Positions 1 to 64,000 of a stretch of DNA of 64,000 nt are shown piece after piece. Source of the stretch: an uncultured virus (IMG/VR IMGVR_UViG_3300050821_004861). Taxonomy: Duplodnaviria > Heunggongvirae > Uroviricota > Caudoviricetes. Numbering within the stretch: position 1 is the first letter of the stretch; the number at the start of each line of letters is the position of its first letter. Below the pieces are notes generated by a model. It was not told the DNA's origin and made no database searches. It saw nothing but the letters and a program-made list of their open reading frames with translations. Location of the stretch: the IMG/VR virus record IMGVR_UViG_3300050821_004861. One strand, 5' to 3'. The translations under genes were made by a program, and so were the position numbers.

Positions 1-7
1 CCGCGTA

Positions 8-637
8 ATGCGTCTGCCAGGAACGATAAATTATCCAAAAGCAGAGAAGATAGCCAAAGGACAGACAATAGCGCAATCATACATAGCCAAAAATTATTTT
101 CATAAATACAGCATTGGTATATTGCGATCAAAAGTGCCAGCCATAATGCAAGTTCGCGTAGGTGGTTTAAAGCATCCATTTGTTCCTCGCAAGAATTCTC
201 AATGGACAGCATATAAGAAAGCGTTGGCATGTATAGAGTTCATTAGAGATCAAGGTCTAGCAGATACAAATGAATGGTATACGTTGCATGTTATGCTACC
301 ATTAATAGGTGCTATACATGACGATAACGAAGCCAATAATATAACAATAGATGAGGCAACAGAACTGTTTCTTGAAGCAGTTAGCGGCGGTGCCAGATAC
401 GGTGTAATGGGGCGCGGCCAAGGCTACTTCATGCGACAGTGGAAATCGCATCGCCCAGAAATTCCTAGAAATGGGACTAAAAGTCTTGGAGGTCTTATTT
501 GGGCAGCAAAGGAGAATGGATTTAAGCCACCTTGGATAGGCGAAGTAATGTGGGAAGAAGATTATTTGAAACAAAAAGAAGAACTTGAGAGAAAGAAACA
601 ATCAATCTCTCAAGCAGATAAAGATTTGTTCAGCTAG
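8..637 (+). CDS. C-terminal part of a RepB-type DNA primase (probably truncated by the window start)
   Basis: Begins with RLPGTINYPK, the RLPGTxNxK motif of RepB/AEP primases. C-terminal W...GGLIWAAKENGF resembles a PriCT helical domain. Confidence 0.6.
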   Translation: MRLPGTINYPKAEKIAKGQTIAQSYIAKNYFHKYSIGILRSKVPAIMQVRVGGLKHPFVPRKNSQWTAYKKALACIEFIRDQGLADTNEWYTLHVMLPLIGAIHDDNEANNITIDEATELFLEAVSGGARYGVMGRGQGYFMRQWKSHRPEIPRNGTKSLGGLIWAAKENGFKPPWIGEVMWEEDYLKQKEELERKKQSISQADKDLFS

Positions 638-1131
638 GCTGCCACCTTTTTAGGTGTGAGAAGTCTTTCCTTGCGCGCCATAAAAGTTTGGAACGCTATC
701 TTTAGTAGTTCATCTGTTACAGAACTACGAGAATCTGGATGCAAACATCTCATAATATTTGAAAACTCAGTATCTGTAAATACTGGTTTATATCCATCTA
801 TTACTTTATCCAAACTGTGCTGCATTTTACGAGCACTTTCAACTTCTTGTTTCCATCTTGGAAATGCTGCTTCACGAATTTTATCTACTTCAACTTTAAG
901 CCGAATGGCTATCGCAGCTTCAACTTGTTTTTGTTGAGCTTTCGTAAATTTAATTGGATTTGATTTCTTTTTCTCCCTCATTTCTTTAAGTGGAATTAAA
1001 ACCACCTCTATTGTTGCATGAGAAACATCCAATTCTTTGGCTATCTGTTCTCTTGACGGAAGAGATTTATGGAGCGCCTCATAGGCTAGGATAAAATCTT
1101 CCACTTGCTTTCGTTTCGTAGGTTTTGGCAT
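634..1131 (-). CDS. HTH-containing hypothetical protein
   Basis: N-terminal PSREQIAKELDVSHATI looks like a helix-turn-helix. AGGAG RBS upstream. Confidence 0.5.
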   Translation of the reverse strand: MPKPTKRKQVEDFILAYEALHKSLPSREQIAKELDVSHATIEVVLIPLKEMREKKKSNPIKFTKAQQKQVEAAIAIRLKVEVDKIREAAFPRWKQEVESARKMQHSLDKVIDGYKPVFTDTEFSNIMRCLHPDSRSSVTDELLKIAFQTFMARKERLLTPKKVAA

Positions 1132-1181
1132 TTTCGACTCCTAAAGTGGAGCCAGTGTAGGCACTGGCTCCAAGGTTATTA

Positions 1182-1547
1182 TTACGCTGTTGATGTATCG
1201 CCTTCAGGAGGCGTATCTGGATCTGGAGCATTCAAAGCAATCAAACGCTCCTTGCGAGAGAGTTCCATTCTCTCAAGCACGGGTGAGATCGTGGCCTTAA
1301 TCTCACGCTCCTTAGCGTTGATAATGGTCTGATCTCCTTCCTCTGTCCCAATCCTCTTAATCTCAGAGGCTGCGACAGCGTAGTCGTCACGCCAAGATCC
1401 TGAAATAGAATCTTCGTCCTGAAGAACTTTCAGGCGCGGACTAAGCTCCTCCCAATGACCCGTAACAATACGGAACACTGAGGAGCTGATACTAGTGCGC
1501 CGCTTAGGTTCAGGCGGCGTACTAGGCCATGCTACCACTTTAGCCAT
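1182..1547 (-). CDS. hypothetical protein
   Basis: 121 aa ORF with GGAG RBS, co-oriented with the array. Confidence 0.6.
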   Translation of the reverse strand: MAKVVAWPSTPPEPKRRTSISSSVFRIVTGHWEELSPRLKVLQDEDSISGSWRDDYAVAASEIKRIGTEEGDQTIINAKEREIKATISPVLERMELSRKERLIALNAPDPDTPPEGDTSTA

Positions 1548-1584
1548 GGATACTCCATAACTGATAATAAGACCATTCTTATTA

Positions 1585-1794
1585 TCAAAATAATTCTTTT
1601 TTGGGCAGAATCATTGTCAGATGCTTGCAGCGCCCAGAAGCTTTGCAATCACAATAAAGATTGCCTGTCCAATCTGGTTTTATTTCATATATTTTTTCTG
1701 GTTCTTTATAATGATACGTATTGACTTTGAATATTAACCAATGATCCTTGTCGATTTGATGTGGGTAATATTCATAGTCTTCTTTCACGGACAT
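1585..1794 (-). CDS. SWIM zinc-finger protein
   Basis: CDC...CKH motif (YCDCKASGRCKHL). Confidence 0.6.
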   Translation of the reverse strand: MSVKEDYEYYPHQIDKDHWLIFKVNTYHYKEPEKIYEIKPDWTGNLYCDCKASGRCKHLTMILPKKELF

Positions 1795-2063
1795 TCTCCA
1801 TAAGCTAAAGTTTCAGCTACTTCTTGTGCTTTCATTCCCTCCTTTATCTCATCTTTATACATAAGCCATAATACATCGTCCTCTTCACTTCTTTCTAAAT
1901 CCAATACAACAGTATAATGTTCATCATTTTCTTCTACTTTGAAGTGTGCATGTTGTTCTTTGGCGGCAGCAATTGCTGCCTCCAAAGATTCAAAGTTAAC
2001 GTCCCAGTTCGGTTGACCAGCAACAGGGAAATCCCCTATAAATGTCATTACTCCTAGCGTCAT
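1785..2063 (-). CDS. hypothetical protein (start reassigned to MTLGV)
   Basis: AGGAGG RBS just upstream of the ATG at 2063. Confidence 0.6.
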   Translation of the reverse strand: MTLGVMTFIGDFPVAGQPNWDVNFESLEAAIAAAKEQHAHFKVEENDEHYTVVLDLERSEEDDVLWLMYKDEIKEGMKAQEVAETLAYGECP

Positions 2064-2064
2064 T

Positions 2065-2247
2065 TTATCCTCCTTTTGGAGCCAACAAATGTGGCATCGA
2101 CTGATAGATGAAAGACTCAACTGTGTCTTGTATTTCTTGAGCTAGTAATCTCAGCATTTCCTCCTTTCTATCTGGTGGTACAGTTTCGTCGTCATCCAAG
2201 AAATGCTCAGCCAGATTATAACATTCGCTGTCATATCCCTTTTCCAT
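2065..2247 (-). CDS. hypothetical protein
   Basis: GGAGGGAGG RBS; tightly packed in the operon. Confidence 0.6.
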   Translation of the reverse strand: MEKGYDSECYNLAEHFLDDDETVPPDRKEEMLRLLAQEIQDTVESFIYQSMPHLLAPKGG

Positions 2248-2256
2248 TCCTCCCTC

Positions 2257-2463
2257 CTATATTGTTATTTTGATTAAGACATACTGTATTTCTGAACTAC
2301 CGTTCATAACGTCTGCTTGCGCTTCATCTAACGAAGTTTGAAGTTTGTCTTGGATTTCATGTCCGTGTCCTGTTGGATTTTCCACCCAACTATTAACTTC
2401 TTGCGCTGTAAACTCAATTTGTTCGACGTTCGGCTGGTTGATGTTGATTGTCATACGTGCCAT
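2257..2463 (-). CDS. hypothetical protein
   Basis: AGGAG RBS; packed in the operon. Confidence 0.6.
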   Translation of the reverse strand: MARMTININQPNVEQIEFTAQEVNSWVENPTGHGHEIQDKLQTSLDEAQADVMNGSSEIQYVLIKITI

Positions 2464-2472
2464 TTGGTTCTC

Positions 2473-2682
2473 CTAAAGAGCTTTCTCGATTTCACGAGAC
2501 ACTTGCTTGGACGCTGGCTCCCCATTTTTATCTAGTATCATTATGTAATTGTTTATGTAATAAAATATTGTGATACCATCCTTAGCGTGATCATATCTGT
2601 CGTAGCGCACATGCTCAGAATAATGGTATCCTTTCCCCATTAAAAATTTGTGAAGCTTTTCATTATACGGAGAGGTTTTCAT
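2473..2682 (-). CDS. hypothetical protein (start MKTSP)
   Basis: AAGGAG RBS upstream of the ATG at 2682. Confidence 0.55.
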   Translation of the reverse strand: MKTSPYNEKLHKFLMGKGYHYSEHVRYDRYDHAKDGITIFYYINNYIMILDKNGEPASKQVSREIEKAL

Positions 2683-2683
2683 A

Positions 2684-3022
2684 TTACTCTCCTTCGTCAA
2701 ATTCTTCCTCAACTACTAAATTTTCAATGGAGTGTATTTTTCTTAGCCCTCCCTGTTTAGCCCATTCTTCAACACGCTCTTTTGAGCCCCAACAACCTCC
2801 TGGCGCTGAATTATAGAAAAATCTGACATATGCTTGCAGCCTGATGATATTCTCATCATCTGCTCTATCAATTGCACCTTTTAAATCATTTTCTACTATG
2901 GCAAGAAGAAAATGTCCAGGTTTAACACCGTCTAGTATCCATCTTATTATACCTGGATACATACGTATCGGAATTTGATGACGACCTAAAGCATATTGGA
3001 GAGTATCGTGGTCGAATTCCAT
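2684..3022 (-). CDS. conserved phage hypothetical protein (PGxFLxA...NDL...A...AD...CWGS type)
   Basis: Motif pattern recalled from phage hypothetical proteins. GAGGTAGC RBS. Confidence 0.65.
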   Translation of the reverse strand: MEFDHDTLQYALGRHQIPIRMYPGIIRWILDGVKPGHFLLAIVENDLKGAIDRADDENIIRLQAYVRFFYNSAPGGCWGSKERVEEWAKQGGLRKIHSIENLVVEEEFDEGE

Positions 3023-3040
3023 GAGTGCTACCTCTCTTGG

Positions 3041-3304
3041 TTAGTGTTTGGTTTCACTTGCATCTTCTTCACATTTGTCGTTATGAAATTTTATTATAGC
3101 TGTCATAAATAAATGAAATTCTTTTTCATCATAATCTGCTAGCATTTGACCTGCTGCTTCAGCTAGTGCTACTAGAATGAAGCGACCTTCTTGTTGATCC
3201 GCAATGCCATGCGGATACAATTCGTCAACTAATGCATGAAGCCTGCAACGAAAACAGTTTTTCTCATGCTCTTCTTTGGTTTCTCGCTTTTTTGACATTT
3301 TCAT
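3041..3304 (-). CDS. hypothetical protein
   Basis: 87 aa ORF in the operon with a CxxC motif. Confidence 0.55.
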   Translation of the reverse strand: MKMSKKRETKEEHEKNCFRCRLHALVDELYPHGIADQQEGRFILVALAEAAGQMLADYDEKEFHLFMTAIIKFHNDKCEEDASETKH

Positions 3305-3306
3305 TC

Positions 3307-3357
3307 CTATTTGGAGAAAAGTGGGAGGGTCATTGCGGGGGTGCTAAACCCTCCCAC
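3307..3357 (-). terminator. hairpin GTGGGAGGGT...ACCCTCCCAC followed by TTTT (terminator-like)
   Basis: 10-bp perfect stem with a 17-nt loop and a U-run on the minus strand. Confidence 0.45.
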
Positions 3358-3360
3358 TCC

Positions 3361-3442
3361 TTGCCTGACTTTCGTTAGAAACAGCCATGAACTAACGCCA
3401 GCGTGGGGATATTGTGCGGTAGCCCGCTGGGACGTCAGGCAA
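3361..3442 (-). ncRNA. putative three-way-junction structured RNA
   Basis: P1 TTGCCTGAC/GTCAGGCAA, P2 CCAGCG/CGCTGG, P3 CGTTAG/CTAACG. Lies right after the stop of 3445..3663. Confidence 0.4.
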
Positions 3443-3444
3443 AA

Positions 3445-3663
3445 CTAATCTTTAATCCAAGTAGCCTTATCATAATCCTCGACGCGCAACCATGCTCTTG
3501 AGTATTGAGCTTCCCATCTATCTTTAGGATAATGATGAAAGACACGCTCTCCGCACTCAGGACAGCGCATTGGTCTGCGAGGATTGACCCAACAAATCAA
3601 AATACCGCAACATGGCATTTGCAGCAATCTGAATTGTACTTCTTGATTACTTGGTTTGGCCAA
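3445..3663 (-). CDS. zinc-ribbon hypothetical protein
   Basis: PCCG...CPECG motifs. Confidence 0.6.
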   Translation of the reverse strand: MAKPSNQEVQFRLLQMPCCGILICWVNPRRPMRCPECGERVFHHYPKDRWEAQYSRAWLRVEDYDKATWIKD

Positions 3664-3883
3664 GATCTTGTTCCTTTATATCAGCTTCTACCTGATCTGC
3701 CATACTCCTAAGTAGTTTTGGTAATGCTAATGTGATATCAAGAGTTGCTTGAATATCGAAACTAGCTATTGAAAAACCATCACCTTTATTACCTTGTAAT
3801 ATCATTAACAATACACCATGTGCCTGGGTTCTAGCCTGTACCCATGTAGCTTCGTTATCATATTTACCTGGACCTATTGTCAT
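3647..3883 (-). CDS. hypothetical protein (GPGKYD type)
   Basis: AGGAG RBS; packed in the operon. Confidence 0.6.
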   Translation of the reverse strand: MTIGPGKYDNEATWVQARTQAHGVLLMILQGNKGDGFSIASFDIQATLDITLALPKLLRSMADQVEADIKEQDLGQTK

Positions 3884-3935
3884 TTAAGTCTCCTATGTAG
3901 TTGGGGCGCCACCTAAGCAGCGCCCCAAAAATTTT

Positions 3936-4265
3936 TTACTTGGTAGCAGGATCCAATTCTTCTAGCTTAGTAATGAGATCCTCGAATGGCTTATCATCGA
4001 GTTCATCCTTAAGCTCTTCAAGTTCCGTCTTGATTTCATCTACCTTATTGATAGCTTCTTCAAGCTCGGAACCTTTGTCACTTTCCTGTTGTGTCTCAGA
4101 CATTTCGTCGAATTCAGATTGAAGACTGTCTGCTAGATTTCCAAGATTCTCTAATTCCTTGTCAATTACTCCTATGGAATCAGCAACAAGTGAGTCAAAC
4201 TTGCTGTTTTGTTCAACAAGAGCGGTAACAGCAGTTTGAAGGATTTTCTGGTGCTCTTTCTTCAT
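3936..4265 (-). CDS. acidic coiled-coil protein
   Basis: Heptad-rich acidic sequence; AGGAG RBS. Confidence 0.65.
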   Translation of the reverse strand: MKKEHQKILQTAVTALVEQNSKFDSLVADSIGVIDKELENLGNLADSLQSEFDEMSETQQESDKGSELEEAINKVDEIKTELEELKDELDDKPFEDLITKLEELDPATK

Positions 4266-4287
4266 AATAGTCTCCTTGGCAAAGTGC

Positions 4288-4575
4288 CTAACGATCTGAT
4301 TGGTAGCCTAATGCTCGGAGGCGCAATTGGAGTTCCAATTGCGTATCTAGTGCGCTTCCAAAATCTGCACTTAGATTTGGGAGTGGAATATCGCTAGGAT
4401 CAGGAGGAAGAGGAGGATTGAAATTAACGCGATGTACCACTGGAGATCTGTTGTTCGCACGAGAATAAACTCCTCCACATTTCTGAGGATACGGATAATA
4501 CCATCGAGAATAGCAGTGAGCATCTGCTGCATTGATCATTCCTACTGTTAGTGCAACGATTGAGATGGCTCGCAT
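4288..4575 (-). CDS. putative exported small protein
   Basis: N-terminal signal-peptide-like segment followed by a CYSRWYYPYPQKC motif. Confidence 0.55.
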   Translation of the reverse strand: MRAISIVALTVGMINAADAHCYSRWYYPYPQKCGGVYSRANNRSPVVHRVNFNPPLPPDPSDIPLPNLSADFGSALDTQLELQLRLRALGYQSDR

Positions 4576-4946
4576 TACATTGCCCTCAGAAAAGCTGCGT
4601 CAGCAACTATGATTACAATGTTGCCAACAAGTTGATCTTCGTTTATGATGCGCCCAACATTCTCTTCCCAGAGAATTTGGGCAAGATGATTTGGTCGTTT
4701 GCCTTGCATTTTGCCTTCTTCATTACAGAAGGCTATGCATGGACGTCCACCGAATCTATTAAACCGTGGTACAATTTCGATATGGCCTTCAACACCGAAA
4801 ACCAACATGTCGAGTGTTGGCTGTGCTGTGAGCACTCTGCCCTCAGCATATGTAGTGTCAGTAGGCTTGATAATATACATGTAGTTACCAGTAGGAGGTA
4901 CTTGTGGAAACTCACTTTTCTTCTTTGGGAGTCTGTGTTCTGGCAT
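4575..4946 (-). CDS. DUF3846-like protein
   Basis: VEGHIE...FCNEEGK...PN..A...LVGNIVI pattern. Start MPEH after a GAGG RBS. Confidence 0.65.
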   Translation of the reverse strand: MPEHRLPKKKSEFPQVPPTGNYMYIIKPTDTTYAEGRVLTAQPTLDMLVFGVEGHIEIVPRFNRFGGRPCIAFCNEEGKMQGKRPNHLAQILWEENVGRIINEDQLVGNIVIIVADAAFLRAM

Positions 4947-5175
4947 TGTCAAGTTCCTCTTTGGTTGGGAAAGTGATACCTTTGCCATGTTTCCATTCGT
5001 AACAAACGCAGTCACCGCTATCCGTAATGATGACACGCTTTGTTACACCTAATTTGACAGCAACATTATTGGTATAATGTTGGAACGCTTTAACAGCTTC
5101 TTCAGCTGGTACATTGGTACGCACCCACTCGTAAGATTCATCTTCGAAAAATTGACAAACTGAGAAGGTTTCCAT
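4912..5175 (-). CDS. hypothetical protein
   Basis: 87 aa ORF translationally coupled to its neighbours. Confidence 0.6.
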   Translation of the reverse strand: METFSVCQFFEDESYEWVRTNVPAEEAVKAFQHYTNNVAVKLGVTKRVIITDSGDCVCYEWKHGKGITFPTKEELDNARTQTPKEEK

Positions 5176-5537
5176 TAGTAGTCTCCAAATCTAGGGATTG
5201 ATACTTGAAGTTCTCTCTGCCTCTCACGATACATTCTTTCTTCTTCATCTGACATCGTGCAGATTTCAACGATAGTCTGTGGCGCCTCAGGAGCAACCCT
5301 GATTTTGGCCAACTTACAAACATTTGAATTAATTGTTGGTTGCACCGTTATATTATTTGGTATTGGTAATGGTTTAGGTTGTGGATATTGCGGTGCTGGT
5401 GGCGGAATTTTGTTACCATGTATATCGTAATATGGTTGCTCAGGATAGCAATGATGTTGCATATCACACATCTCTGCATTGGCGCTGCCTGAGATTAGCA
5501 GCGCCACTACGATTACATTAGTTCTGAGGATGGACAT
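5175..5537 (-). CDS. putative exported Cys/Pro-rich protein
   Basis: Signal-peptide-like N-terminus (IVVALLISGSANA). Confidence 0.55.
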   Translation of the reverse strand: MSILRTNVIVVALLISGSANAEMCDMQHHCYPEQPYYDIHGNKIPPPAPQYPQPKPLPIPNNITVQPTINSNVCKLAKIRVAPEAPQTIVEICTMSDEEERMYRERQRELQVSIPRFGDY

Positions 5538-5757
5538 AGGTCACTCCATTGTGGGTTTCCTCTGTCCAACGTTTTCCATCGTTGGTGCGACCATATGTAA
5601 TACCGTTGTGCGTCTCAGTTTGCCAACGGTGGCCGTCAGTAGATCGCCCATAAGTGATACCGTTATGGGTCTCTATTGTTGTTGTTTGAGCAATGGCGCT
5701 GCTTGACATTAGCATTGCCACTATGATTATGCTACGTTTCACGTTTGGTCTCCTCAT
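5518..5757 (-). CDS. putative exported repeat protein
   Basis: Signal peptide plus three ETHNG(I/V)TY repeats. Start uncertain. Confidence 0.55.
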   Translation of the reverse strand: MRRPNVKRSIIIVAMLMSSSAIAQTTTIETHNGITYGRSTDGHRWQTETHNGITYGRTNDGKRWTEETHNGVTYVHPQN

Positions 5758-5947
5758 TAACTAGGGTTTCTACTAAGGCATTTAATTCTTCAACAGTGGT
5801 AACCTCGCCAACAGGATGCCACTTGGTAGTTACTTTATATTGTCCAGAATGGACATCTTCATCCTTGTAGGATACCTCGACATTCCATCCATGCTTTATT
5901 GGAGTAGCTCTTACCATTCCTAGAAGTGAATAGTAATGTGATGGCAT
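5732..5947 (-). CDS. hypothetical protein
   Basis: AGGAGG RBS. Confidence 0.55.
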   Translation of the reverse strand: MPSHYYSLLGMVRATPIKHGWNVEVSYKDEDVHSGQYKVTTKWHPVGEVTTVEELNALVETLVNEETKRET

Positions 5948-5955
5948 ACTTCCTC

Positions 5956-6978
5956 CTATGGTTTAACGTGTACGTGGCGACTGATAACCTCTCCTGAGCC
6001 GCGCCAGAAAGGCTGCACGATCCAATGTTTATCGCCGCGTCTGTTGAGATATGAGCCTACCATATGTATGCGTGGACTCTTTCGAGTATATCCAAGCGGC
6101 ATACCTTGTTGATGCATACGAGTTTCTTGGCTAATATGCATGGTAACTATGGTATGGTCTAATCTCTGAGCTTTATTCATTCTTCTGCGTATTCTATTGA
6201 GTGGAGACATATCGACATGCTCCAACTCTACAATTTTTCTGGAAGATGTCAGTAACATTAGACACGACCATATCATAATATATTCGCCATACACATCTGC
6301 ATAGAAGTTGGCTATTTGAGCATCTTGGCTATTTCCATTAAGCCTAAGCCGATAATGAGGAGGTAGCTCCAAAAACTTTGCTCCCCATTCAGATGGTTTA
6401 TGGTATGATGTATCCCAAATGCTAAGGAGCGCGTCTAGTTGGATTTTATTATCTTTCCAGATATTAGCTAAATTAGCATCCAAAAAACTCTTAACAAAAC
6501 TTGGACTTGTGATTTTACTGTAATCAAAATCTAGGTCGAAGAAAGCAGATATTGGACCAACGTTTGGTGGCTCGCCCTTCTTGATAAAATGATTACTCCA
6601 TACCCAAGTAACCATTCCTTTTCTACCAAACTCATCTGTCTCTAGTAGAAAACCCAAACGAGTTGGTAATGGACGATTAGGATACTCATAAGCATCTATT
6701 GAGAATGTTGTTCTCAATTTCTCTCGTCCCGCTTCTGGCCATTCTATCCACATCTTAGTATATGGTATTCTAAGATGAGCCATGGCTTCTCGAAGCACCT
6801 TGGGGCGCCCCAGAGTAAGTTCCACTGCTGTGTGGATAGTTGCGTCGTCAAACAGGAAGCGAGGACATCCTTTCAATTTTTCTTCCAATATTGGGAAGAT
6901 ACTTATGACAGGATGGCTAAGAAGCCTTCTTCTCTTAGCTTCATGAACTGTTTCTGTTATGTGATCCATGAGGTACAT
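5956..6978 (-). CDS. conserved phage hypothetical protein (C-terminal SPRxHxV...W..PFWRG motif)
   Basis: 340 aa ORF with a C-terminal motif recalled from a widespread uncharacterised phage family. Confidence 0.7.
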   Translation of the reverse strand: MYLMDHITETVHEAKRRRLLSHPVISIFPILEEKLKGCPRFLFDDATIHTAVELTLGRPKVLREAMAHLRIPYTKMWIEWPEAGREKLRTTFSIDAYEYPNRPLPTRLGFLLETDEFGRKGMVTWVWSNHFIKKGEPPNVGPISAFFDLDFDYSKITSPSFVKSFLDANLANIWKDNKIQLDALLSIWDTSYHKPSEWGAKFLELPPHYRLRLNGNSQDAQIANFYADVYGEYIMIWSCLMLLTSSRKIVELEHVDMSPLNRIRRRMNKAQRLDHTIVTMHISQETRMHQQGMPLGYTRKSPRIHMVGSYLNRRGDKHWIVQPFWRGSGEVISRHVHVKP

Positions 6979-6999
6979 GACATTTTAAATCCTAGTTGG

Positions 7000-7056
7000 G
7001 GCTAAATTGCCTAAAAGGGCCGCCAGGTACTCATTACAAATCCTGGCGGCAAGTCT
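7000..7056 (-). ncRNA. two-hairpin intergenic motif, copy 1
   Basis: Minus strand AGACTT-[GCCGCCAGG..CCTGGCGGC]-CCTTTTA-[GGC AATTTA GCC]; matches the copies at 10534 and 10879. Confidence 0.45.
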
Positions 7057-7109
7057 ACACCTGGCCCGCGATGGTCCGGGGGGCGAACAACCCGACCAGG
7101 TGATCTCAA

Positions 7110-7307
7110 TTAATCTTCGTCAATTGGCTCGTCGTGCCAATAATCCGGGTCAGTAAGAACGTCTGGTCTATACCGAGACATTTTTTCGTCGTGACATTTG
7201 TCACAAGTGTAGCACAAGAAAATGCCACGAGCATCTTGGTTAGCTGAGCGTTCTAAGCCACTACCGCATGGGCAGTCTTTGAGACGCATCTCATGTGGCC
7301 AATTCAT
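7110..7307 (-). CDS. SEC-C-like zinc-binding small protein
   Basis: CPCGSG plus CYTCDKC. Confidence 0.6.
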   Translation of the reverse strand: MNWPHEMRLKDCPCGSGLERSANQDARGIFLCYTCDKCHDEKMSRYRPDVLTDPDYWHDEPIDED

Positions 7308-7474
7308 TTGAACAACCTCTCTTTGAGCTCTACAGCTTTTTCCATCCGTTTTGATCTAATTTTTGATGGTTTTTCGTGGTATTCTTCTGTTACCATCGCA
7401 ATATAGATCATAAGAGCATGATGTAACATTTCATATTCGTATGTCTTCATATGTAGTGTTTTCATTTTTGCCAT
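7304..7474 (-). CDS. hypothetical protein (start MAKMK)
   Basis: AGGAG RBS. Confidence 0.5.
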   Translation of the reverse strand: MAKMKTLHMKTYEYEMLHHALMIYIAMVTEEYHEKPSKIRSKRMEKAVELKERLFK

Positions 7475-7541
7475 TTTCTTCTCCTGGTTAAAACCGCTCC
7501 CACACGGAAGCATGGGAGCGGCCATAGACTACGCCATTACG

Positions 7542-7679
7542 CTACGCAACTTCTGGTTGATCTTCCGTCCCTTTTGGCGGAACCGGTTCAGCTTCTGCTT
7601 CTTTTGGAGGAGCTTCTGCTTCTTTTGGAGCTTCTACTACCGGCTCTTCAGCTTTGGTATGCTCTTCTGGGTCACCCAT
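7542..7679 (-). CDS. small acidic E/P/A-rich protein (not in ORF track): MGDPEEHTKAEEPVVEAPKEAEAPPKEAEAEPVPPKGTEDQPEVA
   Basis: AAGGAGG RBS directly after hammerhead 1; open frame to TAG. Confidence 0.55.
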   Translation of the reverse strand: MGDPEEHTKAEEPVVEAPKEAEAPPKEAEAEPVPPKGTEDQPEVA

Positions 7680-7703
7680 ACGAGTCCCTCCTTGGTTGCT
7701 GAC

Positions 7704-7768
7704 GATCTCATCAGGTGCTGCCTAACAGCACGACTTGGAACGCCTTTGTGGCGCCCCAAGTTTCGATC
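7704..7768 (-). ncRNA. type II hammerhead ribozyme HH1 (GUC site, cut 7732/7731)
   Basis: GAUC GAAA CUUGGGGCGC-CACAAAG-GCGUUCCAAG UC GUGCUG-UUAGG-CAGCAC CUGAUGA GAUC. Confidence 0.93.
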
Positions 7769-7769
7769 T

Positions 7770-8357
7770 TTATTTCAGTAGCTTTCTGCCGCCACTCTGT
7801 ATAATGGTGCGTAGTCTGTCATTACGCAACTTGATTCTATCTGCTTCTTCATCCGAAGCAGCCAATGCTTGCAAAGCATCTTCGTCAGAAAAGACGTTAG
7901 CTTCTGTATGAGTTACAAGGAACTCAAGATTTCTATCATTAAGCCTGTTAGCTTTATCCACATTACGTAAATAATGTGCTTGATAAATAAGATCACGTTC
8001 TCCGATATGAAAATAAATTCCGTATATTGGATGTCCTGAACTTGTGAGAAATCTCTTGGCTTGATCTATAGATTTGGGCTTAATACAACCATTAATATAA
8101 AAAATTGCGTTAATTGATATCGGTCTAATACCATACATTCTATGTATGGTAGATGGAACATCCGGTAAGCGATGGAGAACGTATTGAAGACTACTAATCT
8201 CTAATCCATCATAAGAGTAATATTTTTGACCTGGTATTTTGTCAAGTTCTCTGGCTATATCCTTTGCATTTGGCCAATTGTTACCATTTTGATGCATAAC
8301 ATATGCGATTTTGCCGAGTCTCTCAAGCCATTTTCGCATTTCATTACTTGCGTTCAT
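7770..8357 (-). CDS. hypothetical protein
   Basis: 195 aa ORF with an AGGTAGC RBS. Confidence 0.65.
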   Translation of the reverse strand: MNASNEMRKWLERLGKIAYVMHQNGNNWPNAKDIARELDKIPGQKYYSYDGLEISSLQYVLHRLPDVPSTIHRMYGIRPISINAIFYINGCIKPKSIDQAKRFLTSSGHPIYGIYFHIGERDLIYQAHYLRNVDKANRLNDRNLEFLVTHTEANVFSDEDALQALAASDEEADRIKLRNDRLRTIIQSGGRKLLK

Positions 8358-8375
8358 TTTGCTACCTTTCTGAAC

Positions 8376-9245
8376 CTAGTTTAGATTATCTGGATTTGCG
8401 AGCCTCATATTATCAAAATCAGGAGTGTGCTCTTTCTCCTTGAGTTTTTCTGCACATTCAATAAAATGTGCTCCCAATGTTCTCAGAACCTGTGCTAATT
8501 TGTGACGTGAATAAATATTTAGATTGTCAGAATTTAGCATTATTTGATCTAATTTTTCTTTATCTCTTTCCAAATGACGAGCAAAATCAACAGTAAATGG
8601 AACAATATGTTTTACTGATGCTTCACTCTTCAATTCCTTCTTAAGGAATGGATCTAAGTCTGACTCATCTACTCTCTTATTGAACTCTATTCTTTCTTGT
8701 TTGAGTCTTTCTTTCTCAGCACGATTAGCTTCGCGCTCTTTTATGATTTCTACTTTGGCTTCTTCCTTGACTTGTTTTTGATCAATTTTATCCTTTTGAA
8801 TTCCAATATGTTCCTCAAATTTTTCTTCCGGCATTTTTGCCAATTTTTGCATTTGAGCAGACAAATATTTATCAACTCCTAAATCAGCTAGTTTCGGAAT
8901 TACAGAAATTGGCGGTGTCGGTTGCGGATTTTGCGAAGTCGCGTCCGGCGACTTCGGAATTTCCGCAACTATTTCGGCCACTTTCGGTTTTTCAACAACC
9001 TTTCTGTTTTCTTCTTTTTGGTGTCTTTTCCCTTCTTCCTTCAACTGTATTAACAACTCACCTCCCTTTCTTTCAGCACGCATCCTTATTTCCAATGCTT
9101 GCTTTTCCATTACGAAGTTTTTTGAAACTCTAGCATATTCCTGAATGGCAATGTGCTTATCACGAATATCCTTAATTTCGTCAACTCTGTACGCTTCAGC
9201 AACCGCTCTACAAGCGGCCTCATATTTTATAAGTTCTTGTATCAT
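8376..9245 (-). CDS. helical/coiled-coil phage protein (YEAACRA...VDE.KDIRDK...RAER..GELL N-domain)
   Basis: N-terminal domain recalled as often fused to phage methyltransferases, but no MTase motifs seen here. Start MIQEL after an AGGA RBS. Confidence 0.65.
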   Translation of the reverse strand: MIQELIKYEAACRAVAEAYRVDEIKDIRDKHIAIQEYARVSKNFVMEKQALEIRMRAERKGGELLIQLKEEGKRHQKEENRKVVEKPKVAEIVAEIPKSPDATSQNPQPTPPISVIPKLADLGVDKYLSAQMQKLAKMPEEKFEEHIGIQKDKIDQKQVKEEAKVEIIKEREANRAEKERLKQERIEFNKRVDESDLDPFLKKELKSEASVKHIVPFTVDFARHLERDKEKLDQIMLNSDNLNIYSRHKLAQVLRTLGAHFIECAEKLKEKEHTPDFDNMRLANPDNLN

Positions 9246-9263
9246 TTTACAATTTCCTATTTT

Positions 9264-9320
9264 GATCTCATCAGGTTGCGCCACACGCAACGACGGCCAA
9301 TCGCACTGGCCGTTTCGATC
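9264..9320 (-). ncRNA. type II hammerhead ribozyme HH2 (GUC site, cut 9292/9291)
   Basis: GAUC GAAA CGGCCA-GUGCGAU-UGGCCG UC GUUGCG-UGUGG-CGCAAC CUGAUGA GAUC. Confidence 0.94.
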
Positions 9321-9554
9321 TCAATATATTTCTTGCCCTTCAATGCATGGTGCATATTCATATGGCATATTAAGATGTTTGCATTTACCGTGATTGGTAA
9401 ATCCTGGGCAATTACAACTGTCACCTATGGTAGAAAGAACAACTTCATAAGTTTCCTTTCCATCTTTAAGAATACAGTAGCAATCGCCATAAACGCGATC
9501 ACCTCGATATTCATCGAGAAGTTTGTGGCCGTTTCGTTTTACTTGATATACCAT
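9321..9554 (-). CDS. SWIM zinc-finger protein
   Basis: SCNCPGF...CKHL; GGAGGTAGC RBS. Confidence 0.65.
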   Translation of the reverse strand: MVYQVKRNGHKLLDEYRGDRVYGDCYCILKDGKETYEVVLSTIGDSCNCPGFTNHGKCKHLNMPYEYAPCIEGQEIY

Positions 9555-9738
9555 TGCTACCTCCTTGACGATAACCAGTACGCACCACACGCGTGGCCGT
9601 TATGCTGGGTGGAACATTATTATTGAAGTCCTGCAAATAGTTGTATCGAAAATCATCAGTAGATTTCTTTACCATTTGCTCCAAATAGACTTCTACTCTG
9701 GACTTCCATAACTCAAATTCAGCTTGCTCTTGTATCAT
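9511..9738 (-). CDS. hypothetical protein (start MIQEQ)
   Basis: AGGT RBS; packed in the operon. Confidence 0.45.
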   Translation of the reverse strand: MIQEQAEFELWKSRVEVYLEQMVKKSTDDFRYNYLQDFNNNVPPSITATRVVRTGYRQGGSNGISSKTKRPQTSR

Positions 9739-9745
9739 TAGGCAC

Positions 9746-9994
9746 CTATCTTGTTTTGGGGAAATTCTTGGCAACCCAAACTTCACATTCCTCCTTTGCA
9801 TTGAGGTTAGAACAATCATCTATGGTGCGCCACTCACCGCTACCGCTTTTGTAAATGGCACGTTCAGGAGCACCGTCCTCGATGGCTCTTTCAATTTCAC
9901 CGTCGATATAATACTGGAAAGAACCAAGACGGTATCCCCATGCAACGATGAATGGATACTTCTTTCTGTTTTCTTTTTGCTGATTAAGTTTCAT
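9746..9994 (-). CDS. hypothetical protein (start MKLNQ)
   Basis: AGGAG RBS. Confidence 0.55.
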   Translation of the reverse strand: MKLNQQKENRKKYPFIVAWGYRLGSFQYYIDGEIERAIEDGAPERAIYKSGSGEWRTIDDCSNLNAKEECEVWVAKNFPKTR

Positions 9995-9995
9995 T

Positions 9996-10220
9996 CTATG
10001 ACTCCTTAGTAAAATGGGCAACGATTGTTTCCCAGTCACCGCAATATTGAATTGGCAACTTTTTGCCGCCAACTACGATTACCTGGTAAAAACCGCCAAT
10101 ACCAATGATTTCTTGTTCATTGGCTTCTGGCCCACGGTTTAGATAAGTCCATCCGTCATTTTCTTCGCGACGAATGAGCTTGTTTCCTCTGGAATATACC
10201 CAAACGTCAGATGCACTCAT
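9996..10220 (-). CDS. hypothetical protein (start MSASD)
   Basis: GGAG RBS; ATGA overlap with the upstream stop. Confidence 0.55.
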   Translation of the reverse strand: MSASDVWVYSRGNKLIRREENDGWTYLNRGPEANEQEIIGIGGFYQVIVVGGKKLPIQYCGDWETIVAHFTKES

Positions 10221-10516
10221 CCGAATCTCCAATCGCCTGCGCCACAATAGCTTTCAAAATCGCCGTTCTCACGAGCAGCGAGGCGGCGATCTTCAGCATG
10301 TTGCGCCAATTCTTCGAGGCGCGCTGCTTTCAACACACGCTTTCCAGAACAAGCGGCACATGTGATATCATATGTGCCATTCCTGTAGTCTTCAGCGAAG
10401 TCTGGATCTTCATCGAAGTCCTCGCGAGTCAATCCATTACAATCTATATTTGGATTGACTGTCGTTCCCTCCCCATCGCAAACTGGGCAGAGAATCCATG
10501 GGTCGCTCTTTGTCAT
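10217..10516 (-). CDS. DnaJ-like CxxCxGxG zinc-finger protein
   Basis: CPVCDGEG ... CAACSGKR. Confidence 0.65.
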   Translation of the reverse strand: MTKSDPWILCPVCDGEGTTVNPNIDCNGLTREDFDEDPDFAEDYRNGTYDITCAACSGKRVLKAARLEELAQHAEDRRLAARENGDFESYCGAGDWRFG

Positions 10517-10533
10517 TATACACATCCTTAGTT

Positions 10534-10577
10534 GGCAAAATTGCCTAAAAGTGGGGGCAAAGCCCCCAAAGTTCAAT
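10534..10577 (-). ncRNA. two-hairpin intergenic motif, copy 2
   Basis: ATTGAACTTT-[GGGGGC TTT GCCCCC]-ACTTTTA-[GGC AATTTT GCC]. Confidence 0.5.
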
Positions 10578-10860
10578 TTGTTTGGTCAGGAATAAAAACT
10601 AATGATTCCAAACGATTTTTTATATGGTCAATAAATAGATTATAAACTTCAATTTCTGTTATTGAAACATTATCTGCTATTGCCATTTCCATATATTCTT
10701 TTATATTTGTGGCACATACAATAGCTAATGCCTCAAATATAACATCAGAAGGCTGTCCGCCAATAATCCTTCTCATCTTATTACAGATATTTTGGATTTT
10801 TGCTCCCTTTTTGGGATCAACCTTTCCGCCTACTTTTATTTCATTTATGCTATTTGACAT
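10573..10860 (-). CDS. hypothetical protein (start MSNSI)
   Basis: AGGAG RBS. Confidence 0.6.
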   Translation of the reverse strand: MSNSINEIKVGGKVDPKKGAKIQNICNKMRRIIGGQPSDVIFEALAIVCATNIKEYMEMAIADNVSITEIEVYNLFIDHIKNRLESLVFIPDQTN

Positions 10861-10878
10861 TTTACTCTCCTGGTTAGC

Positions 10879-10929
10879 GGTCTTAAATGACCTAAAAGTG
10901 GGGCGCACTGCTGCGCCCCAAAGTTCAAT
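10879..10929 (-). ncRNA. two-hairpin intergenic motif, copy 3
   Basis: ATTGAACTTT-[GGGGCGCA GCAG TGCGCCCC]-ACTTTTA-[GGTC ATTTAA GACC]. Confidence 0.5.
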
Positions 10930-10932
10930 TAC

Positions 10933-11154
10933 TTACTGATTAAGATAGTCTGGACCATTGCCCTCGTACTGCTGGATAATGAGCATTTGAGCACGAGTTG
11001 GAGTGCATGTGCAATGTGAATCATCACAAGCACGCTTGTAGGCTGCATGATTGTCTCTCTTCCACTGAGAGATCTTTTCGGCCCTTGTCTTTGGCCTCTC
11101 AACAGTAGTGACAGTACCGTCTTCAAAAGTAGACATTTTATCAACTTTTGTCAT
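10933..11154 (-). CDS. hypothetical protein (start MTKVD)
   Basis: AGGAGGTAGC RBS directly after HH3. Confidence 0.6.
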   Translation of the reverse strand: MTKVDKMSTFEDGTVTTVERPKTRAEKISQWKRDNHAAYKRACDDSHCTCTPTRAQMLIIQQYEGNGPDYLNQ

Positions 11155-11170
11155 GCTACCTCCTATTACT

Positions 11171-11235
11171 GATCTCATCAGGCAGGGAGAAACCCTGCGA
11201 CTATGGGCGCTTAGTGGCGCCACATAGTTTCGATC
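11171..11235 (-). ncRNA. type II hammerhead ribozyme HH3 (GUC site, cut 11199/11198)
   Basis: GAUC GAAA CUAUG(U)GGCGC-CACUAA-GCGCCCAUAG UC GCAGGG-UUUCU-CCCUGC CUGAUGA GAUC. Confidence 0.93.
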
Positions 11236-11571
11236 TTAACTGCCAGTATGAAGTTGAAGAACACCATTCTCTAATTCATAGAAATCTTCTATGAAAACGT
11301 GGTGCTCATCGCCACTTTCCTGTATGGCTTTATCTGCTGCTTTCCACAGATCAAGCCAAGTTGGACCTTCAATCTTAACTGAAGATGCCTTACCCCACTG
11401 CATATCAGCAGGATACGAAACTTCAGTAGCGCCAACATAAGGGTGATTAAAACTCATATTTATAAAATCATTATCTGCTGATATTGACCAATATGATTTT
11501 GTTATTCCGTTTTTCTTGCCAATTGCTAAGTAGCAATCAAACGGATCTTGCTCAGATACTAACCTTATCAT
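11236..11571 (-). CDS. hypothetical protein (TWLDLWKAAD...HHVFIEDF type)
   Basis: AAGGA RBS; start MIRLV. Confidence 0.6.
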   Translation of the reverse strand: MIRLVSEQDPFDCYLAIGKKNGITKSYWSISADNDFINMSFNHPYVGATEVSYPADMQWGKASSVKIEGPTWLDLWKAADKAIQESGDEHHVFIEDFYELENGVLQLHTGS

Positions 11572-11582
11572 CTCTGTTATCC

Positions 11583-11840
11583 TTACGAACAGTTTGGGTT
11601 GTCTTGCTCTGGGGTGAGCGGCCAAGATTGTGTATCAGCAACTACGCCAATACCTTTCTCAACCTGCATTTGGATTGCCATTGCAAGTTGGGTAACACTA
11701 TAGTCGCCACTGGTAGCCTCAACTGTAAATTGGCGAACTACCTCGTCACCTTGTACGAATGGCGCTGTACCATTCTCGTAGATGGTAGAGATTTGAACTA
11801 CCACCTTTACTGCTTCAGCATCGCGTTTTACAAATGACAT
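11583..11840 (-). CDS. hypothetical protein
   Basis: Its RBS (GAGGAG) lies inside the HH4 core. Confidence 0.6.
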   Translation of the reverse strand: MSFVKRDAEAVKVVVQISTIYENGTAPFVQGDEVVRQFTVEATSGDYSVTQLAMAIQMQVEKGIGVVADTQSWPLTPEQDNPNCS

Positions 11841-11843
11841 TTT

Positions 11844-11903
11844 GATCTCCTCAGGCAGCGCCTTACGCTGCGACTGGGCGCATCACTGCGGCCAGTTTCG
11901 ATC
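11844..11903 (-). ncRNA. type II hammerhead ribozyme HH4 (GUC site, cut 11872/11871)
   Basis: GAUC GAAA CUGG(C)CGCA-GUGA-UGCG(C)CCAG UC GCAGCG-UAAGG-CGCUGC CUGAGGA GAUC. Confidence 0.92.
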
Positions 11904-11904
11904 T

Positions 11905-12144
11905 TTATTTTTTATCAGCAATCTTCACTACGTTTGCCAATGCTCTTGCGTGAAGCTTATCTTCGATGGTTTGAGCAGCTACTGTCAATATCTTTGCTCG
12001 CACATCGAGATCAGATAATTGTCCTGGCTTCATCTTCGGCGGAGGATTATCCAAAACAAAGTCTATTTTTTTGACTGTTGTTCTAATTGTGGAAGCCACC
12101 TCCTGTGCTTGGGCTATTTCAAACTCAATAGTAACCTTTTCCAT
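11905..12144 (-). CDS. hypothetical protein (start MEKVT)
   Basis: AAGGAGGTAGC RBS. Confidence 0.6.
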   Translation of the reverse strand: MEKVTIEFEIAQAQEVASTIRTTVKKIDFVLDNPPPKMKPGQLSDLDVRAKILTVAAQTIEDKLHARALANVVKIADKK

Positions 12145-12154
12145 TGCTACCTCC

Positions 12155-12316
12155 TTAACTCCACTGCCCATCTTCTTTGCCTTCAACATAGGCAGCATCT
12201 ACCATCTTCTCAATGGTAGCACACAGTTCCTTGAGTTTCTCTTCTGAGATTTCAAGAATGGCTTTGACAGCCTCAGCTATCAGATTAGCCCTACTTCCTT
12301 CTATTTCCATTAACAT
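12155..12316 (-). CDS. hypothetical protein (start MLMEI)
   Basis: AGGTGA RBS after HH5. Confidence 0.5.
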   Translation of the reverse strand: MLMEIEGSRANLIAEAVKAILEISEEKLKELCATIEKMVDAAYVEGKEDGQWS

Positions 12317-12341
12317 TTTTATCACCTGGCTGTTTGTTGCT

Positions 12342-12404
12342 GACCTCGTCAGACGCTGCATTACAGCGTGACTGGAGAGCCTTTTGGGCGCTCCAGTTTC
12401 GGTC
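12342..12404 (-). ncRNA. type II hammerhead ribozyme HH5 (GUC site, cut 12370/12369)
   Basis: GACC GAAA CUGGAG-CGCCCAAAAGGCU-CUCCAG UC ACGCUG-UAAUG-CAGCGU CUGACGA GGUC. Confidence 0.93.
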
Positions 12405-12695
12405 TTAATAACCCATTAAATCGAGCAGGTTAAGTTGATGTTTGGTAGCTGTTCCGCACTCACGAGCATCGAAAGCAGCGCCCACTGACTCTTCCATACG
12501 AAGAGTCCAATTATCTGGACGTGTCTCTATGGTGAGGCGATTACCCCAATCGGAATAATATGAAATACCAACGGCGAATTCTCTCTCAACTCCGCCTACC
12601 ATGCTGAGAACTCTCTCGCGAGCCTTCTCAAGTGTAGGATAAAGTGAAAGATGACGTCCGTCAGGTGCGCTATTGATAACCAGATATTTTGCCAT
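12405..12695 (-). CDS. hypothetical protein (start MAKYL)
   Basis: AGGAG RBS after HH6. Confidence 0.6.
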   Translation of the reverse strand: MAKYLVINSAPDGRHLSLYPTLEKARERVLSMVGGVEREFAVGISYYSDWGNRLTIETRPDNWTLRMEESVGAAFDARECGTATKHQLNLLDLMGY

Positions 12696-12714
12696 TCTAC
12701 AACTCCTAGTTACT

Positions 12715-12777
12715 GATCTCATCAGGCAACGCCTTACGTTGCGATTGGAACGCTTTGTGGGCGCTCCAATTTCGATC
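12715..12777 (-). ncRNA. type II hammerhead ribozyme HH6 (AUC site, cut 12743/12742)
   Basis: GAUC GAAA UUGGAGCGC-CCACAAA-GCGUUCCAA UC GCAACG-UAAGG-CGUUGC CUGAUGA GAUC. Confidence 0.93.
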
Positions 12778-12778
12778 T

Positions 12779-13126
12779 TCAGTAGCAATTTCTGAGCATT
12801 GCTTCGTCAGCCTCGATGCACTCCATAATGCTCTCACGCTCCGCTCTGGAATACTTACGCATGGAGCGCTCAAACAGCATATTTGGAATCGCTTCAGCTC
12901 TGCGAACTGAAAGTCCAGTTAATTCTTCAAATATCAGAGCCGGATCTATTCCACAAGAGTTTTGAGCATCGTAATGTCTATCGCCAGTTTTAACCCATTC
13001 GCCTAATCCGCTATGGATTGTGACTGGATTACGCGTTGTATCAGTAAAGTAGAATGTAATCTCCGTAAATGAATACGGATCGTGCTTTGGACCTTCAGAA
13101 CCGCGTCTAACTCTAATCTTTGCCAT
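12779..13126 (-). CDS. hypothetical protein
   Basis: AGGAG RBS after HH7. Confidence 0.6.
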   Translation of the reverse strand: MAKIRVRRGSEGPKHDPYSFTEITFYFTDTTRNPVTIHSGLGEWVKTGDRHYDAQNSCGIDPALIFEELTGLSVRRAEAIPNMLFERSMRKYSRAERESIMECIEADEAMLRNCY

Positions 13127-13146
13127 TTTAACAACTCCTGGTTACT

Positions 13147-13207
13147 GACCTCGTCAGCTAGCGCCCAACGCTAGGACTGGTGGGCTTGTGGCGCACCAGT
13201 TTCGGTC
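13147..13207 (-). ncRNA. type II hammerhead ribozyme HH7 (GUC site, cut 13175/13174)
   Basis: GACC GAAA CUGGUG-CGCCACAAGCC-CACCAG UC CUAGCG-UUGGG-CGCUAG CUGACGA GGUC. Confidence 0.93.
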
Positions 13208-13543
13208 TTAGTGCTCCAAAACTCTGTTTCTGCGATTAATCCACTGCTCTTTGACTGCTCGACCTGTAACTGAGCCTTCAGTGTATTCGCAGATATCCAA
13301 GAACTCGACGCGCCCATCCGAATAGATGGCAAGCCAATCGTCGCAGTCAGGATGCTCGTATTCGTCGTATGATTCGCTGAATTCAGAATTCCTTCCTTCA
13401 TACGAATATCCTTCAGCAAGGAGATTGTGATGAATATCTTCGTTATACAGGACTGAATTGTCCAATTTTACCTCCTTTATCAAGCCGGATAGTTCCTTCA
13501 TTATTTCTGTGAAATCATCGAGAGATTTTTCTAGTCTACTCAT
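13208..13543 (-). CDS. acidic hypothetical protein (start MSRLE)
   Basis: AGGAG RBS. Confidence 0.6.
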   Translation of the reverse strand: MSRLEKSLDDFTEIMKELSGLIKEVKLDNSVLYNEDIHHNLLAEGYSYEGRNSEFSESYDEYEHPDCDDWLAIYSDGRVEFLDICEYTEGSVTGRAVKEQWINRRNRVLEH

Positions 13544-13719
13544 TTTACTTCTCCTGTTTCGTGGTGAATTGCATAGGTGCAACTGAAACTTTCTGCTTTT
13601 TGCTACGATTGGCATGTCCAGTTGCAACGCTGACAAACAATCGCTGTAGTGGCGGCATTTTTGGCTGTTTTCTGAAAATGCTCCTATCTTTGAGTTTTGA
13701 CTTGTCCATAACGCTACTC

Positions 13720-14133
13720 CTACTTCTTACGCCAAGAAGCTTCCTCAGCTTCTTTCTTCCGAGCCTTGATTCGGCTCTGATAATCAGCAAAAGTTGTTCC
13801 TGTGACAGAACCGTAATCTCCGATGGAATCACCCTTTGCTATTTTGCTCTCAGATCGCGGAAAGTACCGCTTTCCAGGAGGATTGTTCTTAACATATTTG
13901 ATTTCGATCTTGCCTGACGCAAATGTTTTAACTCTTTTCTTGATTACACTGTAATCCTGATCTATTTCCAATTCCTCACTAGGCTTTTCGCCTGGATCTT
14001 TTAATTTGCTGAAATCAACTATAAACGTCTTACGAACAGGGGTGATATTCATATTCGTATGCCCTGATCTTCCAGCATCTATAGGATTTGCTTTCATTTG
14101 CCTTAGTCTTGCGCGTGCTTTCGATGACATCAT
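13720..14133 (-). CDS. basic hypothetical protein, first gene of the leftward array
   Basis: AGGAG RBS preceded by a long hairpin at 14150-14202. Confidence 0.6.
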   Translation of the reverse strand: MMSSKARARLRQMKANPIDAGRSGHTNMNITPVRKTFIVDFSKLKDPGEKPSEELEIDQDYSVIKKRVKTFASGKIEIKYVKNNPPGKRYFPRSESKIAKGDSIGDYGSVTGTTFADYQSRIKARKKEAEEASWRKK

Positions 14134-14465
14134 ACTCTCCTAGTTAGAAATAGCACAATTGAGCACAGCACCCTTTTCAGGGCACTGTGCTCTGTTTTGC
14201 TATCTCAGGCGGATATTTCCTTCCGCCTAAACGACGCAACTGGCCGGTTTTTCTCCCTGGAACTTTTCGCCCTTCGGGGAGAGACTGCCTGGCACCAACT
14301 ACTTAACCGCTCGGCTCGTCATTTTGCCGGGTTTATTTCGCTATTCGGCTTTGTGGCCTGCGCCGCGGTTTTCTCCGCGGGGAAAATGGATGAAATCAAC
14401 TCCTTTAAGGGGCGGGAACCGCCCCGAGAAAAAACCCTAGCACGTTCCGGGCAGGAAAGCAAGGG

Positions 14466-14491
14466 GAACGTATCGGGAACAGTACGGGAAC
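14466..14491. promoter_or_regulatory. tandem GAAC-N7-GAAC-N7-GAAC (alphaproteobacterial LexA/SOS-box-like)
   Basis: GAAC gtatcgg GAAC agtacgg GAAC. Confidence 0.45.
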
Positions 14492-14629
14492 AAAAAGGGA
14501 AAATACCATGATTTTGCTGATATATCAGTACTTTCAAAAGTTGATGTCATCCACATTTCAACCATTGATTGATGAATAGTTCAGGGGCACTCGCACTGGA
14601 GCGCTCCAGCAGGGCTTGATGAGCCCCAC

Positions 14630-14652
14630 TGTCTAGGTGTCTAGCTGTCTAG
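14630..14652. repeat. 3x TGTCTAG tandem repeat (8-bp period); inverted copy at 16421-16435
   Basis: TGTCTAGCTGTCTAG (14638-14652) is the exact reverse complement of CTAGACAGCTAGACA (16421-16435). Confidence 0.8.
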
Positions 14653-14677
14653 CGGCGTTTTCGTTTTTTATCGCGTT

Positions 14678-16150
14678 TTATCTAGTCCTGAAGATCCAGT
14701 TAACCTGCTCTGGATCCCAAGTGTTCTTTCCTTCCAGAAGAACATCCATTAGCTCGCGACACACTCTCAACGACGGGATTATATACACGTATGGCCTCAC
14801 TCCCGTCTTTGTGACAGGCGCTCTACCATCTCGCACAATAGTAACTCTGGAGCCATTACTGTGCTTTTGGACTTTACCATCTATTACCTGCGGTATTAAC
14901 TGAACGAATGCTTTTCCAAAAGCGGTCTCGTTCAATTTCGTCCTGTCGCGCACCCATCGAGACTTGCAGAAGTCAATATAAAGAAGTTCCTTGAGAACTC
15001 TGCAATTCTCACCATCGAGAATACCTTGAGGAAGCTCACCCGTTGTTAAGTTATTGAGCCACCATTCCTCTACACCAGACATACTTTGTTGCTTCTGATG
15101 CAGTAGCTCTTCAGTTACGGGTATCCTTCTCAAGTCCACCGAGCTATAGTCATAATTTAGGAAGTAGTGCAAGAGTGCTGTATTCATACCATTCTCGTAC
15201 TCTTCGTTCAGCTTCCCGAAATACTCAGTATCCTTGCGATGCGTTGAACTCACATACAGCGCATAAACGCGACGCGCGCTAAATGAGGCGGATACTAACC
15301 ACTTCGGATTACCTGTAATGAACACATGCAAATAGTTTTGCATCAACATCACAGGCACATGCTTCTCATTCACGGATATTTTCTCGCCCGTTATGAGATC
15401 TTTCAACATCTGTTCGTCTCTGCTATTCCCAGACCATCTAGCTTCCTCAATATGCAGAATCAACTTATTCCGCAACTGAGAGTTAAACGATCCGAAAATA
15501 TGATGCAGATTAGAGGATTTGAAGTAGTAGCTCTTTATCAGTTCGCAAATCTTCTCAACAAAGAAAGACTTGCCAACACCTTCTTCACCTCTAAGAACAA
15601 CTGCAACTCCAGGTCTATCCTCTGGCTCCTGGAACATTTGCGCCAGAAGCGCAACCAAGTACGTGAAGTGTTCGTCGTTCCCAGAACAGATTACCTCTCT
15701 CATAAAATCTAAGAAAGGTTGAACATTACCAGCAACCGGCTGGATATCATATCCTTCCCACAGATTATAGATCCAATCTGGGAGAGGTTCCTCTTGAGGC
15801 TTTACTATCTTGAATACCACTTTATTATAGAAGCGCCTCATTCGAGATAGAAACCAGAGTTTTCCGACATTCACACGCTTTTCTTTGCCCTTGTCATCTT
15901 CGACAAGGATTGTCATATTCGCGTGCTGAGACATAAAATCCGATTTCTTCATCCAGCTCTTTGAGCCATCTTCTTTTATGTGCAGTATTCTAGCCTGCTC
16001 ACTCTCACTTACTAGAACATGAGCATAGAACGTATTCATATTACGCACTACCTCATCTTCTGCTACTCCCCAACCATTCTTCTGGAAGAAGATCTCTGGT
16101 TGCCGGGTAAACTTTATGAGTCTACCCATTTTCTCTATTTCTTTGTCCAT
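14678..16150 (-). CDS. primase-associated P-loop helicase/ATPase (DUF5906/D5-like), paralog 1
   Basis: YNLWEG motif, Walker A GEEGVGKS, FNSQL..KL...EE, LKDLIT...INEK. Confidence 0.8.
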   Translation of the reverse strand: MDKEIEKMGRLIKFTRQPEIFFQKNGWGVAEDEVVRNMNTFYAHVLVSESEQARILHIKEDGSKSWMKKSDFMSQHANMTILVEDDKGKEKRVNVGKLWFLSRMRRFYNKVVFKIVKPQEEPLPDWIYNLWEGYDIQPVAGNVQPFLDFMREVICSGNDEHFTYLVALLAQMFQEPEDRPGVAVVLRGEEGVGKSFFVEKICELIKSYYFKSSNLHHIFGSFNSQLRNKLILHIEEARWSGNSRDEQMLKDLITGEKISVNEKHVPVMLMQNYLHVFITGNPKWLVSASFSARRVYALYVSSTHRKDTEYFGKLNEEYENGMNTALLHYFLNYDYSSVDLRRIPVTEELLHQKQQSMSGVEEWWLNNLTTGELPQGILDGENCRVLKELLYIDFCKSRWVRDRTKLNETAFGKAFVQLIPQVIDGKVQKHSNGSRVTIVRDGRAPVTKTGVRPYVYIIPSLRVCRELMDVLLEGKNTWDPEQVNWIFRTR

Positions 16151-16269
16151 TATACTATCCTCATTTTGTTGCGCCCAGAGGGCTTCTTTCCATGATGGGT
16201 CCTTGTATTCTGCTTATTCACAATGTCAAACAGCGCCTCGGCCGGGTCTCTCTCCCAATCGATGCCTCT

Positions 16270-16298
16270 ATTATAACACATTTCCGAAACCACCACAA
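16270..16298 (-). promoter_or_regulatory. sigma70-like promoter for helicase paralog 1
   Basis: TTGTGG-17 bp-TATAAT with an extended TG. Confidence 0.5.
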
Positions 16299-16420
16299 GG
16301 GCTTTCTTTTTTTGAGAAAATGAGTTCTGAATGCTATGAATATCAATCATTGATGAAAATTCATGAAAAGGGTTCCCGCCGGAAACCCTTCGCATTTTCG
16401 CGACAAAAGCAAGTTTCGAC

Positions 16421-16444
16421 CTAGACAGCTAGACAGGCAGACAC
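16421..16444. repeat. CTAGACAG x2 plus GCAGACAC; inverted partner of 14630-14652
   Basis: Direct reading of the sequence. Confidence 0.75.
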
Positions 16445-16484
16445 CATGCTTTGAGTATCATGGATCAATCATTGAATGATGGAA

Positions 16485-17129
16485 TTAGACTGCCTTAACC
16501 ACTCGATCTTTGAGTTCAAGTTCAGCAATCTTCTTTTCCAACTCAGGCAGTGGCATATCAGCAATATTCTCATCTTCTGACTTAGTGATGAGTGTAGTGC
16601 TGTCACCCCATTTACCAGGTCGCCCAGCTTTGAGATGCCTGAAGCGCACCTCAACTCTCAATTTGGCACGAGCAATCACATCAGCATCTTGCACTTTAAT
16701 AGTTTTACCAGATTTAATAATTTCTTTCATATCACGTGCTGCATCATCAGCAATTGATATCACTTCTTCTTCAAATATAGTCAGTCTGTCAGCAATAGCC
16801 ATATTATACAGCGCTTGGAAATCAGCTTCTGTCTTCAGCCATGCTGAACAGCGGCGCACAGTTGGCATGTGTGAGTCTTTACAAATGTTGATCAATAGCT
16901 CACCAGCACTGATCCTCTCACAAATCTCTGTCGCCAACTCTTCAGTGTAATCTATTTGATCCTTAATCTTCTGATTTTCTTTGTACAATTCACGATCAAT
17001 AGCGTCTTGTTTAGCTTTACGTTGGCGCTCAATCTCAGCATCCAGCTTCTGCTGTTTCTTGAGGCGCTCATAATCTTCTTCCCACATCACCGTGGGACCA
17101 GGATCAATGTTATGGATTGGATCAGTCAT
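16485..17129 (-). CDS. terS: terminase small subunit-like protein (Sf6/P22-type HTH)
   Basis: YTEELATEICERI..GE.L..IC....MP....W....F...Y..A...IADD...AKLRV pattern. Confidence 0.7.
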   Translation of the reverse strand: MTDPIHNIDPGPTVMWEEDYERLKKQQKLDAEIERQRKAKQDAIDRELYKENQKIKDQIDYTEELATEICERISAGELLINICKDSHMPTVRRCSAWLKTEADFQALYNMAIADRLTIFEEEVISIADDAARDMKEIIKSGKTIKVQDADVIARAKLRVEVRFRHLKAGRPGKWGDSTTLITKSEDENIADMPLPELEKKIAELELKDRVVKAV

Positions 17130-17409
17130 TTCTGTTGCGCTCCAGTCTGCGGAGTTTCTCCATTAACAACTTGCGCCTTCTATGATGTATCAAAGCCAAG
17201 TAATGTTCCACATTTTGGATATGTTTACTATCAGCCAATACTTCCTTAATAGATCTAACCAATTTGGTCTTAAACTGATTTAACTTGCGTTCTTCATCTA
17301 TTGATTGCGGTTGTTCTATTACTTGAGTCTCAGTACGTCCTTGAATCCAAGCATTTCGCCATATTCTTTGAGCTCGCTCACGGGCCGTTTCAGTTGGAGC
17401 TTCGAACAT
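17122..17409 (-). CDS. hypothetical protein (possibly leaderless)
   Basis: TATAAT sits 6 nt upstream of the ATG. Confidence 0.55.
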   Translation of the reverse strand: MFEAPTETARERAQRIWRNAWIQGRTETQVIEQPQSIDEERKLNQFKTKLVRSIKEVLADSKHIQNVEHYLALIHHRRRKLLMEKLRRLERNRND

Positions 17410-17473
17410 ATCACAATTATACTATGAAAATACGGCGAAATTAAGGCTGAATTTCAACAAAAGAAAAAAGTAG

Positions 17474-17502
17474 TTTACACGGGTTTGCGTTTGTGCTATA
17501 GT
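17474..17502 (+). promoter_or_regulatory. sigma70-like promoter
   Basis: TTTACA-17 bp-TATAGT with TGn. Same TTGTGCTATAGT as the promoter at 26772-26800. Confidence 0.6.
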
Positions 17503-17529
17503 TCGCCTCCCAGGTAGCAGGAGGTGAGA

Positions 17530-17700
17530 ATGGATACCGCAATCGAAGAACTACTCAAGAAGCGAGTATTCAAATGTAAACAATGCGAAACTGAATATAT
17601 TAGATTCAGTTCCAAACAGATGTTTTGTTCAGATGCTTGCAGATATAAATGGCATAATCAGCGTCCAAAATCAAAAATGAAAGACTTGTTTGCAGCATGA
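17530..17700 (+). CDS. small zinc-finger protein (not in ORF track): MDTAIEELLKKRVFKCKQCETEYIRFSSKQMFCSDACRYKWHNQRPKSKMKDLFAA
   Basis: GGAGGTGA RBS; CxxC...FCSxxC. Confidence 0.65.
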   Translation: MDTAIEELLKKRVFKCKQCETEYIRFSSKQMFCSDACRYKWHNQRPKSKMKDLFAA

Positions 17701-17712
17701 TGGGAGGTATCA

Positions 17713-17907
17713 ATGTTCATATATATTCCAGATGAAGAAAAAGATAAATGGTACAATATTAATCATATAGCCATGATTGATACATATATTGAACATCCAT
17801 CTGAAAATAAAATTATCAGAGTAAACTTTACTGAAGCATCAGGTCTTCAACCAATACATATATCAGAAACTAAATTTAGAGAGATAATGAACATAAGCAA
17901 TAATTGA
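17713..17907 (+). CDS. hypothetical protein
   Basis: GGAGGT RBS. Confidence 0.6.
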   Translation: MFIYIPDEEKDKWYNINHIAMIDTYIEHPSENKIIRVNFTEASGLQPIHISETKFREIMNISNN

Positions 17908-17920
17908 GGGTGGGCGCGCC

Positions 17921-19405
17921 ATGTCTGATGAAGAAGATCTCAAAGCACGTGAGAATATTACACGTTTGGACGAAACTCCTGAGTTCCAGAAAAATCAAAC
18001 AAATCAAACAAGACCAGAATATAAGAGAACTGGCGATCCCAAGAAGGATGCCATATTAGAATTAAATCAAGATCATTTTACCACATATTTAAATGGGCGC
18101 TTCAAAGTAGTCAGAGAGAATCCAGATGGCACATTAGAAATAATGGATAAAAAAGATTTAGTTGCTGGTTATTCAGATAGACGCATTATGATAGTGCCAG
18201 CAGAGGGTGGTGATCCAAAATATGTTCAAATTACAGAGGTATGGTTTGCCAGCCCTGAGCGGCGCCACTTTAAATACGGATTTGATTTTGATCCATCATA
18301 TTTGGGTAATAGAAATGATAAATACAATTTATTCAAAGGATATAAAATCAAAGCAATTGCTGGAGATTGTTCACAATTTATAGATTTGATGAGAAATATT
18401 ATTTGTTCTGGAAATGAAACTAATTTTGATTATCTAGTAGCGCTCATTGCACAAATGTTCCAAGAACCACAATTAAAACCAGGTATAGCTGTGGTAATAC
18501 GTGGAGATGAGGGCGTAGGCAAATCATTCTTTGTTGAGCGTCTATCTGAAATGATGCGCCCATATTGTTTTAAAACATCAAATCCACAATACATATTTGG
18601 CGATCACAATGGCCAATTAAAGAACACAATCATACTTCATTTAGAGGAAGCGGTTTGGGCTGGAAGCAAGAAAGATGAATCATTACTAAAAGATATCATA
18701 ACTGGCCCAACGTTACCTATCAATGACAAATATGTGCCAGTATATAGCGTACCAAATCATCTTCACCTGTTCATAACTGGAAATCCAGAATGGCTCGTCA
18801 GCGCTGGATTCAAAGCCAGACGTATATTCGCACTCCATGCATCAGAAGATAAGAGACGTGATACCAAATACTTTGCTGAGCTCGACACATGGTTCCACAA
18901 CGGTGGCGCTGAGGCGCTCATGTATTATTTTATGAATCACAAATACGATGTTGATCTCAGAATAGCGCCAGTTACAGAAGAATTGATATTCCAAAAACAA
19001 CAGAGTATGAGTGGCGTACAAGAATGGCTATATTCTATTGTCAACTCAAAAGAAATGCCTTATGGTGAATTAATAGATGGGAAAGTGTCAGTAATTAAAG
19101 CGTTGTTGTTAAATGATTATAATCACTCTCCATCTGGGCAGCGCCACAAACTAAGTGATCGCAAATTTGGTAATCAATTGGTAGATTTGGTACCCTCAAT
19201 GGTGGTGGAGAATATCAAAATCAAAGATAGTCGTGATGTAAGGAGAAATGGATATATAGTACCGCCACTGGTAGATATCAGAAGGTCATTGGAAACAAAA
19301 CTGGGTGGTAATGTTTTATGGTCAACAGAGGATGGTGAATGGTCAGTACTTAAAGGAAATACTGATTTTGATTTCAGTCTCTATAAGCCAGATAGAGAAT
19401 TCTAA
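17921..19405 (+). CDS. primase-associated P-loop helicase/ATPase (DUF5906/D5-like), paralog 2
   Basis: FDP..YNLFKG, Walker A GDEGVGKS. Clearly homologous to 14678..16150 (shared LVAL.AQMFQEP, LH.FITGNP.WLVSA, QKQQSMSGV.EW). Confidence 0.8.
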   Translation: MSDEEDLKARENITRLDETPEFQKNQTNQTRPEYKRTGDPKKDAILELNQDHFTTYLNGRFKVVRENPDGTLEIMDKKDLVAGYSDRRIMIVPAEGGDPKYVQITEVWFASPERRHFKYGFDFDPSYLGNRNDKYNLFKGYKIKAIAGDCSQFIDLMRNIICSGNETNFDYLVALIAQMFQEPQLKPGIAVVIRGDEGVGKSFFVERLSEMMRPYCFKTSNPQYIFGDHNGQLKNTIILHLEEAVWAGSKKDESLLKDIITGPTLPINDKYVPVYSVPNHLHLFITGNPEWLVSAGFKARRIFALHASEDKRRDTKYFAELDTWFHNGGAEALMYYFMNHKYDVDLRIAPVTEELIFQKQQSMSGVQEWLYSIVNSKEMPYGELIDGKVSVIKALLLNDYNHSPSGQRHKLSDRKFGNQLVDLVPSMVVENIKIKDSRDVRRNGYIVPPLVDIRRSLETKLGGNVLWSTEDGEWSVLKGNTDFDFSLYKPDREF

Positions 19406-19431
19406 TTAATTATACAGTGAAAATATGTTTT

Positions 19432-19664
19432 GTCCGGTTTCTGAAAAACCGTAACGGGACAGGCTAAGTCCTTGTTATTGCAGGGTTTTTCGGCCACCAT
19501 TGATCAGTCCTGTTATGGGTGGGAAAGAGGTATGAAAAAGACGCCTCGCATATGAAAATGGTAACAGGACAAACAGGACTAACAGGACTGGTCGCCGTAA
19601 CCTGTTGTAATCGTTGCGCTTTTTATGTCCTATTATATATGAAAAATAACAGGACTAACAGGAC
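19432..19664. repeat. iteron-like AACAGGAC cluster (putative replication origin)
   Basis: Direct copies at 19563, 19572, 19581, 19648 and 19657; inverted GTCCTGTT at 19507; variants at 19432, 19453 and 19627. Confidence 0.6.
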
Positions 19665-19768
19665 AGCTTAGCTGGTAGTGAATCCCATGGTGGCGCGTCT
19701 TTGGTGGGTGGTGATGGTCAATCAATGGTTGATGGTTCAATGGTAACCACTCTGCTGGTGGGCACATC

Positions 19769-19955
19769 CATCAGTAAACCATCAGTAAACCATCAGTAAT
19801 CAATTCAGTAATTGGTATCAACCATTGGGAAATCATATTGGTGGTCATCAGCCATTGATTGGGCGCCACCAAGGTCAAATATCAATCATCAACTTTTGAA
19901 TCAAATATTGGGATCAACCATTGGGAAATCAGTTTGACAATCATCAGCCATTGAT
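19769..19955. repeat. CCATCAGTAA x3; TCAACCATTGGGAAATCA x2; TCATCAGCCATTGAT x2
   Basis: Direct repeats read from non-coding DNA. Confidence 0.7.
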
Positions 19956-20016
19956 GCCAATGAATGAACGTCAATTTTTGAGATTCATGGTCACGAAAAA
20001 TGGGGCTGATGCCCCA

Positions 20017-20211
20017 TTATCGCTGGTTTCTGGCGTTGCGTTCAGCAAACTCCTCCAGTGACAGTCTCCTGCCATGTTTGTCTCTGGACTTGGCGTCAAT
20101 CATGGCGTCCCACTCAGCTTGCTTGACTGAGTCTGGTTTGGCACTGTTCCTGAAGAACATTGAAACCACGGTCACGATGATGAGACCAACCGCGAAGTGG
20201 ATGAGAATCAT
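20017..20211 (-). CDS. small membrane protein
   Basis: N-terminal TM segment. Confidence 0.5.
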   Translation of the reverse strand: MILIHFAVGLIIVTVVSMFFRNSAKPDSVKQAEWDAMIDAKSRDKHGRRLSLEEFAERNARNQR

Positions 20212-20212
20212 C

Positions 20213-20326
20213 TCACCACCCCCAGTTGCTGTGGATGATGAGAACCACGGTCCAGATCACAGTGGCTGTGGCAAGGGCAATGGTTGGCACATAGATGGCG
20301 TTGGCGACTTTGATGGCATGACGCAT
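20213..20326 (-). CDS. small membrane peptide (37 aa, not in ORF track): MRHAIKVANAIYVPTIALATATVIWTVVLIIHSNWGW
   Basis: AGGAG RBS; hydrophobic helix; stops 2 nt before the next ATG. Confidence 0.45.
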   Translation of the reverse strand: MRHAIKVANAIYVPTIALATATVIWTVVLIIHSNWGW

Positions 20327-20351
20327 GACAGGATGCTCCTGATGAAAGAGG

Positions 20352-20385
20352 GCAAGGGAAAGGGAGGGCGCTTTCGCGCCCTCCC
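20352..20385 (-). terminator. intrinsic terminator after 20395..20841
   Basis: GGGAGGGCGC-GAAA-GCGCCCTCCC then TTTCCCTT. Confidence 0.6.
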
Positions 20386-20394
20386 GTTGCGCCG

Positions 20395-20841
20395 TTAGGC
20401 GGTTTCGCGCAAATCGCGGAAGATAAGCCGCGCCGCGCCGCGTTCCTCGCCGTCTACGGCGAGAGAAAACGGCAGGTTTTTACGCGACGGCGAAATGCGC
20501 CGCGCGATAACCTGCGCGTCTCCCGTATTCGCGTAAGGGAAATCGGCGAGAGGAACGTCGATTTCCTTTTCGCCGTTTAGCAAGGCGAAAAGAGCGGAAA
20601 ACAAACGGTTCCGAGCGGAACCGTCGCGAAATCCCGCTTGCGCGCAGAACGTCTGCACCGGCGAGAGTGCAACGGCAGAAACCGTCGCCTTGCGCGAATT
20701 GCGCGTACGCGGCGCAAGAGCCGCGATAGCGAGGGTTTGCACCGTCGCCGTTAGCTGCGCGATTTGTTCGCGCAAATCGTCCTGCGCGACGGCAGGAACG
20801 ACCGGAGCGGCCGGAGCCGCTTTTTCGCCTTTAATCGACAT
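20395..20841 (-). CDS. hypothetical protein in a GC-rich, TGR/YCA-free island
   Basis: 148 aa ORF with AAGGT RBS and its own terminator. Contains no Trp, no His and no internal Met. Confidence 0.65.
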   Translation of the reverse strand: MSIKGEKAAPAAPVVPAVAQDDLREQIAQLTATVQTLAIAALAPRTRNSRKATVSAVALSPVQTFCAQAGFRDGSARNRLFSALFALLNGEKEIDVPLADFPYANTGDAQVIARRISPSRKNLPFSLAVDGEERGAARLIFRDLRETA

Positions 20842-21157
20842 AACACGATAACCTTTCTACTAGGGAAACCGCGCCGCACGCAGCGGGAGCGGTGCACCGC
20901 GAAAGCGGCGCAACACCTATAAACAACATTTTCTCGCACGGTGCAACGTGTTTTTTATTACGAAAACATTAACTTTTTGTAATGTTCGTTCTTTTCGCCG
21001 TTGCAATGCGACGCAATGCGATATGCGTTTAAATCGCATTAGAGGCTGGCTAGGCCGCTTTCATTTGCTTTCCGCTATGCGACTAGCTCTTTTCGCTCGC
21101 GCCTATCCCTTGCCCTCCCTTGCGCGTTTAAACGCATGTTCGTCATTTCCGAAAACC

Positions 21158-21172
21158 GTTCGCGGTTTGTTC
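21158..21172. promoter_or_regulatory. GTTC-N7-GTTC (alphaproteobacterial SOS-box-like)
   Basis: GTTC gcggttt GTTC. Confidence 0.35.
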
Positions 21173-21381
21173 CGCCATTTTCTGTTTTACCTGTTTCAGG
21201 GCCACCTTTGGTGGTGACCGTCCGTACTTATCCGTCAAAAATTCACTCACCCTCATTTCTACAACCTGGATCTGTGAATTGAGTCCATGCAAGTTCACCC
21301 ATTGACCATCATACAGGCACATTGATTGATAATCAAATGGGCGCTCCAAGATCAATCAATGATTGAACCCAATGGCTGATA

Positions 21382-21597
21382 TCATTTCCTGGCTACCCAG
21401 GTTTCAGTCTCAAAGAGCGCGTTGCGAAGATCATCCATCTCATCGAGGAGGATTTGACGATTGGAGCGCCCCTCATGTATGGTTTCGATTCCAAACCTCA
21501 TACAGCGACCGATGGATAGAACAACTTCACACGCTTCCTCCATCAACCACCCTACGGCCTCTGCTTCGCTTTTTGGTTTGTAATCTTTTATTTTCAC
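21382..21597 (-). CDS. MazG-like nucleotide pyrophosphohydrolase-domain protein
   Basis: LMEEACEVVLSIGRCMRFG...LLDEMDD, a phage MazG-like EExxE motif. Confidence 0.55.
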   Translation of the reverse strand: MKIKDYKPKSEAEAVGWLMEEACEVVLSIGRCMRFGIETIHEGRSNRQILLDEMDDLRNALFETETWVARK

Positions 21598-21859
21598 GGA
21601 ACCTCCTCACTTCTTTTTCTGGGCGCGGCTTAGTGTTGTGGTCGATCTCAGCTTTCATGACAGCTACTTCATTTTTTAGCCATGCGAACTGTTCTGCTAA
21701 TTCATAGTTGGTTACATCAAGCGGTCCTGGAGGGCCTTGAATGCCTTGAGGGCCGCGCTCTCCCATTGGACCCATTGGTCCTGGTGGACCTTGTGGGCCG
21801 TGAATTCGTATGGAAGCGATCAATTGGAGTAGCTGTTCTCTGAACTCTTTCTTTTTCAT
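21527..21859 (-). CDS. short collagen-like protein
   Basis: (GXY)9 run. Confidence 0.6.
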   Translation of the reverse strand: MKKKEFREQLLQLIASIRIHGPQGPPGPMGPMGERGPQGIQGPPGPLDVTNYELAEQFAWLKNEVAVMKAEIDHNTKPRPEKEVRRFRENKRLQTKKRSRGRRVVDGGSV

Positions 21860-22573
21860 TTATCCATTCTCCATCCAATGTGGTGGCCAAGGTACTTCAA
21901 ATCTTGGCTGATCTTCGCCTTGGAAGTATCCGTGATTGCACATCCATCTAGGCTTCAAACATGAACTGCACCATCCGCAGCCACGGTGACCTGGCTGGCC
22001 TTCATCCAAGCAATTGGCGCGCTCTATATCGTCGTTCTGGGCTTCACGGCCTATGCACAGATGCCATATGCTGGGTGTGACGTTTCCAGTAACTGGGCGC
22101 TGCCGGGGTATGGCGACGTAAACGCCATTTGGCAACCTCCCAGCTAATACATCTGGGGGATCATGTCTAACTCGTACAGTGATTCTGACAATATCATTGC
22201 TCATTCTGCCGTAATCTGGATCAGAATGTGATAGCTCTCTGATTGCGTTGTAGCTCTTCCATTGTGCTTGATCAGCTTCCCACTTAGCCCAATTGCCGTT
22301 CTCTATTTCTTGTTGTTTGAGGTAGGCGATGTCTGCTAAAATGATTTCTTTATCAACATCATTCCATATTGGACCTGGAGGTGGAGCAGTATAGAAAAGA
22401 AATTCAATTTGATTTTCTTTCATTCTATATTCAGTCAATACTATTCTAGTGGTGTCTCCTAATACAACATCATTGGTTCCATTGATGGTTTTGCTTTTGT
22501 GGCGGACGAAATGAATGCGGCCCTTGACCCGTATATGAGTCATTTCTTTGAACGAACATTTTTGGAATGGCAT
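21860..22573 (-). CDS. hypothetical protein with a C-terminal Cys/His cluster
   Basis: DDIERANC...GH.GCGWC..C..PRWMC. Confidence 0.6.
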   Translation of the reverse strand: MPFQKCSFKEMTHIRVKGRIHFVRHKSKTINGTNDVVLGDTTRIVLTEYRMKENQIEFLFYTAPPPGPIWNDVDKEIILADIAYLKQQEIENGNWAKWEADQAQWKSYNAIRELSHSDPDYGRMSNDIVRITVRVRHDPPDVLAGRLPNGVYVAIPRQRPVTGNVTPSIWHLCIGREAQNDDIERANCLDEGQPGHRGCGWCSSCLKPRWMCNHGYFQGEDQPRFEVPWPPHWMENG

Positions 22574-22768
22574 TACTCATCCTCCGGTAAATCTGGGTAT
22601 GCCCAATGGCGCGCTTTGATATCTGCCATCATTTTCTGAAAACAGTCCTCACATACCAATGAAGTATCCTCAATCGGTACAGTAGGAAAAATTGACGCAG
22701 CTTCCGCCAGAGCCTCTTCATCCGACACTCCTTTGGTGTAGACCTTATGACAGGCGGCGCACTCATAT

Positions 22769-23200
22769 TCATTGGGGCGCAACTTCTTCTTGGTCTTGTT
22801 GAGTTTGAGCCCTGGATGCTTGAATTTTCGCGAGCCTTTCTCTGCTGGTGGCTCCCCAGGAGTCTTTGCCATGTATCTTTTCCCATTCGGTTTTGGCGCC
22901 GTGCAAGCCATTGATAAGAAATAGTATTTCTTTATCACCAGCTATAGCTAAACATTCTTCATCTGTCATTTCTCGTAGATGAATTTTCTCGTCGTATGCC
23001 ATAATATGAGAGCAGATCATACATATGGCAATAGCGCCTTCTTTTGGTAAATGCTTATGGCCAACACTGGTGGCGGCGTCAATCAAGATGCCACAGTTCA
23101 GACAATTGCACCCTGTACTGAGTCTTGTTGTTTGGAACTCAGTATTCAAAATACTCCTGGCCTCTATTTTAAGGCGTTTTATTTTGGCTTCTCCCATCAT
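22769..23200 (-). CDS. zinc-finger hypothetical protein
   Basis: MGEAK.K start; CLNCG...CMIC. Confidence 0.55.
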   Translation of the reverse strand: MMGEAKIKRLKIEARSILNTEFQTTRLSTGCNCLNCGILIDAATSVGHKHLPKEGAIAICMICSHIMAYDEKIHLREMTDEECLAIAGDKEILFLINGLHGAKTEWEKIHGKDSWGATSRERLAKIQASRAQTQQDQEEVAPQ

Positions 23201-23682
23201 GTTTCTCCTAGTGGTTTCTTTCCTATTGTCACTCTATCTGCGTCACGTTGCTCAGGTGTGAGTGGTGGCGCACCTTGCCACTCCGCTTGATAATCATTTG
23301 CTAGTAGCCAAGCTTTACTTTCAACTAACATTTCGTCTGTGGCATCTAGCCATTGTAGTCGGGCCTTATGAACTGAAGCTAATGGAACGTCCGGCCTATT
23401 CCATTTAGGAAGTTCGTGGCGCAGCCAGTACGCTTGGGCAGCTTCAAGTGTTGGATTGAGAAAGAGTTCTAAACGCTCTTTTTGCCATTGTATGAATTCT
23501 GGGTCGTTTTCCATTCCATTAGGCATATCTGGCTCCGGTATTGTTAGCCTCAGTTTATAGACCAGATTTGATAACCAATCATAATGTGGTATCGTCGTCT
23601 GGCCATTCCACGATCTTTTCATTTGGTGGAAACCTTCGCATTTGCTCATCCCAACACTTAGAATGATAAACCCAATTAGCAA
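23197..23682 (-). CDS. hypothetical protein (start uncertain)
   Basis: Co-oriented ORF. Confidence 0.45.
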   Translation of the reverse strand: MLIGFIILSVGMSKCEGFHQMKRSWNGQTTIPHYDWLSNLVYKLRLTIPEPDMPNGMENDPEFIQWQKERLELFLNPTLEAAQAYWLRHELPKWNRPDVPLASVHKARLQWLDATDEMLVESKAWLLANDYQAEWQGAPPLTPEQRDADRVTIGKKPLGET

Positions 23683-23878
23683 TTAAATCATAACTCTCGT
23701 GTGGAAAAACACCGCCGCCATCTAATCCAACATATACCACAACAGGTTCCTTACAGTATGGACACGTATGAATTTCTGCATCACATTCATACATGGGGCG
23801 CGGCTCACTCATTTTCATATCCTTGATGAAGTATCGTCTAGCGAACCATCGAAATTGTGCTTTGTGGCTAGCTTTCAT
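23579..23878 (-). CDS. hypothetical protein
   Basis: CPYC...H..C zinc motif. Confidence 0.5.
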   Translation of the reverse strand: MKASHKAQFRWFARRYFIKDMKMSEPRPMYECDAEIHTCPYCKEPVVVYVGLDGGGVFPHESYDLIANWVYHSKCWDEQMRRFPPNEKIVEWPDDDTTL

Positions 23879-24140
23879 TTTTATTCCCTGGTTTTTGATC
23901 TACGAGAGTTTTGATCTCTACTAAATTACCATCTTTATCAAATTTTGTACTGACAATCAATATTTCAGCTTCTTTTAATCTATCTGAAATGGGCACCTCA
24001 AACCATTTATTTATATTTGGGTTTCCTTCACAGCATGATGTTATACCGCTGCCGTGGCATTCTTCGCATACGACACAGATCCATCTGCCATCTTTATTGT
24101 CGGCATGAACTCCGCTGCCGTGGCAATTTTGGCATCTCAT
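23868..24140 (-). CDS. CxxCxGxG zinc-finger protein
   Basis: CQNCHGSG...CEECHGSG..SCCEG. Confidence 0.6.
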   Translation of the reverse strand: MRCQNCHGSGVHADNKDGRWICVVCEECHGSGITSCCEGNPNINKWFEVPISDRLKEAEILIVSTKFDKDGNLVEIKTLVDQKPGNKNES

Positions 24141-24335
24141 TTACCGTTCCTCAAGCTGTGCATCAGTGAATATGTGAAGCATACCACGAAAATCAGGATG
24201 ATCTGCTTCCACGACATATCGAATTTTACCCTCTGTGGTAGTGAATATAGCCACAATAATACCTGGATATTTGTAGCCATCTAGCTTCTGGACCTTCTGG
24301 TTAAGCTTATGATGAGCAATTTTTTCGCTAGGCAT
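24141..24335 (-). CDS. DfrB (R67 DHFR)-like SH3-fold protein
   Basis: KVQKLDGYKYPGIIV...T...RYVVEA.HP...G.LHIF...QLE aligns by eye with the R67 core. AGGAGG RBS before MPSEK. Confidence 0.45.
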   Translation of the reverse strand: MPSEKIAHHKLNQKVQKLDGYKYPGIIVAIFTTTEGKIRYVVEADHPDFRGMLHIFTDAQLEER

Positions 24336-24375
24336 GGCGTGTGATCCTCCTGCTTTATACTGTGGCGGTACCATT

Positions 24376-24870
24376 TTAACCATGGCGCTTCTCCCAGAAA
24401 TTTTCTCCAAACAAGGCTCGCTCTAAATTGAATATAGAATTTTTATCAGTATCTACACTGAAATAACTTAAATCCCACATTTTGACTTTGCCATCATGGC
24501 AGCCGCTTTGAGGATCTTTGGCGTAGTCTCGTAATGGAATATTATCGCCACGAACTAAACCTAACACGTTGGTGGCTGGTATATAAGCCAACAGGGCGCT
24601 TCTACCACCGCTCTTAGCGTGCATATGATGATAACGCCTTTGAGCTGGGCGCACCTCCCATTTGATTCCTTTGCGGTTGGTTATTAAATACTTGAGTTCT
24701 AATCCAACAGTTTTTTCGCCACAACTAACCTTACAATCTGGAGCGCCAACAGTGCTGCCATACATCATAGGTTCTACCCATTCTAATTTTAATCTACCCT
24801 CGCATTCAAATATCCATTCTTGGAGCCAATATCTGAGATCGCCTTCGCTTGATATTTCTTTGAGCTTCAT
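24376..24870 (-). CDS. VRR-NUC / Holliday-junction-resolvase-like PD-(D/E)xK nuclease
   Basis: E...GAPD...LELK...RPAQ..Y. Confidence 0.65.
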   Translation of the reverse strand: MKLKEISSEGDLRYWLQEWIFECEGRLKLEWVEPMMYGSTVGAPDCKVSCGEKTVGLELKYLITNRKGIKWEVRPAQRRYHHMHAKSGGRSALLAYIPATNVLGLVRGDNIPLRDYAKDPQSGCHDGKVKMWDLSYFSVDTDKNSIFNLERALFGENFWEKRHG

Positions 24871-24914
24871 TTCTGCTACCTATTTGAATCTCAGTACGTC
24901 AGACATTTGACCCA

Positions 24915-25145
24915 TCATCCATCATTACTCTCTGTTATATCTTTCATTGCATCACGAGCGTGTTCTGCTATCAATCTGGCAAATCCAAACGCTTCTTCTG
25001 GAGATAATCCTATCCAAGCACATGGCTTACCAAAATTAATAATGACTTTTCCTTTGTCATGTGTAAAACCGACCAAAAGCCCTCCCTCATCTTCTTCGTT
25101 CATTTTACCGTGTGGATAGTCGCCTGTTGCTCCAAATTGGCTCAT
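24915..25145 (-). CDS. hypothetical protein (GATG.YP.GK...DEG type)
   Basis: Packed in the operon. Confidence 0.6.
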   Translation of the reverse strand: MSQFGATGDYPHGKMNEEDEGGLLVGFTHDKGKVIINFGKPCAWIGLSPEEAFGFARLIAEHARDAMKDITESNDG

Positions 25146-25576
25146 TTCTGCTCCTTGAGGATTGTTTCTACCATTTCTTTAAGCTGTTCTGGAGTTCCCA
25201 GATACTCTTTGCTGATTACTTCTGCTACCATCATCTTATGCTGTAGTTCAGCTTCTTCCCATGTACTACAGCGCATACACTCTTCACCATCCCATTCTAC
25301 TTCATGACCGAGAACATTTTTGGGCGCAGCTAGCTTATGAAAAACCATAGTCTCGAACAGAACAGGTGGACTTCCATCGAAGCGGAAATTATGATTGATA
25401 CCTAGAAATACAGTGCTTACTTCAATTATATCTGTTTTGGTAAATGCTACCATAGTTTCATTAGTACCATAGGCTTTTTCAAACCATTTAGACCATCCTT
25501 CCATAGTAGTTGAAACTGCAACTTTGTCTACCAATATGAAGAAGTGATTTTTCTCCCATTCCCATGGATCACACAT
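25142..25576 (-). CDS. conserved phage protein (VSTVFLG...FETMVF...TWEEA..QH)
   Basis: Recognisable motif of a widespread uncharacterised phage family. Confidence 0.65.
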   Translation of the reverse strand: MCDPWEWEKNHFFILVDKVAVSTTMEGWSKWFEKAYGTNETMVAFTKTDIIEVSTVFLGINHNFRFDGSPPVLFETMVFHKLAAPKNVLGHEVEWDGEECMRCSTWEEAELQHKMMVAEVISKEYLGTPEQLKEMVETILKEQK

Positions 25577-25579
25577 TTG

Positions 25580-25870
25580 CTACCTCTCAGTGTCTTTAAA
25601 TCCACCTAATGGGTGATCGTGTCCTTTATCCCACCTAATTGGTGTTTCAAGTCCATATTCACGAGCGAAGGCGCTAAGGGCTAAACTCATCGCCTTCTTT
25701 AGTGAGTCAACTGTCATTTCAACTGTATCTACACCTATCGCCCATTCATGACCTTGATGTTTGACATGGACATATGCATTTGAGGCAAAAATTTCAGCTA
25801 CACGATTTGCTATTTCGTCATGTTTGTCCATTATCCCATCCCCAACCTTTTGATTGCCCTGCTCCATCAT
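25580..25870 (-). CDS. hypothetical protein
   Basis: Co-oriented ORF. Confidence 0.5.
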   Translation of the reverse strand: MMEQGNQKVGDGIMDKHDEIANRVAEIFASNAYVHVKHQGHEWAIGVDTVEMTVDSLKKAMSLALSAFAREYGLETPIRWDKGHDHPLGGFKDTER

Positions 25871-26132
25871 CAGATCCTTTTGCTTTTTGGCAAGCTATTC
25901 CCTCTGCTCTGACGACTTTGACGGCTGAAAGTATTTGTTCAAACGTCTTGTTCTCCAAATCCTCAGCATACGCGTGAAGATCACCCGCAAGTTCTTCATC
26001 CGTGTAATCGTCAAATTTGTGTCCTCCCTCAAGAGCCGCCTGGATGTTATCCCGGACTTGTTTGATTACAGTGCTTGTATCAACCATGACACACCTTCCC
26101 ATACTAACCAAATAATGGCTATTACGAAACAT
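25818..26132 (-). CDS. hypothetical protein (likely start MVDTS)
   Basis: Co-oriented ORF. Confidence 0.5.
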   Translation of the reverse strand: MFRNSHYLVSMGRCVMVDTSTVIKQVRDNIQAALEGGHKFDDYTDEELAGDLHAYAEDLENKTFEQILSAVKVVRAEGIACQKAKGSDDGAGQSKGWGWDNGQT

Positions 26133-26211
26133 ACAAAAGTGGTTATTTCACGCCACGGATGCTTATATGGCGGGAACTCATAATCTTCGTGATCTTGATC
26201 ATTATCATCCA

Positions 26212-26751
26212 TTATAGTGCCAATTTCCAAATCTCAATGCTACCCTTCATACCATTAATATCTATTGTTACCTTACGATTACCAGGCATATCTGGAGTTA
26301 TATCAGTATCCAAACGGACCCTCTTATCCATAAAAATTCCATCTAATACTCTGACTATTGATCCTTTTCCGTAATAGCGTCGCGTATGAGTTTTACTGTT
26401 AAATCTACCAGCTAACATTAATGATAAATGTTCGTCTATCGCATTTTTACGTACCATTACTGGATATTCTATTCCTTCATCGTCACGCATTGTAATCACT
26501 TTAATGAACTTTCTTGTACTGCGACATATTTGAGCTGTCACAGTGTTACGAAATTCTATGAATAAATATGGGCGCATCAAGGGAATTGGCTCGCCTTTGA
26601 CGTTAAATCGTATTGGATAAAATGTTCTAAGAGGTACGTCATTGGCTCTTCTAATGACTTCTACTGCGCCAGTATTAGCAAATACGGCTACTACCCATTT
26701 GAAATCATCTTGTGTTTGTGATGCGAACAGATCCAGCACTGGGCCCTCCAA
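26212..26751 (-). CDS. NusG/RfaH-family transcription antiterminator
   Basis: NGN-like W.V...FYP...PLMRPYLFIE plus KOW-like GKGSIVRVLDG.F. Confidence 0.7.
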   Translation of the reverse strand: MEGPVLDLFASQTQDDFKWVVAVFANTGAVEVIRRANDVPLRTFYPIRFNVKGEPIPLMRPYLFIEFRNTVTAQICRSTRKFIKVITMRDDEGIEYPVMVRKNAIDEHLSLMLAGRFNSKTHTRRYYGKGSIVRVLDGIFMDKRVRLDTDITPDMPGNRKVTIDINGMKGSIEIWKLAL

Positions 26752-26771
26752 GCTTGCTTTTATTGCTTTAT

Positions 26772-26800
26772 ACTATAGCACAAGCGGAGGTGAATGGAAA
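26772..26800 (-). promoter_or_regulatory. sigma70-like promoter for the NusG-like gene
   Basis: TTTCCA-17 bp-TATAGT with TGn. Confidence 0.55.
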
Positions 26801-27110
26801 TAACTTTTTGTTCCTGTTGTAATAAAAAGTTACCGGATTGCCTTGAAAAAGACATGAAAAAGCCTTGCAAAAGCCGTAATTACCAACCATGCTCAAAAGC
26901 CCACATCTCCGATCCCCCGGAGATGATATTAGAAACCTGGACCCTCTCATTTGAATTGAGCCCCCCAGCCCAGAGAGGGCCCAGGATCTACCATCGGCCT
27001 ACTGCGCCAGTTAAGTCAGTCCTGCTAAGGCGGGGAACGAGGCCAAAATAAGGGCCCAAGCTGTGAAAAACCAGATTAGCGGAAGTGTCACTATACTATA
27101 GGATGCCAAA

Positions 27111-27359
27111 ATGGCTGAAGCTGGACGCGGACTTCGCATTTATCTTATTACTGATGAACAACTTTCCATTATCAAAGAATATATGGCTTCCGAGCCAGAC
27201 GGCCCTACCCAAGCTGCTGTTGATCTTATCGCAACCCAAGAAATTGGCATGCTACCAGCTGCCGATCTTGGTAATCAAATGCAGCGACAAGCACAATTTG
27301 AAAAATATCGAGCAACCATTGCTGCGGCTATTGGAAGCGTCGAGCCTGGTATAGTCTAA
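27111..27359 (+). CDS. hypothetical protein upstream of terL
   Basis: AGGA RBS. Confidence 0.55.
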   Translation: MAEAGRGLRIYLITDEQLSIIKEYMASEPDGPTQAAVDLIATQEIGMLPAADLGNQMQRQAQFEKYRATIAAAIGSVEPGIV

Positions 27360-27378
27360 AAATTGGGCGCTTCTAATT

Positions 27379-28887
27379 GTGTCTATGGGATTCGAGCCTC
27401 CACAGCAGCCATCCCAATTCGAGATTATACGCAAGCGCCAAATTCTTAAATACCGTTCTGAGGCTTGGCGTCGTTCTTGTCAGACTTCTTTATTGGCATG
27501 GTGTGAAGAGTGTGTACATGATTTTGGTTTTGAACCAGCAACGCACCATAGACATATTATCAAAGCCCTAAACAAAGTTATAAGTGGTGAAATAGATAGG
27601 TTAATGATATTTGCTCCTCCTGGGAGCGCCAAGTCTACTTATACATCTGAACTGTTACCGCCTTATTGGTTTAAGATATTTCCTCGTTCAAGTGTTATTG
27701 GGTGCTCACATACCGGAGAATTAGCTGAGCGCTTTGGTCGTAAAGTCAGAAATAGAATTCTTCTCAAAGCTCCGCTTTTAGGTTATTCACTTGACGAATC
27801 AAATAGAGCCGCTTCTCGTTGGGAAACTACAAACGGAGGTGAATATTACGCAGCGGGAGTGGGTGGCGCGATTACTGGCAGACGCGCTGATCTTGCAATT
27901 ATTGATGATCCAGTCAAGTCAAGAGAAGATGCTGAATCCGAAACCGTTCGGACGAAGACCTATGAATGGTATAAATCGGACTTGGTGACTCGTCTTAAGC
28001 CAGACGCTAGAATTATCCTTATCCAAACTAGATGGCATTTAGAAGATCTGGGAGGGATGTTGCTTCACGAGGCAGAAAAGGGTGGAGACCAATGGCACGT
28101 TATAAATCTCCCAGCCTTCGCGGTAGCTAATGATCCTTTGAAGCGCCAAGTAGGTGAAGCTCTCTGGCCAAAATGGGAAGATGCACAGGCACTTGAGAGA
28201 AAGCGAACGATCTTAGGGATGAGAGATTTTGAATCGCTTTATCAGCAAAATCCGCAGCCGCCTGGTGGTACGTTTTTCCTCGAAAAGGACTTACTTGTTG
28301 ACGGATCTCCTGTCAACTATCCTGAGTGGACTGATTGCGTCTTTGCCACTATTGATACTGGTATTAAGGCTGATGCGAAACACGATGCCACAGCCGTAAT
28401 ATATTGGGCACTGAACGAACGTTTTGAGGCGCCACTAACGATTTTAGATTATGATATAATCCAAGTTCCTGCTGATTTATTGATAGATTGGATGCCTAAT
28501 GTTTATATGAGACTTGAAGAATTTGCTAAAGTTTGTAGGTCACGCAGAGGTTCTATTGGCGCATTGATAGAAGAAAAAGGTTCTGGAATTGTCTTGCTCC
28601 AACAAGCGAACCGAAGAAACCAACTTGCCACGGGAATTGACGCAAAGCTTGTCCAACTCGGAAAACAGCCGAGAGCACTTAATGCTTCAGGCTACGTATC
28701 TGTTGGCAGAGTTAAGTATTCTGATTACGCTTATCGAAAAACAGTCGATTTCAAACAAAGACATGCAAATCATCTCATTAAGCAAGTTCATAGTTTCAAT
28801 GTTGGAGTCCCAGATCAAGAAGATGACTTGGTAGATTGTTTTTGTTATGGTGTATGCAGCGCACTAGGTAATTCTGATCTATGGTGA
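27379..28887 (+). CDS. terL: terminase large subunit
   Basis: APPGSAKS Walker A, ITGRRAD.AIIDDPVK, IQTRW..DL, LYQQ.P, nuclease D..DD.VD. Confidence 0.93.
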   Translation: MSMGFEPPQQPSQFEIIRKRQILKYRSEAWRRSCQTSLLAWCEECVHDFGFEPATHHRHIIKALNKVISGEIDRLMIFAPPGSAKSTYTSELLPPYWFKIFPRSSVIGCSHTGELAERFGRKVRNRILLKAPLLGYSLDESNRAASRWETTNGGEYYAAGVGGAITGRRADLAIIDDPVKSREDAESETVRTKTYEWYKSDLVTRLKPDARIILIQTRWHLEDLGGMLLHEAEKGGDQWHVINLPAFAVANDPLKRQVGEALWPKWEDAQALERKRTILGMRDFESLYQQNPQPPGGTFFLEKDLLVDGSPVNYPEWTDCVFATIDTGIKADAKHDATAVIYWALNERFEAPLTILDYDIIQVPADLLIDWMPNVYMRLEEFAKVCRSRRGSIGALIEEKGSGIVLLQQANRRNQLATGIDAKLVQLGKQPRALNASGYVSVGRVKYSDYAYRKTVDFKQRHANHLIKQVHSFNVGVPDQEDDLVDCFCYGVCSALGNSDLW

Positions 28888-29096
28888 CATGTAAAATATG
28901 TGATAGAACAACAGAATTACCAACAGAGAATGGTTGGACTTATAGATTTGAGTATAAACGAACTGCAATTGATAGACATAAATTAAGAAGTTATCCTATT
29001 GGTTGGCATTGTCAAGTATGTACTGAGGCGCTTAATAGAATTGGATTTAAAGATATAATGAAAATGGGTCACTTTGTTGGACGAACACTACAATAG
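28881..29096 (+). CDS. small zinc-binding protein
   Basis: CKIC...CQVC. Confidence 0.5.
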   Translation: MVTCKICDRTTELPTENGWTYRFEYKRTAIDRHKLRSYPIGWHCQVCTEALNRIGFKDIMKMGHFVGRTLQ

Positions 29097-29250
29097 ACTT
29101 CAGCAGGGGATAAATTGTCGCAGCCGTCCTCCCAACTCGCGGCAATTGAGCGCGTCTCGGCCTCCCGTCGATTTGATTCCACCCTGCACTTTTATCAGGG
29201 GCGTAGTGCTTAAAGAGCCTGATATGACGGAAACGTAAAAGGAGAAAGAA

Positions 29251-29850
29251 ATGGGTAGAAATAGACAGCTTGTGTGGATTACCCCTGTCCACTTTGATCG
29301 GTTTGGTCGTCCTATTGACCCTGACTATGGGGTTGATGAAGGCGGTCATCCTGACCAGGGTCTTCCTGGCGGTGGTTGGGGTGGTGAACGCCCAGATCAA
29401 GGCCTTCCTGGCGGAGGTTGGGGTGGTCGTCCACCGCGTCCTGATCAAGGACTTCCTGGCGGTGGCTTGCATCCTGGTCATCGTCCGCCTGGCAGTGGCG
29501 AGCATCCTGGCCATCGTCCGCCGCGTCCAGAACGCCCTATTGATCCGGGTTTTGGACTTCCTGATGATGGTACGCCTCCGACGGCAGGTCAACTTCCTGT
29601 TTGGCCGATGGATCCTTCTCATCCAGACAATACGCTTCCGCCGGCGCCAGATCAGGGATTGCCAACTCCTCCGACCAACCCGCCTCCTGGGACTGTTTGG
29701 CCTCCGTTGCCTCCTGGCGCGCCAACAGGCAAGGCACTTCTTCTGGCATGGGTCCAGGGCGTTGGCTATCGCTATGTGGTAGTTGAACTTAAGCCTCCGG
29801 TACCAGATCAGGGATTGCCAGCTGGCGGCGCCCCTCAACCGAAGCGATAA
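29251..29850 (+). CDS. Pro/Gly-rich repeat protein (PDQGLP repeats)
   Basis: AGGAG RBS; five PDQGLP units plus RPIDP and HPGHRPP repeats. Confidence 0.7.
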   Translation: MGRNRQLVWITPVHFDRFGRPIDPDYGVDEGGHPDQGLPGGGWGGERPDQGLPGGGWGGRPPRPDQGLPGGGLHPGHRPPGSGEHPGHRPPRPERPIDPGFGLPDDGTPPTAGQLPVWPMDPSHPDNTLPPAPDQGLPTPPTNPPPGTVWPPLPPGAPTGKALLLAWVQGVGYRYVVVELKPPVPDQGLPAGGAPQPKR

Positions 29851-29949
29851 TACTGGATAGGCGGCGCGGCGGGGTGAATTAACACTCTGTGAACTGGTAA
29901 GGAGGACTGACAGCCTCCTCCGCGCTTCTTTTTTCAAAATAAGAAGAAA

Positions 29950-31542
29950 ATGGCTGAAGCAGTTATAGAACCTAGTGCTGGGCTATTTAATGGCTCTCCA
30001 CTAGGTACTCCTTTAATGAAAATATTGATGGCAGATAACATCGAACTGGGATCCAGTGCGAGTTACGAGCTATGCAAACTCATTTATTCTTACCATCCTT
30101 ATGGTGCAAAACTCGTAGATGTACCTGTTCAATTGGCGCAATCTCAGGGACGTACCATAAATATTCCTGGATCACCAGAAGATCGAGTGAGAAAAGCGTT
30201 TACAGATGAATGGCAAAATATAGATGCTGATAGAATCATAGCAAATGTGGTAAGATTAGCGAGAATTTATGGAATTTCTTCTGTAGCAGCGATGATTCCA
30301 AAAGAAGATCCAGGAAAACCATTAGATTTTGCAAGTTTAGCCACAAAAGCGATCACTTTTAACGTTTTTGACCCATTAAATACGGCTGGAAGCCTAGTTT
30401 TAAACCAAAATCCAAATTCTCCGACGTTTTTGAAGCCAATTACCATACAAGTCCAAGGGCAAGCATATCATTTTACCCGAACTTGCATTTATCAAAATGA
30501 AGACCCCATATATTTGGATTATACTACTTCAGCTTGGGGTTATGTTGGTCGCTCTGTTTATCAGCGCGCACTTTATCCACTTAAATCATTTCTACAGTCG
30601 ATGATTACAGATGATTTGGTGACGAAAAAAGCTGGAATTGTCGTCGCTAAGTTGAAAGCACCAGGTTCTATCATAAATAATGTGATGCAACAGATCGCTG
30701 GCATCAAAAGAGGGATGCTTAAGGAGGCGATGACCGGTTCAGTAATGAACATAGCGATCGATGAAAGTATTGAATCCTTAAACTTGCAGAATATAGACAC
30801 GTCATCACGCACAGCACGAAAAAACATACTTGAAAATATAGCAGCAGCAGCTGGAATGCCAGCAAAATTAGTAAATTCTGAAACATTAGCGGTTGCCTTT
30901 GCTGAGGGTGAGGAAGATGCCAAAGCGATAGCGCGATTTATTGATAAATTACGTGAATCTATGCAACCTTTATACAATTTTTTCACTCGAATTGTTCAAT
31001 ATCGTGCTTGGAATATGGAGTTTTACGAGACAGTTCAGAATGATTTTCCTGAAGTATACAAGAAAAAGACTTACAATCAAGCTTTTACAGAATGGTCAGA
31101 TCACTTCATTGCAATCTGGCCATCTTTGTTGACTGAACCTGACTCTGAAAAGATAAAAGTAGCAAATGTTAAGTTGAGAGCAGTGCTTTCAATGCTTGAA
31201 GTATTGCTACCGATCGCTGATGATGACAATAAAGCGACAATTTTCGAGTGGGGAGCAGACAATTTTAATGATTTAAAGACAATGTTCCCATCTCCTTTGA
31301 TATTAGATTATAAGAAAATGGCTAAATTTAAGCCTCCTATGGAGGGAGCTGGCGGAGAAGCTGGTGGTGCACCAGGAGCAACTGGAAAACCACATTATAA
31401 GATGGGTGAATTGAGCAGAAGCGGCTCTACGCGTGTGGATTCTGTTGAAGAAGCTGTTATTGACTATCTTACAGAGGTGGAAGCGAGAAAAACCAGGATA
31501 CAGCAGCGTTTACAGCCACAACAAACGACTGAGGGTCAATAG
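29950..31542 (+). CDS. portal protein (DUF1073 type)
   Basis: Position after terL; ARIYG, DPLNTAGS..LNQNPN, WGYVGRSVYQRAL, IAAAAGMPA. Confidence 0.85.
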   Translation: MAEAVIEPSAGLFNGSPLGTPLMKILMADNIELGSSASYELCKLIYSYHPYGAKLVDVPVQLAQSQGRTINIPGSPEDRVRKAFTDEWQNIDADRIIANVVRLARIYGISSVAAMIPKEDPGKPLDFASLATKAITFNVFDPLNTAGSLVLNQNPNSPTFLKPITIQVQGQAYHFTRTCIYQNEDPIYLDYTTSAWGYVGRSVYQRALYPLKSFLQSMITDDLVTKKAGIVVAKLKAPGSIINNVMQQIAGIKRGMLKEAMTGSVMNIAIDESIESLNLQNIDTSSRTARKNILENIAAAAGMPAKLVNSETLAVAFAEGEEDAKAIARFIDKLRESMQPLYNFFTRIVQYRAWNMEFYETVQNDFPEVYKKKTYNQAFTEWSDHFIAIWPSLLTEPDSEKIKVANVKLRAVLSMLEVLLPIADDDNKATIFEWGADNFNDLKTMFPSPLILDYKKMAKFKPPMEGAGGEAGGAPGATGKPHYKMGELSRSGSTRVDSVEEAVIDYLTEVEARKTRIQQRLQPQQTTEGQ

Positions 31543-31551
31543 GAGGAAGAA

Positions 31552-31809
31552 ATGACAGAAGAGAAAACACCCAAAACCCGAATTTTTGAACTATCACCTA
31601 CACGACCGCCAATGGAACTAGAACAGGACCATTATGGTATGTGGGTATATTATCGTCCGCCTTGGATGGGCGGTCCAGAAATCAGAAGAAATGGTGTTTT
31701 GCCAATCCAAACTGTTGAACGTGCTGATGCTGAGGCATATGTCAACAAACTTTATCCTGGTTCATTCCCTGAACCTGAAGTGGAGCCACCTGTTACGGAG
31801 GCGCAATAA
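31552..31809 (+). CDS. hypothetical protein
   Basis: AGGAGG RBS. Confidence 0.55.
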   Translation: MTEEKTPKTRIFELSPTRPPMELEQDHYGMWVYYRPPWMGGPEIRRNGVLPIQTVERADAEAYVNKLYPGSFPEPEVEPPVTEAQ

Positions 31810-32006
31810 TGCCATGTTCTCCTGAAATGAGAAAAAAGGCTGATGCAATTCTTGATTCAATTGCTACGCGCATGGATAGTGTCCTATCAAGACGTGATTC
31901 TGACAAGGGTGGTCTTGAAACTAAAGAATGTGCGATAGCTGGAGATAGCAAAAAGCCTGATACGCAGGATGAACCTGGCATGTTAGGTAAAAAGAACGCC
32001 TCCTGA
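31809..32006 (+). CDS. hypothetical protein
   Basis: Coupled start/stop overlaps. Confidence 0.5.
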   Translation: MPCSPEMRKKADAILDSIATRMDSVLSRRDSDKGGLETKECAIAGDSKKPDTQDEPGMLGKKNAS

Positions 32007-33817
32007 TGGAGACCACCTATGCAGCCGGGATCTTATTTGTCACCCCTGACAAGAGGGCACTATTCCTTGAACGTTCAGGGGATGGAGATTTTGTTGGATA
32101 TTACGACTTACCTGGTGGCAAAAGAAGGCCAAGAGAAACCTCTCAAGAATGCGCTATTAGAGAGTGTTCAGAAGAGATTGGATTTTACCCTTCTGGAGAA
32201 TTATTTGAACTCTCCCGTCGAAACGCCACAATAGAGGGAGATAGTGATAATCCAACCCGTGCTGTTGATTATATAACATTTATTCAAGAAGTTGATAAGA
32301 AATTTACGCCACCTAAACTGTCTGACGAACACACGTCGTGGGTTTGGGCACCACTAGATAATCCACCTACACCTTTGCATCCTGGTGTTATTGTCTCTTT
32401 GAGAAAACTATTCTCAGATGAGTTAGGTATCGCTAAACTTATGAAGGAGGGTGAGTTAACCTCACCTCAGCGTTATGCGAATATCACTTTATTTGATATT
32501 AGAATTACTGGTACTGGGTTATCATATCGAAGTGGCATTAAGGAGCATGTGTGGCGCGACAAGAGCATTTATTTGAATGAAGAATTTTTGGAGCGTTGTG
32601 CTGGTCTACCTGTTATTTTTGAACATCCTGAATCAAGAACTCTTAATACTCAAGAGTATGTGGATCGTAATATTGGTTCTGTATTTATTCCATACATTAA
32701 AGGCGAAGATGTTTGGGCAATCGTTAAAGTTTGGGATGAACATGCCGCAAGAATTATGGAAGAGAATCAATTATCTACTTCACCATGCGTTGTCCTAACT
32801 GGTGAAGATGATCAAAAAATTAGACTAAAGAGTGGTAGTAAGCTGCTAATTGAAGGTAAACCCAAATTACTCGATCATATAGCAGTTTGTTTTGTTGGAG
32901 TATGGGACAAAGGTAATGCACCGAGTGGTGTTTCAACCGCAACCGTTGGAGATTTAGTTATGGCAGACGACGATAAGGCTGCGGCCCTTGAAGCCGCTCG
33001 TAAGGCAGATGAAGCAAAGTCCAAGGCAGATGCTGACAAAGAAAAGGCTGATGCAGCCGCAGCTTCTGCAATGGCAGATGCCGCGCTAGGCGCGAAGTTG
33101 GACTCACTTATGGCGCGTTTCGACGCTTGGGATAAGAGTGAGAAGGATAAGGCTGATAAAGCCAAGGCAGACGCTGAAGAGAAAGAAAAGGCGGATGCTC
33201 GATCCAAGATGGATGCAGCAGAACGTGAAAAAGCTGATGCAAAAGCCAAAGCAGATGCTGAGGCTAAAGCAAAAGCCGATGCTGAAAAGGAAGAAAAAGA
33301 AAAAGCTGATGCAGCAGCTAAGGCAAGAGCTGATGCTGAGGAAGAGGTCCGCAAGCGCATCGCTGATGTTGAGTCACGTTTGCCTAAGCAGATGACTGAC
33401 GCTGACTATGCCGCGATGGCTGACTCTCAAGTCCGCGCCAATCGCCTCTATCTCATGCATGGCGAACAAGGCGCACCGCGCGCTCTTGACGGCGAAAGCT
33501 TGATTGCATATCGCCGCCGTCTAGCGAATGGGTTGAAGACCCATTCCAAGACATGGAAGGACATTGACCTTAAGGTCATTGCGGACGATGCAGCATTTGG
33601 CATTATCGAGAATACGATCTATGCTGATGCTGAAGAAGCTGGTCTGCATCCGGCAGATATGGGTGAAGACTTCCTTCGCGAAATCAAGAGCGAGGACACC
33701 ACAGGTCGCAAAATCTCTACCTTTGTTGGGCGACCTTCTGCCTGGATGAATCAATTCGCTGCGCCTAAGAGGATGCTTGTTGGTATCAGAAACCACGGTG
33801 GTAACAACAGCAACTGA
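32006..33817 (+). CDS. NUDIX hydrolase fused to DUF2213-type prohead protease/scaffold
   Basis: Nudix box GGKRRPRETSQECAIRECSEEIG; LPVIFEHP, LSTSP, LDHIAV; A/D/K/E-rich scaffold. Confidence 0.8.
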   Translation: METTYAAGILFVTPDKRALFLERSGDGDFVGYYDLPGGKRRPRETSQECAIRECSEEIGFYPSGELFELSRRNATIEGDSDNPTRAVDYITFIQEVDKKFTPPKLSDEHTSWVWAPLDNPPTPLHPGVIVSLRKLFSDELGIAKLMKEGELTSPQRYANITLFDIRITGTGLSYRSGIKEHVWRDKSIYLNEEFLERCAGLPVIFEHPESRTLNTQEYVDRNIGSVFIPYIKGEDVWAIVKVWDEHAARIMEENQLSTSPCVVLTGEDDQKIRLKSGSKLLIEGKPKLLDHIAVCFVGVWDKGNAPSGVSTATVGDLVMADDDKAAALEAARKADEAKSKADADKEKADAAAASAMADAALGAKLDSLMARFDAWDKSEKDKADKAKADAEEKEKADARSKMDAAEREKADAKAKADAEAKAKADAEKEEKEKADAAAKARADAEEEVRKRIADVESRLPKQMTDADYAAMADSQVRANRLYLMHGEQGAPRALDGESLIAYRRRLANGLKTHSKTWKDIDLKVIADDAAFGIIENTIYADAEEAGLHPADMGEDFLREIKSEDTTGRKISTFVGRPSAWMNQFAAPKRMLVGIRNHGGNNSN

Positions 33818-33857
33818 GGCGCTTCATCGTCTGTAACCATTAAGGAGCACTTCTGCT

Positions 33858-34499
33858 ATGACTATCACGATGAATCCCGTAATTACTACAAATGCTGCTG
33901 GTACCTTCAAAATCACCCTCGACGGGATGATGCAGGGTATGGCAATGGACGATCCTGCAATCAGAAATGCGTTGACGGGTGGTCAGCTGGCAGCGACTGA
34001 AACGCTTCCTATGTTTGGTGGCGTTCCAATCTCTGAGCATCTGCCGCCTACTGGCAGCTTGTGGGATCCAGCACTGCAAAATTCCATTATGCGTGCAACT
34101 GCGGCCGTGGCACCTACTGGAATTAGCGTGTTTAACCAAAATCACGCTATGATTAGCACGCCGCAAAGTCCAGTTCCGCAAGCAGGCCCTGGAATGCTTG
34201 TGAACTTCTATCGTTTTGGAAGTCGCGCACGTATTCCTATGGCGATGGATCCGGCGCTCATGCTACAATTGGCGCCTCCAGGTTATCCAGTTCCTGTTGC
34301 ATTGGCACCTGGCCCGTTGTTCTTCAACATTACGAACCAGTGGGTTACGGCAACAGCGGCTGGTGGAATTGCACTACCCACGTCAGGTATAAATGTCATC
34401 GGATACAATCTTGGAAATTCGATGACAGTTGTCTACAACAGTGTTACTGGTTTCGCAACTTGGAACCGTAACGCTGATACTATTCTTCTCGAAATCTAA
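33858..34499 (+). CDS. head decoration/cement protein
   Basis: Between protease and MCP; FYRFGSRARI motif. Confidence 0.65.
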   Translation: MTITMNPVITTNAAGTFKITLDGMMQGMAMDDPAIRNALTGGQLAATETLPMFGGVPISEHLPPTGSLWDPALQNSIMRATAAVAPTGISVFNQNHAMISTPQSPVPQAGPGMLVNFYRFGSRARIPMAMDPALMLQLAPPGYPVPVALAPGPLFFNITNQWVTATAAGGIALPTSGINVIGYNLGNSMTVVYNSVTGFATWNRNADTILLEI

Positions 34500-34556
34500 T
34501 CGTCATAGGTGTAACCTGAGGCGCAACCCGCCTCTCAAAATATGAGGTGAACTTCC

Positions 34557-35585
34557 ATGGGTAGCGTCAATCCTTCATATACCATTGCCAATCCGTCGTT
34601 CGTTGAACCCGGTATCATTCTCCCTTATGTGCAAGCATCAGGGGCTTTTAGCACTTTGGCCGGAGAAGAACCTCTTGTCAGATTGGGAGATGGAGACCTT
34701 TATGTTTATATGAAGCGTCTCGACGTTCGCACGCGTATGGCAGCTGGACAGGCTGCTTACAATCAGCTGCCAAGCGTCAGCATTGCTCTGTCGATGATCT
34801 CTACTGCCAGCTACCTTCTCAGGGTGCGCGCGGAATATGATCATCACGATACCGCGGCAATGGGCAATTGGGGCCTTAACATGGTTGAGGCACAACGCCT
34901 TGGCATGAGACAGGGTCATTTCCAACTTGCTCGGAACGCGCTTCTATATGGTATGAATCCTGTTAACGGCGAAGGACTTCTCAACGCACAGGGCGCCACA
35001 GCGGTAACGCTGCCGCCTGATAGCAACGGCAATGATACCGTTGTTACCTATGATAACGGTGAGTTGGGTGTGTGGCTTATCACACAAATTAGCGCGTTGA
35101 AGACATTGACAAACCAACTCGGCATTGGTCGTCACTTTACAATTTTGGGTCCGCAGAGAACTCTAGCGGCGATGGAATATCAAAACATCGTCCAAGTTGT
35201 TCAGTTCCAGCGCGAAGGTGCAGGTTCTGTGTCAACGAAGGGAATGTTTGAAACCGTTCTTGGCAACAACGGTGATACTATTTCCTGGGTTTACGACGAT
35301 ACTTTGATCGGTAAGGGCGTTGGTGGCGGTAACAACGACGTTGTTCTTATTGTCATGCCGGAAGTCAAAAAGCCGGTTGGCAGCAGAATCAACACGAATG
35401 AAATTGCCAAAATCGCGCCTGGCATTGAAGCTTGCACTCTTATGTACGCTGATATGGCTGCACCTCGCGAGATTCCAACTCCTCTCGCCGGCGGCGCCAT
35501 TGACGTGCTTTCTGAGTGGCGCCTCACATCAGGTTGGGGTGTTCGTCCTGAGAGCATTGTTATTGCCACAATGGCGTATGAGTAA
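34557..35585 (+). CDS. major capsid protein
   Basis: Position, size, higher-GC codon use; LLYG...GLLN, SGWGVRPE. Confidence 0.85.
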   Translation: MGSVNPSYTIANPSFVEPGIILPYVQASGAFSTLAGEEPLVRLGDGDLYVYMKRLDVRTRMAAGQAAYNQLPSVSIALSMISTASYLLRVRAEYDHHDTAAMGNWGLNMVEAQRLGMRQGHFQLARNALLYGMNPVNGEGLLNAQGATAVTLPPDSNGNDTVVTYDNGELGVWLITQISALKTLTNQLGIGRHFTILGPQRTLAAMEYQNIVQVVQFQREGAGSVSTKGMFETVLGNNGDTISWVYDDTLIGKGVGGGNNDVVLIVMPEVKKPVGSRINTNEIAKIAPGIEACTLMYADMAAPREIPTPLAGGAIDVLSEWRLTSGWGVRPESIVIATMAYE

Positions 35586-35632
35586 TCTCCAGCTGTAGAG
35601 ATCTTCTTTCTCGAAACTGGACGATCCTGGGA

Positions 35633-35671
35633 GGCCACGGATTGCTACCCCGTGGTCTACCCTTGGTAGCA
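35633..35671 (+). promoter_or_regulatory. putative H-type RNA pseudoknot abutting the RBS of 35683..36246
   Basis: S1 GGCCACGG/CCGTGGTC; S2 TGCTACC/GGTAGCA; loops of 2, 0 and 7 nt. Confidence 0.45.
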
Positions 35672-35682
35672 GGATTAAGCAA

Positions 35683-36246
35683 ATGAAAATGTATATAGCT
35701 AATGGAACACACCAAAACGTAGATTTCCAATATCGTTTGCCTGAATTCAAAAACTATCGAAGGCAAATGATTTCTATTGGTGGACAGATTAAACTGTCTG
35801 GAGAGTTAACTATTGAACAAATTGATATTATTGCACAGTTTCACGCAAAATATGGAATGATTCGAGTTAATGAATTAGATCAATTTAAGGGCTATTTTAT
35901 CCCTTATATCTATTCAATTGATGTTCCTGTCACTGCTGAAAAAATTGTAGAGCTTGTTGAGCGTAATAGAGAAGTTAATAAGAAATTGGGTGAAAAACTA
36001 CGTGCTGAGGCAGCCGTAGCTGTTAATCATCAAATCGAGGAAAATGCTGGAGAGAAACTTACATCATTCGAAATGGAAATTACTGAGAAACAAACTAAGG
36101 ATCGTGACCCAGAAATTGAAGAAAAAATCGTTATCACTCGCTCCAAAGAGCGAGGCGCGCCTCAAGATCCTAATGAAAGGAGTACGTTGGGTGGAATTGT
36201 GACTGATCTATTTCGTACACAACAGCCAAAAAGATCAGTATTTTAA
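35683..36246 (+). CDS. head-associated hypothetical protein
   Basis: MKMYIANGT.Q..DF.YR start; follows the MCP. Confidence 0.65.
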   Translation: MKMYIANGTHQNVDFQYRLPEFKNYRRQMISIGGQIKLSGELTIEQIDIIAQFHAKYGMIRVNELDQFKGYFIPYIYSIDVPVTAEKIVELVERNREVNKKLGEKLRAEAAVAVNHQIEENAGEKLTSFEMEITEKQTKDRDPEIEEKIVITRSKERGAPQDPNERSTLGGIVTDLFRTQQPKRSVF

Positions 36247-36725
36247 TGACTTTACCTTCTCCGCCAGATATAGATGACTATACTACTTGGGTCTATACTG
36301 TTATGGGCGTGCCTGAATCTGTGTTGCCGCCTGATAGTATCTATATTCAACTATCTTATGATTTAGCTTTAGAAATGGTTAATAGATTTATTTATTGTGC
36401 ATCACCCGGTGTTTATACCATTGCAGTCTATAATCTTGCTGGATATTATTTAGTAATGATTGCACAAGATAATCCAAATGCTGTTCCACCTCCAGCTAAT
36501 GCTGCTACATATTGGACTGATTTACGAACAAGTTTGAATCTTAATAGCTTTATTCCAGGTCTTGTTGATAATGCTGCTGATCAAGGAACAAGTGCTGGAA
36601 TAAAATTGCTTGCAAGTATGGAGAATTTAACCATTTCTGATTTGCAAATGTTGAAAACTCCTTGGGGTCGTGTCTATTTGGGTATCGCACAAAGTGTTGG
36701 TTCTTTGTGGGGATTAACACTCTAA
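36246..36725 (+). CDS. head-tail adaptor (DUF4054-like)
   Basis: AVYNLA, AADQGTS, KTPWGRVYL. Confidence 0.7.
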   Translation: MTLPSPPDIDDYTTWVYTVMGVPESVLPPDSIYIQLSYDLALEMVNRFIYCASPGVYTIAVYNLAGYYLVMIAQDNPNAVPPPANAATYWTDLRTSLNLNSFIPGLVDNAADQGTSAGIKLLASMENLTISDLQMLKTPWGRVYLGIAQSVGSLWGLTL

Positions 36726-36982
36726 TGCCATCTGCGATTAAATATCCTAATGACAGAACAAATCCTGCTGGAGCAATTCCAGTGTTCTTGTCAGCAAGTC
36801 CTAAAGCAATTCCAATTCAGATATTTGCTGGCGCAACTGGTAGAAATTTTGGTCCTATACCAGTTAGGATAGTAGCAGGACCAGGAACGCCTCCTTTTGG
36901 TAACGATCAAGGCGTCGATAATAATGCAATTCCAGTTTATGAATCTACAGCGGCTAATGCCATGCCCGTTTGGAGTGTCTGA
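36725..36982 (+). CDS. virion protein with AIPV repeats
   Basis: GAIPVF/GPIPVR/NAIPVY/AMPVW repeats. Confidence 0.55.
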
Positions 36983-37290
36983 TGCCATTTAGCCCAGGTC
37001 CAGGCCGTGACGGCGGCATAGGTTATTATGAACATAAAACTATGAGTGTAGGCCCAGCAGGTCCTCCAGGTCCAGCAGGTCCAGCAGGTCCTCCAGGTCC
37101 AGAAGGACCCCAAGGTCCGCAAGGTGAACCAGGTCCAGAGGGGCCTCAAGGTCCGCAAGGCGATCCAGGTCCAGAAGGTCAAATAGGTCCAGAAGGTCCA
37201 GCAGGAGTTGATGGACTTGAAGATGCACCCAATGATGGGCAAATGTACGCGCGACAAGCTGGCGCATGGGTAGTTATTACTACCCCATAG
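36982..37290 (+). CDS. collagen-like protein with a foldon-like C-terminus
   Basis: About 19 GXY triplets followed by [18 protein letters not shown] (T4 fibritin foldon-like). Confidence 0.75.
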
Positions 37291-37299
37291 GAGTATCAA

Positions 37300-37671
37300 A
37301 TGCCGCAATATCCGCTCGTAATGAGTCCTGAGAGAGCAGCCAAATTGTGGCATATTGAAGTTGCGGAACCTCCGCCAACTTCTCCTCCTGTCAATGTTGA
37401 TGTGCCTGCTCTATTTGTGACAAGCGGATCAGGGCATGTTGGAGATACTGTAGAATGTACGCATGGAAATTGGAATAATATGGGTGATTTAGTTGATACT
37501 TATGTTTGGCAGTGGCGCCGCAATGGGATTAATTTTGGTGTTCCTGCATCAGTTGGAACACGTACTCTTGTAGCTGGTGATAGTGGAACTACTGTGACTT
37601 GTGTAGTTTCAGCTACAAATACTATTGGTACTACAGCAGCGCCACCATCTAATGGAATTGTCGTTCCTTAA
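37300..37671 (+). CDS. Ig-like domain virion protein
   Basis: VGDTV.C..GNW...Y.WQW.R...D.G.TVTC.V.ATN. Confidence 0.65.
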   Translation: MPQYPLVMSPERAAKLWHIEVAEPPPTSPPVNVDVPALFVTSGSGHVGDTVECTHGNWNNMGDLVDTYVWQWRRNGINFGVPASVGTRTLVAGDSGTTVTCVVSATNTIGTTAAPPSNGIVVP

Positions 37672-37678
37672 GGAGAAG

Positions 37679-37879
37679 ATGATGCCACAACACCTTCTAA
37701 AAGTGAGCGCAGCTTATGCCAAATCGTTTTTTGGCACAGTTATTGGTGCTGTTCCGTCACCTTCTTCTGAAAAGGAAGGTTCTACTTTGCCTGCTCCAAA
37801 AGCAAAAATTATTCGCACTGGAGGTAATATTCCTCCAATAGTACAGCCAAAAGAACCTCCTGAGAAAGATTTATTCTAG
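37679..37879 (+). CDS. hypothetical protein
   Basis: AGGAG RBS. Confidence 0.45.
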   Translation: MMPQHLLKVSAAYAKSFFGTVIGAVPSPSSEKEGSTLPAPKAKIIRTGGNIPPIVQPKEPPEKDLF

Positions 37880-38385
37880 TGGCTGCAAGAGATATTGTCA
37901 TACATATGGGGTTTTTAAATACCCCATATACATCGAAGAATATGAGAAATGCTAAAGCTGCTGTTTTAGCTCATGAAGCAAAGCGACGTAGTAGCGCAGG
38001 TCCAAGTAGAAATGCTGAGAATATAGCTGGTATATTAGAAAATAAATATGGAATTGTTGGTACATTTTTAGATGTTCATGGAGAAGCTATTGATGAATTA
38101 GTTACTGAAACATTTGAGAATTATGTGGTAGATGTTTTAACTCAAGTTAAAAAACCTACCAGCGCTAGAATGGCAGAATTTATGAATTCTAGGACAAATA
38201 AAATTGAAAAATTATTTAGAAGTTTTATTCATAACGAAGAAATGAACGGTATGGTAGATGGTGTTCCTACTAAAGCTTCAAAAGGCAAAAAGCGAAAACG
38301 TGGTATAAGCACTCCAAAAAGACCTTCTTTTGAAAGATCTGGTATTTATCGAGCATCATTTAGATGCTGGGCAGACATTAAATGA
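37879..38385 (+). CDS. neck/tail-completion protein
   Basis: A.ILENKYGI, RPSF..SG.Y.ASF..W. Confidence 0.6.
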   Translation: MAARDIVIHMGFLNTPYTSKNMRNAKAAVLAHEAKRRSSAGPSRNAENIAGILENKYGIVGTFLDVHGEAIDELVTETFENYVVDVLTQVKKPTSARMAEFMNSRTNKIEKLFRSFIHNEEMNGMVDGVPTKASKGKKRKRGISTPKRPSFERSGIYRASFRCWADIK

Positions 38386-39455
38386 CTACTATTAATGAAG
38401 CAATTAATAGTAATACAAAACCACCTCTTGGTGCTATACTTGAGGCAGGTGTTAATACACTTGATGCAAATCAAACAATTACTTTCACACTTTATAAAAG
38501 AATAGTTCTTCCATTAGATGGATTTATTTTTTGGGTTAATATGAATGTGGCACATCCAAGTGTAGGTGATCCTCCAACTACATTAAACATTCAAGGAGCA
38601 TTACATTATTCAGTAGAAACTGAACAAGAACAAGAATCAACTATTTCTCTGAATACTGTTGTATTTACAGCGTTAACCCAGGTAGACACATTTAATCAAA
38701 TTAATCCTCAATTTATGTATCTGGCTAATTATAAAGGAATTCGTTTTTCATTTAGTTCACAAGGTAAATATTTTCAACAGGCAGATTTATATCATTATTT
38801 GGGAGTTGCTGTTACTTCTATTATGAGTACCCAAATTATAGATGATATTGATGTTTTAAACTCTTTAGCAAATAAGTTGATAATTACAAATTCTTTGCCA
38901 ATTTGGTTATCGTTTGCAACTTATATGCCAGATTACACTGGCGGTCCTATTTGTCCAATTAAAAATATATTTCCTTCATTTCTTGTTCCAGATAATCAAC
39001 CGCCTCCATATGCTGCAATTCATATAGAAGAATCAAAAGCATTGCAAGCTTTTCCACTAATTAGTGGAACTAGTATGAGTTCCCAATTAGTTTGTGATAC
39101 TGTTGAAGTTACTACATATGGAGTAGCTAATAACGATATGATTGGTTTTTTAAATTTTGTTGTTCAATATAGCATGGAAGTAGGTTTGTTTGGTATTATG
39201 AATATGCCAATTATACTTGATGAAAAACACGCACAAGCTGAATTAAGTGCCATAGCTCAGAAAAAGACGATTGAATTTAAGATTTCTTATCTCCAAACAT
39301 TATCTTCAGATCCAGGTCTGACACGTCAACTTATTAAACATGCGCTTGTAGATATTGATGTTTGGGATACCGCCAACACGGTGGGGAACAAGAGAGCGCA
39401 TGTGGCGCCTCAAGACAAGGTTTGTATTCAAGGAGCGTCTTCACCTCTACCTTAA
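38382..39455 (+). CDS. head-closure/tail-terminator type protein
   Basis: Position; VLPLDG.IFWV, NSLPIWL, PSFLVP.N. Confidence 0.6.
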   Translation: MTTINEAINSNTKPPLGAILEAGVNTLDANQTITFTLYKRIVLPLDGFIFWVNMNVAHPSVGDPPTTLNIQGALHYSVETEQEQESTISLNTVVFTALTQVDTFNQINPQFMYLANYKGIRFSFSSQGKYFQQADLYHYLGVAVTSIMSTQIIDDIDVLNSLANKLIITNSLPIWLSFATYMPDYTGGPICPIKNIFPSFLVPDNQPPPYAAIHIEESKALQAFPLISGTSMSSQLVCDTVEVTTYGVANNDMIGFLNFVVQYSMEVGLFGIMNMPIILDEKHAQAELSAIAQKKTIEFKISYLQTLSSDPGLTRQLIKHALVDIDVWDTANTVGNKRAHVAPQDKVCIQGASSPLP

Positions 39456-39475
39456 TCCGTTCTGAGGAGCATGTT

Positions 39476-40933
39476 ATGTATCAAGACCCAAACTCTATCG
39501 TCAATGTGCAAGTTTCAACTATTCTTGCGCCTTATCCTGCGACGCTTCAGCAAACTGGTGCTATTGTGTCCTTTGGAGGAACTAATATTCTTCCAAATTC
39601 TCGGACATTTTTGACACAGTTTACTGATCTTAAGCCATTGCTAAATCCTGCTGCTTCTGGTAAGGTTACCAGTGCAACTTTTGCAACAGGTGTTATTACA
39701 TATAATATTGATGGAGAATTGCCTACATATGCCACTACTGGAACAACTTTGAAGTTATCACTTACTGGTATAGTTCCGAACGCTTACAATGGCGTTTTCG
39801 ATGCAACTGTGGTAACTCCAACGAGCTTTACTGTTCCTGCCGTGACAGATCCTGGTGCAATGACAACTCCTGGTACATGGCAATTGAATGCTGTTTCCCA
39901 GCTTAATGCTCAAGTTGCTACGTTCTTTAGACAAGGAACTGCTGTTGGCATTTGGCTTCTGGAACTTGGTTATCAGCCTATATTCGATACTGAAGTCGCA
40001 GCTCTAGCTGATTGGCTAACTACAAGTCCAGGTTCGTTCTATGGGTATCTTCTTCCAGATTATTGGGGAACTCCTGCGAACCTTGCGCCTGATGGTCCTG
40101 TCATTGAGTTGTTCCAACAGTATGTTAATCCAGAAGCAATGACTTATTTTTGGGTTACACTTAGTGGTCTTAACGCTGTTGGTTTAATCGACAAGACCAA
40201 TAAGTCTGTTATCCAGATGATGGAAGCGCCAGGTGTTCAAGCTGCTAGAGCGGCAGCAGCGCCTGGAACATTTGCTGAATTTTCACTTGCTGGAATGTTT
40301 TATTGGGCGATGCGTTTCCGCGCTACTGCGGTGACTAGAGTGTCGCCGATGTGCTTCAAGTACATTTATGGCGTTACTCCTTACCCAGTTCCGAATAATG
40401 GACCTACTCTTAGCAGCTTCAAGACTAACTGCATCAACTATATCCAAACTGGAGCGCAGGGAGGCATTTCCTACACCAATGTGTATCAGGGCGTTACTGC
40501 CGATGGGTTCGACTACTTCAATTGGTGGTGGACTATCGACTGGGTCCAAATCAATGTTAATCTCAATATCGCTAATGCCGTTATCAACGGCTCGAACAAT
40601 CCAACTTCGCCTCTGTACTATAACCAGGTCGGTGTTTCTCAATTGCAAGGTGTTCTTGCGAGAACCATGCTTACTGGTAACCAGTATGGGATGGTTAACG
40701 GGCCAGTTATTCAATCTCAACTTGGTCCGGCCGATTTGTCAGATGCCATCAGTGCTGGAGCTTATGCGGCAGTATGCAATGTCAATGCAGTTCCGTTTGC
40801 CACTTATACTGCATTGAATCCTGCCGATTACGGTACAGGTGAATATGACGGATTGAGCACCCTATTCATCCCGGCTCGTGGTTTTGTCCACATTCTTGTA
40901 ACAGTTGTAGCGACCAATATCGTTACGCTGTAA
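39476..40933 (+). CDS. tail sheath protein
   Basis: GAGGAG RBS; IDWVQIN, NAVINGSNNP..PLYYNQ.G; precedes the tube. Confidence 0.8.
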   Translation: MYQDPNSIVNVQVSTILAPYPATLQQTGAIVSFGGTNILPNSRTFLTQFTDLKPLLNPAASGKVTSATFATGVITYNIDGELPTYATTGTTLKLSLTGIVPNAYNGVFDATVVTPTSFTVPAVTDPGAMTTPGTWQLNAVSQLNAQVATFFRQGTAVGIWLLELGYQPIFDTEVAALADWLTTSPGSFYGYLLPDYWGTPANLAPDGPVIELFQQYVNPEAMTYFWVTLSGLNAVGLIDKTNKSVIQMMEAPGVQAARAAAAPGTFAEFSLAGMFYWAMRFRATAVTRVSPMCFKYIYGVTPYPVPNNGPTLSSFKTNCINYIQTGAQGGISYTNVYQGVTADGFDYFNWWWTIDWVQINVNLNIANAVINGSNNPTSPLYYNQVGVSQLQGVLARTMLTGNQYGMVNGPVIQSQLGPADLSDAISAGAYAAVCNVNAVPFATYTALNPADYGTGEYDGLSTLFIPARGFVHILVTVVATNIVTL

Positions 40934-40964
40934 AATATAGAGGTTTTTGAGATAGGAGAGAACG

Positions 40965-41444
40965 ATGGCCGCTGGTAATCTAAATGTGCCGCAGGGCGTA
41001 CTCAATAGAGTAGCGGCTCTCGTCACCTTCGACAATGGTTATTTGTTTCCAGTCACTCCCTACCTTTTGGGTAGGGAGGGTATCAGACTGACTCTTGAGG
41101 GAAATGCCACAGATTATTTCCCGACAATGACAGGTGCTGTTCCTTCCCCAGCACCTTTTCAAATTGCTACGTTGACAATTGCGTTGCTTAAGTCGCAGCC
41201 GCAATCAGATCAAGTCAAAGGCCAATTTGAGAATAATACGCTTTTGGGACAAATTACAATAACCCCAGATGTTTCTGCTATTGCCAACGCTTTTGTCAAC
41301 GGCCAAGGTGTTTTGGGTAAATATGTTCTTTTGAACTGTGTCCTTGAAAGTGTAAATGCAATGTCATTTGCTGGAGAGGAGCCTACCTACGTTGTGACGA
41401 TTAAAGGTTACTACGAGGTGAATGCGTTTATGTTCAATACGTAA
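40965..41444 (+). CDS. tail tube protein
   Basis: 159 aa after the sheath; PQGVLNR, TMTG.V.SP.P. Confidence 0.75.
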   Translation: MAAGNLNVPQGVLNRVAALVTFDNGYLFPVTPYLLGREGIRLTLEGNATDYFPTMTGAVPSPAPFQIATLTIALLKSQPQSDQVKGQFENNTLLGQITITPDVSAIANAFVNGQGVLGKYVLLNCVLESVNAMSFAGEEPTYVVTIKGYYEVNAFMFNT

Positions 41445-41468
41445 CAATCAAAAGGTAGCAGGTAGCAA

Positions 41469-42074
41469 ATGGCTAGCATCACTATCAACAAAAAACTAAA
41501 TTTGGTTCTTCCGCTGGAGGTCGATGGCAACAAGATGTGGGTTCATTCTACACCCATATCGAGAGAGGTTTTTGAAGCAAATTATATGCTCTTTGTCAGG
41601 ACTTTGTCCAACCTCTATTTTAATGGGGTTGGTCCAGGCATGGCTCCACGTGTTGCTGCTCTTGCATTGAAAGATATGGCAAAAGAAATTGATGATAAAA
41701 CTGACATTACTATTCCTGTTATTCAAGAAATATATCGTCTCACGTACGTATTGATGGTAGATCCTGCGACTAATAAATGGACTTCAAAATCTTTTATTGA
41801 AGTAAAAATGAAAAATCTTCTTGATGATGATGTTATTAGAGAGGTTGAAAATGCTCTTGTTTATTTTATTGTAGCCTCGGCAATTCATCTAAGGAGCGAA
41901 CTGCCGTCGATAATGGTAGGTTTAAATGCAATTTGGGATGCGGAAACTTCATCATTGAGCGCTATGGATTACGCCAATTCGTTGACGACATCGAGTCCAG
42001 ACGAGAATATTGGAAAGAACCCACAACCGACCCAGAATGTTTCGGTTCAGAAAGTATCGTCAATTCCATCCTAA
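41469..42074 (+). CDS. tail assembly chaperone
   Basis: Between tube and tape measure. An overlapping -1 frame ORF runs to 42160. Confidence 0.65.
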   Translation: MASITINKKLNLVLPLEVDGNKMWVHSTPISREVFEANYMLFVRTLSNLYFNGVGPGMAPRVAALALKDMAKEIDDKTDITIPVIQEIYRLTYVLMVDPATNKWTSKSFIEVKMKNLLDDDVIREVENALVYFIVASAIHLRSELPSIMVGLNAIWDAETSSLSAMDYANSLTTSSPDENIGKNPQPTQNVSVQKVSSIPS

Positions 42075-42162
42075 ATTGGATAATAGGCGAAGGCTTTCGT
42101 GATTTTATGTGGCAATATAATTCTGACTATAAAACAGTTCATGACTATAGACGGAGATAGTC

Positions 42163-45100
42163 TTGGCAGCTAAGGGCAAATCAGAAGTAGATCTAAATAT
42201 CAAATCTAATATTGATACTGTGCTTGCCAAGCTAGCGCAGCTTGAAGCTTCTTTGGAAAGAATTGACAGAAAAAATAAGTCAAGTAAACCTATTTATGAG
42301 CCAAAATATGGCCCACATGTACCAACATCTATTAGAAATCCAGAAACTGGTAGATTTCAAAGAAATCCGGAATATCAACCTTCTTGGGCAGCATATCGAA
42401 AACAATTTAGAGATCCTGATGTAAGAGTTGATACTCGGACTTCTTATCAGAAAGCTGAAGAATTTTATGCTGCGAAAAGGAGAGAACAACCCAGACGCGG
42501 ATCTGCATGGGAGAAATTTGAGAAAGCTCAATGGCAACCTCCCGGTGCAGTTGATAAAGCCAAATCTGGTGGCATAACAACTCCTGGATCTCCAGCTTAT
42601 AATGCTTTCAATTATCGAGTTAAAAAGGAACAATATGATTTCTATCATCGAGAAAACATAACAGCCAGGGTTGCTGGTGGCGCAGCAAAGGGCTTATATT
42701 CATTTGCAACTGGAGGAGGTTTAAGTGGATTAGTATCACCTATCGTTAGAGAATTACAAGGCAGAAGTGGAAGTGGCGGAGGTGGTTTTCTAGGTAATGC
42801 TATCACAAGTGCCGCTTTAATGAGAGGTGGCGGTAGACGTGGCGGAGGCGGAGGTGGTGCAGCCGCTGCTGAGGAAGGCGCTGAAGGCGCTAGCGCAGCT
42901 GAAGGAGTAGCTGGCAACGCACTAGGTGCTGGTCTTTGGGCAGCAATGCCTTTACCAGTTAAAATTGTCAGTGTAGCAGCAACTGCTGTTGGAGCAACAG
43001 CTTTTGCACTGGACAAAATGTCTCGCGATGTTACTGGCAGAGCCAGAACAGCAGGAGGTGTTGGCGCATCTCTAGGAGGATTTGAAGCATTCGATAAAAC
43101 TGCTCAAAGGCTTGTTGATCCTAAAAACTTTATGGGTATGATGGCTGAGGCTAAATTTGACCTTACATCAGACTCATATAGAGCGATGTTGAGTTTAGGT
43201 ATTGATCCTAAAAAGTATAAAACTACTGATGAAATGGCTATTGCCGCGCTTCCAAAAGTTCAAAACTTTTTACAAGGATTCAAAGGTAAAGAAGGAACCA
43301 TGCTTCCTATGGCACAGGCTTTTGGCCTAGGCGGTATGGGAAGCGAGGATATGATTAGATTATTTGGCGGTGAACCAGCAGATATGAAGAAATTAATGGG
43401 TACCGCTGCTGAACAAAAAGACACATTAGATTTAACTAAAGATCAAATTACAGCTTATCAAGATCTTGTTACCAACATTGACTTAGCTTCTACTGCTTTA
43501 AAGACATGGGCTGAACGCATGGCTTCTGGGGCGCTCCCAGGATACGATACAATCCAAGAAATGTTGAAACGTCAAGAAGGTTTGATTACAGTAGATACAA
43601 CACAACCAAAAACACAACCCAATTTTGGTGGCGGAGGTCCGCTTATTCAAACTAGGCCTGGTGATAAACCGTTTAGTTTTCCTGTGCCAGATTGGATGAA
43701 ACCATCCGATATTACTCCTGATATGCAAGTTCCAGAATATACTGGTCCTGGTGCTACACTCCATTCTCCACATAACAATCCTCCGCTTGAGAGTGAAATT
43801 CAAGGTAGCGGTGCTGTAGATGAAGGAGGTGGCAAAGTTCTTGGTGGAGTTACTAGAGTTAGTATATTTAGTCCAAAAATTGCAAAATTGAATAAAGATG
43901 TTATTGATACAACTAAGAGTTTGGCAGAATTTAATGAACAACTTCTTAGAGGCTCACGCATTATGGTGGGAGGCTCTGGTCAATATTTAGCTTCTAATTT
44001 TGGACAAGGTGCGGCTCCTGGAGGCGGTGGCGGTGGAGGTGGCGGACTAGAGAGTGGCGCTGCTCCACGTTATTCTTCCGGTGGAATTGGCGATACAGCA
44101 ATGCCAAGAACTCTTGGCGAAGGTACTATTGGCAAGGGTAGCGGCATTTCCAGTAGTGGTCTTGATGGTGGAAAATATACAGGAGGAACTGAATCAAACA
44201 CAATAAATACCAATGCACCAGAAATATCTCAACTTCCTGGTGATAAAATATGGGGTGATTACGGTACGCGCGCAAATAATCCTGGTAATTTGAACTATGC
44301 TAGTTGGGAAGGTGCAGCCAGCAAATATAGCTATCGCGATCCACAAACTGGTGGAATGCACACCATGGGTGTGTTTAAGACTATGCCAGAAGGTGTGGCA
44401 GCAGCATATAAATTGTTGATTCGTAATCAAGCCAAAAATGGTAAAACACTTCAAGGAGCACTTAAAGGATGGGCTGAAAATGGATATATTGGTCCATTAG
44501 CAAAAAGTTTAGGAGTTGATCCTAACGATACATATGATCTTTCTACAGCTGATCCAGAAAAAGTTGCTAGTATGTTGGAGCAACAATTTAAACGTGAGGG
44601 TAGAAAAGGCTCACATACTGCAACTCACGAACAAATTCTAGCTGGAATTAATCTTGGTCGAGGAAAAGGTACAGGCGAAGTTGGTAGTACCGGTACTGGT
44701 GATGGAAAAGCTACTGGTGGCGCTCCAGAGGCGAATTTTGGTGTTAAAGATAGTGACGATGTTTTAGATCATTTAAAATCTGCTCGTGATAAGGGGTTGA
44801 TAACTAATGAACAATGTGTTTCATTAGCTACAGCTTCTGTTGGAATCAAACTAGGTAGCGGCCAAAAAGGTGCTTGGACAAGTACTTGGCGTAAAGGAGA
44901 ATCAGCAGCAGAAGGTGGCTTAGTTAAAGGAACTCCCATAGCTACTTTTGCTGGTTTGCACGGAGAGCAAAATCAAAATATTTATGCAGGTGGTACCGGT
45001 GGTAGACCCAAAGTTGGTCTTGATCATGCTGCTGTATTTGAAAGTTATATTAAAGATAGAAATGGAAAAATTATTGGTATGAATGTCGCTGATCAATGGG

Positions 45101-45414
45101 CAGGAAGCAAGGGAGTACACAATCAGCATCCGTATTATTTTGGAGGAGGATATGGTGAACATGATGCAGGAAACTATTCTGCAATTGATGTAGCAGGTGG
45201 TGGACATCTTGGTGGTGAAAATAACCCGTTGACTCAACGTGATGCAGCTAGAGAGAGTTCAACAAGATCTGCATCAAAATTACCTCCACATATTGGAGAT
45301 TTAAGCCAATATCATACTAATCAATCTGTTAAATTAAACATTAATAATCCAGCAGGTGCTGATGTAGCTACTCAAACAGCTATGCTTGGTTCTGCTCAAG
45401 GAAGTTTTGGTTAA
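42163..45414 (+). CDS. tape measure protein with putative peptidoglycan-hydrolase domains
   Basis: Long G/A-rich protein; NNPGNL lysozyme-like motif; C-terminal QCV...GTPIATF...HAA...DQW amidase-like motif. Confidence 0.75.
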   Translation: MAAKGKSEVDLNIKSNIDTVLAKLAQLEASLERIDRKNKSSKPIYEPKYGPHVPTSIRNPETGRFQRNPEYQPSWAAYRKQFRDPDVRVDTRTSYQKAEEFYAAKRREQPRRGSAWEKFEKAQWQPPGAVDKAKSGGITTPGSPAYNAFNYRVKKEQYDFYHRENITARVAGGAAKGLYSFATGGGLSGLVSPIVRELQGRSGSGGGGFLGNAITSAALMRGGGRRGGGGGGAAAAEEGAEGASAAEGVAGNALGAGLWAAMPLPVKIVSVAATAVGATAFALDKMSRDVTGRARTAGGVGASLGGFEAFDKTAQRLVDPKNFMGMMAEAKFDLTSDSYRAMLSLGIDPKKYKTTDEMAIAALPKVQNFLQGFKGKEGTMLPMAQAFGLGGMGSEDMIRLFGGEPADMKKLMGTAAEQKDTLDLTKDQITAYQDLVTNIDLASTALKTWAERMASGALPGYDTIQEMLKRQEGLITVDTTQPKTQPNFGGGGPLIQTRPGDKPFSFPVPDWMKPSDITPDMQVPEYTGPGATLHSPHNNPPLESEIQGSGAVDEGGGKVLGGVTRVSIFSPKIAKLNKDVIDTTKSLAEFNEQLLRGSRIMVGGSGQYLASNFGQGAAPGGGGGGGGGLESGAAPRYSSGGIGDTAMPRTLGEGTIGKGSGISSSGLDGGKYTGGTESNTINTNAPEISQLPGDKIWGDYGTRANNPGNLNYASWEGAASKYSYRDPQTGGMHTMGVFKTMPEGVAAAYKLLIRNQAKNGKTLQGALKGWAENGYIGPLAKSLGVDPNDTYDLSTADPEKVASMLEQQFKREGRKGSHTATHEQILAGINLGRGKGTGEVGSTGTGDGKATGGAPEANFGVKDSDDVLDHLKSARDKGLITNEQCVSLATASVGIKLGSGQKGAWTSTWRKGESAAEGGLVKGTPIATFAGLHGEQNQNIYAGGTGGRPKVGLDHAAVFESYIKDRNGKIIGMNVADQWAGSKGVHNQHPYYFGGGYGEHDAGNYSAIDVAGGGHLGGENNPLTQRDAARESSTRSASKLPPHIGDLSQYHTNQSVKLNINNPAGADVATQTAMLGSAQGSFG

Positions 45415-46601
45415 TGCGTTTCTATGCCATTACTGTTTCTGGAGGAATTGGTTACACTAATTTAGCACAAATACCAGGTCTTGCTGGCGCTACGTCTATG
45501 ACTTTAGCTACAATAGCAGGGCAAACTGTTCCAGTAGATATTGCACCTATATTTGGCGCGGCTATACCTGGATCTCAATGGTGTAGCGTTGTTGATGCAG
45601 AAAATGATCCAGGAGCATTAGATGTTGAATTAGATATTCAAATTGCTCCTGGTAGCCAAGTTATGAGCGGATCGCTTAAAATTTATGGAGTTGCACAGAA
45701 TTTACTTTCACAATCAACTTATTTTACAGGTTGTCAAGTAGCTATATATGGTGGATTTACAGATGGATTACCTCTAGCAAATATGCAGTTGACACATCAA
45801 GGATTGCTTTGTAATGCTTTAATTTATCCAGCTGTAGGAGATTGGACAGGCACTGAGCTAAGTCTTACGTTCTTTTTAAAACCTAATCAAGGTAATGCTG
45901 GAGGTCCTACCAAACCTGTAAATATTATTCATAATATGCCAAAAGGCACTCCATTAAGTCAAGCGATTTATCAAGCTTTGAATACTGCATTTCCTGGTGT
46001 TCCAGTTGATGCAGCTATTAGTCCAAATCTAATTCTTAATTATGATGATAAAGGATTTTATCAAAGTCTTGAACAATATATGGATTACGTTAAAACACTT
46101 TCTCATAGTATTCTTGGAACACCATATACGTCCGGTTATCAAGGTGTTAGAGCTGATTCTTCAAAAGGTGCAATTAATCTTTTTGATGGAACAAGACCTA
46201 GTTCTCTAATATACATAAATTTTGAAGATTTAATAGGACAACCTTGTTGGATTGATGCAAATAAAATCCAATTTAAAGTTGCTCTAAGATCTGATATTGC
46301 TCCAAATATGCAAGTTGTATTGCCATCGAATGTTCTAACTACTTCGTCAGCACGTGGTGGATTAGGATTAGTATTGAATACGTTTGCACATGGTAATCTT
46401 TTACTTTTCCAAGGAACATTCGCTGTTCAAAGCGTTAGGCACATGGGGCGCTTCAGAAGCCCAGCTGCAGATCAAAATTGGATAACCGTTATTGAAGCTA
46501 CTGCTGATCCTACTCAAGGAGGAAACCCTATTGCGGCAGTGGCTAATGCATCTGGACAACATCTATTTGTTCCATTAACCTCATCAGAAGCTGGTGATTA
46601 A
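45414..46601 (+). CDS. baseplate hub-like protein
   Basis: Position; F.DLIGQP.W, G.F....VRH.G.FR. Confidence 0.65.
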   Translation: MRFYAITVSGGIGYTNLAQIPGLAGATSMTLATIAGQTVPVDIAPIFGAAIPGSQWCSVVDAENDPGALDVELDIQIAPGSQVMSGSLKIYGVAQNLLSQSTYFTGCQVAIYGGFTDGLPLANMQLTHQGLLCNALIYPAVGDWTGTELSLTFFLKPNQGNAGGPTKPVNIIHNMPKGTPLSQAIYQALNTAFPGVPVDAAISPNLILNYDDKGFYQSLEQYMDYVKTLSHSILGTPYTSGYQGVRADSSKGAINLFDGTRPSSLIYINFEDLIGQPCWIDANKIQFKVALRSDIAPNMQVVLPSNVLTTSSARGGLGLVLNTFAHGNLLLFQGTFAVQSVRHMGRFRSPAADQNWITVIEATADPTQGGNPIAAVANASGQHLFVPLTSSEAGD

Positions 46602-47326
46602 TGCGTAGTTTTTATGAACTTTTATATCAGATAACTCCTATATTTTTGAATAATGGTATTGCTTCAAATATTAATGGCAGTATACTTCCAATAATGGCTT
46701 TACTTAATCCAAGTGCCTATAACATTTTATTTTCTGGTGGTAGCGGCACTTTTAATATGGATAGTTATTTTGGTATATTTCAACCTGCATCTGGCGGCTC
46801 TTTAGTGGCGCAACAGATTGCTGAGTATCCTTTTGCTAATTTGAATGTTGCTGCGAATGCCATTGTAAGAAGTCCTCTTGAAGTTTCTTTGATTATGGTA
46901 ACTCCTATGAAGACGCAGTATGCGTGGGCGGTTAAAAACGCTACGATGACTGCTCTTAAGTCAGCATTAGATACTCATAATAATATGGGTGGAACTTATA
47001 CTGTATTTACACCAGCATATACATATTATAATATGGTTATGTTAAATTTAGTTGATATGTCAAATCCTCAAATTGTTACTCCGCAGAATACTTGGAAATG
47101 GGATTTTAGAAAACCTCTTATTTCTCAACAAGATTTGGTTTTTGCTGAAAATAATTTGTATGCTAAAATCACAGGCGGTGTTCAAACTTCAGCAGAATGG
47201 ACTTCTGCATTGACTGCATTGGGATTACCAGCATCTACTCTTAATCAAGCCGCAGGTGCTGGTGGAACTGCTCCTTTGGCGCCACCAGTCAATATTGGCG
47301 GCACAAACCCAACTATTCTTTTATGA
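46601..47326 (+). CDS. baseplate/tail-tube initiator-type protein
   Basis: YPFAN..VAANA, HNNMGG.YTV.TP. Confidence 0.6.
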   Translation: MRSFYELLYQITPIFLNNGIASNINGSILPIMALLNPSAYNILFSGGSGTFNMDSYFGIFQPASGGSLVAQQIAEYPFANLNVAANAIVRSPLEVSLIMVTPMKTQYAWAVKNATMTALKSALDTHNNMGGTYTVFTPAYTYYNMVMLNLVDMSNPQIVTPQNTWKWDFRKPLISQQDLVFAENNLYAKITGGVQTSAEWTSALTALGLPASTLNQAAGAGGTAPLAPPVNIGGTNPTILL

Positions 47327-47811
47327 CTACTTATTTTCAATTTTTACCATCTAATCGTAAGGCACAATCATTTATGCCTACGTTTGATGGAACATTGTAT
47401 AATGTTACAGTAGTTTGGAACATATCAGCACAACGCTATTATATCAATTGCAAAGATATAAGTGGAAATTTAATTTTTATGGTTCCATTAATTGAAAATA
47501 TGGATCCTTTTCCGATTTTGGATATGTCTTATGATCTTCAAAATCATAGAGTGTTAGCAGAAATTGGATCTCAATATACTTTTAAAGCTGGAAGAGTATT
47601 GTATGCAAGTGTCATAAACTGTGTTCCAACAGAATACAACGGTACTGGATTTATTTATATATTGAGTAAAAATCAAATTGTATATCCATTGCCTGTAGAT
47701 CCTGGACCTAATACTGTTTTAGGAGTTGTTGAATATTATATGAGCATAACTAAGGGATATTTTCAATCTACTATGATATTTAGAAATGGCTATTTCGAGG
47801 TGAATCCTTGA
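47323..47811 (+). CDS. baseplate protein
   Basis: DG..Y...V.WN...QRYY pattern. Confidence 0.6.
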   Translation: MTTYFQFLPSNRKAQSFMPTFDGTLYNVTVVWNISAQRYYINCKDISGNLIFMVPLIENMDPFPILDMSYDLQNHRVLAEIGSQYTFKAGRVLYASVINCVPTEYNGTGFIYILSKNQIVYPLPVDPGPNTVLGVVEYYMSITKGYFQSTMIFRNGYFEVNP

Positions 47812-49196
47812 CTTCGAGCGGCCAAAAATATTCTCTTGCTGTTCAACAGCATAATTTTACTACTACCAAAGCGGCTGACAATTTTCAAAATCAAGCTAAG
47901 AAATTACCATGTCATGTAAAGACAGTAAATAATGATGATACTGTTACAGTAACATTTGATATTGTTGATACTACATTTACTTTACCTGATGCTACTTATC
48001 CTCAAGCATATTCTAAATGGAGTCGTGAACCGACACAAGCAGGTGATAAAGGATATATCGTACCAAATGATGTAAATTTAGGAGGTGAGAGCGGTTTAGG
48101 TGGTAATACAGCTAATTTATTTCAAAGAGGAAATTTAGCAACTGGTGTATTTCATCCTATTAGTAATACTAATTTTCCAAAAAGAGATAAGGATCAATTT
48201 GTACAAACTGGAGGACCAAAAGGTCACAAAGTACAAACTCAAGATGGAACAACATTTCATCTTTTAGATGAATTTAATAATATTGTTCATAATGCCGCAC
48301 AGGGTATGGTTCATCTTTCTGGTAATATTTTTCAAAACGTACTTTCCGGTATTCCAATTCCAGCTGGACTTAAAGGTATTGTTCAGCTTGCTGGAAATGT
48401 TTTACAAGGTGGCGGACTTCCAATTCCTGCTGGTCTTAATGGTATTCTTCACATTGCTGAAAAAGGCATTTTGCATATTGCTGATAATGCATTGGGTAGT
48501 ATTATTCCAGCCAATTTACAAGGTATCATGCATCTTGCCACAAATGCTATTAGTCATACATCAGTAAATGGCATAGCTACTATTTCATCATTAACTAATG
48601 CTGTTAATTTGGTTAGTAAACAAACACTCAATATAGGAGGGCCTTCAGCTAGTTATGTTTCTGCATATGATCTTACAAAACCTCCGGTTCCAAATACTCC
48701 AACAAATGTTAATGTTATTGGTAGTATAAATGCAAGTATCAATATTAGTGCCGGTGGCAGTATTAATGCTGGTGGAGGATTTGGAGGTACACCAGGAGGT
48801 GGTACTTTCTTACCAGGATCTTTGGGAGAAATAATATTTAGTAATATTACTGCTGGTTTGACTGCAACATCTGCTACTGCATTGAATGTTACGACTATCA
48901 CATTAACACCTGGAATTTGGGATGTTCATGGTGAAGTCTGGTTTAATACGTCAGCTGCTGCATCAGCAATTGTTGCTGCAATTAATACAGTTAGTGTATC
49001 ATTTCCAGGAGCAAGTTCACTTGCAACAGCACGATCTGAATTAATTGCTGCTATTACTGCTGGTATTAATACTTTACCATTACGGACATGCCGAGTTAAT
49101 GTGACAGTTAATACAGTTTATTATTTAGTTGCTCAATGTAATTTTTCATCTGGAACTTGCACTGTTACTGGTAATATTTGGGCGAAGAGATCATAA
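47808..49196 (+). CDS. baseplate spike-like protein with a C-terminal extension
   Basis: LPCHV OB-like start, GDKG, GG.SGLGG, then beta-repeat segments. Confidence 0.6.
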   Translation: MTSSGQKYSLAVQQHNFTTTKAADNFQNQAKKLPCHVKTVNNDDTVTVTFDIVDTTFTLPDATYPQAYSKWSREPTQAGDKGYIVPNDVNLGGESGLGGNTANLFQRGNLATGVFHPISNTNFPKRDKDQFVQTGGPKGHKVQTQDGTTFHLLDEFNNIVHNAAQGMVHLSGNIFQNVLSGIPIPAGLKGIVQLAGNVLQGGGLPIPAGLNGILHIAEKGILHIADNALGSIIPANLQGIMHLATNAISHTSVNGIATISSLTNAVNLVSKQTLNIGGPSASYVSAYDLTKPPVPNTPTNVNVIGSINASINISAGGSINAGGGFGGTPGGGTFLPGSLGEIIFSNITAGLTATSATALNVTTITLTPGIWDVHGEVWFNTSAAASAIVAAINTVSVSFPGASSLATARSELIAAITAGINTLPLRTCRVNVTVNTVYYLVAQCNFSSGTCTVTGNIWAKRS

Positions 49197-49570
49197 TGAG
49201 AACATATGGGCGCATCATACCTGATCCTCTATACCCAGATGTTAAGAAATGGGTACAGGTAGATACTGATGTTAACGGCTTTAACGATATGGTTTGGTTG
49301 ACAACATTAATTCAAGTTATAAAATTAAATTTAGGTGAAAGTCCTTTTTATTCTAATTATGGAGTTCCAGCACATTCTTCTATAATTGCCCAACTTGCTC
49401 CAGATTATTATATGAATTATATTCAACAAAATTTCTCTGGTTATTTTATGTTCTTATCTATAACTTCTGCGCCAGGAACAACTGATGATAGTGGTATACC
49501 ATCGCCTGGATATAGTGTCACTGTTATAACTCAATATGGTGCTTATTTGTCTACAGTGGTTCCTTACTAA
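49196..49570 (+). CDS. baseplate wedge (gp25-like) protein
   Basis: MRTYGR...L.LGESPFY.NYG.PA; precedes the J-like gene. Confidence 0.6.
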   Translation: MRTYGRIIPDPLYPDVKKWVQVDTDVNGFNDMVWLTTLIQVIKLNLGESPFYSNYGVPAHSSIIAQLAPDYYMNYIQQNFSGYFMFLSITSAPGTTDDSGIPSPGYSVTVITQYGAYLSTVVPY

Positions 49571-51072
49571 TGACTACTCTCCCTATCATAATGGGTCCTG
49601 AAGGACCCATACCTACACCACCTGCTACGTTGCGCCAACAGTTGATTGATTTGGTTACATCTACAAATCCTGGATATACTGCTACTCTTCCAGCATCTTT
49701 GATTGAGGATATATCCTCGACAGACGTTGGTGGAATTATTATTTCAAATCAATTTATGATAGATTTGATTAATTCTATTTCTCCATATGCTGCAAATTCT
49801 TTTATATTGAATCAATTAGGTGTTGATGTATATGGTATTCAACCGACAGCAGCAACTAATACTTCTGTTGATGTTGTATTTTTGGGAACTCCAGGATTTA
49901 TTATTATTCCTGGATTTACTGTTACAGATGCAAATTATCAATACGTTAGCACAGAAGGTGGAGTTGTAGGATCTAATGGACAATCACTTCCTATTCATTG
50001 TGTTGCAACACAGCCTGGAACTTGGGCTGTTCCATCTGGAAGTGTAAATCAACTTGTTACATCTGTTCCGTCAAATATTCAATTAACTTGTGTTAATCCA
50101 GTAGATGGAATTCCATCTACTTCAACCGAGTCTGAAACTTCTTTCCGAACTAGAACCTTAACTGCTGGTCTTGCCTCTTCAACAGGTATGGATCGTTATC
50201 TTAAAACATTACTTTGGAATATTCCTGGAGTACAGCAACGACTGGTATCTGTTCGTCAAGACACAACAAATAGCAAATATATCATTATTGTTGGAGGAGG
50301 TGACCCTTATCAAGTTGCTTGGGCAATTTACTATGCATTATTTGATCTTTCTGCTTTAGAAGCGCCAATGATTCCTATTGCGTGGGTAAGTAATACTAAT
50401 CCAGTTATGATTACTACTGCAACAAATCACAATCTTTCTGACGGTATGTTAGAAACTATTAATGGTGTACATGGTACTACTATATTAAATGGTAATCAAT
50501 ACTACGTTAATATTACTGGTCCTAATACTTTCAATTTATATACTGGATTTACTCCTGGTACTATAGTGCCTCCTGTACCTCCAGTATTTTCTGGTCCTGT
50601 AGATGGAACAAATACAGCCGTTTATCTTCCATACACACATGGTGGAACCGTTTCTCCTAATCCCATTCTTCAAGAAATATTTTTGAATAGTTATCCTGAT
50701 ACATATCTTGTTCCATTTATTTTACCAGCACAACAATATGTGAATATTGTTTGCACATGGAATACTGATAATCCAAATTATGTGTCTCCTCAAGCTGTGG
50801 CGCAAGCTGCTGGCCCTGTATTAGTTGAATATATTAATAGTCTTTATGTGGGTGTATCTCCTATTAACATATACGATATGACTACTTTATTTGTTAATTC
50901 TGTTGCTAATATCCTTCCATCTGAAAATATAACTGTTTTGAACTTTGTAGTCTCGTTTGATGGATCAAGTTATTATCCAGTACCTGGAACTGGTGTTATT
51001 TATGGAGATCCCAATAGCTATTTCTATACTGATATTTCACAAATTGAAGTAGTCCAGGTTGGGCAGCAATGA
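49570..51072 (+). CDS. baseplate J-like protein
   Basis: LP.SLIEDI.ST, ESETSFR.R, VGGGDPY.VA.AI. Confidence 0.75.
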   Translation: MTTLPIIMGPEGPIPTPPATLRQQLIDLVTSTNPGYTATLPASLIEDISSTDVGGIIISNQFMIDLINSISPYAANSFILNQLGVDVYGIQPTAATNTSVDVVFLGTPGFIIIPGFTVTDANYQYVSTEGGVVGSNGQSLPIHCVATQPGTWAVPSGSVNQLVTSVPSNIQLTCVNPVDGIPSTSTESETSFRTRTLTAGLASSTGMDRYLKTLLWNIPGVQQRLVSVRQDTTNSKYIIIVGGGDPYQVAWAIYYALFDLSALEAPMIPIAWVSNTNPVMITTATNHNLSDGMLETINGVHGTTILNGNQYYVNITGPNTFNLYTGFTPGTIVPPVPPVFSGPVDGTNTAVYLPYTHGGTVSPNPILQEIFLNSYPDTYLVPFILPAQQYVNIVCTWNTDNPNYVSPQAVAQAAGPVLVEYINSLYVGVSPINIYDMTTLFVNSVANILPSENITVLNFVVSFDGSSYYPVPGTGVIYGDPNSYFYTDISQIEVVQVGQQ

Positions 51073-52193
51073 ATAAAGCTGTTAAAACTGGTATTGTCCA
51101 ACAAGTAGTACCTATTGCTGGTCTTAGTTCTAAGATAGTAACTGCTGGTACGGCCCTTATTGTAGCTGGCGGCGATGCTATTGATGGTTATATTATTAAT
51201 CCAAGTACTGTTGCAGATCAAGGAATACCAATTCTTAATGTTCTTTATGTAGATCCAACTGGACCTGCTGCTAATACTACAACCAATACAACAGTTGCAA
51301 TTCAACCAGGAGGTCGTTACGATTTTCCACCTAATGTCGGATTAGGCATTTGGGCAAATTCTAATGCATCTGGACATAAATTTACAGCAGTTCAAATTGT
51401 ACCATTAAGTTTATTGCCTCCAACACAAGCTAGTTTGGATGCTGCTTATATAAAAGGAACATTTCCACCTACTGGACCTACAGGTCTATTAAAACCGATC
51501 CAATCTTATTTATATCAAGAATATTCAGATGATAGTGATTTGCAAGCATTTGTGTCTGCTTATAATTCAATGCAACAAGATATAACTGATACATATAATG
51601 GACTTAATTTACCAGTTTACACTAGTGATAGCATAAATGGTGCGCTGCTAGATTGGGTAGGTCAAGGTATTTATGGACTTCCACGTCCTAGTTTAACTAC
51701 TGGAAGATATAGTCTATATGGCCCATATAATACAGCTCAATATAATTCAATACAATATAACGATTATGAAATTGTAATTCCTGATCAACCTGCATTTACA
51801 AACGATGATGTTTATAAGAGAATATTAACTTGGCATGTTTCTAAGAGAGAAATGAGATATTTTAATATTGAATGGCTTAAAAAGCGTATTATGAAGTTCT
51901 TATTTGGTATTAATGGATCTCAACCTATTATTGATAATACTTATCAAATAAGTATTACATTTGGTCCTAATTATGAAGTTACGATTAGATTTATTACTGG
52001 CAATAGAACCTTTACTGGTGGTGCTGTATATAATGCAAATAATTTTCAATACAATGCAATTCAATATGATGATTTCCATTCAACATACGTTAATCTTGTA
52101 CCTTTGCCTAATGTTGATATCTTCCAAGAAGCAGTGGCATCTGGTGTGCTCGAATTACCGTTCCAATTCCACTTTGATGTGGTGATAGGATAA
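51069..52193 (+). CDS. baseplate wedge protein with an extra N-terminal domain
   Basis: SYLYQEY.DD.DLQAFV, G.LLDWVG.GIYG, DD.YKR. Confidence 0.7.
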   Translation: MNKAVKTGIVQQVVPIAGLSSKIVTAGTALIVAGGDAIDGYIINPSTVADQGIPILNVLYVDPTGPAANTTTNTTVAIQPGGRYDFPPNVGLGIWANSNASGHKFTAVQIVPLSLLPPTQASLDAAYIKGTFPPTGPTGLLKPIQSYLYQEYSDDSDLQAFVSAYNSMQQDITDTYNGLNLPVYTSDSINGALLDWVGQGIYGLPRPSLTTGRYSLYGPYNTAQYNSIQYNDYEIVIPDQPAFTNDDVYKRILTWHVSKREMRYFNIEWLKKRIMKFLFGINGSQPIIDNTYQISITFGPNYEVTIRFITGNRTFTGGAVYNANNFQYNAIQYDDFHSTYVNLVPLPNVDIFQEAVASGVLELPFQFHFDVVIG

Positions 52194-52196
52194 ACA

Positions 52197-53183
52197 ATGT
52201 CCGTTCTGATTTTCGGCAATAATATGGCATCTACCACTGCTGGTAGTATTACATCAGCAAGTGTTAGTGTTAATCTTGCAGTTGGTACAGGAGCACAGTT
52301 TCCACAACCGCAACCTGGTCAACACTTCATAGCTACCTTAATTGATCAAGCAACTGGAACACAAAGAGAGATTGTTTGGGTCACTAATATTACTGCTGAT
52401 ACAGCAACTATTGTTCGCGCTCAAGAAGGAACTGTGGCGCAAGCATGGACCGTTGGTTCTATCTTTGCTCATTTGCATACTGCTGGCGCTATGGGTGCCA
52501 TGCTGCAAAAAACAGATATTAATGATGGTTCTTTAGTTCATGTTGGAACTGATACAGGCGCTGTTAATCAAGTTGTAGCTGCTACATTTCCTCCCACTCA
52601 AGGGACAGCATATACACCTGGCGCCACATATAATATTATGATTCAACATAATAACAGTGGACCAACAACTGCATCTTTTGATGGATTACCTCCTTATCCT
52701 GTTATTAATTTGGATGGTAGCTCGTTAACTGCCAATGAGTTAATTACTGGCATTGAAATGCAATTTATTTATAATTTGAATAATTTTGTTATTCCAATTC
52801 ATCCTGTGCAAAATACGGCTGGTCCTCCCGGACCTGCTGGTGCTGCCGGTCCTGCTGGACCAGCAGGTGCTGCTGGGCACGTTGGAGCGCAAGGCCCACA
52901 GGGCAATACTGGCGCCGCAGGACCACAGGGTCCACAAGGTACTCCTGGTCCACAAGGACCGCAAGGTCCATATGGCGTGTTTGCTGCTTATGGACAACCA
53001 GGTGCAGTTTACACTGTTTGTTCCAATCTAAATTATACTTGGGGATGGGGAACAGTTACTTATACTGGTACAAATATGTCAACCTACGGCGGTTCATGGT
53101 TACAGATATTGCACCTGATAATTGGTCAATATACGCAGCCAGAATCAGTAACTACTGTGGATATGTATCAAAGGGTAGCATGA
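52197..53183 (+). CDS. tail fibre protein with a collagen segment
   Basis: EIV..T......RAQEGT.A..W anchor plus about 17 GXY triplets. Confidence 0.7.
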
Positions 53184-53476
53184 TGCTAACAGCAGAACAA
53201 GTTCAAGAGTTTTTGACAACTCTCCGTAATCCGAGATATTGCAATCCAGACCATACAGGTCCAATTGTATTGGACGGAACATTCAATAATGGCATAATGC
53301 AATTTTATGCTAGTGAATGGGATATGATGGAATATGGGCGTGAGGTATATAGAAAAGCAATGGATGGAGAATTTGGAGAAATTGGTCCATATGAATGGCC
53401 AGTAGAAATACCTGCTCAACATATTCGACAAAAGGTAGATGCCAAAGATCTTTTCTCTGGCGAGGATAAAGAATAA
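53183..53476 (+). CDS. tail fibre assembly-like protein
   Basis: NPRY...F.AS..D...YGRE.Y......GEFG.I pattern. Confidence 0.6.
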   Translation: MLTAEQVQEFLTTLRNPRYCNPDHTGPIVLDGTFNNGIMQFYASEWDMMEYGREVYRKAMDGEFGEIGPYEWPVEIPAQHIRQKVDAKDLFSGEDKE

Positions 53477-53760
53477 TGTCAATACCTACTGCTGGACTAG
53501 CATTCATAACTCCTGCTACTCCTGGACAGCCAATTAATGCACTTGACGTAAATTTGGAGGGTGGGTATATACTCAACCCTATTGATGCGCCAGGCACGTT
53601 ATACGTTGATCCCACAGGGCCAGCGTCAACTGTTGCAAATGGAACTACAACAGCTTTGCCGCCTGGTCAACCATTTTATGCTATAAATGGATCTACAATT
53701 CCAGTATCGGTAGCAAGTCAATTTGCTAATCATGCATTTGTTTGTGTGCAATGGAAATAA
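53476..53760 (+). CDS. small virion protein paralogous to the N-terminus of 51069..52193
   Basis: Shared G.I.NP...LYVDPTGPA...T.A..PG. Confidence 0.6.
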   Translation: MSIPTAGLAFITPATPGQPINALDVNLEGGYILNPIDAPGTLYVDPTGPASTVANGTTTALPPGQPFYAINGSTIPVSVASQFANHAFVCVQWK

Positions 53761-53763
53761 ATA

Positions 53764-55662
53764 ATGGCCGAAGTTAATACTTATGATTTCGGCGGTCCTG
53801 GGGCGCCACCACAACCGTGGATTGTTGGCACTAATTCAATTGCCTATAATGGAGCACTGTTAGTTCCATCTACAGTTCCTGGCGGAAATACTGGTTTAGG
53901 GACTATTAATACAAATGATTTATTTCTCAAAGGAGTTTCTATTGAAAATTATTTGAACAATAACTATTTGCCATTAGGCGGTGGTACACTATCTGGCCCG
54001 TTGTATATTCCTGGTATAGCTAATTTGCATCTTGCTGATGGATTAGCAGGACAGCTTGCAACAGCTGATGGTAGAGGAAATTTAGTTTGGTCAACATTAA
54101 CAAATGTTGGATTACCAGGAGGAGGTCAAGCAGGATATGTTCTTGCAACAGATGGCAATGTTAATTTTTATTGGACTAGCAATCTCCCTGGCGGTCCTTA
54201 CCTACCACTTTCTGCCGGTCCTTTCCTCCCATTAAATGGAGGAACAATAGGAGGTCCAATATCTGGACCTCTTGCAACATTCACTACTTTGAATATTAGC
54301 GGTCCTGTTGAAACTACACGTTCTATATTTGGACAAACAATAGGGAGTAATCGTTGGGAGTTACAACTTGGTGATGATGTTAATGAACCTGGAGATAATA
54401 GTGGTTCAAACTTTAAGTTAGTTTCTTATGATGATACAGGCGCTTTTTTATCAGTACCTTTAACAGTTGATAGATTAACTGGAGATGCTATATTTGATGG
54501 TAGTATAAATGTTTTAGATAATGGAGCTATTAATCTTACTTGTGCTCCTGGATTAACTAGAGATATAATTGGTCAAACCAATACTATTGATCGTTGGATT
54601 ATTCAATTAGGTGATGGATCCGCCGAGACTGGAGGTAATCTAGGATCAAATTTTATTATCTCACGTTGTAATGATCTAGGACATTTTATTGATTCTCCAA
54701 TATCTATTAATCGCTCAAATGCATTAGTTACTCTTTCTGGAGGTTTAGGCGCTTATGGAGCAGGAACATTTGGCGGTTCCTTATCTGCTGTAGCACTTGT
54801 CAGTATTACAGAGACTGCTCCAAATGCAAATGCCTTTGTTGGATTTTTTAACAATACAGCAACACGTATTGGCTATGTTGGATTGTTTAATGAAAACTTA
54901 TATCTTAATCATGATTCTACAGGATACCGTCTTGTAATCAGTAGTAGTGGACTTGCGATAACTGGTCCTACAAATATTGCTGGTGCTTTAGTTACTACTG
55001 GTGCTCTCACTACTGGTGGTGGCGCCACCATTAATGGAAATCTGGCAGCTTCTGGATTTCTTACTACTAGTGGATATATAGCATGTAATCCAAGTGTTGC
55101 ATGTTATTCTGTTGGTGGTGATTCTGGTATTTATTGCTATGATCAAGGACAAGTTCTTAGGGCAGAAATTGGTTGGCAAGCAACAACAGGGAATGCCATT
55201 TTATATAATCCAAGAAGCGGTGGATTATTGTCTATTAATCCGTCTGCTCAATTGGTATATAATGGCAACGCTTTTAAGCCAGGAGGCGGTGCTTGGTTAG
55301 ATACTTCTGATATTCGTATTAAAACTTTGCATAGTGAATACAAATCTGGTCTTAAAGAAATTGCTGAACTTGTACCCAGAAATTTTAGATTTAAAGGGAA
55401 TGATACTCAAACTAAAGATAGCGTTTCAGTACATGCTATGCAAGCCAAAGAAGAAACAATATTCACAGGTCTTGTTGCAGATGAAGTTATGAGAGTTATG
55501 CCAGATATGGTTAAATTTACTAGAGGATTTATTGATGGTAAAGAAGTAGATGATCTTAAAACTTTGGATACTACTTATTTGACTTATGCATTTATCAATG
55601 CTTTTAAAGAAATAGCCATTAGATTAAAGGCTCTTGAAAAGAGAGCAGGTTATAATGGTTGA
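53764..55662 (+). CDS. tail fibre/spike with a C-terminal intramolecular chaperone (peptidase S74)
   Basis: TSDIRIK...GL..I..L.P..F.F...GLVADEV...PD.V. Confidence 0.75.
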   Translation: MAEVNTYDFGGPGAPPQPWIVGTNSIAYNGALLVPSTVPGGNTGLGTINTNDLFLKGVSIENYLNNNYLPLGGGTLSGPLYIPGIANLHLADGLAGQLATADGRGNLVWSTLTNVGLPGGGQAGYVLATDGNVNFYWTSNLPGGPYLPLSAGPFLPLNGGTIGGPISGPLATFTTLNISGPVETTRSIFGQTIGSNRWELQLGDDVNEPGDNSGSNFKLVSYDDTGAFLSVPLTVDRLTGDAIFDGSINVLDNGAINLTCAPGLTRDIIGQTNTIDRWIIQLGDGSAETGGNLGSNFIISRCNDLGHFIDSPISINRSNALVTLSGGLGAYGAGTFGGSLSAVALVSITETAPNANAFVGFFNNTATRIGYVGLFNENLYLNHDSTGYRLVISSSGLAITGPTNIAGALVTTGALTTGGGATINGNLAASGFLTTSGYIACNPSVACYSVGGDSGIYCYDQGQVLRAEIGWQATTGNAILYNPRSGGLLSINPSAQLVYNGNAFKPGGGAWLDTSDIRIKTLHSEYKSGLKEIAELVPRNFRFKGNDTQTKDSVSVHAMQAKEETIFTGLVADEVMRVMPDMVKFTRGFIDGKEVDDLKTLDTTYLTYAFINAFKEIAIRLKALEKRAGYNG

Positions 55663-57466
55663 TATTGGCGGCGTTGATTTATTATCTGGCGGTCCTGGAG
55701 GGCCGCCACAACCTTGGACCGTAAGGGGCTATACTGCCACTTATGAAGGTTGTGTTATGGTTCCATCCGGAGTTGCTGGAGGCAACACGGGACCAGGAAC
55801 TATTAACGCAAATGATATTTATATCCAAGGTACCAGACTAGAAGTTACACTTGGACATTATTTACCATTAACAGGAGGTACTCTTACTGGTCCTTTAAAT
55901 ATATCTGATCCTTCTCATTTAAATATAGGAGGTGGCTTATCTGGTAACGTACTTGCATCAAATGGATTAGGAGGTACATATTGGACTAATGTTCCGCCAG
56001 GCGGCCCTTTTCTAAAGCTATCTGGCGGAGTTATGACTGGGCTTTTAACTATACCAGGCATAAATCTTTTATCCATATCTGGAGGCAATTTAGGTCAAAT
56101 TATTAGAACAGATGGACAAGGGAATTTAACTTGGATTAATCAAGGAGGAGGTAATTTACCACAACCTACACCTCCACAAATGGGTTTCGTATTAGCTACA
56201 GATGGCGCTACAACGCCTTATTGGACTAATGTACTACCTGGCGGTCCATTCCTAACTATCGCTAATGCTGCGTCAACTTATCTGCCTTTGGCAGGAGGCG
56301 CACTAACTGGACCTTTGACAACTAATAGTACCATTACTTTAGCTGCTGATCCTACTGCTGCGCTCCAAGTCCCTACAAAGCAGTATGTGGATAATACTAC
56401 TGTCACGTTATCTGGTGATACGATGACAGGTCCATTAATTTTAAATGCTGATCCTGTAGTAGCATTGGGCGCAGTAACAAAACAATATGTTGATAATAAA
56501 TCTGCTGGAAATAATCGACTTATTAATGGTGATATGTGGGTTAATCAACGTGCTGTTGCAACAGCAGTGGCAGGAGCAGCCAGCGTATACACACTTGATA
56601 GATGGCTATGTGCTGCTTCTGTAGCTAGTAAAGGTTCATGGAGTCAAAATGACAATGGTATAGGTGCTGTACCATTTAAATATAGTTTAGGTTTTGTATC
56701 ATCTTCAGCTTATGTTTCATTAGCTTCTGATTATTTTGAATTTATGCAATATATTGAAGCAGATATGATTACTGATTTTATGTGGGGAAGTGCTGCCGCG
56801 CAACCAATTACATTATCATTTTATATGTATTCTAATCAATCTGGTACATTTACTGGTTCTATACGTAATGCTGCTTCCACTCGCTCTTATGTATTTTCTT
56901 GGCCATTTGTAACTACTGGAGGTTGGCAAAGAATTGTTATTAATATACCAGGAGATGCTGTTGGCACTTGGGTAATGGCAGGTAATGCAGCTTCATTTAA
57001 TTTAACCTTTTGTCTTGGTGCTGGATCTACATACCTTACTGCTTTTACTGGTACATGGATAGCTGGAAATTTTTTGGGTGTAATAGGTTCTGTTAATATT
57101 CCTTCAATTAATGCAGCAAACTTTTATGTAACTGGTGTTAAAATTGAAAAAGGAAATGTAGCTTCTCCATATCATAGTGAAACATTAGATAAGAAATTAG
57201 CTGATTGTCAACGGTATTTTCAAACATATTCTAATGTTTTAATTGGTGGATATCAAGCTGCTGGTGGTCTTGTGTACATTCCTACAATGTTTCCAGTTCA
57301 AATGCGTGCTAATCCAACTGTGGCATATGGTACGATTAACTATTCTAATGCTTCAGCATTGACTGCTGGACTTATTTCTGCTACTTTGATTCGTTGGCAA
57401 GTAGCTATTACAGCAGCAGGATATGGATATGGACAAGCACCTCTTACATTGACTGCGGAGTTGTAA
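55655..57466 (+). CDS. tail fibre / receptor-binding protein
   Basis: LPL.GG.LTG repeats, TKQYVD, NRLINGDM..NQR, CQRYF. Confidence 0.75.
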   Translation: MVDIGGVDLLSGGPGGPPQPWTVRGYTATYEGCVMVPSGVAGGNTGPGTINANDIYIQGTRLEVTLGHYLPLTGGTLTGPLNISDPSHLNIGGGLSGNVLASNGLGGTYWTNVPPGGPFLKLSGGVMTGLLTIPGINLLSISGGNLGQIIRTDGQGNLTWINQGGGNLPQPTPPQMGFVLATDGATTPYWTNVLPGGPFLTIANAASTYLPLAGGALTGPLTTNSTITLAADPTAALQVPTKQYVDNTTVTLSGDTMTGPLILNADPVVALGAVTKQYVDNKSAGNNRLINGDMWVNQRAVATAVAGAASVYTLDRWLCAASVASKGSWSQNDNGIGAVPFKYSLGFVSSSAYVSLASDYFEFMQYIEADMITDFMWGSAAAQPITLSFYMYSNQSGTFTGSIRNAASTRSYVFSWPFVTTGGWQRIVINIPGDAVGTWVMAGNAASFNLTFCLGAGSTYLTAFTGTWIAGNFLGVIGSVNIPSINAANFYVTGVKIEKGNVASPYHSETLDKKLADCQRYFQTYSNVLIGGYQAAGGLVYIPTMFPVQMRANPTVAYGTINYSNASALTAGLISATLIRWQVAITAAGYGYGQAPLTLTAEL

Positions 57467-57955
57467 ATGTCATATACATATACAGCGCATCCGAATCAAG
57501 TAGAACGTGACGAAGATAAAGCTATTATCCCAGAAGATATGGGAAATATAGATTGGGTTGCATATCAAGATTGGCTTGCAGAAGGAAATGTGACAAATCC
57601 ATATGTTCCTCCTCCACCAACTAGACAACAAGAAATTGATGCATATATGGCACAAGGTCTTACAATCAATGCTACGAATAGCACAATGGGTTCAGGTAGA
57701 TTTGGAGTAGTTCCTCCATATAGTGATATAGTCAATTCTAACGCAACTTATTTTAATTCCAATACTAATTTTCCTGGCGGTTTACCTTATGCTGAAATTG
57801 TTGATTTAGATGGTACATATCATAGCATACCTGGTAGCAAACACAATACTGATTGGGCTAGATTTGTTGCTGATATTGGTACTTTTGTTCATCAATGTCA
57901 TCTTTATGCAGCAGGTTTTGTTGATGTACTTCCACCCAATGTTGTAGACTTATAA
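57467..57955 (+). CDS. tail fibre accessory protein
   Basis: IP.D..N.D...Y..WLAEGN. Confidence 0.6.
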   Translation: MSYTYTAHPNQVERDEDKAIIPEDMGNIDWVAYQDWLAEGNVTNPYVPPPPTRQQEIDAYMAQGLTINATNSTMGSGRFGVVPPYSDIVNSNATYFNSNTNFPGGLPYAEIVDLDGTYHSIPGSKHNTDWARFVADIGTFVHQCHLYAAGFVDVLPPNVVDL

Positions 57956-59820
57956 TGTCAGAAGTCCTTACACAAGACTTAATGGGTGGCGGTCCTGGTA
58001 CGCCACCACAACCTTGGACTGTTGTAGGAGGAACAGTCCAATATGATGGAGCAGTATTAGTTCCATCTAATGTAGAAGGTGGATTTATTGAAGAAGGATC
58101 TATTAATGCCAATAATTATTATATAAAAGGTATAAAAGTTGATAATCCAATTAACAAATATTTGTTGCTTTCTGGAGGTACATTAACAGGTCCATTAAAT
58201 ATATCTGGACCGAGTGCTCTCATTATCCCTGGTGGCGCCCCAGGATATATGTTGGTCACTAATGGATCTGGAGGTCTAAGTTGGTCAGCTAATCCTACAG
58301 GTGGACCATATTTAAAGCTATCAGGAGGAACTTTATCTGGTAAATTAATTCTAGCTAATCCAACATTGTTCGGTTTGGGTGGTGGCGCAGCAGGTCAAAA
58401 TCTTGCTACAGATGGTGCTGGTAATCTATATTGGATGACACCTACTGGCTTTGCTTTCTTTGATGCGCCCAGCGACAGTACCACTTATGCTAGAAATAAT
58501 GCAAATTGGGTACATCTAAAGCGTACAGATATTTCAGATTGGACGAGTGGTGCTGCTGCGAATATTGGCGCCGCTCCTCCAGCTACTCCTTTAAATGGTA
58601 ATTTGTGGTGGGATTCTGTTGGGGCGCAACTTTATATTAGCTATAATGATGGTACTTCAACGCAATGGGTAATTGCGAATAATACTCAAGGTCTTGTAGA
58701 TGCGCCCACAGATGGAGCGTTTTATGGACGCTCAAATGCTTTGTGGGCAAAGGGATTACCGCTAACTGGTGGAACATTAACTGGAATACTTACACTAGCT
58801 TCTGATCCAAGTAATCCTTTGGATGCTGCTACAAAGAATTATGCTGATACTAGAAATATTAATCCAAATAAAATTATAAATGGAGATATGAGGATTAATC
58901 AACGTGGACTTGCTAGTGGAACAGCAACTGGATATACTATTGATAGATGGCAATTTGCCGCAACTCTAGCAACCAAAGGTACTTGGTCACAAGCAACTGC
59001 TGGAGCAGGACTTTGGCCTTTTGGATTTTCTTATTATTTAAATTTTACTTCTAATTCAGCTTATGCGCCTGTTGCTGGTGATTATTTTACTTTTTATCAA
59101 GCAATAGAAGCTGATTTTATTACAGATACTGCCTGGGGAACACCAAACGCACAACCAGTTACAGTAACATTTGTATGTCAAGCTAGTATAGCTGGAATAT
59201 ATAGTGGTTGTATTCGTAATAGTGTTTCTGCCACTTATAGAGCATATCCATTTACTTTTAATATTCCATCCGCTGGTACATGGATAAAAATTTCTGTTAC
59301 AATTCCAGGAGATACTGTAGGTCCGTGGACAATAAATGGTAATACTGCTGGAATGTATTTGTGGTTTTGTTTTGGTGGATTAGGAGCACTTCTTGGTCCG
59401 CCAGGCGTATGGGCATCTGCGAATTATGTTGGCGCAACAGGGACAACCAATACTGTAGGAACTAATGGCGCAAACTTTATTTTTACTGGTGTTAAATTAG
59501 AAGTTGGTCCAGTTGCTACACCTTATGTTTTTGAATCATTAACTAAGAGACAAGCAGATTGTGATAGATATTTTCAAACATATGTTAATCATATGAATTG
59601 GAATTATGGCGGTGCTGGTGCTGCTACATATAGTTCATGGACATTACGTACAATAATGAACAAAGCTCCAACTGCGGTTTTTTCAGCTATAAGCTATAGT
59701 AATGCTGGCACTCTTACTTTATGGACTAGTAATCCAACAATGTTTGGAGTTTCATCTGTGCTTACAGCAGCAGGTGCTGGTTTTGCTTATTTCACTGTTG
59801 CTTTGAATGCTGAAATATGA
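57955..59820 (+). CDS. tail fibre / receptor-binding protein (paralog of 55655..57466)
   Basis: Foldon-like DAP.D...Y.R....W twice, IINGDM.INQR, CDRYF. Confidence 0.75.
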   Translation: MSEVLTQDLMGGGPGTPPQPWTVVGGTVQYDGAVLVPSNVEGGFIEEGSINANNYYIKGIKVDNPINKYLLLSGGTLTGPLNISGPSALIIPGGAPGYMLVTNGSGGLSWSANPTGGPYLKLSGGTLSGKLILANPTLFGLGGGAAGQNLATDGAGNLYWMTPTGFAFFDAPSDSTTYARNNANWVHLKRTDISDWTSGAAANIGAAPPATPLNGNLWWDSVGAQLYISYNDGTSTQWVIANNTQGLVDAPTDGAFYGRSNALWAKGLPLTGGTLTGILTLASDPSNPLDAATKNYADTRNINPNKIINGDMRINQRGLASGTATGYTIDRWQFAATLATKGTWSQATAGAGLWPFGFSYYLNFTSNSAYAPVAGDYFTFYQAIEADFITDTAWGTPNAQPVTVTFVCQASIAGIYSGCIRNSVSATYRAYPFTFNIPSAGTWIKISVTIPGDTVGPWTINGNTAGMYLWFCFGGLGALLGPPGVWASANYVGATGTTNTVGTNGANFIFTGVKLEVGPVATPYVFESLTKRQADCDRYFQTYVNHMNWNYGGAGAATYSSWTLRTIMNKAPTAVFSAISYSNAGTLTLWTSNPTMFGVSSVLTAAGAGFAYFTVALNAEI

Positions 59821-60734
59821 TTAATTTTCCAGACAATCCTACTGTAGGCCAGACTTTTACAGCTGGTGGTCTTACTTGGCAGTGGGATGGCACTAAATGG
59901 ATAATGATTACTGCACCTGGAGGAACCTATGTACCGCTTGCTGGCGGTATTATGACAGGGCCTTTGGTGCTTTCCGGTGATCCAACACTATTATTGGGCG
60001 CGGCTACAAAGCAATATGTTGATAGTATTATAAAAGTTGGTAGTATGATGATGTGGTGTACTATGACACCACCTCCTAATTGGTTGCTATGTGATGGAAC
60101 AATTTATCTCAATACAGCCATACCTATATTGGCTCCTGTATTAGGCAATAGATATGGAGGAGTTACTGGAACATCTAATGCTGTTCCTAATATGGTTGCA
60201 AAATTTATTCTTGGTGCAGGTGGTGCATACTCATTAAATGCAACAGGAGGTGAAGTAAATCATACTTTAACTACGGCTGAAATGCCTGTTCATGCACATA
60301 CATTAACTGATCCTACACATAATCATGGACATACAGATCCTGGACATAATCATGGTCATAGCGACCCTGGACATAATCACGGCCATACTGATCCTGGTCA
60401 TGCACATAGTATTGCTGATCCAGGACACGTACATAGTACTGGGCAACAATATCTTAATCCAACTGGTGGATCGAATGTTGCTGGCGGTCCCCCGTGGGGT
60501 TTCCCAGGTGCTATAAATGTTGCCGCAGCAGGAACTGGTATAGGAATTTATGCTGTTGGTACAGGTATGGTAAATGTTGCAGCAGGAACTGGTATGGCAA
60601 ATGTTGCAGCAGTAACTAGTATGGTAAATGTTGCAGCAGGAACTGGTATAACAATGGCAAATGCAGGTTCTGGTAGCCCGCATAATAATATGCCACCATA
60701 TATAGCGATCCCTATCATCATGAGGTATCAATGA
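59817..60734 (+). CDS. tail collar / short fibre protein with His-rich tip
   Basis: G....W....PP.NWLLCDG, TGGE..HTLT..EMP.H.H, DPGHxH repeats. Confidence 0.75.
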   Translation: MINFPDNPTVGQTFTAGGLTWQWDGTKWIMITAPGGTYVPLAGGIMTGPLVLSGDPTLLLGAATKQYVDSIIKVGSMMMWCTMTPPPNWLLCDGTIYLNTAIPILAPVLGNRYGGVTGTSNAVPNMVAKFILGAGGAYSLNATGGEVNHTLTTAEMPVHAHTLTDPTHNHGHTDPGHNHGHSDPGHNHGHTDPGHAHSIADPGHVHSTGQQYLNPTGGSNVAGGPPWGFPGAINVAAAGTGIGIYAVGTGMVNVAAGTGMANVAAVTSMVNVAAGTGITMANAGSGSPHNNMPPYIAIPIIMRYQ

Positions 60735-61003
60735 TGGCAAAGGTTATATTACCAGAAAAGCCAGTTTTTAATTATACATATAGAATAGATGGAAGAGGAA
60801 TCATTGTCCGTAATGAGGACAATGCATTGATTCCTAAAGATCCAAAAAATGTTGCATATCAAATATATCTTGATTGGTATGCAGAAGGCAATAGGCCAAT
60901 AATTGAAGATCCAATTGTGGAAGATGATATGATTCGTCCATTTGGAGTAAACCTAGAAAGAATAGAAAGAGGACTAAAAGATGAATATGCCCCTAAGAAA
61001 TGA
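60731..61003 (+). CDS. tail fibre accessory protein
   Basis: IP.DP.N..YQ.YL.W.AEGN. Confidence 0.6.
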   Translation: MMAKVILPEKPVFNYTYRIDGRGIIVRNEDNALIPKDPKNVAYQIYLDWYAEGNRPIIEDPIVEDDMIRPFGVNLERIERGLKDEYAPKK

Positions 61004-61190
61004 ACCTGTAATGGTTCCTGATATTCTCCTCACAGGAGAAGCTGTGAGCAACATTCTAATGGCACTTAATAATGCCATTGTATTCGTAAAGGCACAAGAT
61101 GGATCAATGCGTCCGTTTGTTGATCCTCAACCTATCAACAATGTTATACAAGCAGCAATTCAAACTGCTCTAAAGCCACCTGGAGGTTAA
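60981..61190 (+). CDS. hypothetical protein
   Basis: GAGG RBS. Confidence 0.5.
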   Translation: MNMPLRNEPVMVPDILLTGEAVSNILMALNNAIVFVKAQDGSMRPFVDPQPINNVIQAAIQTALKPPGG

Positions 61191-61191
61191 T

Positions 61192-61368
61192 ATGTCAATA
61201 GGCACACTCCTAGTCATTATCCTAATTATAATATTGATAGGAGGTGTAGGTGGTCCTTGGATAGGAAGACCTCAATATTACGGCTATGGCTATGGACATA
61301 GCGGCATTGGGATAGTAGGCGTTATTCTAATCATAGTGCTTATTCTGGCATTAACTGGGCGCTTCTAA
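61192..61368 (+). CDS. DUF3309-like small membrane protein (not in ORF track): MSIGTLLVIILIIILIGGVGGPWIGRPQYYGYGYGHSGIGIVGVILIIVLILALTGRF
   Basis: GGAGGT RBS; two TM helices, GYG loop and a terminal GR(F). Confidence 0.7.
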   Translation: MSIGTLLVIILIIILIGGVGGPWIGRPQYYGYGYGHSGIGIVGVILIIVLILALTGRF

Positions 61369-61541
61369 TGGATAATACCCTCACATGGTTCATTGTTGTG
61401 ATGCTACACGGAGCCAACTGTCCCGGTAAATGTGAGCCTACGCCTGCTGTTACTATTCAAATGCCATCCCAAGAAATCTGTGTGCAGGTCAAAATTATCA
61501 ATTCTGATCTCCCACTAGAATGTTGGGCCAAATCTAAATGA
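61368..61541 (+). CDS. small Cys-containing protein (not in ORF track)
   Basis: TAATG and ATGA coupling to both neighbours. Confidence 0.45.
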   Translation: MDNTLTWFIVVMLHGANCPGKCEPTPAVTIQMPSQEICVQVKIINSDLPLECWAKSK

Positions 61542-61729
61542 AGGCAACTGCTATGTCAATAGGTCTCTTGTTTTGGATCATCATGATCATAGGTTTCATC
61601 TTTTATGGATTTGTAACCTGGAGACCCATTGCTGGCAATCCCTATTTTAATGCAGCGCCAAATTATATTATTTGGATACTACTGTTTCTACTAGGCTGGG
61701 GCGTGTTCGGTCCTCCAATCCACGGGTGA
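61538..61729 (+). CDS. two-TM membrane protein (holin candidate)
   Basis: Two hydrophobic helices immediately before the endolysin. Confidence 0.5.
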   Translation: MKATAMSIGLLFWIIMIIGFIFYGFVTWRPIAGNPYFNAAPNYIIWILLFLLGWGVFGPPIHG

Positions 61730-61733
61730 GCAA

Positions 61734-62180
61734 ATGACTAATTTAACACCCAACTTCACTGTAGAAGAATTCACGACAAGTGAGACTGCTGCGCGCAAGG
61801 GCATTAACAATGTCCCACATCATAATAGTCAAGAACATAAAAATATGATACGTACTGCTGAACTTATGGAGAAGGTGCGCTCCATTCTTGGTGACAAACC
61901 AATTTTGATTAGTTCTGGTTATCGTAGTCCATCAGTTAACGCTGCTGTTGGTGGCAGTAAAAATAGTGCTCATATGAGTGCTTTAGCAGTCGATTTCATC
62001 TGCCCTAGTTTTGGAACACCTCTTGCCATCTGCAAAACGCTAGAATTGTATATGAAGGATCTTGGTATCGACCAGTTAATACATGAATATGGTACATGGG
62101 TACATTTGGGTCTACGCGATCCACCACGTCACCAAACTTTAACTATTGATAACAAAGGTACGCGTAACGGATTCACCTGA
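61734..62180 (+). CDS. endolysin, peptidase M15A family
   Basis: LTPNF..EE...S, ISSGYRS..VN.AVGG...SAH....AVD, QLI.EY..WVH. Confidence 0.85.
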   Translation: MTNLTPNFTVEEFTTSETAARKGINNVPHHNSQEHKNMIRTAELMEKVRSILGDKPILISSGYRSPSVNAAVGGSKNSAHMSALAVDFICPSFGTPLAICKTLELYMKDLGIDQLIHEYGTWVHLGLRDPPRHQTLTIDNKGTRNGFT

Positions 62181-62190
62181 GGAGGGGTAA

Positions 62191-62496
62191 TTGGGAATTA
62201 CTGAAGAGGCTGGGAAAGTTGGAGTGTCTGCCGTCACAGCTATGGCAAGCACTCCTTTGGCAATTGCCTTGTTAATTGTCAATGTAGGTTTTTTGGGTTT
62301 TGCAGGATATGTTTTGGGCGAAGTTGCAGCCAACGCATCTGAGCGCAACAAAACTCAAATGGATCTAATCGCACAATTAGTTGGCGATATTAGAGATTGT
62401 CGGCAAGGACCAAAACCTACAACTTGGCATAGTCCTAGTAGTGTTGTGGAACAACCTATAGATTATTTACCAAGTCCTTTGGATATGACAAAATGA
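62191..62496 (+). CDS. membrane protein (lysis accessory candidate)
   Basis: One TM helix; follows the endolysin. Confidence 0.5.
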   Translation: MGITEEAGKVGVSAVTAMASTPLAIALLIVNVGFLGFAGYVLGEVAANASERNKTQMDLIAQLVGDIRDCRQGPKPTTWHSPSSVVEQPIDYLPSPLDMTK

Positions 62497-63053
62497 ACGA
62501 ACATTTATCAGATTATATAATGATCACAGAACCTCTAATGACAAAGAATGTTTTGGATGAAATTTTATCCGACTTAAATGAAGTTGAGTGGCGCGTCCCA
62601 GATGCGATGTATGGTTATGATCGTACTTGTACGACATTCCCAGTATCATCAGCTGTTATAGGAAATTATCCAATACCAGCAGGTAAATTAGATAATGTCA
62701 AAAAAATTGACAATACATTATTGAGGGTAGTACATAAGGCATTACGAATTTATCAAGGAAGGTTTCCTGATATTCATACTCATTCTGATTCTGGTTTTGA
62801 TATACTACGTTATGATATTGGGCAGTATGTTGGTTCTCACATAGATGATCATGCTCCTAGAGTATTATCCATGTCAATCGGTCTTAATGATGACTATACA
62901 GGAGGAGAGTTTAGATTTTGGAGAAATGATGATCATATCATCAAAGTACCGTCTGGCTGTGCCATAATGTTCCCGCCAAACTTCATGTATCCGCATGAAG
63001 TTTTACCAATAAAATCTGGTGTTCGATATTCAATGCTTACTTGGTTTGTATAA
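62493..63053 (+). CDS. 2OG-Fe(II) oxygenase (prolyl-4-hydroxylase-like)
   Basis: LRY..G....HID...R.LS....LNDDY.GGEF...FP....Y.HEV.P...G.RYS...W. Confidence 0.85.
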   Translation: MNEHLSDYIMITEPLMTKNVLDEILSDLNEVEWRVPDAMYGYDRTCTTFPVSSAVIGNYPIPAGKLDNVKKIDNTLLRVVHKALRIYQGRFPDIHTHSDSGFDILRYDIGQYVGSHIDDHAPRVLSMSIGLNDDYTGGEFRFWRNDDHIIKVPSGCAIMFPPNFMYPHEVLPIKSGVRYSMLTWFV

Positions 63054-63071
63054 CCATATAATAGAGGCGTA

Positions 63072-63323
63072 ATGAGTGACGAAGATAAACGTACAATTGC
63101 GATCGTTACCATTATTGCCGTAGTTGGCGTATTTGGTTTATTATATATGTTATTGGGAATAGGGTTTTATGCTGAATATGAATGTGTTCAATTTTATATT
63201 ATGAAACAAGATAAAATACCACCAGTTTGTTCTAGTGGAGATTTTAGTAAAACATTGCTGGAATTTGCAGGTCTTATGATTGGCGTATTAGCAGCCATTA
63301 AAGTCTTTATGGGAAATATGTAG
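63072..63323 (+). CDS. two-TM membrane protein
   Basis: GAGG RBS; hydrophobic ends. Confidence 0.55.
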   Translation: MSDEDKRTIAIVTIIAVVGVFGLLYMLLGIGFYAEYECVQFYIMKQDKIPPVCSSGDFSKTLLEFAGLMIGVLAAIKVFMGNM

Positions 63324-63350
63324 AAGGGGGCTTTTGGCCCCCTTCCTTTT
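63323..63350 (+). terminator. intrinsic terminator between convergent genes
   Basis: GAAGGGGGC-TTTTG-GCCCCCTTC-CTTTT. Confidence 0.65.
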
Positions 63351-63359
63351 AGTGGCGCC

Positions 63360-64000
63360 TCAGAACGCTACGTTGAGACGATCCTTGCGCGAACGCTTGA
63401 TACCAAAGAACGCCATAAGACCGAAGCCGAGTCCAAGCATTGCCCAAGTCGAGGGCTCAGGAATCGCCGCAGTCTCCATGCTCTCGTTGAACCCCGTGAT
63501 GGAGGCGCCACCACGAAGACCAAGAGTAGCCGCTTCCGTCATGCTAAACGCACCATCCGCCGAGAATGGCGAAAGGTTCGTACCAGCGAACGAGAACGGG
63601 TTGGTAGTCGGCGAGCCGCTGTCCTGAAACAGCGTCGTGCCAGGCGTGCTGAGTCCGATTCCAGCCGGTTGGCCGTTGGCAGAATCAGCAAAGAAGCCAA
63701 GCGTCGAAGGCCCTGACCCAAGTGCATCGTTGAAGGTCAATGACGCGCTCTCGCGGATGCCATTAACTGGGCCGACGAAGTTGGTATCGCCAACCACGAT
63801 TCTCAGCGCACCCGTGCTTGGACCGCTGTTCGAGATCAGCGAAGTTGAGAACTGGAGATTGTCCTCACCCGCGCCGCTAACGCTTGCTGCCACAGTACCG
63901 ATAATGTGGAACGCACCGACCGTGGTGTTCAAGATGATGATGTTGTTCGACGGGCCAGCAAGATCGCAGGCCTGACCATCAGCACAAGTAACCACAGTCG
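63360..64000 (-). CDS. PEP-CTERM (PEPxxWA type) surface protein, 5' end beyond the window
   Basis: C-terminal IPEPSTWAMLGLGFGLMAFFGIKRSRK: PEP, TM helix and basic cluster. Confidence 0.85.
   Translation of the reverse strand, partial: TVVTCADGQACDLAGPSNNIIILNTTVGAFHIIGTVAASVSGAGEDNLQFSTSLISNSGPSTGALRIVVGDTNFVGPVNGIRESASLTFNDALGSGPSTLGFFADSANGQPAGIGLSTPGTTLFQDSGSPTTNPFSFAGTNLSPFSADGAFSMTEAATLGLRGGASITGFNESMETAAIPEPSTWAMLGLGFGLMAFFGIKRSRKDRLNVAF

Follow-up and report, generated by a model that had tools for sequence, protein, structure and literature searches.

Clusters of hammerhead ribozymes flanking prophage genes have been described by Perreault et al. 2011 (PMC3088659), with the processing of polycistronic RNA as their likely role; in that account, three arrangements were tested in vitro and cut efficiently, and one set cut in E. 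coli. Desulfovibrio vulgaris has three type II hammerheads, close to phage-like genes, that are reported to self-cleave, with in vivo evidence from cyPhyRNA-seq (PMC8782182).

The locus considered here lies in a window of 64,000 nt, the whole stretch of DNA analysed, from an uncultured soil phage. A sequence-only reading had proposed seven type II hammerheads on the minus strand, and all of their coordinates and predicted cut sites were recovered on recomputation (Table 1). The phage context is borne out by genes for a large terminase, portal, baseplate and tail fibre in the genome. Judged from the DNA, the case that the seven motifs are genuine type II hammerheads, situated between small early genes of a tailed phage, is supported. 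Like the clusters of PMC3088659, as described there, the hammerheads run in the direction of the genes within a polycistronic unit of a phage, the genes they flank are variable, and the proposed role is processing into gene- or operon-length messages; seven gene-strand copies among 22 same-strand genes of a phage genome constitute a cluster in the sense of that study. The arrangements tested there were triplets in prophages of cultured hosts, whereas here seven copies occupy 5.5 kb of a free soil phage genome and, unlike those reported clusters, belong to a form without a pseudoknot. The D. vulgaris ribozymes of PMC8782182 resemble these copies in type II topology and in their hypothetical or phage-like neighbour genes, a likeness of topology and context, and are reported from three separate loci rather than an array.

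Table 1. Coordinates of the hammerhead array and associated features within the window.
Feature	Position	Strand	Predicted cut (after C17)	R1 score (bits)	Description
HH7	13147..13207	-	13175/13174	81.6	type II hammerhead; stem II GACC/GGUC, core CUGACGA
HH6	12715..12777	-	12743/12742	87.5	type II hammerhead; GAUC/GAUC, CUGAUGA, U15.2-A16.2
HH5	12342..12404	-	12370/12369	89.4	type II hammerhead; GACC/GGUC, CUGACGA
HH4	11844..11903	-	11872/11871	72.6	type II hammerhead; GAUC/GAUC, CUGAGGA
HH3	11171..11235	-	11199/11198	76.1	type II hammerhead; GAUC/GAUC, CUGAUGA
HH2	9264..9320	-	9292/9291	65.2	type II hammerhead; GAUC/GAUC, CUGAUGA, short stem III
HH1	7704..7768	-	7732/7731	76.4	type II hammerhead; GAUC/GAUC, CUGAUGA, 12-bp stem III
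Gene run g3-g24	5956..14133	-			about 22 small same-strand genes, 45-340 aa; contains all seven hammerheads
Hairpin element copy 1, g12|g13	10879..10930	-			AAUUGAACUUUGG, GC-rich hairpin, CUUUUAGG, small second hairpin
Hairpin element copy 2, g13|g14	10534..10578	-			
Hairpin element copy 3, g23|g24	7000..7050	-			different first hairpin, then CUUUUAGGCAAUUUAGCC

Within the window, CTGANGAGRYC occurs seven times where 0.45 matches are expected, a count reached by none of 100 shuffles. The composite pattern CGAAA..TC..CTGANGA matches eight times (0.52 expected), and seven of these are the elements; the eighth, at 42397-42461 on the plus strand, is without the stems. Our own covariance model, R1, used for scans of both the window and IMG/VR loci, scored the seven copies at 65-89 bits and the next best match in the window at 13.3 bits, and its scan of the window revealed no hammerhead beyond the seven.

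The core had been described as invariant and the stems as covarying, and both parts stand. Standard pairs fill 99.1% of pair cells in the seven copies (20-43% in slid controls), in nine of 17 pairs both partners have changed in a compensatory way, and no shuffle of 500 matched the covariation score. All seven contain the core strand C3-U4-G5-A6-N7-G8-A9 (CTGANGA), in which N7 is U in four copies, C in two and G in one. G12-A13-A14 is followed by the A15.1-U16.1 pair; the resulting GAAA is invariant, with alignment columns 12-41 A-U in every copy, and the G10.1-C11.1 pair that closes stem II at the core (columns 8-67) is C-G throughout. Hammerheads follow the NUH rule, under which position 17 is not G; the cleavage-site nucleotide here is C17 in all seven, within GUC in six and AUC in one. 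The exception, HH6, is compensated as had been claimed, U15.2-A16.2 replacing C-G. The stems also conform to their first description: for stem II, five copies have GAUC/GAUC and the other two GACC/GGUC, and stem I is a 6-bp helix, different in each copy, capped by a 5-nt loop opening with U. Folded alone, each copy adopts the type II three-way junction as its minimum-energy structure (z-scores -1.87 to -4.93). Every sequence-level defining feature tested (fold, core, covariation) agrees with the type II assignment.

The check proposed in the sequence-only reading, a search with the Rfam type II model (RF02276, Hammerhead_II; gathering threshold 37 bits), turned out negative, with none of the seven copies reaching the gathering score. 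At a loose E-value HH2 alone appeared, with a weak match of 25.3 bits against 37, and the subfamily's 33 model hits in 20 other phage loci all likewise scored below gathering. [quoted passage not shown] The model has a stem II of 2 bp, however, whereas this subfamily has a fixed 4 bp, and the pseudoknot of at least 4 bp that joins loop I to the 3' tail, present in the majority though not all members of the RF02276/Perreault consensus, is absent: across 105 distinct copies the longest complementary run averaged 2.50 nt, against 2.50 +/- 0.06 when loop and tail pairs were permuted. In the 3' tail the conserved sequence is AGAAAC or AGUAAC; among 88 copies in other phages, position +1 is A in 82 and position +2 is G in 55, and HH2 and HH4 here are without the AG. 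Two nucleotides never vary (7/7 here, 88/88 elsewhere): the A at position -1, just before stem II, and the U that opens loop I.

The array lies in a run of small genes downstream of a gene for a DUF5906/VapE-type primase-helicase (14678-16150). All seven copies are on the gene strand, each fitted tightly behind a stop codon and ahead of the ribosome-binding site that follows. Their spacing was as first noted: from HH7 to HH1, the upstream stop codon ends 0, 1, 0, 1, 0, 0 and 1 nt before the element (HH7 abuts the stop codon of g5), and the next ATG follows 20, 19, 25, 3, 16, 18 and 24 nt after it. In four of the seven, A(-1) doubles as the final base of the stop codon, and in HH4 the core sequence GAGGAG, which includes G10.1, is the sole Shine-Dalgarno-like sequence for g10. 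As had been supposed, the genes that the ribozymes separate are uncharacterised; one of 18 (g6-g23) has a significant family match, to a family of no known function. A promoter search produced none that could be assigned. The hairpin element between g12 and g13, of which two further copies occur in the run, is a second kind of intercistronic element and looks like a terminator.

When 40 or 80 nt of the natural flanking sequence is included, nearest-neighbour folding retains stems I and III (mean P 0.94-0.99) and loses the 4-bp stem II (mean P 0.00-0.41); forcing stem II places these folds 0.2-5.0 kcal/mol above a competing hairpin. The active fold must therefore depend on tertiary contacts, which nearest-neighbour models ignore. 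The invariant loop I U and A(-1) fit the U/A reverse Hoogsteen contact published in PMC2632901: as there, U opens loop I and A occupies the 3' side of "loop 2", whose 5' end corresponds to tail position +1. The contact would nonetheless be formed differently here, as "loop 2" consists of two free strands flanking stem II rather than a loop, and the Y of the UNmYN motif given in PMC2632901 is mostly absent.

The competing hairpin could itself be functional. A two-state device, with cleavage regulated or one-way, would then be built from the core, the stem II strand and the conserved tail AG (CUGAY-GAG-RUCAG): the hairpin may keep the ribozyme inactive pending a trigger, for instance a ribosome passing the abutting stop codon, or may close after cleavage, which would make cutting irreversible and supply a second 5' hairpin. 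With 40 nt of flank, five copies have the hairpin in their minimum-energy structure, at a length of 5-6 bp; in HH4 it shrinks to 3 bp, and in HH2 it is missing. Its distribution is the same in the predicted 3' products. With the stop codon 0-1 nt before stem II, a terminating ribosome, given the size of its footprint, would therefore cover the stem II strand. Conservation of the AG tail is consistent with such a device, and in scans with no constraint on N7, this nucleotide varies with position 10.2: it is U in 58, C in 21, A in two and G in one of 82 copies with A10.2, and C in 39, U in 32 and G in one of 72 copies with G10.2 (Fisher odds ratio 3.4, p=0.0005, relatedness not corrected for). 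However, in 21 of the 82 GAUC-type copies N7 is C, which cannot pair with A10.2, HH2 and HH4 are without the AG tail, the hairpin is short and its predicted gain small, and the classical RNnA loop 2 motif of PMC2632901 equally predicts R at tail +1. C3 and U4 are invariant, and the remaining pairs of the competing hairpin therefore offer no covariation test. We regard a two-state device as possible, though unlikely.

Beyond the window, R1 gave 95 matches in 78 other IMG/VR loci, and another contig carries five hammerheads in 5.1 kb. Among 80 distinct outside copies, pairing extends to 98.9% of cells and compensatory change to 15 of 17 pairs, in an alignment fitted to the R1 model. The register with respect to the genes recurs in other phages: of 98 copies, 79 have an upstream ORF ending -1 to +6 nt from the element, and 76 are followed, at a median distance of 23 nt, by a start codon that has a Shine-Dalgarno sequence. 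Relatives with 55-78% protein identity retain a hammerhead before the g6 orthologue, its stem III rebuilt. The best-kept islands of DNA against these relatives are the ribozymes and the hairpin elements (80-92% identity; coding sequence 68-80%).

The picture of a cassette array gains support from the comparison with relatives. A rival proposal is that the elements act mainly at the DNA level, as conserved linkers of about 60 bp for cassette recombination or as selfish passengers, RNA cleavage being of little consequence. Relatives with the same genes have them in a different order, with hammerheads at different junctions. Genes specific to the window are enclosed by hammerheads, g10 and g11 by HH4 and HH3 and g19 and g20 by HH2 and HH1, and none of the four has a match in four relatives (tblastn, E <= 1e-4). 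HH4 is 89.7% identical to a hammerhead between other genes in relative G003, HH2 is 84% identical to another hammerhead, and HH4 shares an identical 24-nt stem III with a hammerhead of relative G002 that differs in stem I, stem II and N7. A pure DNA role nevertheless leaves unexplained why the catalytic nucleotides are all retained, why base pairs covary, and why strand and stop/start register are fixed; it seems to us doubtful as the main role, and a role in the DNA and cleavage of the RNA are mutually compatible.

At the g6|g7 junction, HH6 is present here and a terminator-like hairpin in relatives. Equivalent junctions holding such hairpins, the marginal stem II of the flanked folds and the subthreshold Rfam scores would all suit inactive relics, or plain structural hairpins serving as terminators or stabilisers. 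Hairpins alone, however, need neither the invariant unpaired core nor the invariant A(-1) and loop I U, and comparable clustered motifs are reported to cut in vitro and in vivo (PMC3088659, PMC8782182), and we hold this reading to be very improbable. Successive cleavage and ligation into circular or spliced gene-length RNAs, by way of a shared stem II rebuilding a hammerhead, was raised by Perreault et al. and would draw on the palindromic GAUC/GAUC stem common to five copies, but we give it hardly any credence, since such RNAs were looked for and not detected by those authors according to PMC3088659, 4 bp across 370-1900 nt is a weak tether, and the HH6-HH5 and HH5-HH4 pieces would pair imperfectly (GAUC with GACC, or GGUC with GAUC).

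Gene-flanking hammerhead arrays in phage have been known since 2011 (PMC3088659), and the present locus is a clean, large example rather than a new system. The new details are modest: a pseudoknot-less subfamily below the Rfam threshold, the invariant A(-1) and loop I U, a core doubling as ribosome-binding site in HH4, a hammerhead at a junction where relatives have a terminator-like hairpin, and the predicted competing hairpin of core, stem II strand and tail AG.

We consider it probable that the seven elements are catalytically competent ribozymes that split a leftward polycistronic mRNA into hairpin-capped messages, each independently stable and translated. The hammerheads would be transcribed within a leftward early or accessory mRNA, and each would fold during transcription and cut after C17. 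The message would thereby be split at seven fixed points into two outer and six inner pieces, the latter of 432, 373, 498, 673, 1907 and 1560 nt, lengths given in the sequence-only reading that follow from the recomputed cut sites. Each upstream piece would carry the stem III hairpin and a 2',3'-cyclic phosphate at its 3' end; each downstream piece would have a 5'-OH, followed by the stem I hairpin, and its start codon would lie 3-25 nt past the ribozyme. The products would be joined by the 4-bp stem II only and therefore should separate. Against this account, the predicted accessibility of the ribosome-binding sites changes little, from 0.34-0.64 before cleavage to 0.43-0.68 after. In synthetic insulators of the RiboJ type, self-cleavage upstream of an ORF strips away the upstream context and leaves a 5'-OH hairpin leader. 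Hammerheads in the 5' UTRs of RNA viruses are reported to enable translation (PMC13725137). The likeness to both is one of working, cleavage just upstream of an ORF, and implies no membership, those ribozymes being type I, type III or engineered and belonging to synthetic circuits or, as described in PMC13725137, eukaryotic viruses. In the phage, the 5'-OH and hairpin may protect the pieces, and the likely result would be separate mRNAs with a hairpin at either end, whose stability and translation would be independent of the neighbouring cistrons.

Seven elements of 57–65 nt lie on the minus strand within 13,207–7,704, from HH7 (13147–13207) to HH1 (7704–7768). Each consists of a stem II strand, GAAA, a stem III hairpin, UC, a stem I hairpin, CUGANGA, and a second stem II strand. 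The core strands CUGANGA and GAAA are present in all seven, as are the pairs A15.1–U16.1 and G10.1–C11.1, and the cleavage-site nucleotide is always C. The elements have type II topology: stem II is open, stems I and III are capped, and the minimum-energy fold of each element alone is a type II three-way junction (z-scores −1.87 to −4.93). In the alignment of the seven, standard pairs occupy 99.1% of pair cells and 9 of 17 pairs are changed on both sides; the covariation score was reached by 0 of 500 shuffles, and slid controls pair in only 20–43% of cells. The 64-kb window contains 7 matches to CTGANGAGRYC where 0.45 would be expected (0 of 100 shuffles reach 7), and seven of the 12 occurrences of GRYCGAAA (6.2 expected) belong to the elements. 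The composite motif has 8 matches against 0.52 expected; the eighth, at 42,397–42,461 on the plus strand, is without stems and fails the structural descriptor. A covariance model built on HH1–HH7 (R1) scores the seven at 65–89 bits, and an unfiltered search of both strands found no further copy in the window, the next best match having 13.3 bits. As the sequence-only reading had it, each element starts 0–1 nt after a stop codon and is followed by the next ATG at 3–25 nt; recomputing the seven cut sites and the lengths of the six pieces gave exactly the same values.

The Rfam search that had been proposed as a check on this assignment gave 0 matches at the gathering threshold in the whole window. 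At E ≤ 10 on 7000–14000, only HH2 was weakly matched, with 25.3 bits where the threshold is 37, and the nine remaining rows belong to unrelated families at chance level. The fault lies with the Rfam model rather than with the motifs, because Rfam at gathering also gives 0 matches in 20 other phage loci in which R1 finds 33 such hammerheads. An unrelated phage contig with two hammerheads, L024, carries a tmRNA match (Rfam RF00023, 81.1 bits, above the gathering score) about 800 nt from the hammerhead pair.

The window is a tailed-phage genome. The plus strand encodes a large terminase, portal, baseplate hub and wedge, and tail fibres, and the minus strand carries a long block of small genes, with the hammerhead array downstream of a DUF5906/VapE-type primase-helicase gene. 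Only 4 of the 24 minus-strand proteins scanned have matches at the thresholds used; these include a small-terminase-like protein and the primase, both encoded upstream of the array, and one protein whose PHROG match has no known function. Among the minus-strand proteins, two zinc-finger hints fall below Pfam cut-offs, and the genes concerned, g14 and g18, are both conserved in four related phages. No close cultured relative was found, and a megablast search of cultured phages with this region gave no match. No host can be named, because the best match of the TerL protein is less than 32% identical. The window DNA was found only in soil metagenome runs (nine, all DNA).

The two primase-helicase genes are divergent paralogues that both match PHROG 1156/1829, and between them, on the early strand, sits an Sf6-type small-terminase-like gene; the large terminase gene is some 10 kb away on the opposite strand. 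Just downstream of the plus-strand primase gene is an iteron-like region with three copies of AACAGGACTAACAGGAC and a pair of 72-nt direct repeats (75% identical, spaced by 96 nt), which may be a replication origin.

Features of the phage window and of loci L133 and L024
Feature	Position	Strand	Remarks
Second intercistronic element	10879-10930	minus	window copy
Second intercistronic element	10534-10578	minus	window copy
Second intercistronic element	7000-7050	minus	window copy
Second intercistronic element	L133:11561-11625		copy in locus L133
g14	10217-10516	minus	DnaJ-type CXXCXGXG zinc-finger hint, 17.7 bits, cut-off 32.7
g18	9321-9554	minus	SWIM zinc-finger hint, 18.7 bits, cut-off 19.6
Primase-helicase	14678-16150	minus	also matches Pfam DUF5906 and VapE-like domain
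Small-terminase-like gene	16485-17129	minus	Pfam PF20901, 81.9 bits
Primase-helicase	17921-19405	plus	
Iteron-like repeats	19563-19664, 19788-19955		
Large terminase	27379-28887	plus	
tmRNA	L024:4208-4285		

The most likely reading of the array, and one we consider quite probable, is co-transcriptional self-cleavage of a leftward polycistronic RNA at the seven sites. The upstream pieces would end in a stem III hairpin with a cyclic phosphate, the downstream pieces would begin with a 5′-OH stem I hairpin, and the cleavage products would be joined by only four base pairs. Judging from what is generally known of bacterial RNA decay, such ends may shield the pieces from end-dependent decay and insulate each cistron. 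The accessibility of ribosome-binding sites is predicted to change only slightly on cleavage. A promoter scan returned 43 sites where 28.8 were expected, none of them usable for the ribozyme-bearing operon. The likeliest location for its promoter is 14134–14677, a stretch of 545 nt without a minus-strand gene that separates the primase from g3, the first small gene, and in which no convincing sigma-70-type site was found.

Similar hammerheads are found in many other phages. Scanning IMG/VR by pattern for copies with a GAUC stem returned at least 123 stretches; 88 distinct copies among the matches listed, from 68 loci unrelated to the window, were examined. In these listed matches, the base before stem II, A(−1), is A in 88 of 88, the first base of loop I is U in 88 of 88, stem I has 6 bp and a 5-nt loop, and the tail after stem II reads A-G-A-A-A-C, with A at +1 in 82 of 88. 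None of these positions was included in the search pattern. According to Perreault et al. 2011 (PMC3088659), loop I and the 3′ tail form a pseudoknot in most type II hammerheads. The present subfamily differs from that majority in lacking this pseudoknot (2.50, against 2.50 ± 0.06 for permuted pairs), and a pseudoknot between loop I and the 5′ flank is likewise not enriched over permuted pairs. The invariant loop I U and A(−1) match the reverse Hoogsteen pair between a 5′ U of loop 1 and a 3′ A of loop 2, for which Dufour et al. (PMC2632901) report support from crystal structures and mutants. In the open-ended phage elements, the two free strands flanking stem II would substitute for loop 2.

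A(−1) is the final base of the upstream stop codon in four of the seven window copies. Across phages, 79 of 98 copies have an ORF that stops between −1 and +6 nt from the element, and 76 of 98 are followed by a start codon with a Shine-Dalgarno sequence (median distance 23 nt), so that the gene-ribozyme-gene module is stereotyped. The core CUGAGGA was seen in only two copies, HH4 and one in locus L030, which are followed by start codons at distances of 3 and 5 nt. In HH4, the G at N7, the free position of the core, together with G10.1 gives GAGGAG 6 nt before the start of g10 (11844–11854, ATG at 11840, minus strand), and g10 has no other Shine-Dalgarno sequence. In these two copies, the ribozyme core itself supplies the ribosome-binding sequence.

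A search for related loci using the primase returned identical records only, and the nearest record (G001) is identical to the window (100% over 8512 nt) and therefore carries no independent information. Four IMG/VR records (G002–G005) contain orthologues of g6, g7, g9, g14, g16, g17, g18, g23 and g24 with 31–79% identity, in shuffled order and with three hammerheads per record. The hammerhead before g6 is retained in these relatives, with the same stem I and a rebuilt stem III, and their remaining hammerheads are at different junctions. Genes g10, g11, g19 and g20, which are present in the window only, lie within hammerhead-bounded blocks, and HH4 and HH2 are 84–90% identical to hammerheads that stand between other genes in G003. 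At the DNA level, the ribozymes are more conserved than the surrounding coding sequence.

A second intercistronic element recurs in the window, where it has three copies at junctions other than g6|g7, and in locus L133. It comprises AAUUGAACUUUGG, a GC-rich hairpin, CUUUUAGG and finally a small hairpin, GGCAAUUUUGCC. Rfam has no match to it, and with its short U run it resembles a terminator. Its hairpin pattern matched 68 stretches in IMG/VR (53 distinct sequences), with a hairpin of at least 6 bp in only five, four of which are this phage's copy or its relatives; the matches outside this phage group look like chance. At the g6|g7 junction, the site of HH6 in the window, the relatives have AAUUGAACUUUGG, a GC-rich hairpin and then CUUUUAGGCAAUUUUGCC. 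Because the relatives carry the terminator-like element where the window has HH6, the two are interchangeable intercistronic punctuation, an exchange that fits both a role in defining mRNA ends and the cassette picture.

Secondary-structure prediction with 40–80 nt of natural flank keeps stems I and III (P 0.94–0.99), but not the 4-bp stem II (P 0.00–0.41). A competing hairpin formed by the core, the stem II strand and the AG tail (CUGAY-GAG-RUCAG) appears in the minimum-energy fold of five of the seven copies. Forcing stem II costs 0.2–5.0 kcal/mol, and the predicted 3′ products fold into the competing hairpin too. N7 was compared with stem II position 10.2 in two scans with N7 unconstrained. 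Copies with A10.2 have U (58), C (21), A (2) or G (1) at N7, and those with G10.2 have C (39), U (32) or G (1). N7 tends to match 10.2 (odds ratio 3.4, p = 0.0005, uncorrected for relatedness), which suggests a second conformation that could be an off state or a post-cleavage trap against religation.

It is conceivable that the GAUC or GGUC stem II with its AG tail is a built-in two-state switch rather than merely a weak helix, and that this switch would be common to a large phage hammerhead subfamily undetected by Rfam. Before cutting, the ribozyme would need the upstream strand, which lies directly against the stop codon and which a terminating ribosome would cover, coupling translation of the upstream gene to cleavage. 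After cutting, the core would collapse to the CUGAY-GAG-RUCAG hairpin, stacked beside stem I, which would make cutting irreversible and give the downstream mRNAs a double-hairpin 5′-OH cap. The upstream stop codon would contribute its last base to the tertiary contact, a classical U/A Hoogsteen pair, and gene cassettes would be exchanged at the ribozymes as a second function. We regard the combination of switch, U/A contact, translation-coupled cleavage and cassette exchange as rather unlikely.

The predicted self-cleavage has precedents. Perreault et al. 2011 (PMC3088659) describe multiple hammerheads in prophages that often flank single genes or short blocks, propose processing into gene-length mRNAs, and report cutting of three arrangements in vitro and of one in E. 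coli. Type II hammerheads near phage-like genes of D. vulgaris are reported to cut in vivo (PMC8782182). A 2019 review (PMC6765202) repeats the processing idea and calls the role of bacterial and phage hammerheads unresolved and their purpose undefined; beyond the 2011 proposal, our literature search found no paper establishing the function of phage hammerhead arrays. Given the 2011 work and an array of similar size on another contig (5 hammerheads in 5.1 kb), the present array is not new in kind; such arrays are already established, and this is a clean, large example. The details added are modest: invisibility to Rfam, the U/A signature without a pseudoknot, a core that also serves as ribosome-binding site, the swap with a terminator-like element at one junction, and the alternative hairpin. 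The invariant A(−1), the U at L1.1, and the fixed stem II with its AG tail are specific targets for mutation. This compact seven-ribozyme operon, with ends predicted to the nucleotide, is a handy test bed for a role of such ribozymes in setting mRNA stability or translation gene by gene. The subfamily escapes standard Rfam annotation, and Rfam-based counts of phage ribozymes are consequently too low.
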